Below, piece by piece: positions 1-30,000 of a stretch of DNA of 30,000 bases. Position 1 is the first letter of the stretch. Each line of letters opens with the position of its first letter. Below the pieces are notes generated by a model. That model had not been told where the DNA came from, searched no databases, and saw nothing but the letters and a program-made list of their open reading frames with translations. The stretch covers positions 259,976 through 289,975 of the forward strand of contig NC_010334.1 in the NCBI RefSeq assembly GCF_000019185.1. The letters are read 5' to 3'. The position numbers and the translations under genes were made by a program. This DNA is from Shewanella halifaxensis HAW-EB4 (GTDB lineage: Bacteria; Pseudomonadota; Gammaproteobacteria; Enterobacterales; Shewanellaceae).

Positions 1-912
1 GTTGAGCCAGTACATTGCGGGGATACAGCCAGCCATAAAGAACAAGCTAATCACAATGTTTCCGAGTGCGGCATCTTTTCCATCAGAGAAGCCTAACAGC
101 TCAATGATTTGCGGACCGAACGTATAAATGGCAAACATAGGTATAACTTGGCAAGTCCAAATAATACCGATAAATAAAATTCTTTTTAAGTAAACAGGTT
201 CAAAAAGTTTGCCATATTTAGTCGGTTCTGCCGATTCAAAACTGATCTCTACATCGGGACCAAAGAACTTTTCCATGGTCTCTTTACATTCTTTCACGCG
301 ACCTTTTTTGAGTAACCAACGTGGTGACTCTGGTAGGTGGAAGCGACCAAATAGAATGATAAAACATGGAATTAACGCACTTCCGAACATCCAGCGCCAA
401 CCATCTTCAACATCATATAATAGATAACCGACCATGTTGGCCGCCGTTGCTCCGACGTACCACATTGCAGCAATGAAGCCCATGGTGAAGGCGCGCTTTT
501 TAGTGGGAGAGAACTCTGCAACCATAGAGGTCGCGATGGGGTAATCGGCTCCGATAACGATACCGATTAAGAAACGTAAAATTACTAACTCAATAGGGGA
601 GGAGATAAACATGGTCGCAAATGAGAGCACTGCAATTGCAATAATATCGATCATAAACATGAGTTTACGACCGAAGATATCTGCCACGTAACCGAATAAG
701 GCGGTACCGATAAATAGACCGGCTAGTGTTGCCGCACCGACTAAACCGATCCACTGGGCATCGAGTTCGAGCGCTGGAGTGAGCTGTTGAAGTGCTAGAC
801 CGATGATTACCAAAACATAGCCATCTAAGAAAGGGCCTCCACTTCCCCACAACATTATTTTTCTGTGTAATGGAGTAAACTCCATATCATCGAAGTTTGT
901 TCTTGGTTTCAT
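1..912 (-). CDS. yaaU: MFS transporter, sugar-porter family, YaaU-like (first 304 codons; C-terminus runs off the left edge)
   Basis: Missing from the ORF track because it is truncated. Reverse complement from ATG (912..910) reads MKPRTNFDDMEFTPLHRKIMLWGSGGPFLDGYVLVIIGLAL...FGRKLMF...LPESPRWLLKKGR with no stop down to base 1. It closely resembles my recollection of E. coli YaaU and sits next to fixX as in E. coli. Confidence 0.85.
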   Translation of the reverse strand, partial: MKPRTNFDDMEFTPLHRKIMLWGSGGPFLDGYVLVIIGLALQQLTPALELDAQWIGLVGAATLAGLFIGTALFGYVADIFGRKLMFMIDIIAIAVLSFATMFISSPIELVILRFLIGIVIGADYPIATSMVAEFSPTKKRAFTMGFIAAMWYVGATAANMVGYLLYDVEDGWRWMFGSALIPCFIILFGRFHLPESPRWLLKKGRVKECKETMEKFFGPDVEISFESAEPTKYGKLFEPVYLKRILFIGIIWTCQVIPMFAIYTFGPQIIELLGFSDGKDAALGNIVISLFFMAGCIPAMYWLN

Positions 913-1130
913 GCTACTTACCACCAATATAAATTTAAATATAAAGCTATATGATTGTTGTAATTATTTTTATGGAGTTAATTCTCCATTTGGCTATTTC
1001 ATAACCTAATGTAAAATACTACCCTGTAAAAATATTAAAACGGTGATGCGACCAATGTTTTACTATGTTTCTTATTAAAGCTTCTATATTTGTGAAGTTA
1101 CAACGTTTTACTTTTTTTTAGATGCGACAA

Positions 1131-1156
1131 AGAGTTGGAATAATGATTCCAACTCT
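1131..1156 (-). terminator. Hairpin downstream of fixX (11-bp perfect stem AGAGTTGGAAT/ATTCCAACTCT, 4-nt loop)
   Basis: Perfect inverted repeat 1131..1141 / 1146..1156, about 30 nt after the fixX stop. T-rich flank on the plus side and a short TTTG on the minus side. It may be bidirectional or only partial, since yaaU follows on the same strand. Confidence 0.5.
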
Positions 1157-1186
1157 GTTTTATAATTTGTTTTGTTAGTCGTTTAC

Positions 1187-1474
1187 TTAACCGTAACGGT
1201 ATTCAATTCCAAATGTTCCGCGAGGATATTCCCATTTTTCTAAAATTGTTTCACCACATAAGAATTTACATGTACCGCATTCTAAACAACCCGCAGAGTC
1301 GAATCTAATACTGCTATCATCTTCCAGTTTATAAAGACCAGCAGGGCAGGCATTAACTAATTTTCGATATTCGTTCATATCTGGATTGTCTTTTAAGATA
1401 ACATGAGGATGGCCCTCATCGACATGAAACTTATTGACGCCTAATTTGACATCGACGTTAACTATTTCACTCAT
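1187..1474 (-). CDS. fixX: Ferredoxin-like protein FixX
   Basis: 95 aa with Cys clusters (CPAGLY...CLECGTCKFLC). Size and sequence match E. coli FixX. Its ATG overlaps the fixC stop by 4 nt (translational coupling). Confidence 0.93.
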   Translation of the reverse strand: MSEIVNVDVKLGVNKFHVDEGHPHVILKDNPDMNEYRKLVNACPAGLYKLEDDSSIRFDSAGCLECGTCKFLCGETILEKWEYPRGTFGIEYRYG

Positions 1475-2760
1475 ATTGAAGTCACTCCTTTAATTCCATC
1501 TTTGATCAGATTCATATAGCCCACTTCTTTACAGTGCTTCATGAGGGTTTTTCTTATTGGTTGTGATGGAGTGCCATCAACGGTGAACATGCTTTGCATT
1601 ATGTCGGCCACCATCTTTGGGTACTGGTTAAAGATGCGTGGTGTTTCCATAAAGGCTGGTAGATCTTTATATAGCTTAAGATCTTTCATAATGAAGCTGT
1701 CTTCTAATAATGTTTGGTAAGAAGAGAGACCTTCGGCACTAAAGTCATTCTTTTCTCGTGCGGCTAATACTGCTTTTGCCGCGGCCTCGCCAGAAGCGAT
1801 AGCCAAGTCCATACCACGTACGGTATAGCCTAAGTTTAAACAGAACCCAGCAGCATCGCCTGCGATCAGTACGCCGTCATCGACTAGCTTAGGCACCATG
1901 TTAATACCCGCTTCTGGGACCACATGACCTGAATACTCGAGTAGCTTTCCACCCTCAATCAGTGGCTTAATCATTGCGTGATTTTTAAAGTCTTCGAGCA
2001 TTTGCGGCACAGTTTTACTAGAGCTACCTATGTCATGCAATCCACAAACGATACCCAATGAAACAGAGTTCTTGTTGGTATAGATAAAGCCGCCACCCAT
2101 TAGGCCATTGGCTGGTGAACCGGCAAATAACCAAGCGCAACCTTCATCCTTGCTGACGTTGAAGCGATCTTGGATCACTTCTTGAGGTAGTTCGATAAGC
2201 TCTTTAGCCCCAACTGCCATCACATCGCCTTTGACTCTCTTAACCATACCTAGCTGTTCACCCAGTATTGGGTTAACGCCTTCGGCTAAAATAACCGACT
2301 TGGCGGTAAGTTCGTCGCCATCGGCCTTTACGCCAATGACCTTACCATCTTGAGTTAAGATCTCTTCAACACGAATACCAGTAATGAATTGTGCACCAAC
2401 CTCTTCGGCCTTGCCCATTAACCACTGATCAAAATCGCCTCTTAACAGGGTGTAAGATTCTTGAGTTGAGTTTTGCTCTCGGCCGTTATGGTAGTCGAGA
2501 GTGACGCCAGTATCATCGGTCAGAAAGGTCACTTTCTCTTTAGTGACTTTTCTTTCTATTGGCGCTTCTTTAGCAAAACCAGGAATGATTTTTTCTAGAC
2601 TATGGGCGTACAGGCGACCACCAGTCATATTTTTGCTGCCGGCAAAGTTTCCGCGCTCGATTACGAGAACGTCCGCTCCCTCTTTGGCAAGAACATAGGC
2701 AGCAACACATCCCGCTAGCCCAGCTCCTACAATAATAGCGTCAAATGATTCTTCTGACAT
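1471..2760 (-). CDS. fixC: FAD-dependent oxidoreductase FixC (ETF-quinone oxidoreductase-like)
   Basis: N-terminal FAD fold motif DAIIVGAGLAG, collinear with E. coli FixC (about 428 aa). I prefer the ATG at 2760 (MSEESFDAIIVGAG, GAGAG Shine-Dalgarno about 9 nt upstream) over the GTG at 2769 used by the ORF track. Confidence 0.93.
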   Translation of the reverse strand: MSEESFDAIIVGAGLAGCVAAYVLAKEGADVLVIERGNFAGSKNMTGGRLYAHSLEKIIPGFAKEAPIERKVTKEKVTFLTDDTGVTLDYHNGREQNSTQESYTLLRGDFDQWLMGKAEEVGAQFITGIRVEEILTQDGKVIGVKADGDELTAKSVILAEGVNPILGEQLGMVKRVKGDVMAVGAKELIELPQEVIQDRFNVSKDEGCAWLFAGSPANGLMGGGFIYTNKNSVSLGIVCGLHDIGSSSKTVPQMLEDFKNHAMIKPLIEGGKLLEYSGHVVPEAGINMVPKLVDDGVLIAGDAAGFCLNLGYTVRGMDLAIASGEAAAKAVLAAREKNDFSAEGLSSYQTLLEDSFIMKDLKLYKDLPAFMETPRIFNQYPKMVADIMQSMFTVDGTPSQPIRKTLMKHCKEVGYMNLIKDGIKGVTSI

Positions 2761-2790
2761 ACTCGTCACTCTCTACATAAATTTGGCTAT

Positions 2791-2822
2791 TCGCCTCTTG
2801 TCTCTACTAGGATAAGAGGCGA
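2791..2822 (-). other. Intercistronic stem-loop between fixB and fixC (9-bp arms TCGCCTCTT/AAGAGGCGA, 14-nt loop)
   Basis: Inverted repeat read directly from the 82-nt fixB-fixC spacer. No T-run, so more likely an mRNA processing or stability element than a terminator. Confidence 0.35.
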
Positions 2823-2851
2823 TTGAAAGAACAATAAAAATTGTGCTTTGA

Positions 2852-3796
2852 TTAGGCTTTTAAGGCGCTGATTAGTGCAGGCATGATCTTGTTGACGTCG
2901 CCGACAATGCCGTAATCAACGTATTGGAAAATAGGCGCATTTTTATCTTTGTTTACGGCAAAGATTGTTTGTGAACCTAAAGCACCTACCATGTGTTGAA
3001 TTTGGCCTGAGATACCCAGTGCGAAGTATATTTCTGGCTTTAACATCACGCCTGAAACACCGATATAGCGCTCACGTTCCATCCATTTCTCGGTTTCAGC
3101 GATAGGACGTGAGCAACCTAGCTCGGCACCCATCAGTGCACTAAGTTCTGCCGCAACCTGTAGGTTTTCCTGGCTGCCAATACCGTTACCGACACCGACA
3201 ACACGCTTAGCTTTGCCTAGGTTTACACTCTCGCCTTGTTTAGCACGGCGCTCTACGCACTTGATAGTTGATGCAGGCTCTACAAATGCCACACTAACGG
3301 CTTCACCAGTGCGAGCGGTATCTGCAGCTTGCACTTCATATGCACCGCTGCTGAGGGTGATAATGGCTACTGGGCTATTGATTTTCTCTTCTGCGATAGC
3401 CAAACCACCGTAGGCCATATGCTTAGCGCGGATACCGTCTTCAATGCTGATCTCAATAACATCGTTAACGACACCTGCTTGTAGCTGCACACCTAGCTTA
3501 CTTGCCAGTGCTTTACCACGCTTAGTGGGTGCAAGTAGCATTAGTGTGTTTTCTGCTGCAGCTGAAATAGTCTGCGCCATGGTGTGACTGTAATCTTCGG
3601 TGATCTTCTGGCTGTCTTTGTCGCCAAGATAGTACACATGGGTTGCACCATATGAGAATGCTGCATTGATATCGGCTTCAGTACCGATTACAAATGTTGA
3701 TACTTTTTCGCCTAACGCTACGCCAGCCGCGATCATTTCAGGTAAACGGGAAGCGATATCGCTAAATACCCAAATATTAGATAGTTTGCTCATCAT
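2852..3796 (-). CDS. fixB: Electron transfer flavoprotein alpha subunit FixB
   Basis: 314 aa, collinear with E. coli FixB. Includes the conserved C-terminal FAD-binding stretch AVGISGQIQHMVG...IFAVNKDKNAPIFQYVDYGIVGD. Confidence 0.93.
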   Translation of the reverse strand: MMSKLSNIWVFSDIASRLPEMIAAGVALGEKVSTFVIGTEADINAAFSYGATHVYYLGDKDSQKITEDYSHTMAQTISAAAENTLMLLAPTKRGKALASKLGVQLQAGVVNDVIEISIEDGIRAKHMAYGGLAIAEEKINSPVAIITLSSGAYEVQAADTARTGEAVSVAFVEPASTIKCVERRAKQGESVNLGKAKRVVGVGNGIGSQENLQVAAELSALMGAELGCSRPIAETEKWMERERYIGVSGVMLKPEIYFALGISGQIQHMVGALGSQTIFAVNKDKNAPIFQYVDYGIVGDVNKIMPALISALKA

Positions 3797-3806
3797 TTAT
3801 CCTTAA

Positions 3807-4580
3807 TTAGTTAAGTGCGTTACGTAAGTGTTCTGCGAATTGGGCGATCTGCTGCTCGTCATCACCTTCGATAACGATCTTCTGACGTGCTTTTTGCTCA
3901 GGCGCGATAACTGAAACTAGCTCAACCAGTGCAGGGAACTCTGTTAGCTCGAGCTCTGTCGCGCTTAAGCTGGTGACAGGCTTTTTCGCGGCGGCGAGAA
4001 TGGTTTTCATCGATGGAATGCTTGGCTCGTTAATGTCTGCAGAAACGGAGATAACAGCCGGTAGAGTAATTTCTAGGACTTCTACTTCATTGTCTAACGC
4101 TCTTTCTACGGTAAGTTTTCCAGGTTCTGCTGAGATGATCTTGCTTACAGCATTGATATTCGCAACACCGAGTAGCTCACCTAACTGTAAGCCAACTTGC
4201 TGAGCGTAAAGGTCGCCAGAACCGTCACCACAGATAATTAGGTCGAAACCACTTTTTTGAGCCGCCGCCATTAATACTCTGGCAGTCTGGTGTGGTAGCA
4301 GTTGTTCAAATTTTTCATCAATAACGACGGTTAAGTCATCTGGTCCACGGGAAAGAATATCTTTGCGTGCTTTAGGGTTTTCTAGTGCTTTGCCGCCAAC
4401 ACTCATTGCAGTAATGCTGCATCCTTCGATTAAGCTTTTTAGTTGAACACCCGCTTCAACAGCACAGAGATCGAATGGGTTAATTTTAGGTGCGGCCTTG
4501 TTAGTATCTAAGCTACCATCGGCAGCTACTGTGATATCTTGCTCTTCAGGCACTAATTTGTAACACGTAATAATTTTCAT
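3807..4580 (-). CDS. fixA: Electron transfer flavoprotein beta subunit FixA
   Basis: 257 aa. The N-terminus [16 protein letters not shown] is nearly identical to E. coli FixA ([16 protein letters not shown]). Collinear throughout. Confidence 0.93.
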
Positions 4581-4888
4581 TATTTCTCCCGTTAGAATAT
4601 CAAGTATTTATAAACCTAATATAAAGATGTACTTTTTATGCATCACTTACTTAACGTAGTTGTTTTAAACTTAACGTCTACCCAGTGGTACGAGTAAAGT
4701 AATTAGATTTAAACTTACTGTTTTATATAAAAGCTTTGTTTGTTGAATACATTTTTAATATCTAGTCTTAAACGTTTTATTTCTGTTTAACGTTCTAAGT
4801 TGAAGCAATTATAGGACTATAAATAAATCGGCTAATGTTATGTGTGTCACACTTATTAATCGATGCTTGGTTAGTCTTTCTAACAGTG

Positions 4889-4907
4889 ATATTAGTTGCT
4901 CTAATAT
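4889..4907. promoter_or_regulatory. Inverted repeat ATATTAG-N5-CTAATAT (site A)
   Basis: 7-bp perfect arms read directly. Core TATTAG-N5-CTAATA. A degenerate TTAG-N5-CTAA copy lies at 4871..4883. Confidence 0.4.
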
Positions 4908-4944
4908 ACTTTTACACGGCGTATTTTAGAAAATTTAATAATGT

Positions 4945-4961
4945 TATTAGCTATCCTAATA
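4945..4961. promoter_or_regulatory. Inverted repeat TATTAG-N5-CTAATA (site B)
   Basis: 6-bp perfect arms with the same architecture as site A. Confidence 0.4.
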
Positions 4962-4972
4962 GGGTGTGTCTA

Positions 4973-4998
4973 CCTAACTAATAGAGGTATTAGTTAGG
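4973..4998. promoter_or_regulatory. Inverted repeat CCTAACTAATA-GAGG-TATTAGTTAGG (site C)
   Basis: 11-bp perfect arms, 4-bp spacer. Core CTAATA-N4-TATTAG. Confidence 0.5.
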
Positions 4999-5017
4999 CT
5001 TAAAATGGTAGTTAAGT

Positions 5018-5041
5018 AATTCTAATACGAGTATTAGAATT
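5018..5041. promoter_or_regulatory. Inverted repeat AATTCTAATAC-GA-GTATTAGAATT (site D)
   Basis: 11-bp perfect arms. Same CTAATA-N4-TATTAG core as site C, with centres 44 bp apart. Confidence 0.5.
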
Positions 5042-5301
5042 ATAGTTTTTTACTTCTTGTAGATGTTTTTTATATGAGGTTTTTGCTCTATTTTTCTTTA
5101 GCTAAACCTCATCATTAATACATTTGCAATTGGTTAAGTTATTGTTTTTCCGCTCATTTCTCTCTTGGTGAAAGGTGGGTTCTGATGGCTGTTTGTTGAT
5201 AGCTAACAGCGTATATCTTGAGGGGTAGGTCACAGTTATTTTGCGTGGCAACTTATTAAGGATATCGACTTTTTTGTCGATTATTTTCTATTTCAATTGA
5301 A

Positions 5302-5317
5302 CGTGATAACGATCACT
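5302..5317. promoter_or_regulatory. CRP-like site cGTGA-N6-TCACt
   Basis: Matches 8 of 10 core positions of the TGTGA-N6-TCACA consensus. The E. coli cai/fix promoters are CRP-dependent. It lies about 255 nt upstream of the caiT ATG, so the assignment is tentative. Confidence 0.3.
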
Positions 5318-5564
5318 GTATAGCCAAATGTTGGCTGGCATGATTCTTACGCAAATCAGCGGATCGAAAATAATTAAATTTATTGTTTGGTGGCTGGCCT
5401 GGCTATTAAATGGTTCGACATATTATTTAATAATAAGTTTGTTTTTTAGTTATATAAGTTTGATGGTATTCGTTTGGCTAAAAACGAATAAAGTTGGTTC
5501 GATAGCTACTCAGTTTAAAACTTTAACTATTATCCTCCTAAAACAGAGAGGGAGAAGTATTGAT

Positions 5565-7154
5565 ATGAACGATAAAACGATGGATGTAAATGCCACAGAA
5601 GTAAAAAAGAAGAAGGTTACTATTGACCCGACTATCTTTTTTCCTTCATTGCTTGCCGTCATATTACTGTCTTATTTGACAGTAAGAGACTTGGATGCCG
5701 CTAATTTAGCTATCAGCGAAGTCTTCCACTATCTAACTCACTCTTGGGGGTGGCTTTTTGAGTGGTACATGATCTTCATGGGAGCCGGTTGGGCTTGGTT
5801 GACCTGGGGACCTTATTCTAATAATCGCTTAGGTCAGGAAAAACCAGAATTTAGTACAGCTAGCTGGATCTTCCTGATGTTTGCCTCTTGTACCTCGGCT
5901 GCAGTGCTGTTCTGGGGGTCTTTAGAGGTTTACTACTATGTTACCTATCCTCCTTTTGATATTGAGCCTTTGTCTATTCAAGCCAAAGAGCTAGGACTCG
6001 CATATAGTCTATTCCATTGGGGACCTTTACCTTGGATGGGATATGGCTTCTTTACTGTTGCTTTGGGTTACTTCCTGTTTGTAAAGAAAATGGATGTGGT
6101 TCGCCCGAGTGGCACCTTAGAGCCTATTTTGGGTAAGCACCATAAAGGCTTTATCGGTACCTTTATCGATAACGTCTACGTTGTTGCTTTAATCCTTGCT
6201 ATGGGTACCAGTCTTGGCTTGGCCACACCTTTGGTAACTGAATGTATTCAATGGTTATTTGGTATCCCACGCACCCCAGCAGTTGACACAATCGTTATCT
6301 CTTCATGGATTGTTTTCAACGCAATTTGTGTGGCCTTTGGTCTGACTAAAGGCATTAAGATCGCCAGTGATTTGAGAAGTTATTTAAGTATCATCATGCT
6401 TGTTTGGGTATTTCTTATTGGCGCAACCAGTTTCACTGTGAACTATTTCACTGACTCAGTGGGCATCATGTTAGAACTACTTCCTCGTATGTTGTTCAAC
6501 ACCGCTTCGGTCAGTGAAGGCAGCTTCCCGCAAGACTGGACCGTATTCTACTGGGCTTGGTGGGTCGTGTATGGCATCCAGATGTGTATCTTCTTAGCGA
6601 AGATCTCTCGTGGGCGTACCGTTCGTGAGCTTTGTCTGACTATGGTTGCTGGTTTAACTGCTTCAACTTGGTTCCTCTGGACCATCCTTGGCAGTAACAC
6701 TATGAATTTGATGAATGAAAACCTCATCAACATGCCGCAACTTATCGAACAGTATGGTGCCGCCAGGGCCATTATTGAAACCTGGGCCGCATTACCGTTC
6801 AGCACTATCACCATGTGGGGCTTCTTCATTCTATGTTTCCTCGCAACGGTCACCTTAGTTAATGCCTGTTCTTACACCCTAGCCATGTCGACCTGTAAAG
6901 GCGCCGATGCTGATAACGAGCCACCAATCTGGGTTCGTGTTGGTTGGTCTGTACTTGTGGGTGTTATCGGCATCGTTCTGTTGTCACTCGGCGGCTTGAA
7001 GCCACTGCAAACAGCAATCATTGCCGGTGGCGCACCACTAATCATAGTTAACGTTATGATTATATTCTCTTTCTTAAAAGATGCCCGTAAAAATAATTGG
7101 AAACCTGTCGGTGAAGAGGCTAAGCCACACCTAGGTTCCACAGCTAAAATTTAG
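5565..7154 (+). CDS. caiT: L-carnitine/gamma-butyrobetaine antiporter CaiT (BCCT family)
   Basis: Collinear with E. coli CaiT (504 aa) from ...TVRDLDAAN... to ...IIAGGAPL.... Start chosen at ATG 5565 (MNDKTMDV) behind an AGAGAGGGAGA Shine-Dalgarno. The ORF-track start at 5328 adds 79 residues with no counterpart in CaiT. Confidence 0.93.
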
Positions 7155-7165
7155 AGGAATAAATA

Positions 7166-8302
7166 ATGGATTTTAAATTAACCGACGAACAAGAGTTATT
7201 TGTAGCAGGTATCCGTGACCTGATGGCTAAAGAGAACTGGGAAAGCTATTTCGCAGAATGTGATGAGAATAGTCAGTATCCAGAGCGCTTCGTTAAAGAG
7301 CTAGCCGAGATGGGTATCGACAGCTTGTTGTTGCCAGAGGAGCACGGCGGATTCAACGAAGGCATGGTAACGCTAGCGGTGATCTGGGAAGAGTTAGGTC
7401 GCTTAGGTGCGCCAACTTACGTGCTATATCAGTTGCCAGGTATCACTACCATGCTAAGACACGGTAGCCCTGAGCAGATCGATAAGATCATGACGCTACG
7501 TGGTACGGGTAAGCAGATGTGGAACTCAGCTATCACTGAGCCAAGTGCGGGTTCTGACGTGGGTAGCCTACTAACCACTTATAAGCGTCGTGATGGCAAG
7601 GTGTATTTAACTGGTAGTAAGTGCTTCATCACTAGTGCTGCAGGTGCTCCTTACATCGTGGTTATGGCTAAAGATGCTGACTCAGAAAAGCCAATCTTCA
7701 CCGAGTGGTTCGTCGATATGTCTAAGCCAGGTATCAAGCTAAGCAAGCTACCAAAGCTAGGCTTAAGAATGGATAGCTGTTGTGAGCTACAGTTTGACGA
7801 GTTTGAGCTAGAAGAGTCAGACATGTTTGGTATCGAAGGCAATGGCTTCATGCGTGTTAAAGAGGAGTTTGACTCTGAGCGCTTCCTTGTGGCCCTAACT
7901 AACTACGGCGCGGCTTACTGTGCATTCGAAGATGCGGCTAAGTACGCCAACCAACGTGTTCAGTTCGGTGAGGCTATTGGTCGTTACCAGTTGATCCAAG
8001 AGAAGTTTGCCCACATGGCTATCAAGCTTAACAGCATGAAGAACATGGTCTATGAGGCGGCGTGGAAGTGTGACAACGGCACTATGACATCGGGCGATTC
8101 GGCAATGTGTAAGTTCTACTGCGCCAATGCCGGCTTCGAAGTTATCGACTCTGCTATGCAAGTACTAGGTGGTTACGCGATTGCTGGTGAGCACCGTATC
8201 AGCCGTATGTGGCGTGATATTCGTGTTGACCGTGTCTCAGGTGGTTCTGATGAAATGCAGATCTTAACCTTAGGCCGTGAAGTACTGAAGCGCTATCGTT
8301 AA
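7166..8302 (+). CDS. caiA: Crotonobetainyl-CoA reductase/dehydrogenase CaiA (acyl-CoA dehydrogenase family)
   Basis: 378 aa versus 380 aa in E. coli CaiA. Acyl-CoA dehydrogenase fold sequence. Sits in the canonical position after caiT. Confidence 0.92.
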
Positions 8303-8331
8303 TAAACCGCGGTGATAAACAGGCTAGGTAC

Positions 8332-8376
8332 TGAGTTAGTGACTATTGAGCTAGTAAGTAGTGAGCTAGTAAGTAC
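8332..8376. repeat. Three tandem copies of a 15-bp unit (TGAGCTAGTAAGTAG-like)
   Basis: 8347..8361 and 8362..8376 are 14/15 identical. 8332..8346 is a more degenerate copy (about 11/15). Located in the 254-nt caiA-caiB spacer and dense in TGA/TAG/TAA triplets. Confidence 0.6.
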
Positions 8377-8556
8377 TTAGTCTGGGTCGATTCTAGTGTG
8401 GGATTTGAGAGCCTCTTAATATTTTAAGCAGATCGACACTGCTTCTCAGGTCCCCAACTCGACTCCATTGAGCCATGTTGCGTTAGATAACCCCCAATAA
8501 TGACTATCTTCCCGGCGCTGTTGCTGTGATGAGTTTTTGTTCGAATATTAAGAGAG

Positions 8557-9792
8557 ATGGGTATCATGTCAAATAAATTGTCCACACCTACGTTCGGTCC
8601 TCTTGCTGGTTTGAGAGTGGTTTTTTCCGGAATTGAAATCGCGGGCCCATTCGCAGCGCAAATGCTAGCCGAGTGGGGCGCTGAAGTGATCTGGATTGAA
8701 AACGTAGCCTATGCGGATACTATCCGTGTACAGCCAAACTACCCAGAGCTATCACGCCGTAACCTGCATGCATTGTCGTTAAATATTTTTAAAGATGAAG
8801 GCCGCGATGCATTCCTGAAATTGATGGAAACAACAGATATCTTTATTGAAGCCAGTAAAGGTCCTGCGTTTGCACGTCGTGGTATTACCGATGAAGTGTT
8901 ATGGGAACAAAATAAAAAGTTAGTTATCGCACACTTATCTGGTTTCGGCCAGTACGGCACGGATGAGTATACTAATCTGCCAGCCTACAACACGATTGCT
9001 CAGGCATTTAGTGGCTACCTTATTCAAAATGGTGATGTTGACCAGCCAATGCCTGCCTTCCCTTACACGGCAGACTATTTCTCTGGTATGACAGCAACCA
9101 CCTCGGCACTTGCGGCGCTATACCGTGTACGCGAAACCGGTGTCGGCGAAAGTATCGACATCGCCATGTACGAAGTCATGCTGCGCATGGGTCAGTACTT
9201 CATGATGGATCATTTCAATGGCGGCGAAGTTTGCCCACGTATGACCAAGGGTAAAGACCCTTACTACGCAGGTTGTGGCCTATATAAGTGTGAAGATGGC
9301 TATATCGTGATGGAGCTTGTTGGCGGCAACCAGATTAAAGAGATGTTCAAGGATATGAATATCATGCACCTATATGGTGGCGAAGAGGTACCTGAAGGCA
9401 CTCAATTGATCCACCGTATTGAATGTCCATTCGGCTATCAAGTTGAAGATGCATTAGACGGATACCTAGCGCAAAAGAGCATCGAAGAAGTATTGGCACG
9501 ATTTGCAGAGCTCAATGTGGCGTGTGCAAAGGTATTAACGATCCCTGAGCTTGATAGCAACCCACAATACATTGCTCGTGAGTCTATTACCGAGTGGCAG
9601 AACATCGACGGTAAGACCTACAGAGGCCCTAACGTCATGCCTAAGTTCAAGAACAATCCTGGCCAAATTTGGCGTGGTATGCCAAAGCACGGTATGGATA
9701 CTGCTGCAATCTTGGAAGATATCGGCTACTCACAAGAGCAAATTCAGAGCTTAAGCGAAAAAGGCTTAGCAAAAGTATCTGAGTGTAAGTGA
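8557..9792 (+). CDS. caiB: L-carnitine CoA-transferase CaiB (family III CoA-transferase)
   Basis: Very high similarity to E. coli CaiB ([21 protein letters not shown]..., [14 protein letters not shown]...). The true start may be ATG 8566 (MSNKL), which has better spacing from the AAGAGAG Shine-Dalgarno. Confidence 0.93.
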
Positions 9793-9802
9793 GGCTAGAA
9801 GA

Positions 9803-11356
9803 ATGGATATCGTTGGTAGCAAAACATTAAGATGCATGTGGGAAGAGCGTGCTCGCAAATTCAGTAATAACACAGCGTTGGTTTATGAGGATGCTGCTGG
9901 CGATGTCCAAGAATATACTTATAGTCATCTGAATGCCGAAATAAATAGAGCGGCAAATTTATTCCTTAGCTTAGGAATTAATAAAGGCGATAAAGTGGCT
10001 GTACAGTTATATAACAGTCCACAATTTATTTTCTGCTGGTTTGGATTGGCTAAGATAGGCGCGGTAATCGTGCCTATTAATAACCAATACCTGTTTGCAG
10101 AGTGCCAATACATTATTAATAAGTGTGCCGTTAAAGCTGTTGTTATTGAGGAAGAGTTCCTACCCATCTATACACGCATGAAACAAGAGACGGGTAACTC
10201 AATAAATAATATTCTGGTTACAAGAACGGCCAATCCTGAAATATCGGACTCGATGAACTTCGATACTTTGCTGAGTCAGCAAATCGTTGAATTGGTTCAG
10301 CGCGTGACGATTAGTAGTGACGATGTGGCCGAAATCTTATTTACCTCGGGTACGACATCACGGCCTAAAGGCGTGGAGATCACCCACTGTAACTTGCAGT
10401 TCGCAGGTTATTTTACGGCGTGGCAAACCTGTCTTCGTAGCGATGATATTTATTTGACTATGATGCCAAGCTTTCACATCGATTTTCAATGTAATGCAGC
10501 CATGGCCGCATTTACCGTCGGTGCAAAGCTTGTGATGCTTGAGAAGTACAGTGCCCGCAAGTTCTGGAAACAGATCTGTGACTATAGAGCCACGATTACC
10601 CATAGCATGCCGATGATCGTGCGTACCTTGATGTTACAGCCTGCAACGCCATTTGAACGTGATCATTGCCTGCGTGATATGTTGTTTTTCCTACATATTT
10701 CAGACCAAGAAAAACTGGACTTTGAAACACGTTTTAATGTGCAGCTGTTTAACTCCTATGGCATGACAGAAACCTTAGTCGGACTGATTGGTGATAGTCC
10801 AGCCGAGGAGCGTCACTGGCCGTCAATTGGACGACCAGGGTTAGGTTATGAGGCCAAGATCGCCGATGAGAATGGTCAAGAGCTTGCCCCTAACGTGATT
10901 GGTGATCTCTGGGTTAAAGGTGTGCCCGGTAGAACGATCATGAAGGGCTACTACCAAGATACGAAAGCCACTGAAGAAGTACTCAGTGCCGAGGGTTGGC
11001 TCTACACTGGCGATAAAGCTTACGTAGATGACAATGGCTTATTTTATTTTGTCGATAGAAAGACAAATATGATTAAGCGCTCCGGTGAGAACATCTCCAG
11101 TAGTGAAATAGAAAAAGTTTTAATGTCTCATCCTTATATTCAAGATGCCGCCGTTATTGGTGTTCCAGATTTAATTCGAGATGAAGCCGTTAAAGCATTT
11201 GTCATATTTAATGAGGGTGTGTCTTTAAGTGTCGAACAAATTTTACAGTATTGCGCTGAAAATATGGCGAAGTTTAAAGTTCCATCTTTTGTTGAAATAA
11301 AAAAGTCTTTCCCAAGAACCTGTACCTGCAAAGTACAAAAAAAACTTCTTATGTGA
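9803..11356 (+). CDS. caiC: Crotonobetaine/carnitine-CoA ligase CaiC (adenylate-forming family)
   Basis: 517 aa, the same length as E. coli CaiC. AMP-binding motif ILFTSGTTSRPKG, and MAKFKVPSFVEIKK near the C-terminus. Confidence 0.92.
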   Translation: MDIVGSKTLRCMWEERARKFSNNTALVYEDAAGDVQEYTYSHLNAEINRAANLFLSLGINKGDKVAVQLYNSPQFIFCWFGLAKIGAVIVPINNQYLFAECQYIINKCAVKAVVIEEEFLPIYTRMKQETGNSINNILVTRTANPEISDSMNFDTLLSQQIVELVQRVTISSDDVAEILFTSGTTSRPKGVEITHCNLQFAGYFTAWQTCLRSDDIYLTMMPSFHIDFQCNAAMAAFTVGAKLVMLEKYSARKFWKQICDYRATITHSMPMIVRTLMLQPATPFERDHCLRDMLFFLHISDQEKLDFETRFNVQLFNSYGMTETLVGLIGDSPAEERHWPSIGRPGLGYEAKIADENGQELAPNVIGDLWVKGVPGRTIMKGYYQDTKATEEVLSAEGWLYTGDKAYVDDNGLFYFVDRKTNMIKRSGENISSSEIEKVLMSHPYIQDAAVIGVPDLIRDEAVKAFVIFNEGVSLSVEQILQYCAENMAKFKVPSFVEIKKSFPRTCTCKVQKKLLM

Positions 11357-11418
11357 AGTTAACTTAATTTAGCTTTTTAATAAAAGAGTCTGAAGTGGCT
11401 CTATATTGGAGTATTAGC

Positions 11419-12204
11419 ATGAGTGAATCATTACACGTTACCCGCAATGGCGCTATTTTAGAAATTACTCTTGATAGACCTAAAGCCAACGCGATTGACG
11501 CAAAAACAAGTTTTGAGATGGGTGAGGTCTTCCTCGCTTTCCGTGAAGATCCTGAACTGCGTGTGGCGATTATTACTGGTGCAGGCGAGCGCTTCTTCTC
11601 TGCAGGTTGGGATCTAAAAGCCGCTGCAGAGGGTGAAGCACCTGATGCTGACTTTGGTCCAGGCGGATTTGCGGGTTTAACTGAAATTTTTGACTTAGAT
11701 AAGCCGGTTATCGCTGCGGTAAACGGTTATGCATTCGGTGGTGGTTTTGAGCTAGCGCTTGCGGCCGATATGATTATCTGCTCTGAAAATGCCAGCTTTG
11801 CCCTGCCAGAAGCTAAATTGGGTATCGTACCTGATAGTGGCGGAATGTTGCGTCTACCTAAGTTATTACCACCTGCGATCGTCAACGAACTGATGATGAC
11901 AGGCCGTGGTATGGGCGCCGAAGAAGCCCTACGTTGGGGCGTGGTGAATCGCGTGGTTGAGAGTGACAAGCTGATGGACAGTGCTCGTGAACTGGCTCAG
12001 CAAATTGCTCAAGGTGCGCCATTAGCTATCGCGGCGATCAAAGAGATCTATCGTGAAACTAGCGAGCTATCGGTGGAAGAGGGTTATCGCCATATTCGTG
12101 CTGGTGGTTTGAAAAATTACCCATCGGTACTGCGTTCTGAAGATGCATTAGAAGGTCCATTAGCCTTCTCAGAGAAGCGTGACCCTGTGTGGAAGGGTAG
12201 ATAG
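11419..12204 (+). CDS. caiD: Carnitinyl-CoA dehydratase CaiD (crotonase family)
   Basis: 261 aa from ATG 11419 ([27 protein letters not shown]), almost identical to the E. coli CaiD N-terminus, with GGAG 7 nt upstream. The ORF-track start (GTG 11395) is probably too early. Confidence 0.93.
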
Positions 12205-12231
12205 GTTTCAGTGCTATCAATCGAAATAGAG

Positions 12232-12266
12232 CCTGATATTTCCCATGAGATATCGGGTTTTATTTT
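12232..12266 (+). terminator. Rho-independent-type terminator/attenuator after caiD
   Basis: Stem 12232..12242 / 12247..12257 (about 11 bp including two G-U pairs, loop CCAT), followed directly by TTTTATTTT. Confidence 0.55.
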
Positions 12267-12297
12267 AACTGTTTGTCGGTAATGGAAGGATTCACCA

Positions 12298-13149
12298 ATG
12301 GCGTTGAAATTAGAGATGCAAGGGCAAACCTACGGCCCATTCGTTAATGAGTATACCGCTAGAGATGTGATGCTGTTCGCGCTGGGTTGTGGTGCTGGCA
12401 GTGACGGTAAAACTGATCTCGATTATGTGTATGAGAAGCAATTAAAGGTACTGCCTATCTTTGCTGCGACGCAAATTGTCGATGCAGAGGTGACTAAGAC
12501 TATCGATTATGGCTTTAATTGGGGCGGATCTTTGCATTGGGGTTTTGACCTGCATATTCATCAGCCACTGCCTACTAATCCTGGCAAATTGAGCACCAAG
12601 GTGTTGTTGAAGGGGCTGTTCGACCGAGGGGAAGGACGCGGTTGTTTGGCGCAACACATAGGTGAAACCTTCGATGAGACGGGGACTAAACTGTTTACTA
12701 ACGAGAGTTGGGATTGCGCGTTATACGATGGCGGCTTTGGCGGCCCAAAAGCGCCAGCAGATATTGTTGAGATCCCAGAGCGCGCGCCAGATTTCGAAAT
12801 TGAACAAGATATTCCACTAAACCAAGCGCTTATCTACCGACTATCGGGCGATGACCATCCTCAGCATGTGGATTGGGAATATGCGCAAGAGTTTGGTCAC
12901 CCAAAACCGAATCTGCACGGTGTTAGCACTGCAGGTGTGGCCTGTCGTCACATCATTCAGGCGATGTTTCCCGGTGAACCGGAGCGATTAACACGCTTTA
13001 AGACTCGGCTAACTAAATCCTTGTATCCCGGCGCAAGGGTCAAAACCCAAATTTGGAAGTGGGATGATAACTGTGTCCATTTCAGAGTGATGGATGCCAA
13101 CGATCCTGACACTTTTTATCTTAACTTTGGTTTAGTTGAGTGGAAGTAA
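12298..13149 (+). CDS. MaoC-like double hot-dog protein, hydratase-2 ((R)-specific enoyl-CoA hydratase) family
   Basis: 283 aa. The N-terminal YTARDVMLFALGCGAG and the C-terminal YRLSGDDHPQHVD...PNLHG resemble the hydratase-2 domain of MFE-2 (YRLSGDxNPLH motif; the Asp and His are retained, the Asn is replaced by His). GGAAGGA Shine-Dalgarno. Confidence 0.8.
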   Translation: MALKLEMQGQTYGPFVNEYTARDVMLFALGCGAGSDGKTDLDYVYEKQLKVLPIFAATQIVDAEVTKTIDYGFNWGGSLHWGFDLHIHQPLPTNPGKLSTKVLLKGLFDRGEGRGCLAQHIGETFDETGTKLFTNESWDCALYDGGFGGPKAPADIVEIPERAPDFEIEQDIPLNQALIYRLSGDDHPQHVDWEYAQEFGHPKPNLHGVSTAGVACRHIIQAMFPGEPERLTRFKTRLTKSLYPGARVKTQIWKWDDNCVHFRVMDANDPDTFYLNFGLVEWK

Positions 13150-13288
13150 GCCTTTGTAGGAGGCTTTAGCCTCCTATCTAGACGAGAAATAGCATTTATC
13201 AACGTTAGTATTTAGCTGTGACGTCTTAATGTTTGAGGCGCAACAGCTAAGTAGTGAGTCGTGTGATTTATTAAGAGTAAAACAATTT

Positions 13289-13897
13289 ATGCCCTGCTAT
13301 GAATTTGAAGGATTAATTCCTGTTGTCGACCCGAGTGCTTATGTGCACCCAACAGCTGTGCTGATAGGAGATGTCATTGTCGAGGCTGGGGTGTATATCG
13401 GCCCCAATGCTTCACTGCGTGGTGATTATGGACGTTTGATTTTGCAGAGAGGTAGTAATTTGCAAGATGGTTGCATCATGCATGGATACTGCGATATGGA
13501 TACAGTTGTTGAGCCTGATGGTCATATCGGCCACGGTGCCATTTTGCATGGCTGCGTAATAAAGCGTAATGCCCTCGTTGGAATGAATGCGGTGGTGATG
13601 GATGGGGCTGTGATTGGTGAAGATAGCATCGTCGCTGCCATGAGTTTTGTTAAAGCGGGTTTTCAAGGCCTGCCGCAACAGCTGTTGATGGGGCAGCCTG
13701 CAAAAGTGATGCGCCAGGTGAGCGAACAAGATCTGCATTGGAAAGGGCTTAATACGCTGGAGTACCAAGTATTAGCCCAGCGCTCGGCGAAAACAATGCA
13801 GCCTGTTACGCCGTTAACTCAGCAGGAAGTTAACAGGCCCAGATTAAAAGGGGTGACCGAGGTGCAGCCCAAGGCGCAGCAAACACAAGCCGGTTAA
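13289..13897 (+). CDS. caiE: Carnitine operon protein CaiE (left-handed beta-helix / gamma-carbonic-anhydrase-like)
   Basis: From ATG 13289 it reads [31 protein letters not shown], against E. coli Cai[32 protein letters not shown]. Collinear to the C-terminal NRPRLKG. The ORF-track start at 13229 adds 20 unmatched residues. Confidence 0.9.
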
Positions 13898-13993
13898 TCA
13901 AAGTTCCAGAGTGAGTCATAGAGGCTCAAGCTTTAAGAGGGAGTGCAACCCAATAACGCTTAAACCGATTAGCACCTCAGGCAGCACGCTTAA

Positions 13994-14019
13994 TAATTGA
14001 AACTATTAATTGAAACTAT
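13994..14019. repeat. Perfect 13-bp tandem direct repeat TAATTGAAACTAT x2
   Basis: 13994..14006 equals 14007..14019 exactly. Lies about 50 nt upstream of the esterase start codon. Confidence 0.8.
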
Positions 14020-14030
14020 AGGCAGCTGAA

Positions 14031-14042
14031 CAACCATGGTTG
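14031..14042. promoter_or_regulatory. Perfect 12-bp palindrome CAACCATGGTTG
   Basis: Read directly. Flanked by GGCAG on both sides and located 29 nt upstream of the esterase ATG. Confidence 0.3.
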
Positions 14043-14070
14043 GCAGACTGCAATTGAGAAGGAAAGCGGT

Positions 14071-15009
14071 ATGCCGTTAGATCCAAAAGTCGCACTGTAT
14101 TTGCAACAAGTGCGTGATTCTGGCGCACAAGCCTATGAAGACATGACCCCCGCAGAGTCTAGACGCCTCGATATGAATGAGCTGACGAAGACGAAAGCCG
14201 ATCGAGTGTTAGAGCCCGTGGCCGCGATAGAGCATAGCTTTATTCCTGGACCCACTGCAGATCTGCCCATTCGGATCTACCGTCCTAAAGGTGACACGAG
14301 TGAGTTACAGCCGGCGATTATCTTTATTCATGGCAGCGGTTGGGTGGTATCGAACATAGAGACCAATGACCATTTTAGCCGTGCCCTCGCTAATCGCACC
14401 GGATCGGTAGTGATCGCGATTAATTATCAAAAGGCACCTGAGCACAAGTTTCCCATCCCAATGGATGACTGCTATGCATCGACATTGTGGATCTTTGAGC
14501 ATGCGACTTTGCTGGGATTAGACTCGAACCGTATCGGCATCTTAGGTGACAGTGCCGGTGGTAATTTAGCAGCGGCGGTGACGCTAAGGCTGCGTGACGA
14601 ACAGGGGCCAAAATTGGCTTACCAAGTACTCGTTTATCCAGCGGTGCAATATGGTTGGCAAACGCCATCGGCTATCGCTCATGCAGAAGGTTATCTATTG
14701 CAACAGGCCAGTATGAAGTATTACTGGGGCCACTACCTGCGTAGCGAAGCCGACGCACAAAATCCCTATTGTTCACCGCTGAATGCCCTGAGCCACAAAG
14801 ATCTGCCGCCAACACTTATCTATACCGCAGAGTTTGATCCATTATGCGATGACGGCTATCTCTATGCCCGAGAATTACAAGGCAGTGGTGTTACAGTCAA
14901 ATACCGCTGTTTTGACGGCGTGATCCATGGGTTTATTAAGATGCTTGGGGTGTTTGATCAGGCCGATGAGTTTCTAGATGAACTTAAGCAAGATCTGTTA
15001 GAGATCTAG
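14071..15009 (+). CDS. Alpha/beta hydrolase, hormone-sensitive-lipase (fold-3) family carboxylesterase
   Basis: 312 aa. Oxyanion-hole motif HGSGW (a variant of HGGG) and nucleophile elbow GDSAGG, with a C-terminal DxL...HGF arrangement typical of the family. AAGGAA Shine-Dalgarno. Confidence 0.85.
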   Translation: MPLDPKVALYLQQVRDSGAQAYEDMTPAESRRLDMNELTKTKADRVLEPVAAIEHSFIPGPTADLPIRIYRPKGDTSELQPAIIFIHGSGWVVSNIETNDHFSRALANRTGSVVIAINYQKAPEHKFPIPMDDCYASTLWIFEHATLLGLDSNRIGILGDSAGGNLAAAVTLRLRDEQGPKLAYQVLVYPAVQYGWQTPSAIAHAEGYLLQQASMKYYWGHYLRSEADAQNPYCSPLNALSHKDLPPTLIYTAEFDPLCDDGYLYARELQGSGVTVKYRCFDGVIHGFIKMLGVFDQADEFLDELKQDLLEI

Positions 15010-15040
15010 GTGTGATTAGTTAAAAACATAACTTGGGAAT

Positions 15041-15072
15041 GCTCACGAAACAAACGGTTTCGTGAGCTTGTT
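15041..15072 (+). terminator. Terminator hairpin after the esterase gene
   Basis: 11-bp perfect stem GCTCACGAAAC / GTTTCGTGAGC (15041..15051 / 15057..15067), followed by TTGTT. Confidence 0.55.
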
Positions 15073-15198
15073 CGAAGAATCATCAACTTGTTCCTCTAGA
15101 AAAATTAATTCGCATCTTATTGTGCTCACAGTTACATTTTTACTCTAAAACCTTGTGCTAGTCTCGTGCATCATGCACTTAAACTATGTATATAAAAT

Positions 15199-16089
15199 AT
15201 GAATAATAACATCCCATTAAGGGCGTTACAGGTTTTTGAATCATGCGCAAGGCTGGAAAGCTGCTCGCTTGCTGCGAATGAGTTATGCATCACTCAGAGC
15301 GCGGTCTCTCAACAGATAAAGCTGCTTGAAGATTACTTCTTAGAAAAGCTATTTCACCGCAATGCGGGCAAAATTACTCTGACTGAATCAGGGCTTGAAC
15401 TTAGGCAAAGATTAGCGCCGGTTTTTTATGATTTAAACAGTGTGTGTGCCAGTTTGGTGCCCGATATGTCTAACGAAGTTCGAGTACATTCTTATAACTC
15501 TTTAGCCGCCCGTTGGTTAGTACCTAAGATGGCTAAGCTGAGAAAAGAGCACCCTGAGTTCAACATCAATGTTGGTATGTTTCAAGATGATGTAGAGATG
15601 AGCGATATGATCGCCGATATCTTTATTATCACCCGCGAATGCCAAGACGGCTATACCATTACTCCGTTAGTCGAAGAGAAGCTGGTGGCTTTTTGTAGCC
15701 CTGAATATTTGCAAAAACACCCAGAGATCTCCTTAAGTACTTTCCATGAGCAGACACTACTTTACTCAAAACACAAAGATTATGGTGTCGATTGGGAAGG
15801 CTGGTTTAGAGATAACAAAGTCGCTGTCGGCCCATTACAGCGAAAAATTATTTTCAACCATAATATGTTGGCAGTTCAGGCAGCAATTTTTGGTCAGGGG
15901 ATCGTGCTAGGCCTAGAGCAAACGCTACAAGTAGAATTAGACTCAGGAAACCTGGTGAAGTTAGATCTCCCCCATTGCTATACAGGCTGGACCTACTCAA
16001 TCGCTTATAAGTCTTCAAGAAAGCGGGACGCCCGTATAACCAAGATTGTCGATTGGATAATTAAAGAATATGCGGGCAGCGTATCTTAG
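15199..16089 (+). CDS. LysR-family transcriptional regulator (GcvA/AmpR-like)
   Basis: 296 aa. N-terminal wHTH LRALQVFESCARLESCSLAANELCITQSAVSQQIKLLE, followed by a LysR substrate-binding domain. Confidence 0.88.
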   Translation: MNNNIPLRALQVFESCARLESCSLAANELCITQSAVSQQIKLLEDYFLEKLFHRNAGKITLTESGLELRQRLAPVFYDLNSVCASLVPDMSNEVRVHSYNSLAARWLVPKMAKLRKEHPEFNINVGMFQDDVEMSDMIADIFIITRECQDGYTITPLVEEKLVAFCSPEYLQKHPEISLSTFHEQTLLYSKHKDYGVDWEGWFRDNKVAVGPLQRKIIFNHNMLAVQAAIFGQGIVLGLEQTLQVELDSGNLVKLDLPHCYTGWTYSIAYKSSRKRDARITKIVDWIIKEYAGSVS

Positions 16090-16214
16090 CCGCAATTGTT
16101 ATTTATCTGATTAAAGCTGTATCAGTACTAATCGAGAAGCTGAGGGAGAAGGTTTACTCGTGATTGGGGAAACTGTGGAAGAGAGTTAAATATTGCATTG
16201 TTTAGAGTGATTTA

Positions 16215-16245
16215 GTGGCCACTAAAGTTAGTGGCCACAGTTTTT
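16215..16245. terminator. Palindromic hairpin GTGGCCACT-AAAGTT-AGTGGCCAC plus T-run (copy 1)
   Basis: 9-bp GC-rich stem followed by AGTTTTT on the plus strand. It lies between the convergent lysR (+) and dsbI (-) genes. The T-run favours termination of plus-strand transcripts, and an A-run precedes the hairpin on the minus-strand reading. Confidence 0.55.
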
Positions 16246-16268
16246 AATAACGTATGGTTGATTAGTCG

Positions 16269-16904
16269 TTACTTCTTAAGCGGAAGAAGCTTCTTCAGTG
16301 AGCGAACCCAACCAAAGGTCAACGGCGCCAAACAGACCATAAATACGGTATAAGCGATTATGCAGTAATGTGCCATATTCATGCCCAGTAGAGTCCAATC
16401 GTCTTCACCACAGCCGCCCGTTGGAGCAAACTCAAATGGTAGCCACTCATCAAGTGGTAGGTTGAGTGGGAAGCGTGGATCGGTTGAACAAGCTGAGCCA
16501 GCAGCATCGCCTGCAGCAGCAAAGAAGTCCATCGTCTCATCGACTACCATGTGCGCCGCATCATGGATCTTCATTAACTCAACAGACCACATCCAGCCCT
16601 GAATGACTGCGTACCACGCCAGTAATAAACCTAAGAACTTGAGTATGTGATTTCTCGGATCGATCAGAATGATCAGACCCGCAAGCACGATACAGCACTG
16701 GCTAAAGCGAATGTAAACACATAGCTCACAGGGATCCATCGCCAAGAACAGTTGGAAATAGAAGATGGCCGACAGAATAAGAAATAGTGCTCCTCCAACC
16801 ATCACTAACCAGATGGGCCGATGGTCTTGCATATGGGTTAAGCTGTCGGCAGGGGTGGCCTTAAACTGCCCCCAGAACTCTTTCAATCGTTGCTGCAATG
16901 ACAT
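16269..16904 (-). CDS. dsbI: DsbB-family disulfide oxidoreductase DsbI (membrane partner of DsbL), copy 1
   Basis: 211 aa with four predicted TM stretches. First periplasmic loop CELC (CxxC) and a second loop Cys pair (GSAC...GGCGEDDW), as in DsbB. Sits in the assT-dsbL-dsbI order known from uropathogenic E. coli. Confidence 0.85.
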   Translation of the reverse strand: MSLQQRLKEFWGQFKATPADSLTHMQDHRPIWLVMVGGALFLILSAIFYFQLFLAMDPCELCVYIRFSQCCIVLAGLIILIDPRNHILKFLGLLLAWYAVIQGWMWSVELMKIHDAAHMVVDETMDFFAAAGDAAGSACSTDPRFPLNLPLDEWLPFEFAPTGGCGEDDWTLLGMNMAHYCIIAYTVFMVCLAPLTFGWVRSLKKLLPLKK

Positions 16905-16913
16905 AATAATCCC

Positions 16914-17525
16914 TTACTTAGCAGACAGTTCAGCGATAAGCTCTTTGAGCATATCCATCGAACGGATTGATTTGGTGTTGATCAGGTATTTACCGTTAAC
17001 GGTAATCGCAGGCACACCTTGGATCTTTGCAACTTCAACCCCTTTATCCCATTTGGTCATTAGCTGTTTTACTTTTGGATCTTGAGCATGAGTATCAAAC
17101 TCGGCGCGGCTCATGCCTAATGTATCGAGGGTAAATGCAATGGTAGAATCGGCATCTTTAAATTTGACCTTCTTGACGTGGTACTGGTCGTAGTACTTGT
17201 CCTTTAATTGCTTGAATGTCTTCTCGCCTTTGATCTCTTTAGCGATGGCCAATGCCGTTGATTTCTCTACGCCAAAAGGTGGTTTACTGGTGATATGGTA
17301 CTGATCCAAAGTGCTGCCAGCAGGCATTAACTTATCGTTAGGAATACCTGCTTTTTCATACTTGTAGCAGAAAGGACAGTTAATCGAGTAGATCTTCACT
17401 ACTTGGTTCGGGGCATTAAATTGAGCCACTTCTGGCAATACTTGGTATTCAACTCCCTCTGTTGCTGCATGGGCACCAAATGATAGAAATAGAGTTGCTG
17501 CGATGGCGGAAAGTGTTTTTTTCAT
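16914..17525 (-). CDS. dsbL: Periplasmic thiol:disulfide oxidoreductase DsbL (DsbA paralogue), copy 1
   Basis: 203 aa. Signal peptide MKKTLSAIAATLFLSFGAHA. Thioredoxin-fold active site CPFC, the motif I recall for DsbL (DsbA has CPHC). Conserved cis-Pro region GVPAITVNGKY. Confidence 0.85.
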   Translation of the reverse strand: MKKTLSAIAATLFLSFGAHAATEGVEYQVLPEVAQFNAPNQVVKIYSINCPFCYKYEKAGIPNDKLMPAGSTLDQYHITSKPPFGVEKSTALAIAKEIKGEKTFKQLKDKYYDQYHVKKVKFKDADSTIAFTLDTLGMSRAEFDTHAQDPKVKQLMTKWDKGVEVAKIQGVPAITVNGKYLINTKSIRSMDMLKELIAELSAK

Positions 17526-17560
17526 GAGTGAGTTCCATTAAAAATAGGGTTAACAGCTGT

Positions 17561-17582
17561 CAGCGCCTTTTAAAAGGCGCTG
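17561..17582 (-). other. Perfect 22-bp palindrome CAGCGCCTTTT/AAAAGGCGCTG between assT1 and dsbL1
   Basis: Read directly, starting 11 nt after the assT1 stop. No immediate T-run on the minus strand, so likely an intercistronic attenuator or stabiliser. It lies just outside the duplicated segment. Confidence 0.5.
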
Positions 17583-17593
17583 CCATTGGTTTA

Positions 17594-19354
17594 TTACTGG
17601 TTAAACATGGCTTCTGGGTGAACTACTGTTGAGCGGTAACCCGGCTCGTGTTTAGTCAGGGTTTTAACCTTGATTTCAACTTTTACTTCATTGGTTTTTG
17701 GATCAACCTCTGTAATCCAATGCTCCGGAGCCTTATCACTTTCTAGCAGACCTGCTGAAGCTGATGCCATAAACATGGTGTTATGATCTGGCTGGAATTC
17801 AGTAATAGAGGTAATTGGGCTGTACCACTCATAGCCGCGGTCTTTACCGTATTCCCAGGTCTGTTGAACCGTCATATTGTCCATATCGACCTTGTATTCA
17901 ACACCACGAGAGTACTTCATTGTCGGTAGAGCTGGCTGCTCAAGAGAGCGTCCATCGCCATTGTCGAAGACTGTAACTGTGCCACGTTCAGGTACAGGCC
18001 AAGCGGTATGCTGAGTCCATGTCCAGTCAAAGTCACCTTCACAATCTTTGGCATCACACTTTAACTTTTTGCCCTTTTTATCAACCGGGATGAGTACCTT
18101 ATCTGCTAGATCTCCTTCCCAGCCGATAGGGGTACCAAGGATCCACTTCACTTCATCGTCACGGCCAATCTTAATCACTGCTGATTGATGACGAGAACTG
18201 ATGATGATGCTGTCGTCTTCTGCGTCATAACCAATAGAGTTGATATGTAACCAGTTGCGACCTGTATCTACACCGGCAACGTCGCCATAAGGCTCATTTG
18301 CTAGCTCTTCTGCTGACATTGTCTTACCCGCAGAGGCTACATCTACGTTTAGACACACTGCGCCCATATCCAATGAACTCAATACATCATCACGTAATGG
18401 ATCTAGGATCTTATTGAAGTCCCATACCTTAACGACTTCGCCATTGTTATTAACTTCAATTACATGGTCACGAATAGAGTCAACTTTTATCCCTGTTGGA
18501 GTGATATAGTCTTTTTTGCCCACACGTAGCAACAGGTTGCCGTTTGGCATTTCAGTCACTTCATGAGAGAAACCGATATAGCCGCGAGGAAGATCACGTT
18601 TGAAAATTGGTTTGCCGATAAAGTCGTACTTGGCATAGTAAGGTGACAGGAAGCCATTATGTTGATTAAACATCAGGCCCTGACCGAAGATAAGCTTACC
18701 GTCACGGGTTTGTTTAAATGACATGGACCCGCCTGGACGGTCATAAATTACATCGGCACTTAAGTGCCAGCGTACATCACCGTTGGTATCAATAATATTC
18801 TGGGTTGGTTTCCAATCCCACTTATCACGCAGATCGGGTGTGATGACTTGGCCATCGACTAGATAAAATCTATCTTCAAACCCCTTAGCAACTTTAATCG
18901 GTTCATATTCATACTGAGTTCTATCCTGACCATCAATATGTTGATGTGGTATATCATTGGTACGGATCTTATATGTCTCTTTAATTTTTTTACCATCAAG
19001 CTTGTAGGAGACTTCAACTTCATTAAGGTGGTCAGGGTAGAGACCAAACACCGGAATCCCGTTATGTGTATTCAACTGAGTAGTACTGACGGGATAATCA
19101 ATATCAATGCCTTTACGGTCTTTACCTTTGACGGAAACCGTGGCGTTTGTAATCGTTTTACCTCCCAAATCAATCACTGCAACCAATGGACTAAAGTCAT
19201 AAGGGTCAACGTAGACAAAGCCTAATTGTCCTTGAGCAACAGCGGAAGATGAAGTACCTGGTAAATTTCCCGCAGCATTTACTGATAATGAAATTGCCGA
19301 GCAAGTAAGCACCGAGGCTGTTAAAATCGCTGACATTATTTTATTAAGTTTCAT
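17594..19354 (-). CDS. assT: Periplasmic arylsulfate sulfotransferase (ASST), paralogue 1
   Basis: 586 aa with a Sec signal peptide (...SLSVNAA). Conserved blocks GRNWLHINSI, TQHTAW, DNGDGR and QQTWEYGKDRGY are shared with paralogue 2 and fit the about 600-aa beta-propeller ASST of E. coli. Followed by dsbL-dsbI. Confidence 0.85.
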   Translation of the reverse strand: MKLNKIMSAILTASVLTCSAISLSVNAAGNLPGTSSSAVAQGQLGFVYVDPYDFSPLVAVIDLGGKTITNATVSVKGKDRKGIDIDYPVSTTQLNTHNGIPVFGLYPDHLNEVEVSYKLDGKKIKETYKIRTNDIPHQHIDGQDRTQYEYEPIKVAKGFEDRFYLVDGQVITPDLRDKWDWKPTQNIIDTNGDVRWHLSADVIYDRPGGSMSFKQTRDGKLIFGQGLMFNQHNGFLSPYYAKYDFIGKPIFKRDLPRGYIGFSHEVTEMPNGNLLLRVGKKDYITPTGIKVDSIRDHVIEVNNNGEVVKVWDFNKILDPLRDDVLSSLDMGAVCLNVDVASAGKTMSAEELANEPYGDVAGVDTGRNWLHINSIGYDAEDDSIIISSRHQSAVIKIGRDDEVKWILGTPIGWEGDLADKVLIPVDKKGKKLKCDAKDCEGDFDWTWTQHTAWPVPERGTVTVFDNGDGRSLEQPALPTMKYSRGVEYKVDMDNMTVQQTWEYGKDRGYEWYSPITSITEFQPDHNTMFMASASAGLLESDKAPEHWITEVDPKTNEVKVEIKVKTLTKHEPGYRSTVVHPEAMFNQ

Positions 19355-19368
19355 AGTTAATCCCTTTA

Positions 19369-20115
19369 TTAGAATTTATATTGGACTGAGTAAAAAAATG
19401 CATCGTGATAGCCTTTTTTACCTAAGTTATTTTCTGCGTAACGATAACTGACACCCACTGACCAATTATTGTTGATTATCCAGTTTGCTCGTAGTTGACC
19501 ATTAAAACCAAAGTCTTCCATGTCGCCTGCTAATTCCAAATATTGTTCATTTCTGCCGAAATAAAACTCTTGCCACCAGACAAATTTAAAATCTTGATCA
19601 AATAATGATAAATCATGACTAATATTTAAATACGCGTAGCCACCATTAAAACCTTGCTCATCAAAATTAGAGTCAAAAGCCTTATATGTGGCATTCACTA
19701 TGTGTGCGGCGAACGCTAGCTGTACATAAGTATTGTCATAGTTTTTATCCCAGCTAAATCCAAGCAATGTATTGGTTTCTCCCCAGACAGGCATTGATTT
19801 ATCAAACACTTGGCCGTATAAGTTGAAATCCGTTTCGCCAATATTTATTTGACCGACTAGATTTATTTCAGTCCCATAAATGTCTGTATTATCGAAGTTT
19901 TCCAATGTGACATGACCATAGATATCGCCAAGTGCAGTGCCATGTGCACCTATCATTTTGATGTATGGATTATTATTTTTTGACTCACCAAAGTAGTCAG
20001 ATGCGCTACTTCTCCAATCCATCAAGCCCGTCTCAACGGCTAACATTGCTGCATTCGAAGAAAAGGAAATACTGAGAGCTAACGCAGCTATTCCTGATTG
20101 TAATTTCTTATTCAT
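19369..20115 (-). CDS. Small outer-membrane beta-barrel channel, Tsx/OmpK-like, paralogue 1
   Basis: 248 aa with signal peptide ...SFSSNAA. Alternating aromatic/hydrophilic beta-strand pattern and a C-terminal ...YSVQYKF ending in Phe, typical of OMPs. The Tsx/OmpK family call rests on general resemblance only. Confidence 0.7.
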   Translation of the reverse strand: MNKKLQSGIAALALSISFSSNAAMLAVETGLMDWRSSASDYFGESKNNNPYIKMIGAHGTALGDIYGHVTLENFDNTDIYGTEINLVGQINIGETDFNLYGQVFDKSMPVWGETNTLLGFSWDKNYDNTYVQLAFAAHIVNATYKAFDSNFDEQGFNGGYAYLNISHDLSLFDQDFKFVWWQEFYFGRNEQYLELAGDMEDFGFNGQLRANWIINNNWSVGVSYRYAENNLGKKGYHDAFFYSVQYKF

Positions 20116-20279
20116 AACTCACCTCTATTGAAAGTGATTGCGATGTTATGAATTGAAGCGCGATGATAACTAGAGGAGGCTCACAAAAAAAAATTAGAAT
20201 ATCTTTATATTATTTAAACCTTGATTGTAGGCATGAAAAATAAAAAATTATTTTTTTTAGAGATGGGATTCACAAAAAA
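20116..20279. promoter_or_regulatory. Divergent omp1-assT1 / tetR intergenic region
   Basis: 164-nt AT-rich spacer between divergent start codons. This is the expected location of the TetR operator and both promoters. No individual site is assigned. Confidence 0.5.
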
Positions 20280-20945
20280 ATGGAAAGCAAGACTTTAGAA
20301 CATATTTTAAATGTGTCAGAACAGCTAATTTATAAAGATGGTGTGATCGGGTTTAAGTTTTGCACTGTAGCAAAAGAAGCTGGAATCTCTACAACTAGCT
20401 TATATAAGTTCTTTGGAAATAAAGAAGATATATTGGTTGCTTTGGCAAGTAAAAGTTTTATGAACACCAAAAATAAAAAGTGGTGGTTAAATTTAGAAGG
20501 TGATGCGCTAATAAAAGTCATTGCTTATTATATTTTACAGTTAGATGTCGCTCATGATTTTCCCTTTTACTCATCTATGTCAACGCTAACAAGTAATCAG
20601 CTTATTTGCGGTCGTTCTGCTCACCCTCATATCAGCGCATTGAATAAGAATGCCTATGGTTTTTGGCAAACACCTATTGCGCTATTGCAGCAGGCTAGAG
20701 GGCAGGGGAGTTGTCAACTCTGTGACCAAGCGATTACTAGACTGTGTGCACTGATCTCTATGATTATCAGAGGTCAGGAAGTTGTATCTTGTGCTGAGGT
20801 AGGTAGAGCTTGCAGTGCAGAAGCGAATCTCACAACCCAATGGATTATTGAATTTTGTTTTAAGCAAGTGGGCTTCGAATACCATTTAATTAATCATTGT
20901 ATCCAACAAGCAGATATCCTAATCACAGAGCATGGTCTTCGGTAA
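20280..20945 (+). CDS. TetR/AcrR-family transcriptional regulator
   Basis: 221 aa. N-terminal HTH FKFCTVAKEAGISTTSLYKFFGNKEDIL is typical of TetR repressors. Divergent from the omp1-assT1 operon. Confidence 0.85.
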   Translation: MESKTLEHILNVSEQLIYKDGVIGFKFCTVAKEAGISTTSLYKFFGNKEDILVALASKSFMNTKNKKWWLNLEGDALIKVIAYYILQLDVAHDFPFYSSMSTLTSNQLICGRSAHPHISALNKNAYGFWQTPIALLQQARGQGSCQLCDQAITRLCALISMIIRGQEVVSCAEVGRACSAEANLTTQWIIEFCFKQVGFEYHLINHCIQQADILITEHGLR

Positions 20946-21089
20946 CGGAACTGCTCATAAAATGCCATATGTGTTTGAAGTATGACTCAATGCAGGGAAA
21001 GTAAAGTTATGCCGTTATCCCAGTTATCAGCGGCGACGGTTATGGGTAACAGATCAGTTAAATTATCGATGTTTTGGTCACTGTTAACT

Positions 21090-21120
21090 GTGGCCACTAA
21101 AGTTAGTGGCCACAGTTTTT
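21090..21120. terminator. Palindromic hairpin GTGGCCACT-AAAGTT-AGTGGCCAC plus T-run (copy 2)
   Basis: Identical to 16215..16245. Lies between the convergent tetR (+) and dsbI copy 2 (-). Confidence 0.55.
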
Positions 21121-21143
21121 AATAACGCATGGTTGATTAGTCA

Positions 21144-21779
21144 TTACTTCTTAAGCGGAAGAAGCTTCTTCAGTGAGCGAACCCAACCAAAGGTCAACGG
21201 CGCCAAACAGACCATAAATACGGTATAAGCGATTATGCAGTAATGTGCCATATTCATGCCCAGTAGAGTCCAATCGTCTTCACCACAGCCGCCCGTTGGA
21301 GCAAACTCAAATGGTAGCCATTCATCAAGTGGTAGGTTGAGTGGGAAGCGTGGATCGGTTGAACAAGCTGAGCCAGCAGCATCGCCTGCAGCAGCAAAGA
21401 AGTCCATCGTCTCATCGACTACCATATGCGCCGCATCATGGATCTTCATTAACTCAACAGACCACATCCAGCCCTGAATGACTGCGTACCACGCCAGTAA
21501 TAAACCTAAGAACTTGAGTATGTGATTTCTCGGATCGATCAGAATGATCAGACCCGCAAGCACGATACAGCACTGGCTAAAGCGAATGTAAACACATAGC
21601 TCACAGGGATCCATCGCCAAGAACAGTTGGAAATAGAAGATGGCCGACAAAATAAGAAATAGTGCTCCTCCAACCATCACTAACCAGATGGGTCGATGGT
21701 CTTGCATATGGGTTAAGCTGTCGGCAGGGGTGGCCTTAAACTGCCTCCAGAACTCTTTCAATCGTTGCTGCAATGACAT
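21144..21779 (-). CDS. dsbI: DsbB-family oxidoreductase DsbI, copy 2
   Basis: 211 aa. Differs from copy 1 by one residue (G12R). Confidence 0.85.
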   Translation of the reverse strand: MSLQQRLKEFWRQFKATPADSLTHMQDHRPIWLVMVGGALFLILSAIFYFQLFLAMDPCELCVYIRFSQCCIVLAGLIILIDPRNHILKFLGLLLAWYAVIQGWMWSVELMKIHDAAHMVVDETMDFFAAAGDAAGSACSTDPRFPLNLPLDEWLPFEFAPTGGCGEDDWTLLGMNMAHYCIIAYTVFMVCLAPLTFGWVRSLKKLLPLKK

Positions 21780-21788
21780 AATAATCCC

Positions 21789-22400
21789 CTATTTAGCAGA
21801 CAGTTCAGCGATAAGCTCTTTGAGCATATCCATCGAACGGATTGATTTGGTGTTGATCAGGTATTTGCCGTTAACGGTAATCGCAGGCACACCTTGGATC
21901 TTTGCAACTTCAACCCCTTTATCCCATTTGGTCATTAGCTGTTTTACTTTTGGATTTTGAGCATGAGTATCAAACTCGGCACGGCTCATGCCTAATGTAT
22001 CGAGGGTAAATGCAATGGTAGAATCGGCATCTTTAAATTTGACCTTCTTGACGTGGTACTGGTCGTAGTACTTGTCCTTTAATTGCTTGAATGTCTTCTC
22101 GCCTTTGATCTCTTTAGCGATGGCCAATGCCGTTGATTTCTCTACGCCAAAAGGTGGTTTACTGGTGATATGGTACTGATCCAAAGTGCTGCCAGCAGGC
22201 ATTAACTTATCGTTAGGAATACCTGCTTTTTCATACTTGTAGCAGAAAGGACAGTTAATCGAGTAGATCTTCACTACTTGGTTTGGGGCGTTAAATTGAG
22301 CCACTTCCGGTAATACTTGGTACTCAACTCCCTCTGTTGCTGCATGGGCACCAAATGATAGAAATAGAGTTGCTGCGATGGCGGTAAGTGTTTTTTTCAT
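21789..22400 (-). CDS. dsbL: Periplasmic oxidoreductase DsbL, copy 2
   Basis: 203 aa. Differs from copy 1 by two residues (S6T, and D to N in THAQ[D/N]PKVK). CPFC active site retained. Confidence 0.85.
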   Translation of the reverse strand: MKKTLTAIAATLFLSFGAHAATEGVEYQVLPEVAQFNAPNQVVKIYSINCPFCYKYEKAGIPNDKLMPAGSTLDQYHITSKPPFGVEKSTALAIAKEIKGEKTFKQLKDKYYDQYHVKKVKFKDADSTIAFTLDTLGMSRAEFDTHAQNPKVKQLMTKWDKGVEVAKIQGVPAITVNGKYLINTKSIRSMDMLKELIAELSAK

Positions 22401-23120
22401 GTTATCTCCAAAGATATATTAAATTTGTTGGATTTTGAAAACTTATATTGTTAATAGTTATTGTTTTTGTCGATGTAAAAATAAAACGTCATTGTTTGTT
22501 ATAACTATAAGATTTTAATTTGATTAATATTGGATGCTGGCTATTTCGTTACTATCTTATTTTTAAATGACATATATTGATTGTGATGGTGGTCACGTTT
22601 TATTTGCAGTCCTATTTATAAGTGTTATTAATTTTAAGTCGGCTGGAGTTTGATATTCAATTTTTAGTTTTTGAATTATGTTTATGGAAAAAATCAATAT
22701 CATTGGATCTGTTCATTCTGTATTGGTTTCCTTTGTTGTGGTCGCAACGTGTTGTTTTGTATGTGATTACTTTGATTTTGTTGATGTTTTTTTATTGTTT
22801 TTTATGGTTTTTAGATATTTTTAACATTGGTTTCCATAAGGTTTGATCCCTGTTGGTTTATCTTTTATTAGCTGAAACCCTCATGAATTATAAGTTTTAG
22901 ATGTATAAAGTTCATTGTTTTATGTTATTTATATAATCGATATGTAAATTCGCATTTCTTTAATTCATGGTTTTTTATTTGTTGGTCGTTATATTGTGGT
23001 GATGAAAAAAGTTGGTGCTTTGATTATTGTGACATCATTCTCAAATAAAGTTGTTCTAGTTAATTATTGTTTTTAGGGTTGATTACAGTGATTACAAAAT
23101 AATTATTAATTGGAGAAGTC
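22401..23120. promoter_or_regulatory. 720-bp AT-rich divergent region between dsbL copy 2 and assT2
   Basis: No credible ORF. The plus strand is strikingly T/G-rich with many T-tracts. It must hold promoters for dsbL2-dsbI2 (leftward) and assT2-omp2 (rightward). Confidence 0.55.
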
Positions 23121-24911
23121 ATGAAACGTAATATTTTAACTGCAGCTATTGTTGCTGCATTATTTCAGTCAGTTGTTTCTTTTGAATCAAATGCCGCTGG
23201 TTTTAAACCAGCACCTGCAGCGGGCCAACTAGGTGCGGTGCTTGTTAATCCGTATGGTAACTCACCTCTAACTGCGGTATTAGATTTGGGCAGTAAGCGC
23301 CCAACTGATGTGACGGTAACAGTTCATGGTAAGGGCAATAAAGGAGTTGATATTAGTTACCCTGTGGGTCAGCAAACAATCAATACCCATGACGGTATTC
23401 CCTTGTTTGGTTTATATGCTGATCACAGCAACCAAGTGACAGTGAAATACAACCTAGACGGTAAAAAGGTCAAAGAAGACTATAAGGTGCTAACCGGACC
23501 TATCACTAACGAATATATGGATAACAGAAATATCACTGTTATGCAGGAAGTTCAGGTGAAGAAGGTTGCCAAAGGCTTTGAAAACCGCTTGTATATGGTC
23601 AACAGTCATACTTACAACCAGCAAGGTTCAGATCTGCATTGGTCAGGTCAAAAGAGTAAAGATGCAGGTATATTTGAATCTTCGCCAGCCATGGGTTCAT
23701 TACCATTCGATAACGCCCCTATGACTTATGTCGTTGATACAAATGGTGATATTCGCTGGTGGTTAGATCAGGATGCGGTTTATGACGGTGTAGGAATCGA
23801 TGTAAACAAGCGTGGATACTTGATGGGACTGCATGATAATGGTGAAGGCCGTATTACCTTTGTTCAAGGCCAGCAGTACGGCACCTTTGACTTGTTAGGT
23901 AACTTTGAACAACGTCGCTTGCCACGTGGATATGTTGACGCCTCCCATGAACATAACATCATGCCAAATGGCCACTCTTTAGTTCGTGCGGCTAAGGCTA
24001 ACTATAAAAACCCTCAAGGCGATATCGTTCATACCGTACGAGACCATATTTTACAGATTGACCAACAGGGTAACTTGGTTGATGTGTGGAACCTGAACGA
24101 AATTATGGATCCATATCGTGATGCATTGCTTGAAGCCTTAGATATGGGAGCGGTTTGTTTGAACGTCGATATCGATCAGATGGGTCAAACTGCAGAAATG
24201 GAAATTGATGCCCCTTATGGCGATATTCCAGGTATTGCCCCCGGTCGTAACTGGGCTCATATCAACTCTATTGAATATGATCCAAAAGATGACTCTATTA
24301 TCCTTTCTTTCCGTCATCAAGGTGTAGCCAAAGTGACTCGTGATAAGGAAGTGAAGTGGATCTTGGCACCTTATGAAGGTTGGAACAAAGAGCTTTCAAA
24401 GAAACTGCTTAAGCCAGTGGATAAGAATGGTAAGCCTATCAAGTGTACCGATAAAGGTGTGTGTGATGGTGACTTCGACTTTACCTATACTCAGCACACG
24501 GCATGGCTAAATAACACCACAGGCAATCTGACGGTTCTGGATAATGGTGACGGTCGTGCCCATGAGCAACCAGCCCTACCAACTATGAAGTATACCCGTT
24601 TCGTCGAATACAAAATTGACGACGAAAACATGACTGTGCAGCAGACATGGGAATACGGTAAAGATCGTGGTTATGACTGGTACAGCCCGATCACGTCTAA
24701 CGTGGAGTATATGGAAGATAAGAACACCATGTTTGGTTTCGGTGGTTCGATTCATCTCTATACCCCTGGTGAGCGCACTATCGGCAAAATCAATGAGATC
24801 GGTTATGACGATATGAAGGTCAAAGTAGAGATAGACGTGTTGTCTGACAAGGCAAACTCTCCTCACTACCGCGCAATTATTGTGAACCCTACTAGCCAAT
24901 TTGGCTTGTAA
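23121..24911 (+). CDS. assT: Periplasmic arylsulfate sulfotransferase (ASST), paralogue 2
   Basis: 596 aa with signal peptide ...SFESNAA and a GGAG Shine-Dalgarno. Same conserved blocks as paralogue 1 (GRNWAHINSI, TQHTAW, DNGDGR, QQTWEYGKDRGY). Confidence 0.85.
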   Translation: MKRNILTAAIVAALFQSVVSFESNAAGFKPAPAAGQLGAVLVNPYGNSPLTAVLDLGSKRPTDVTVTVHGKGNKGVDISYPVGQQTINTHDGIPLFGLYADHSNQVTVKYNLDGKKVKEDYKVLTGPITNEYMDNRNITVMQEVQVKKVAKGFENRLYMVNSHTYNQQGSDLHWSGQKSKDAGIFESSPAMGSLPFDNAPMTYVVDTNGDIRWWLDQDAVYDGVGIDVNKRGYLMGLHDNGEGRITFVQGQQYGTFDLLGNFEQRRLPRGYVDASHEHNIMPNGHSLVRAAKANYKNPQGDIVHTVRDHILQIDQQGNLVDVWNLNEIMDPYRDALLEALDMGAVCLNVDIDQMGQTAEMEIDAPYGDIPGIAPGRNWAHINSIEYDPKDDSIILSFRHQGVAKVTRDKEVKWILAPYEGWNKELSKKLLKPVDKNGKPIKCTDKGVCDGDFDFTYTQHTAWLNNTTGNLTVLDNGDGRAHEQPALPTMKYTRFVEYKIDDENMTVQQTWEYGKDRGYDWYSPITSNVEYMEDKNTMFGFGGSIHLYTPGERTIGKINEIGYDDMKVKVEIDVLSDKANSPHYRAIIVNPTSQFGL

Positions 24912-24923
24912 AAAAATGAATTC

Positions 24924-24941
24924 CGGGCCCGTATGGGCCCG
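24924..24941 (+). other. GC-rich intercistronic hairpin CGGGCCC-GTAT-GGGCCCG after assT2
   Basis: 7-bp all-GC stem 13 nt after the assT2 stop, followed only by a weak T-run (CTAATTT). The omp2 Shine-Dalgarno follows immediately. Confidence 0.5.
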
Positions 24942-24960
24942 CTAATTTAGGAGGCTCACA

Positions 24961-25719
24961 ATGAAATTATCTAGATCTGTCTTAGCCGTATTAGTGGGAA
25001 TTGGCGGTATTAGTTCGGCGAGTGCTGAAGTGCTATTTCAGCAAAATAATGTGATTGTTGGCTACGAGTATTTACTCGATGCCGAAGATAAAAACCCCAA
25101 TCTCTATGATCAAGCCCACCTCATCCTAGGTCATACCACAATCGCCGACTGGGGAAGCGCCACGGGGTGGTTGCGGTTTGAAAACCCACTGGACAGCTCG
25201 GAAAACCAGCAAGGGAAAGATGCCGGAGCAACAACCAAAGCCTGGTTAAAGCTTGATTATAACCTTGGTGACTCGCCATTTAACCTTTGGGTGCAGTCAT
25301 TTACCTGCGCCAATAAACCAGTGGTGGAGCAAAACTTCTATTTAGGTGGCTCCTATGATGTTGCTATTGGAAAACTCAAAGGCACAGTCGGTGTCGGTAT
25401 GCAGTATGCGTACGGCAGTTTTTCCCCAACAGGAAAGTCCTTTAATGGTGCCTCTGGTACTGCTGCGACGATAATGCTGGGCTACCCGCTAACACCGCAT
25501 TGGTTTGCTAAGGCTTATTACGAAGCTCAATTTAACCGAAGTGACGAACATAGGGAGGTATTTGGATTCGACTCATACGGCCATCAGGCTATTGTCGGTG
25601 TGGATTACAGGTTTAATTCTCAGTTCTTCGTTAGCACCCTGTATAAACATAGGCAGAGCTGGGGTGGAGCACTCAATGGTGGTGGAGAGTTGCTATTCGA
25701 AGCGGGGTACAATTTCTAG
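24961..25719 (+). CDS. Small outer-membrane beta-barrel channel, Tsx/OmpK-like, paralogue 2
   Basis: 252 aa with signal peptide ...ISSASA and a strong AGGAGG Shine-Dalgarno. The C-terminal ...LFEAGYNF resembles the Tsx C-terminus (..VVGYNF as I recall it). Confidence 0.7.
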   Translation: MKLSRSVLAVLVGIGGISSASAEVLFQQNNVIVGYEYLLDAEDKNPNLYDQAHLILGHTTIADWGSATGWLRFENPLDSSENQQGKDAGATTKAWLKLDYNLGDSPFNLWVQSFTCANKPVVEQNFYLGGSYDVAIGKLKGTVGVGMQYAYGSFSPTGKSFNGASGTAATIMLGYPLTPHWFAKAYYEAQFNRSDEHREVFGFDSYGHQAIVGVDYRFNSQFFVSTLYKHRQSWGGALNGGGELLFEAGYNF

Positions 25720-25901
25720 GAGTCAGTGGGATACTTAGTCATAAAGCTTTAGCTATAAACCTTTAGCTATGAATACAGAGTATCCCATATCCCAACTTTT
25801 CAATATATGTGAACACCTTATGAGATAACGTATTGGGTGCTATTTTGCCTCTATTGTTACGGTTAATATCTAGCCATATACGCTAAAGTTCCCAAGGATG
25901 T

Positions 25902-26876
25902 ATGATGAACACCAATGAGAGTGTTAAAGATCTTTCTGTTGCTCACCTTCAGCTAATAGTCTGTCTTATTAAGCATGGAAACGCCTGCGTAGCATCAGAT
26001 GAGCTCGGTATGAGTCAGTCGACAATCAGTTATCATCTACGTCGCGTGCGAAGTATTTTTTCTGATGAGATGTTTGTAAGAACCGGAAAAGGGCTTAAAC
26101 CCACCGAGCGCTGTCTTCAAGTTGGTCATTTTGCCCAAGACTTGATTAACCGTGTTGAAGAGGAATTAATTCACGGTAATGACTTTGAGGCAACCCATAT
26201 TGAGCGAGAGCTGAGTTTAATTGCTGATGATACTGCCTGTGGTTGGTTTGGGGAGTTATTTGTCGATCTGCACAAGGCACTGCCTAAGGTAAACCTGTGT
26301 GCCCGTCCCTGGTATCTAAATGCAATGAAAGACTTAGATAACGGCGCCGTTCACTTTGGATTGCATATTATGCAAAGCGGTATCAAGGGGATTTATGATC
26401 TAGAAGTGGCTCCCTGCTATCGTTTATGTGTGGTGCGAGATGGGCATCCTCTGGTGTCGCAAGGTGAGGTAACGCTGGAAGATCTGGCTATGTATCCGGT
26501 AATTTTGAATGACTTAGCTGGCTGGAATAATAACGGTCACTCGGTGATGGAAACCGTCCTTAAAAACCACGGCCTTAAAGCAAATTTAGTAGGGCGCTTA
26601 GGTTATGTAAATAGCATTTTTAGTGCGTTACAGGGCTGTAATGCGATTACCTACACTTCAGCCGTGTCTCTACCTAAGGATCTGTCAGGCTTATCTCTAC
26701 TTAAGGCGCCTGCAGCACTTGATGCCGTCGAATGCAACTACCGGCTTTATATCAGTAAGACACGCTATGGTTCACAGGAAACTAATTACTTAATTGAGTT
26801 TCTTTATAATTCTTTTAAGCGCTTTGCTACTCGTCAATATGAAAGGCCAGAGGTCGCCCCTATTATTAGAAGTTGA
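25902..26876 (+). CDS. LysR-family transcriptional regulator
   Basis: 324 aa. N-terminal wHTH LIKHGNACVASDELGMSQSTISYHLRRVRSIF, followed by a LysR-type effector domain. The start could be the second ATG (25905). Confidence 0.85.
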   Translation: MMNTNESVKDLSVAHLQLIVCLIKHGNACVASDELGMSQSTISYHLRRVRSIFSDEMFVRTGKGLKPTERCLQVGHFAQDLINRVEEELIHGNDFEATHIERELSLIADDTACGWFGELFVDLHKALPKVNLCARPWYLNAMKDLDNGAVHFGLHIMQSGIKGIYDLEVAPCYRLCVVRDGHPLVSQGEVTLEDLAMYPVILNDLAGWNNNGHSVMETVLKNHGLKANLVGRLGYVNSIFSALQGCNAITYTSAVSLPKDLSGLSLLKAPAALDAVECNYRLYISKTRYGSQETNYLIEFLYNSFKRFATRQYERPEVAPIIRS

Positions 26877-26930
26877 TAATTCTGACTATTATGGGTAATA
26901 GTGTCGCAATTAATAACCGTTAATTAGAGG

Positions 26931-28253
26931 TTATTCAATCGGCAACCAGACCTGAGCATGCAATCCACCTTCACTGCGGTTGGTAAGGATCACCTTGCCC
27001 TGATGCCTATCGACAATACGTTTGATAATCGCCAGACCAAGCCCTGAGCCAACACTGCCGCGGGCCGTATCACCTTGAGTAAAAGGTTGAAAGAGTTTAG
27101 GGATCTGCTCTTCATCGATCCCAGGACCGTTATCTTCGACACTAAAGCCGACGTACTGACCATTAAATTGTGAGTTAATTCTTACCCAGCCGTTACCGTA
27201 GCGGTAGGCATTTTCGACTAAATTGCTGAGCACACGTTTTACGGCAATACCTTGCATCGGAATGCGTGGACACTCAACTAACTCTGAATCGATGCTGCCC
27301 TCACGGTTAGATTCGGCCTGAATCACATCTTGAATTAAGTCGTTTATCTGCTCTAACTCTCGAGTGCCTTCCTGATCTTGGCGGATATAGGAGATGAACT
27401 GATTGATGATGGCATCCATATCTTCGATATCGTTAACTATGCCATCTTTCAGATACTGATCTTCTTCGACCATCATTTCAGAGGCCAGTCGAATGCGAGT
27501 TAGCGGGGTACGTAAGTCATGAGATATGCCAGCCATCAGCAGCGCCCTATCTTGCTCCAGCTGCTTCATGCTATGAGACATCTGATTGAAGGTGTTAGTC
27601 ACCTCAACAATCTCTGTTGAGCCACTCAATGGTAAAGGGTCAGGGTAATCACCTCGTGATACGGCAATCGCCGCTTTTTGTAATCGCCTCAACGGACGAT
27701 TCTGTTGCCGGGCAAACCACCAGCCTCCGGCCACGCTTAGGGCGCCAATAACCATTAAATATAGGGTAAGCGGTGAAAGGTTTTTCTCATTGAGCCCGGT
27801 TAATGGCACTCTGATCCAGATTGAGGGCGCTTGAGGAGGGCGGATCCAGATCTCAAATTCTTCCCCCTGAGCGATGCGCACTTCAGCCTCGCCACCTAGG
27901 TATTCGGACATTTGAGAAGATAAAAAACTGTAGTAAGTCGCACGATCGATACCGGCTTGGCGAGCTTGTTTTAGGTTATAAAACTGCATGGTGTCATCAC
28001 GCACTTTGGCGTTGAGGGCATCGACCATGGTGAGGTGTTCACGACCAATATCGATGCCGCCAACAAATAATAGCTTCACTTGCCGTGCTATCAATTGGTT
28101 TATCTGCTGATAGCTGGGTTTTATAAAGTAAACCGCAACAGAGATGTATGACACTAGTTGGTTTGTTAGCAGCAGGCAGCCAATTAGCATTACGGTTTGG
28201 CTGAAGGAACTGCGTGGCAAAAAGCGTTGCCACCATCGTCTGTTTATAGCCAC
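26931..28253 (-). CDS. envZ: Osmosensor histidine kinase EnvZ
   Basis: 440 aa, collinear with E. coli EnvZ. H-box [24 protein letters not shown] and N/G boxes [24 protein letters not shown] start at 28253, downstream of ompR. Confidence 0.92.
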
Positions 28254-28285
28254 TTAGTTATTATCACTTAGTTATCGTCGCCTAG

Positions 28286-29011
28286 CTATTTGCGTGATTG
28301 GCCATCAGGTACAAATACATAACCTAAGCCCCACACGGTTTGGATATAGCGTGGGTTAGCGGCATCTTTTTCAATCAGTCGACGCAGGCGCGAAACTTGT
28401 ACGTCAATCGAACGCTCGAGTGCCGAGTAATCGCGGCCACGAGCAAGATTCATTAATTTGTCGCGCGAAAGAGGTTCCCGTGGATGACTAACTAGCACTT
28501 TAAGTACCGCAAATTCACCGCTCGTTAGCGAAATACTTTCTTCACCGTGGTACATCTCGCGGGTGGCCAGATTCAGGGAGTACTCACCAAAGGTGATCTC
28601 CTCTTCCTGCAGGGTTGGTGCGCCAGGCACTTCAGGTGTTTGGCGGCGCATAACGGCTTTAATTCGGGCGAGCAACTCTCGTGGGTTAAACGGCTTAGGT
28701 AAGTAGTCATCGGCACCCAGTTCTAGACCGATAATTCTATCCACTTCATCGCCCTTGGCTGTTAGCATCACGATAGGGATGGGGTTACCCATTTGGCGCA
28801 GGCGACGGCAGATAGACAGACCATCTTCGCCAGGAAGCATAAGATCGAGTACCAGTAGATGGAAGTTTTCGCGTTCTAATAAACGGTCCATTTGCTCGGC
28901 ATTGGCAGCACTACGTACCTGATAACCTTGTTCCATCAAGTAGCGTTCTAATAAAGCGCGTAGTCTCATATCATCGTCGACGACGAGAATTTTTGAGGTT
29001 TCTTGTCCCAT
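28286..29011 (-). CDS. ompR: Response regulator OmpR
   Basis: From ATG 29011 it reads MGQETSKILVVDDDMRLRALLERYL..., nearly identical to E. coli OmpR through ...YIQTVWGLGYVFVPDG. The ORF-track start at 29056 adds 15 unmatched residues. Confidence 0.93.
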   Translation of the reverse strand: MGQETSKILVVDDDMRLRALLERYLMEQGYQVRSAANAEQMDRLLERENFHLLVLDLMLPGEDGLSICRRLRQMGNPIPIVMLTAKGDEVDRIIGLELGADDYLPKPFNPRELLARIKAVMRRQTPEVPGAPTLQEEEITFGEYSLNLATREMYHGEESISLTSGEFAVLKVLVSHPREPLSRDKLMNLARGRDYSALERSIDVQVSRLRRLIEKDAANPRYIQTVWGLGYVFVPDGQSRK

Positions 29012-29362
29012 GCTTGTGGTCCTTTTGCTCGGCGGCCAGCCCTTATCTTTAGGCAAATGGCTGATATTGAATGCGAATCATCCTAATATAGCTGTTTTAA
29101 TATGTTAATGACTAGCAGGCATTTTAACTAATAGGTTAATGCCGATGGCTATGTTTGCGTAAATTATAGTTAACATGCTGAATATCAATGAAAATATGGC
29201 TTTGTCGACGTCTATTTGAAATTGTAAGAAAATTAATAGCACTGACTTATCTGGAAAATTCTACAGTGAGTCTATTTGAACTGGCATAGCTCAGCTTGAC
29301 TGGATCTGTGCTATGATTTTTGTCCATCAATTTTGATTAATCCCTTTTAGAAAGTAGAACCT
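29012..29362. promoter_or_regulatory. Divergent ompR / greB intergenic region
   Basis: 351-nt AT-rich spacer between divergent genes, the same arrangement as in E. coli. No individual sites assigned. Confidence 0.5.
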
Positions 29363-29842
29363 ATGAGAACCGCTATCGTCACCCGTGAAGGTTTCGAGAA
29401 ACTGCAAAAAGAACTAAATTACCTTTGGCGTGAGCATCGACCTGAAATCACTAAAATTGTGAGCTGGGCTGCGAGCTTAGGCGATCGTAGTGAAAATGCT
29501 GACTATACCTTCAATAAAAAGAAGCTGCGTGAAATAGACCGTCGAGTGCGTTATTTACGTAAGACGCTCGAAAATGTACAAGTCGTTGATTACTCTCCGG
29601 CACAAGAGGGTAAGGTATTCTTCGGTGCTTGGGTCGAAATCGAAAACGATGATGGCAATAAATTACAGTTTAAGATTGTGGGTTATGACGAGATTTTTGG
29701 TCGTAAAGATTACATTTCCATCGACTCGCCTATGGCGCGTGGCTTGTTGAAAAAAGAGGTCGATGACGAAGCGGTAATTAAGACACCTACCGGTGAGCAA
29801 GTTTGGTATATCAATCGTATCTCCTATCAAGGTTTCGAATAA
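29363..29842 (+). CDS. greB: Transcript cleavage factor GreB
   Basis: 159 aa. LNYLWRE.RPE.TK.V.WAASLGDRSENADY and GKVFFGAWVEIENDDG...IVGYDEIFGRKDYISIDSPMAR are almost identical to E. coli GreB. Confidence 0.93.
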   Translation: MRTAIVTREGFEKLQKELNYLWREHRPEITKIVSWAASLGDRSENADYTFNKKKLREIDRRVRYLRKTLENVQVVDYSPAQEGKVFFGAWVEIENDDGNKLQFKIVGYDEIFGRKDYISIDSPMARGLLKKEVDDEAVIKTPTGEQVWYINRISYQGFE

Positions 29843-29866
29843 TCCGCCTCCATATTTTCGGCGAAT

Positions 29867-29900
29867 AAAATCGCAGCCTCAACAGTAGGCTGCGCGATTT
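29867..29900 (+). terminator. Terminator hairpin after greB
   Basis: AAAATCGCAGCCT-CAACAGT-AGGCTGCGCGATTT. The stem has one bulge, starts 25 nt after the greB stop, and is followed by a short T-run. Confidence 0.5.
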
Positions 29901-30000
29901 ATACCGCGCAAATAACATAATTGTCTTAGTATTTGCATTAACCAAATCCATGCGCTGTGGTATCTTTGGTGCAATACCTTTTATCAACTAGGCTCGACCT

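Follow-up and report, generated by a model that had tools for sequence, protein, structure and literature searches.

A MaoC-type hot-dog protein family linked to cai genes is a candidate carnitinyl-CoA dehydratase and shares a Shewanella operon with CaiD

Conversion of carnitine to gamma-butyrobetaine is a form of anaerobic respiration and the first step of one gut-microbial route to TMA/TMAO. The 30,000-nt stretch of the Shewanella halifaxensis HAW-EB4 chromosome analyzed here (the window) encodes this pathway, with a gene for a second hydratase-like protein, here called maoC, between caiD and caiE. What would a cai operon do with two such enzymes? An earlier note, made from the sequence of the window, regarded maoC as an insertion into an otherwise E. 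coli-like operon and proposed that its product and CaiD together form an epimerase.

Much of the operon is indeed familiar. On the forward strand lie caiT, for the L-carnitine/gamma-butyrobetaine antiporter (5328 to 7154; NF002887, 903 bits, cut-off 541); caiA, for crotonobetainyl-CoA dehydrogenase/reductase (7166 to 8302; NF002885, 762 bits, cut-off 540); caiB, for L-carnitine CoA-transferase (8557 to 9792; NF002914, 751 bits, cut-off 413); caiC, for crotonobetaine/carnitine-CoA ligase (9803 to 11356; NF005947, 980 bits, cut-off 651); caiD, for the crotonase-fold crotonobetainyl-CoA hydratase (11395 to 12204; NF002936, 548 bits, cut-off 500); and, beyond maoC, caiE, for a hexapeptide-repeat protein (13229 to 13897; NF010150, 393 bits, cut-off 305). 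These identities are matches above the NCBIfam equivalog cut-offs. Because the NF002887 match begins at residue 92, the true caiT start is probably near 5601; the probable caiD start is 11419, and that of caiE is the ATG near 13289, the NF010150 match to CaiE starting at residue 21. CaiD is 85% identical to its E. coli counterpart over 261 aa with zero gaps. Divergent from the cai genes, on the reverse strand, is the electron-transfer flavoprotein system fixXCBA (1187 to 4580), called as fixX (1187 to 1474), fixC (1471 to 2769), fixB (2852 to 3796), and fixA (3807 to 4580; NF002888, 437 bits). By tblastn, fixABCX are 54 to 65% identical to those of E. coli and have the same divergent upstream layout. 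The description "otherwise E. coli-like" thus holds for the CaiTABCDE equivalogs and divergent fixABCX but not for what follows caiE. There, an HSL-family alpha/beta-hydrolase gene (14071 to 15009, forward; Abhydrolase_3, 231 bits; motifs HGSGW and GDSAGG), whose product also matches the LipP1 family (354 bits, cut-off 350) and is a candidate acylcarnitine esterase, precedes a gene for a LysR-type regulator (15199 to 16089, forward; HTH_1 and LysR_substrate domains) that is syntenic in close Shewanella loci. No gene was seen in the caiF position beside caiE in the window.

The maoC gene itself is well founded. Its open reading frame (12298 to 13149, forward) begins with ATG and encodes 283 aa, AGGA lies 7 to 8 nt 5′ of the ATG, and the opposite strand is rich in stops. 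Profile searches placed two Pfam domains above cut-off, as the earlier note had led us to expect: MFE-2_hydrat-2_N at residues 18 to 137 (48 bits, cut-off 27) and MaoC_dehydratas at residues 158 to 257 (57 bits, cut-off 27). By Pfam and NCBIfam profile the protein is not CaiD, as it matches neither ECH_1 nor NF002936, and it matches none of the NCBIfam equivalogs. An AF2 model (pLDDT 75, pTM 0.79) is a double hot-dog, with TM scores of 0.83 to 0.85 to human MFE-2 hydratase 2 (1s9c) and the M. tuberculosis protein 3khp. Residues 180 to 190, YRLSGDDHPQH, align with YRLSGDWNPLH (1s9c), YRLSGDRNPLH (3khp), and YRLSGDYNPLH (7mku), and it is this alignment that bears out the reading that catalytic Asp185 and His190 are kept and the usual Asn is replaced by His187. 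L206-H207-G208 align with the LHG oxyanion turn of the same three proteins. The N-terminal sequence singled out earlier, YTARDVMLFALGCGAG, is present at residues 19 to 34. The protein therefore has the fold, the catalytic Asp/His, and the LHG turn of the hydratase 2/MaoC dehydratases (PF22622 plus PF01575). It departs from the strict hydratase-2 signature, [YF]-x(1,2)-[LVIG]-[STGC]-G-D-x-N-P-[LIV]-H-x(5)-[AS], at two positions; the window protein reads Y-R-L-S-G-D-D-H-P-Q-H-VDWEY-A, with His for Asn and Gln for [LIV]. Our literature search found nothing on the roles of hydratase-2 residues. We also looked for a foreign origin of maoC by composition; its GC content (0.46, against 0.44 to 0.50 in the neighboring cai genes) gave no signal.

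The two departures are not a peculiarity of Shewanella; both are found in every cai-linked member. None of 18 diverse homologues departs from His187 or His190, Asp185 is nearly invariant in them, and across the cai-linked proteins the Asp, the His, and an LH(G/A) turn are conserved. The window protein is 49 to 97% identical to the 120 homologues listed and carries the motif GDxH[PQ]xH, whereas the nearest proteins outside the group carry NPLH, FQLH, YPLH, and similar, not HPQH; these nearest outsiders vary too at the hydratase-2 Asn position. In a library of representatives at 50% identity, the whole group collapses to one representative (400 bits), and the next full-length match scores 264 bits. 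Judged by their sequences, the cai-linked hot-dog proteins form a discrete family.

It is the distribution of this family that changes the picture. A survey of genomes gave 80 loci in six phyla with MaoC homologues 58 to 97% identical and linked to caiC. The survey of cai loci suggested earlier did show the gene to recur, but not in the expected company: 66 of the 80 lack a crotonase (CaiD) gene within 10 kb of maoC (zero tblastn matches at E<1e-10), and only 14 have both, all in one Shewanella/Ferrimonas clade. CaiC is present at 62 of the 66 CaiD-less loci, ending <300 nt before MaoC in 58 of these; CaiA and CaiB are present at 54 and FixA at 56. Neighbors in the CaiD-less clusters score as CaiA, CaiB, and CaiT above curated cut-offs, and gene contexts from a second collection agree with the 80-locus picture. 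Esterases 28 to 38% identical occur in 37 of the 66, mostly at the head of actinobacterial clusters. A gene at home in 66 cai/fix clusters is hard to describe as inserted into an E. coli-type operon. The window departs from the common arrangement, in which maoC directly follows caiC and caiD is lacking, since here caiD separates the two. Conversely, 30 of 30 caiD loci of Enterobacteriaceae are without MaoC, as is E. coli, where 5 nt and no gene separate caiD from caiE; in 5409 of 5426 genomes, only caiD and caiE were matched. One Shewanella locus (L101) reads caiD-caiE-esterase, again without MaoC. Neither the Endozoicomonas elysicola genome nor that of Sporomusa rhizae has a CaiD equivalog anywhere. 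In each of five small Actinomycetaceae genomes with a MaoC cluster there is one crotonase-fold gene, and in the three checked it is MenB. We found no paper tying MaoC to crotonobetainyl-CoA, to the cai pathway, or to caiD in a carnitine context, and in the literature found, the Shewanella cai genes are listed as caiABCDE only. What is new here is the coexistence of the hot-dog enzyme with CaiD in one operon.

From this linkage, the 283-aa protein almost certainly acts on a CoA ester of the carnitine pathway. We favor, at a probability of roughly 0.6, the reading that it serves as a carnitinyl-CoA dehydratase of hot-dog fold, analogous but not orthologous to CaiD, and that the window operon is a two-dehydratase form. 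In CaiD-less clusters of six phyla, the hot-dog enzyme must work alone rather than as one half of an epimerase. The family would then be the carnitinyl-CoA dehydratase/crotonobetainyl-CoA hydratase of a second, widespread form of the carnitine-to-gamma-butyrobetaine pathway, made up of a transporter, CaiA, CaiB, CaiC, MaoC, and FixABCX, and would be the sole dehydratase of the cluster in most lineages. We imagine that Asp185 and His190 hold and activate water while a backbone NH of the LH(G/A) turn polarizes the thioester, and that the enzyme in this way interconverts carnitinyl-CoA and crotonobetainyl-CoA, which CaiA and Fix would then reduce. The trimethylammonium group might be bound by His187, Gln189, Trp193, or the segment 29 to 50, which are candidates for this role. 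Where CaiD lies between caiC and maoC, in the Shewanella/Ferrimonas clade, what is nominally one step would have two unrelated enzymes.

The choice of substrate, carnitinyl-CoA/crotonobetainyl-CoA, draws on gene context, on the absence of other hydratases, and on a phenotype in Propionibacterium freudenreichii (PMC11007987). In that species, a genome-wide association (Scoary2) linked a CaiD-less cluster to consumption of natural acyl-L-carnitine, and in strains with the cluster, carnitine and gamma-butyrobetaine (putatively identified) rise (PMC11007987). The cluster holds an MFS gene, an alpha/beta-hydrolase, caiABC, an MFS gene with an "enoyl-CoA hydratase," and fixABCX, without caiD or caiT (PMC11007987). 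The phenotype therefore suggests that the substrate is L-carnitinyl-CoA. The "enoyl-CoA hydratase" is a putative member of the MaoC family, by gene order and NCBI naming alone, and no record named P. freudenreichii came up in our homologue search and cluster look-up.

Handling of the L-enantiomer, which we infer for MaoC, would be unusual for this fold, and here the epimerase proposal has its strength. L-Carnitine owes its (R) label under CIP rules solely to the higher rank of CH2N+ over CH2CO; its spatial arrangement is that of the (S)-3-hydroxyacyl-CoA which crotonases produce. D-Carnitinyl-CoA is thus what a canonical hydratase 2 would yield, and the earlier argument for opposite stereochemistry is sound on this analysis. 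To our knowledge, every characterized hydratase-2/MaoC hydratase gives the (3R)-type configuration, here that of D-carnitinyl-CoA, so L-carnitinyl-CoA as a substrate of MaoC needs a changed binding mode. With the usual stereochemistry, MaoC would interconvert crotonobetainyl-CoA and D-carnitinyl-CoA and, together with L-specific CaiD, allow use or racemization of D-carnitine. The proposal is chemically coherent, D-carnitinyl-CoA being the product expected from the usual stereochemistry of the fold; it has a precedent in beta-oxidation, where 3-hydroxyacyl-CoA is epimerized by two opposed hydratases; and the fold and catalytic pair of MaoC are those of the (3R)-specific hydratase 2. At the LH(G/A) oxyanion position, moreover, the window clade has Gly, as in canonical hydratase 2, and 99% of the sequences from MaoC-only clusters have Ala. 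The comparative data favor the other reading, however. The family occurs mostly without CaiD, at 66 loci, and some of these genomes have no candidate L-specific hydratase; a family that is active under those circumstances cannot have had the role of an epimerase half ancestrally. Nor is the window-clade MaoC unusually rich in changes at conserved sites, as a new function would lead one to expect (4 clade-specific changes at family-conserved sites, against 0 to 3 elsewhere in clades of at least 7 sequences). No natural source of D-carnitine is known to us, and E. coli, which has no MaoC, reportedly needs only its Cai enzymes to racemize D-carnitine. On balance, we think the epimerase unlikely. 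A version extended to the whole family, in which MaoC makes D-carnitinyl-CoA, pairs with CaiD as an epimerase, and serves in CaiD-less clusters to process an enantiomer or substrate not yet recognized, has in our estimate a slim chance.

If the two enzymes were to perform the same reaction, loss of one gene of the pair would be expected; that both are instead tightly conserved is a point against our preferred reading. In the Shewanella/Ferrimonas clade, maoC and caiD are both under strong purifying selection. MaoC dN/dS is 0.013 to 0.04 and CaiD dN/dS 0.008 to 0.07 for pairs whose dS is near-saturated or saturated (0.55 and above), and the MaoC values are as low as those of caiA, caiB, and caiD. 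Values for caiE were left out, misaligned HSPs in several pairs having made them unreliable. Such selection on two genes of one operon argues against simple redundancy, as the epimerase proposal would have it. It likewise argues against MaoC being a relic made superfluous by the arrival of CaiD and now being lost or not expressed, an idea that fits the absence of MaoC from the Enterobacteriaceae loci, E. coli, and L101. The frame is intact in 14 of 14 two-enzyme loci, and the catalytic residues are invariant; a relic seems to us highly improbable.

A further feature of the operon would suit a relic and also a division of labor. Between caiD and maoC (12223 to 12266, forward), a consensus scan found a terminator-like hairpin followed by a T run, with a folding energy of -23 kcal/mol (z = -7.1; 0 of 200 shuffles fold as well). 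A stem-loop follows caiD in all 14 two-dehydratase loci examined, with compensatory changes in close relatives. A second stem-loop, read from the sequence, lies directly 3′ of the maoC stop (13157 to 13176, forward; 8 bp, GC-rich, without a T run) and is kept, with base changes, in close Shewanella relatives. The intergenic hairpins have no match in Rfam. The hairpin after caiD probably reduces expression of the distal maoC-caiE-esterase part, although we infer that maoC is cotranscribed with the cai genes despite the strong hairpin and T run before it. This separation of maoC-caiE-esterase from caiTABCD is one reason to consider that MaoC acts on another CoA ester supplied by the same transferase or ligase while CaiD handles carnitine; one can envision another beta-hydroxy or enoyl betaine or a sulfonium analogue, of marine or animal origin. 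Retention of both genes would suit separate substrates, and some clusters have a second MaoC paralogue and a second CaiB. So, too, would the N-terminal segment 29 to 50, which is family-specific and highly conserved (if modeled at low confidence) and lies where hydratase 2 houses the acyl tail. In the MaoC-only clusters, however, MaoC is accompanied by genuine equivalogs of CaiA, CaiB, and CaiT, and no other dehydratase is on offer for carnitine. The P. freudenreichii phenotype is one of carnitine and acylcarnitines (PMC11007987), and our data point to no alternative compound. A separate substrate is, in our view, rather improbable.

Phylogenies bear on how the two-dehydratase operon arose. 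In the MaoC tree, sequences from two-enzyme clusters form one clade (SH-aLRT 99), with an Enterobacillus MaoC-only cluster as sister. The free tree nests the window clade among MaoC-only sequences, and a separate MaoC-only clade is not rejected (AU test, p = 0.28). All CaiD-bearing clusters fall in one clade of the CaiB tree (SH-aLRT 100); the CaiA and CaiC trees are mosaic, and the CaiD tree, with its distant outgroup, is poorly resolved. The two-enzyme operon may be an intermediate or a hybrid between MaoC-type and E. coli-type operons, and as such may preserve an intermediate stage of non-orthologous gene displacement.

These considerations reach beyond one operon. MaoC-type clusters, which are apparently the more widespread, would go unnoticed in surveys built on E. 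coli caiTABCDE with caiD as the marker. For the enzymology, two possibilities arise: a hot-dog hydratase has gained the stereochemistry of a crotonase toward a substrate that is cationic, or the function of these clusters differs from the one assumed. With both enzymes encoded in one operon of a genus that can be cultured and manipulated genetically, direct comparison in one organism is possible, and the window operon can show whether CaiD and MaoC are isofunctional, opposed as in an epimerase, or specialized. Should MaoC keep the usual stereochemistry, the pair would provide a molecular basis for carnitine racemization or D-carnitine use.

Among known systems, the closest in fold are the hydratase 2 of MFE-2 (human 1s9c; C. 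tropicalis 1pn2/1pn4) and M. tuberculosis 3khp, two-domain double hot-dogs like MaoC. They and bacterial MaoC share with the window protein the LHG turn and a five-residue spacing between catalytic Asp and His, at 24 to 32% identity, and differ from it in having GDxNPLH for GDxHPQH. Whereas these relatives act in fatty-acid or bile-acid beta-oxidation, the window protein is free-standing in a quaternary-amine operon, and its presumed substrate, unlike theirs, is short and cationic. Epimerization in beta-oxidation likewise sets a crotonase-type and a hydratase-2-type enzyme to work on one enoyl-CoA, and the window too encodes together a pair that could do so; the stereospecificities there are opposed, the window pair is likened to it by fold, and in most genomes the hot-dog enzyme is alone. 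The P. freudenreichii cluster shares with the window the esterase, beside caiABC, the "enoyl-CoA hydratase," and fixABCX, but has MFS transporters and lacks caiD, caiT, and caiE; it is the only phenotype link for the CaiD-less type of cluster (PMC11007987). Closest in context is CaiD of E. coli and Proteus (crotonase superfamily, NF002936), which like MaoC is encoded after caiC with caiTAB and fixABCX, and whose slot the hot-dog gene fills in 66 loci; the two would share a pathway step, as proposed here. Their folds, a crotonase spiral and a double hot-dog, are unrelated, catalysis relies on two Glu in the one and on Asp/His in the other, and opposite stereochemistry is expected from fold. In the window, MaoC stands beside an 85%-identical CaiD orthologue instead of replacing it.

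The maoC gene (12298-13149, plus strand) encodes a protein of 283 aa, and the reverse strand across 12298-13149 is closed by stop codons. As the earlier note had claimed, the product is of the hydratase-2 type and its gene sits between caiD and caiE. The profile search and structure prediction called for in that note agree: both hot-dog domains of the MFE-2-type hydratase 2 (N-terminal, 18-137; C-terminal, 158-257) exceed their Pfam cut-offs, and an AlphaFold2 model (pLDDT 75, pTM 0.79) superimposes with a TM score of 0.83-0.85 on the top solved relatives by sequence, M. tuberculosis 3khp and the human MFE-2 hydratase-2 domain 1s9c (E ~1e-34). An NCBIfam search with the 283-aa protein returned no equivalog. 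In alignments with the solved relatives, YRLSGDDHPQH lines up with YRLSGD(W/R/Y)NPLH; Asp185 and His190, the catalytic pair, are retained and the usual Asn is His187, just as had been read from the sequence. Among the most conserved parts of the family are residues 29-50 (about 12382-12447; LGCGAGSDGKTDLDYVYEKQLK), where G30, G32, G37, and E46 are invariant and pLDDT is <50. This segment may be a substrate-ordered lid above the acyl-tail pocket.

The neighboring CaiT, CaiA, CaiB, CaiC, CaiD, and CaiE all score above curated NCBIfam cut-offs, CaiD aligns gap-free with its E. coli counterpart at 85% identity, and fixABCX lies upstream in divergent orientation. The caiT ORF begins with ~90 surplus codons (5328-5600) to which nothing in the CaiT family corresponds, the match starting at residue 92; from this comparison, translation probably begins near 5601, leaving a fixA-caiT spacer of ~1 kb. 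A hairpin of 20 pairs followed by TTTTATTTT (12223-12266; -23 kcal/mol, z = -7.1) lies 19 nt past the caiD stop and 32 nt before the maoC start. A stem-loop follows caiD in all 14 loci that carry both caiD and maoC (two-enzyme loci), with compensatory changes among close relatives; a second stem-loop, 3′ of maoC, has no T run. Given the hairpin, and given that a consensus scan saw no promoter-like site between it and maoC, we infer that maoC, caiE, and the esterase gene are probably transcribed by attenuated read-through. That esterase, of the HSL family (14071-15009, after caiE; motifs HGSGW and GDSAGG), has relatives of 28-38% identity in 37 of the 66 MaoC-only loci (those without caiD), mostly at the head of actinobacterial clusters. 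For P. freudenreichii, the genes that associate statistically with acylcarnitine depletion are an alpha/beta-hydrolase and an MFS transporter at this same position (PMC11007987). The window esterase is a candidate acylcarnitine hydrolase supplying the cai pathway. Unrelated to the cai locus, two arylsulfotransferase (ASST) genes lie within 16269-25719, each with a DsbA/DsbB-like (DsbL/DsbI-type) pair, whose Pfam scores are near-identical between copies, and a small outer-membrane barrel gene; a TetR gene separates the two modules.

The survey of other cai loci suggested earlier yielded 80 genome loci with a maoC homologue, which we searched by tblastn with the window Cai and Fix proteins. The closest homologue among the matches listed is from Shewanella fidelis (96%); others, at 49-81% identity, come from Ferrimonas, Enterobacillus, Endozoicomonas, Desulfobaculum, Desulfovibrio, Sporomusa, Cellulomonas, Trueperella, Arcanobacterium, and many other genera, and from Eggerthellaceae. 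CaiD lies beside MaoC in 14 of the 80 loci, all from Shewanella or Ferrimonas, in the order caiC-caiD-maoC. The remaining 66, from Pseudomonadota, Thermodesulfobacteriota, Campylobacterota, Bacillota, Actinomycetota, and Dormiibacterota, gave no CaiD match with E<1e-10, whatever the coverage, within up to 10 kb on either side. The contexts viewed initially (Desulfobaculum, Sporomusa, an Arcanobacterium-type contig, and Enterobacillus) read transporter-caiA-caiB-caiC-MaoC-fixABCX, with no crotonase gene and mostly without caiE. CaiC is found in 62 of the 66, ending <300 nt upstream of MaoC in 58 of these 62; CaiA and CaiB are found in 54 and FixA in 56, the missing cases being mostly cut contigs. 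By their profile scores, these partners are real Cai proteins: CaiA reaches 693-748 bits (cut-off 540), CaiB 655-712 (cut-off 413), and, in Sporomusa, CaiT 774 (cut-off 541) and CaiC 897 (cut-off 651), with CaiC of A. haemolyticum just under at 572. An Eggerthellaceae contig (L010) has the order caiA-caiB-MaoC-caiC and, ~2.4 kb downstream on the opposite strand, a crotonase gene 38% identical to CaiD. A second MaoC paralogue, with 54-56% identity to the window protein, is present in Endozoicomonas (L028, L030), in Campylobacterales (L049, L055), where another CaiB-like gene accompanies it, and in Ferrimonas (P0090), where the catalytic Asp is Asn (GNYHPLH).

A CaiD equivalog sought at E<=1e-60 was not found in the genomes of Endozoicomonas elysicola and Sporomusa rhizae. 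In each of five small Actinomycetaceae genomes that carry the cluster, a single gene has the crotonase fold; in the three checked, it is MenB (497-515 bits; cut-off 378). On these searches, the hot-dog protein is the sole candidate for the hydration/dehydration step in these organisms. A search against 1.84 billion 50%-identity representatives places the entire cai-linked family under a single representative (400 bits); the best full-length match after it scores 264. His187 and His190 are invariant and Asp185 nearly so within the family; the nearest outsiders carry NPLH, FQLH, LRLH, YPLH, and similar at the signature, none of them HPQH. Judged from sequence, maoC of the window is a genuine gene under selection and belongs to an uncharacterised family of hot-dog proteins; the role that best accounts for this family is that of carnitinyl-CoA dehydratase in an alternative, widespread form of the cai pathway. 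We put the probability that MaoC catalyses the CaiD step, with the L-enantiomer as substrate, at roughly 60%.

Under the CIP rules, L-carnitine is designated (R) solely because CH2-N+ outranks CH2-CO; spatially, it matches the (S)-3-hydroxyacyl-CoA that crotonases, CaiD among them, form. With its usual face selectivity, a hydratase 2 would yield D-carnitinyl-CoA, and the proposal in the earlier note that CaiD and MaoC form an epimerase pair is therefore chemically coherent. However, the family stands alone in 66 loci without CaiD, and these clusters must act on natural L-carnitine if the role implied by their CaiA, CaiB, and CaiT partners holds. We consider the pair itself unlikely. The only phenotypic data for such clusters support L-carnitine handling. 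The P. freudenreichii cluster comprises an MFS gene, an alpha/beta-hydrolase, caiABC, an MFS gene plus an "enoyl-CoA hydratase", and fixABCX, with no caiD or caiT; strains with it deplete the acylcarnitines of milk and build up carnitine together with putative gamma-butyrobetaine, and carnitine accumulates in a strain with fixABC split off (PMC11007987). The gene order agrees with that of actinobacterial loci of the family, several members of which NCBI names "...enoyl-CoA hydratase"; by order and naming, the P. freudenreichii hydratase is a putative member.

One can also envision MaoC as a relic beside CaiD. With dN/dS (Nei-Gojobori) of 0.013-0.04 for maoC and 0.008-0.07 for caiD in the two-enzyme clade, a range that also holds for caiA and caiB, at dS that is near-saturated or saturated (>=0.2), neither gene appears to be a relic, and we hold this very improbable for maoC. 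That MaoC acts on a different substrate seems quite unlikely. V8Q, R17N, A208G, and I238L are the only >=90%-conserved MaoC-only sites altered throughout the two-enzyme clade; four such sites, versus 0-3 in other clades of >=7 sequences, give no signal of changed function. A208G, at the LH(G/A) oxyanion turn, returns to the Gly of canonical hydratase 2 and was given no weight.

CaiD occurs in 32 of 251 sampled genomes of the enterobacterial family, and MaoC was absent within 1.5 kb of caiD in 30 of 30 enterobacterial loci fetched. Among sampled Shewanella genomes, 3 of 37 have MaoC and, in a separate draw, 2 of 29 have CaiD, the window's own included in each; the cluster is sporadic within the genus. 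A second Shewanella locus (L101, genome G378) reads caiD-caiE-esterase, with no MaoC between caiD and caiE, and its proteins are as distant from those of the window as E. coli's (CaiD 85%, CaiE 74%); both operon forms are therefore present in one genus.

The CaiB tree unites all clusters with CaiD, whether two-enzyme or enterobacterial, in a single clade (SH-aLRT 100) opposite the MaoC-only clusters. In the MaoC tree, rooted with the second paralogue from Endozoicomonas and Campylobacterales clusters, the two-enzyme MaoCs form one clade (SH-aLRT 99) nested among MaoC-only sequences; its sister is the MaoC-only cluster of Enterobacillus, in which the fix and cai genes diverge as they do in E. 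coli. These trees fit a course in which a MaoC-type ancestor gained caiD between caiC and maoC, and maoC was later lost in Enterobacteriaceae; caiD rather than maoC would then be the newcomer, and breadth (six phyla versus one order) favours the MaoC type as the older form. The direction of events is tentative: in an AU test, a tree with the MaoC-only sequences as a monophyletic group was not rejected (p = 0.28), the trees for CaiA and CaiC are mosaic, and that for CaiD is poorly resolved. Specific to the window is that both dehydratases stand together, conserved, in one operon, either as a preserved intermediate of non-orthologous displacement or as a functional pair. In E. coli, caiD and caiE adjoin, 5 nt apart with no gene between, and 5409 of 5426 complete genomes matched the query solely in its caiD and caiE parts, whereas in the window maoC lies between the two.

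What the first reader, a model, noticed from the sequence alone, without database searches (positions are those of the whole stretch)
16215..22401. The DsbL-DsbI oxidase cassette is present twice at about 98-99 % identity, while the ASST and OMP genes it accompanies are old, diverged paralogues
16215..17526 and 21090..22401 align base for base at a constant 4875-nt offset, in the same orientation, with no indels.

By manual comparison I count about 18 substitutions in about 1312 nt. Only three change an amino acid: DsbI G12R, DsbL S6T, and one D to N in DsbL. The rest are synonymous or non-coding, so both copies look intact and under purifying selection.

By contrast, AssT1 and AssT2 are only roughly half identical by eye, and the two OMPs are barely alignable.

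The published system I know of is a single assT-dsbL-dsbI operon in uropathogenic E. coli, where DsbL/DsbI is a dedicated oxidase for ASST. Here there are two ASST clients, each with a private and nearly identical oxidase pair. The second pair is detached and transcribed divergently from its presumed client.

This implies either a recent duplication of only the oxidase cassette or ongoing gene conversion that keeps it homogeneous.
Basis: partly seen in the sequence, partly recalled or inferred. Interest (0 to 1): 0.72.

Follow-up and report, generated by a model that had tools for sequence, protein, structure and literature searches.

The report
Twin oxidase cassettes homogenised by gene conversion
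A marine Shewanella carries two almost identical copies of the DsbL-DsbI disulfide-oxidase gene pair, one beside each of two old, diverged arylsulfate sulfotransferase genes; comparison with related genomes shows that repeated gene conversion inside each genome keeps the copies alike, so this is a clean new example of a known process rather than a new kind of system.

Summary
Window 16215-17526 and 21090-22401 align at offset 4875 without indels. There are 18 substitutions in 1312 nt (98.6%), three of them non-synonymous (DsbI G12R; DsbL S6T and D149N). Both copies are intact. ASST1 and ASST2 are 47% identical, and the two OMPs are barely alignable.

The window is Shewanella halifaxensis HAW-EB4, by exact DsbL protein matches. 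S. pealeana and S. marinintestina have the same two-cassette layout, so both positions predate speciation.

Even so, the copies group by genome. For the window against S. marinintestina, 178 informative sites group by genome and 0 by position. Synonymous divergence is 0.03-0.06 within the window and about 1.5-1.9 between species. Tract ends differ between species, and the S. marinintestina copies are a significant mosaic. This is concerted evolution by gene conversion, not one recent duplication.

Deeper in the tree, the ASST2-linked cassette of this clade belongs to the ASST1-linked lineage (97% bootstrap). That implies an older replacement of the cassette alone.

I also found a block of about 7.2 kb that is nearly identical between S. 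halifaxensis and S. pealeana and ends at cassette 1. This points to recent inter-species recombination.

All components and the mechanism are already known. Interest is moderate.

The parts
16215..17526 (-). Repeat copy 1: terminator-like hairpin, dsbI1 and dsbL1, last genes of the omp1-asst1-dsbL-dsbI operon
   Evidence: Constant-offset identity of 98.6% to 21090-22401, with sharp edges
21090..22401 (-). Repeat copy 2: hairpin, dsbI2 and dsbL2, a free-standing bicistron divergent from asst2
   Evidence: Position conserved in S. pealeana, S. marinintestina, S. fidelis, S. indica and Shewanella sp. CP085636
16914..17525 (-). dsbL1 (203 aa; CPFC active site; signal peptide)
   Evidence: PF01323. 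Best PDB hits are Salmonella DsbL 3L9U (1e-36) and E. coli DsbL 3C7M (1e-34), against DsbA at about 1e-13. Identical to ABZ74806.1 of S. halifaxensis HAW-EB4
16269..16904 (-). dsbI1 (211 aa; DsbB-family quinone-linked re-oxidase of DsbL)
   Evidence: PF02600, 2.8e-25. NCBIfam DsbI model scores 154.9 bits, better than DsbB at 101 bits, but both are below their cut-offs
21789..22400 (-). dsbL2 (203 aa; differs from dsbL1 by S6T and D149N)
   Evidence: Identical to ABZ74811.1 of S. halifaxensis HAW-EB4
21144..21779 (-). dsbI2 (211 aa; differs from dsbI1 by G12R)
16215..16238 (+). Perfect hairpin followed by a T-run on the + strand (copy 1). Forms the 3' edge of the repeat and is a likely terminator for the convergent LysR gene and for dsbI
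   Evidence: Terminator scan. S. pealeana position 1 has the same hairpin with a compensatory G-C to A-T change, and S. marinintestina position 1 has a related one
21090..21113 (+). Same hairpin, copy 2, downstream of the convergent TetR gene
17594..19354 (-). asst1, periplasmic arylsulfate sulfotransferase paralogue 1, presumed client of the oxidase
   Evidence: PF05935 and PF17425. 513 bits to E. coli ASST 3ELQ. Cys-x5/6-Cys pair and the His of the HTAW motif conserved
19369..20115 (-). omp1, YdiY/Tsx-like outer-membrane channel, first gene of operon 1
   Evidence: NF008574, 9e-29
20280..20945 (+). TetR-family regulator, divergent from omp1-asst1-dsbLI_1
   Evidence: PF00440. The TetR/OMP1/ASST1 synteny is conserved
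22401..23120 (.). 720-nt AT-rich divergent control region between dsbL2 and asst2. It lies outside the repeat and carries the separate promoter and SD sequence (GGAG) of cassette 2
   Evidence: Sequence. Promoter-like sites on both strands
23121..24911 (+). asst2, ASST paralogue 2 (47% identical to ASST1)
24961..25719 (+). omp2, Tsx-like channel
   Evidence: PF03502, 5e-18
25902..26876 (+). LysR-family regulator linked to the asst2 cluster
   Evidence: Synteny conserved in S. fidelis, S. indica and S. pealeana
17561..17582 (-). Hairpin CAGCGCCTTTTAAAAGGCGCTG between the asst1 stop and the dsbL1 start. Specific to position 1
   Evidence: The stem is conserved at S. marinintestina position 1

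Best explanation
**The genes.** Two ancient ASST operons sit side by side in Shewanella halifaxensis:
- TetR <-> omp1-asst1-dsbL-dsbI
- LysR-omp2-asst2 <-> dsbL-dsbI

Each has its own copy of the DsbL (periplasmic dithiol oxidase) and DsbI (membrane re-oxidase) pair. By analogy with E. coli and Salmonella, this pair forms the disulfide that ASST needs.

**The process.** The two dsbL-dsbI cassettes are direct repeats 4.9 kb apart. Recurrent homologous recombination without crossover (gene conversion) keeps them nearly identical. It acts only on the stretch where the two loci are homologous, from the dsbL start codon to the hairpin after dsbI. Promoters, ribosome-binding sites, regulators and the client genes lie outside that stretch and diverge freely.

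**The result.** Each ASST operon brings its own oxidase under its own regulation, but the cell makes effectively one DsbL/DsbI protein pair.

**What is shown.**
- The structure of the repeat.
- That both cassette positions are old.
- That paralogues cluster by genome.
- The low synonymous divergence between copies.
- The mosaic tracts.

**What is inferred.**
- RecA-type conversion as the molecular route.
- Separate regulation as the reason both copies are kept.
- DsbL/DsbI-to-ASST oxidation in this organism.
For: 1. **Both positions are ancestral.** The identical layout occurs in S. pealeana, with the same 4875-nt offset, and in S. marinintestina. The divergent asst2 <-> dsbLI unit and the omp1-asst1-dsbLI unit also exist separately in S. 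indica and S. chilikensis, and in S. indica they lie 72 kb apart on one scaffold.

2. **Copies cluster by genome.** For the window against S. marinintestina, 178 informative sites group (W1,W2 | SmA,SmB), and 0 support either alternative. Bootstrap support is 100% for W1+W2 and 94% for SmA+SmB.

3. **The similarity extends to synonymous sites.**

| Comparison | dS |
|---|---|
| W1 vs W2 | 0.03-0.06 |
| SmA vs SmB | 0.22-0.35 |
| Window vs S. marinintestina, same genes and neighbours | about 1.35-1.9, or saturated |

   dN/dS between the window copies is about 0.07.

4. **Tract ends differ between species.** In the window the tract runs from ATG-1 through the dsbI stop and the hairpin. In S. 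marinintestina it runs from ATG-7 to inside the 3' end of dsbI, so the C-termini differ. In Shewanella sp. GXUN23E two contigs begin at the same point in dsbI, are near-identical for 165 nt, and then diverge.

5. **Mosaicism.**
   - The S. marinintestina copies have identical runs of 233 and 162 nt among 64 differences (0 of 20000 permutations).
   - The S. pealeana position-2 copy is window-copy-2-like at both ends and window-copy-1-like in the core (exact runs test P = 0.012).

6. **Contrast case.** Where the cassettes are unlinked (72 kb apart in S. indica, on separate contigs in S. chilikensis), they are only 60% (DsbL) and 67% (DsbI) identical.

7. **The same pattern occurs elsewhere.**
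   - All seven cassettes of Shewanella sp. DAU334 form one clade (100% bootstrap), although they sit next to ASSTs that fall in the ASST1 or ASST2 clades.
   - One DAU334 pair is 98.2% identical over the coding span only.
Against: - Within the window alone the 18 differences are not significantly clustered (P = 0.088). The window by itself fits a single recent full-length conversion as well as continuing conversion.
- Homogenisation is not universal. The S. pealeana position-1 cassette is about 12% diverged from its position-2 cassette, although that position-2 copy lies in an imported block.
- The direction of the last conversion in S. halifaxensis is unresolved.
- The 3' edge lies beyond the stop codon, which needs pre-existing flank homology. 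This is supported only by a similar hairpin at position 2 of strain CP085636.
- No expression or recombination data exist. The role of DsbL/DsbI towards these ASSTs is inferred from E. coli and Salmonella work (cited in PMC13426309 and PMC4152235).
Confidence: 0.8

Rival explanations
1. A single recent duplication of the dsbL-dsbI cassette, inserted next to asst2 in S. halifaxensis, with no conversion involved.
For: The repeat has sharp, cassette-like edges from ATG-1 to the end of a hairpin. Divergence is low at 1.4%. The 18 differences are not significantly clustered.
Against: Position 2 is already occupied by a dsbLI cassette in S. pealeana, S. marinintestina, S. fidelis, strain CP085636 and S. 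indica, with orthologous flanks including the TTTGGAG SD region. An insertion would have to replace the resident cassette precisely, which is itself a conversion. S. marinintestina independently shows the same within-genome similarity with different tract ends.
Confidence: 0.07
2. Assembly artefact: one real cassette was placed twice.
For: Near-identical repeats are a classic source of misassembly. In the draft genome GXUN23E the contigs do break inside dsbI.
Against: The copies differ at 18 sites and have unique flanks on both sides. The matching protein records are from S. halifaxensis HAW-EB4, whose longest contig is 5,226,917 bp, and it encodes two distinct DsbL proteins (ABZ74806 and ABZ74811). 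The same layout occurs in separately assembled genomes: the S. pealeana-type contig of GCA_965137395.1 and S. marinintestina. The S. pealeana ATCC 700345 genome also encodes the same two DsbL proteins.
Confidence: 0.01
3. The similarity is maintained by purifying selection or codon bias on two old copies, without any sequence exchange.
For: dN/dS is low, about 0.07 within the genome and 0.02-0.05 between species. The proteins are clearly constrained.
Against: Selection on protein sequence cannot hold synonymous sites. dS is 0.03-0.06 between the copies, against about 1.5-1.9 for the same genes between species. The 54 nt of non-coding 3' flank is also shared.
Confidence: 0.01
4. The similarity was imported. 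The recent inter-species transfer of the ~7.2-kb block (asst2'...asst1) brought in a foreign position-2 cassette, which then overwrote position 1 in S. halifaxensis. That would be one very recent conversion triggered by horizontal transfer, not long-term concerted evolution.
For: A block from about 24739 to 17527 is 99.6-100% identical to S. pealeana in a background of 10-15% divergence, and it ends within 40 nt of the dsbL1 start. Five of the 18 differences have copy 1 matching S. pealeana position 1.
Against: Copies 1 and 2 differ by 1.4%, while the adjacent block differs from S. pealeana by only 0.11% (4 differences in 3563 nt). Homogenisation therefore predates the transfer. There are 4 copy-1-unique and 7 copy-2-unique alleles that cannot be unconverted remnants. 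Window copy 1 against S. pealeana position 1 is 88% identical, which is background level and is expected if copy 1 is native. S. marinintestina shows concerted evolution with no such block.
Confidence: 0.1

Closest known systems
assT-dsbL-dsbI operon of uropathogenic E. coli CFT073 (Grimshaw et al. 2008, as cited in PMC13426309 and PMC4152235) and the Salmonella astA / dsbL-dsbI locus
   Same: The three components are the same: a periplasmic ASST with a conserved Cys pair, a DsbL with a CPFC motif, and a DsbB-family DsbI. Cluster 1 has the same order, asst-dsbL-dsbI. Cluster 2 resembles Salmonella in that dsbL-dsbI is a separate bicistron (PMC4152235).
   Different: Here there are two ASST paralogues at 47% identity, each with an outer-membrane channel gene and a regulator, and two oxidase cassettes at 98.6% nt identity. 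Cluster 2 is transcribed divergently from its ASST. DsbL is about 45-50% identical to the enterobacterial protein by eye from the alignment, and DsbI scores below the NCBIfam equivalog cut-off.
Concerted evolution of duplicated bacterial genes by gene conversion (tufA/tufB, rRNA operons, amoCAB/haoAB copies; survey in PMC6053082)
   Same: Paralogues are more alike within a genome than orthologues between genomes. Synteny is conserved. The similarity extends to synonymous sites. In PMC6053082 most of the concertedly evolving genes encode subunits of the same complex or pathway, and DsbL and DsbI are likewise a redox pair.
   Different: This is an accessory, niche-specific two-gene cassette rather than a core high-expression gene. 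It is embedded in two operons whose other genes are old, diverged paralogues. The time depth is short (within a genus), with lineage-specific tract ends. dsb genes are not mentioned in the main text of that survey.
Campylobacter jejuni dsbA2-dsbB-astA operon with a second DsbA paralogue (PMC4152235)
   Same: A DsbL-lineage oxidase and a DsbB homologue are co-located with an ASST client, and there is more than one DsbA-type oxidase per genome.
   Different: The C. jejuni paralogues are functionally diverged with different substrate spectra. The two pairs here are essentially the same protein.

Membership tests
DsbL (DsbA-like dithiol oxidase dedicated to ASST) | DsbA-fold thioredoxin domain with a Cys-Pro-Phe-Cys active site and a signal peptide | tested here: met
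   PF01323 and PF13462 hits. CPFC at residues 50-53, aligned to the CPFC of 3L9U and 3C7M. Hydrophobic N-terminus ending AHA-AT.
DsbL (DsbA-like dithiol oxidase dedicated to ASST) | Closer to characterised DsbL than to housekeeping DsbA | tested here: met
   E = 1.3e-36 and 1.5e-34 to Salmonella and E. coli DsbL, against 1e-13 or weaker to DsbA structures. The NCBIfam DsbA equivalog scores only 69 bits against a cut-off of 279.
DsbL (DsbA-like dithiol oxidase dedicated to ASST) | Oxidises ASST in vivo and is re-oxidised by DsbI | not testable with these tools
   Only genomic linkage to asst and dsbI is available. That linkage is conserved across more than 20 loci.
DsbI / DsbB2 (DsbB-family partner of DsbL) | DsbB-family membrane protein with two periplasmic Cys pairs | tested here: met
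   PF02600 at 2.8e-25 over residues 29-193. The sequence has a CELC motif and a later pair of Cys residues, in ...GSACSTDP... and ...GGCGEDDW....
DsbI / DsbB2 (DsbB-family partner of DsbL) | Reaches the curated DsbI equivalog score | tested here: not met
   NF003304 scores 154.9 bits against a cut-off of 212. This is still better than DsbB (101 bits against 157). It is a diverged member of the DsbI branch, not an enterobacterial equivalog.
PAPS-independent arylsulfate sulfotransferase (ASST) | N-terminal Ig-like domain plus beta-propeller ASST domain, a catalytic His, and the single disulfide near the active site | tested here: met
   PF17425 and PF05935 in both proteins. ASST1 scores 513 bits to 3ELQ. 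The motifs C-x5/6-C-x-(D/S)DFD and TQHTAW are conserved in both paralogues.
Concerted evolution by gene conversion | The duplication predates speciation (conserved synteny of both copies) | tested here: met
   Same layout in S. pealeana and S. marinintestina. Both unit types are present in S. indica.
Concerted evolution by gene conversion | Paralogues within a genome are closer than positional orthologues, including at synonymous sites | tested here: met
   178 sites against 0. Bootstrap 100% and 94%. dS 0.03-0.06 against about 1.5-1.9.
Concerted evolution by gene conversion | Mosaic tracts, or recurrent and independent events | tested here: met
   S. marinintestina mosaic (0 of 20000 permutations). 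S. pealeana position-2 mosaic (P = 0.012). Species-specific tract ends. The window's own differences are not significantly clustered (P = 0.088).
Concerted evolution by gene conversion | RecA-dependent non-reciprocal transfer demonstrated | not testable with these tools
   This needs marked-allele experiments.

The most novel reading that the evidence does not exclude
dsbL-dsbI may behave as a portable, client-independent module across Shewanella and Ferrimonas. On this reading it is repeatedly copied next to new or existing ASST paralogues and homogenised genome-wide, even between loci that are not adjacent, so that each genome converges on one oxidase 'type' whatever the age of its ASST clients.

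That would imply either selection for a single co-adapted DsbL/DsbI redox pair per cell, to avoid mismatched cross-talk between pairs, or a recombination-prone cassette structure bounded by the start codon and a terminal hairpin.

Evidence consistent with this reading:
- All seven DAU334 cassettes are monophyletic, although they sit next to ASSTs that fall in the window's ASST1 or ASST2 clades.
- One DAU334 pair, at about 2.2 and 3.3 Mb in the chromosome record, is 98.2% identical over the coding span only.
- The two F. pelagia cassettes are monophyletic.
- In the window's clade the position-2 cassette was replaced by the ASST1-linked lineage.

Probability: 0.25. Interest if true: 0.55.

Novelty: new member of a known kind. 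Interest (0 to 1): 0.42.

Why it matters
This is a clean natural experiment on the specificity of dedicated disulfide oxidases. Two sulfotransferases that are only 47% identical are served by what is effectively one DsbL/DsbI protein pair. In S. indica the same two clients have oxidase pairs only 60-67% identical. The oxidase therefore does not need to co-diverge with its client.

The locus also shows how gene conversion can act on a sub-operon module bounded by the limits of homology. Coding sequence is homogenised, while promoters, regulators and neighbouring genes evolve independently. That is a simple route to having the same enzyme under two regulatory programmes.

Practically, the near-identical repeats break draft assemblies (GXUN23E). 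They also confound orthology calls for DsbL and DsbI in Shewanella. Trees built on these genes reflect the genome they sit in, not the history of the locus.

Tried and rejected
- **Exact-protein look-ups** of the window's DsbL1 and DsbL2 in the contig index found nothing. Neither did P0056. The source organism was instead identified through cluster membership.
- **Deletion between the direct repeats in S. fidelis.** I tested whether S. fidelis, which has a single cassette next to asst2, arose this way. Its downstream neighbour is an MgtE-like gene, not LysRa/esterase, so the simple deletion product is not what is there.
- **Direction of the last conversion.** I first inferred copy 1 to copy 2 from the 3' end, because the longer DsbI C-terminus and the hairpin are shared with position 1 of S. 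marinintestina and S. pealeana. However, strain CP085636 already has that hairpin at position 2. The hairpin is therefore older than the last conversion, and the direction stays open.
- **Clustering of the window's own 18 differences**: not significant (P = 0.088).
- **Rfam scan of 15000-27000**: no RNA family.
- **The inverted repeats I1 and I2** (17806-17983 with 24522-24699, and 18185-18297 with 24208-24320) are simply the asst1/asst2 paralogy on opposite strands.
- **Bootstrap values from Biopython get_support** looked inconsistent for some nodes. I recomputed them with my own split counting and used those values.

Full report
**1. The observation**

The repeat is real and is exactly as described.
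- At a constant offset of 4875 nt, window 16215-17526 matches 21090-22401 with no indels. There are 18 mismatches in 1312 nt (98.63%), and identity drops to random levels immediately outside.
- The differences are 2 non-coding, 12 synonymous, 1 stop-codon change (TAA to TAG) and 3 non-synonymous (DsbI G12R, DsbL S6T, DsbL D149N).
- All four ORFs are intact.
- ASST1 (17594-19354, minus strand) and ASST2 (23121-24911, plus strand) are 47% identical.
- The two outer-membrane proteins align only weakly, at 22% over 147 aa.

**2. Anatomy**

The layout on the window is:

| Coordinates | Strand | Gene |
|---|---|---|
| 15199-16089 | + | LysR |
| 16269-16904 | - | dsbI1 |
| 16914-17525 | - | dsbL1 |
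| 17594-19354 | - | asst1 |
| 19369-20115 | - | omp1 (YdiY/Tsx-like) |
| 20280-20945 | + | TetR |
| 21144-21779 | - | dsbI2 |
| 21789-22400 | - | dsbL2 |
| 22401-23120 | . | 720-nt AT-rich spacer |
| 23121-24911 | + | asst2 |
| 24961-25719 | + | omp2 (Tsx-like) |
| 25902-26876 | + | LysR |

- Cassette 1 is the tail of an omp1-asst1-dsbL-dsbI operon.
- Cassette 2 is a separate bicistron, divergent from asst2-omp2.
- The repeat's 5' edge is 1 nt upstream of the dsbL ATG. The two copies therefore have different ribosome-binding regions (TAATGGAAC...ATG against TTTGGAG...ATG) and different promoters.
- The 3' edge is the far side of a perfect hairpin, 54 nt past the dsbI stop, with a T-run on the + strand.

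**3. Identity of the parts**

- The 203-aa protein has a DsbA fold and a CPFC motif. It is far closer to solved Salmonella and E. coli DsbL (1e-36, 1e-34) than to any DsbA (1e-13 or weaker).
- The 211-aa protein is DsbB-family. It scores best against the NCBIfam DsbI model, but below its cut-off (154.9 against 212 bits).
- Both ASSTs have the Ig-like and ASST domains. ASST1 matches E. coli ASST 3ELQ at 513 bits. The Cys pair that forms the single essential disulfide and the catalytic-His motif are conserved in both.
- That DsbL/DsbI is the dedicated oxidase of ASST comes from work on E. coli CFT073 and Salmonella, as summarised in PMC13426309 and PMC4152235. It is an inference for this organism.

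**4. Source**

The two DsbL proteins are identical to ABZ74806.1 and ABZ74811.1 of Shewanella halifaxensis HAW-EB4, whose longest contig on record is 5,226,917 bp. Together with the 18 differences and the unique flanks, this makes an assembly artefact very unlikely.

**5. Both cassette positions are old**

- The S. pealeana-type contig of GCA_965137395.1 (loci L024 and L026) has the same layout with the same 4875-nt offset. It encodes the same two DsbL proteins as S. pealeana ATCC 700345.
- S. marinintestina has the same layout, with two extra genes (an AraC regulator and an MBL-fold alkyl/aryl-sulfatase-like protein) between cassette 2 and TetR.
- S. fidelis has the asst2 <-> dsbLI unit alone.
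- S. indica and S. chilikensis carry both units unlinked. In S. indica they lie 72 kb apart on one scaffold; in S. chilikensis they are on separate contigs. S. carassii yielded only the omp1-asst1-dsbLI unit. In S. indica and S. chilikensis the two cassettes are only about 60% (DsbL) and 66-67% (DsbI) identical.
- The position-specific upstream sequences are orthologous across species.

**6. The copies nevertheless group by genome**

- For the window against S. marinintestina, over 1277 aligned columns, 178 informative sites support (W1,W2 | SmA,SmB). None supports pairing by position.
- Nucleotide identity is 98.6% for W1/W2 and 92.4% for SmA/SmB, but only 80-81% between the genomes.
- dS is 0.03-0.06 for W1/W2 and 0.22-0.35 for SmA/SmB. 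It is about 1.5-1.9 (near saturation) for the cassette genes between the species, and about 1.35 or higher for the neighbouring genes.
- dN/dS between the window copies is about 0.07.
- NJ bootstrap support is 100% for W1+W2 and 94% for SmA+SmB.
- This is the signature of concerted evolution. Selection on protein sequence cannot explain it, because synonymous sites and 54 nt of non-coding flank are shared.

**7. The events are recurrent and lineage-specific**

- Tract ends differ. The window tract runs from ATG-1 through the hairpin. The S. marinintestina tract runs from ATG-7 to inside the 3' end of dsbI, leaving different C-termini.
- In the draft genome of Shewanella sp. GXUN23E two contigs start at the same base inside dsbI. 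They have one difference in 165 nt, then diverge towards the dsbI 3' end and completely after the stop. This is the footprint of a collapsed near-identical repeat with a tract end like that of S. marinintestina.
- The S. marinintestina copies are a mosaic. Differences are densely clustered and separated by identical runs of 233 and 162 nt (0 of 20000 permutations).

**8. An unexpected layer: an inter-species block**

- Against S. pealeana the background divergence is 10-15%. From about window 24739 (inside asst2) to 17527 the two species are 99.6-100% identical. There are only 4 differences in the 3563 nt spanning TetR-omp1-asst1.
- The block ends within the first 40 nt of dsbL1.
- The S. pealeana position-1 cassette is 88% identical to the window cassettes, which is background level. 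Its position-2 cassette lies in the block and is 98% identical to both window copies.
- W1 and W2 differ by 1.4%, ten times more than the adjacent block differs between species. Homogenisation in the S. halifaxensis lineage therefore predates the transfer. The simplest reading is export of an S. halifaxensis-type block into S. pealeana.
- The imported position-2 copy is W2-like at both ends (8 sites) and W1-like in its core (9 of 10 sites; exact runs test P = 0.012). This suggests a further conversion event among close relatives of HAW-EB4.
- A patch of about 110 nt in the S. pealeana copy (window copy-2 coordinates 21873-21981) carries ancestral-looking alleles of unknown origin.

**9. Deeper history**

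- In a DsbL+DsbI tree, all cassettes of the window's clade group with the ASST1-linked cassette of the S. indica group (97% bootstrap). This includes the ones next to asst2. They never group with the S. indica ASST2-linked cassette (0%).
- By contrast, ASST2 and its LysR/OMP2 neighbours match the corresponding genes of the S. indica asst2 cluster.
- So an ancestor replaced the asst2-linked cassette with a copy of the asst1-linked one.
- The same decoupling appears elsewhere. The seven cassettes of Shewanella sp. DAU334 form one clade (100%) and are 84-99% identical in protein, but only 37-51% identical to the window's. Yet they sit beside ASSTs that are 74-75% identical to the window's ASST1 or ASST2. 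One pair, at about 2.2 and 3.3 Mb in the chromosome record, is 98.2% identical over the coding span only.
- The two F. pelagia cassettes also pair with each other.

**10. Mechanism and function**

- Best explanation (confidence about 0.8): RecA-type gene conversion between nearby direct repeats, confined to the region of homology. It homogenises the coding sequence while leaving expression signals distinct.
- The likely reason both copies persist is regulatory. Each ASST operon delivers its own oxidase when induced, with TetR controlling cluster 1 and a divergent promoter region plus LysR controlling cluster 2. This is inferred, not shown.
- The S. indica contrast suggests homogenisation is not functionally required. 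It may largely be a by-product of proximity and sequence similarity.

**11. Comparison with what is known, and verdict**

- The components match the known ASST-DsbL-DsbI system. Tricistronic (UPEC) and split (Salmonella) arrangements are both described (PMC4152235).
- Concerted evolution of bacterial duplicates is well documented. In a survey of 26 such genes, dsb genes are not mentioned in the main text (PMC6053082).
- I found no report of duplicated, concertedly evolving dsbLI cassettes.
- This is a new, well-resolved example of a known process acting on a known system. It is interesting for oxidase-client specificity and for modular conversion within operons, but it is not a new kind of system.

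Noticed in passing
window ~17527-24739 (vs locus L026 ~2750-9999): A block of about 7.2 kb (3' four-fifths of asst2, the spacer, dsbLI_2, TetR, omp1 and asst1) is 99.6-100% identical between S. halifaxensis and S. pealeana, in a background of 10-15% divergence. This indicates recent inter-species homologous recombination. One end falls within the first 40 nt of dsbL1, at the edge of the repeat.
   Followed up: partly
window 21873-21981 (copy 2) vs L026 ~5545-5653: Within the otherwise near-identical block, the S. pealeana position-2 dsbL has about 16 differences in about 110 nt. They carry alleles (TYA..., WDQG) shared with more distant Shewanella cassettes. This is either a remnant of an older haplotype or a micro-conversion from an unidentified source.
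   Followed up: partly
window 16215-16238 / 21090-21113; L026 ~11290-11320: The hairpin that ends the repeat shows a compensatory double change at S. pealeana position 1 (GTAGCCAC...GTGGCTAC against GTGGCCAC...GTGGCCAC). This argues that the stem is functional, as a terminator shared by the convergent genes.
   Followed up: partly
window 17561-17582: A 9-bp-stem hairpin (CAGCGCCTT-TTAA-AAGGCGCTG) lies between the asst1 stop and the dsbL1 start. Its stem is conserved in S. marinintestina. It could attenuate read-through or stabilise the mRNA, setting the ASST:oxidase ratio in operon 1 only.
   Followed up: no
L001 3618-5893; L025 18246-20537: S. marinintestina has an AraC-family regulator plus an MBL-fold alkyl/aryl-sulfatase-like gene inserted between cassette 2 and TetR. 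Strain CP085636 has the same pair after its second cassette. This links these loci to sulfate-ester metabolism. The genes are absent from the window.
   Followed up: no
L014-L020 (Shewanella sp. DAU334, NZ_CP136522.1): Seven dispersed dsbL-dsbI cassettes and at least nine ASST genes occur in one 4.3-Mb genome. The cassettes are monophyletic. One pair (L016 and L020) is 98.2% identical over exactly the coding span.
   Followed up: partly
L021 (Ferrimonas pelagia) 313-18001: Five ASST genes, two dsbLI cassettes (72-75% identical to each other) and several LysR genes are packed into 18 kb. This is an ASST 'island'.
   Followed up: no
L004 8423-10603 (Shewanella sp. NIFS-20-20): Here omp1 is followed directly by dsbL-dsbI with no asst1. 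The ASST2 orthologue lies upstream in the same orientation, without an adjacent cassette. This is a rearranged derivative of the two-cluster locus.
   Followed up: no
L022 1-200 and L023 1-200 (Shewanella sp. GXUN23E): Two contigs begin at the same base inside dsbI and are near-identical for 165 nt before diverging. A partial DsbL from the same genome (P0015) is truncated to 175 aa. A near-identical dsbLI repeat has broken this draft assembly.
   Followed up: partly
window 26877-26930 vs L024 3490-5430: S. pealeana has a 646-aa methyl-accepting chemotaxis protein gene between the histidine kinase and the asst2-linked LysR gene. In the window these two genes are only 55 nt apart.
   Followed up: no
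window 17806-17983 / 24522-24699 and 18185-18297 / 24208-24320: The 'inverted repeats' reported by the repeat finder (72-74% complementary) are just the conserved parts of asst1 and asst2 on opposite strands.
   Followed up: yes
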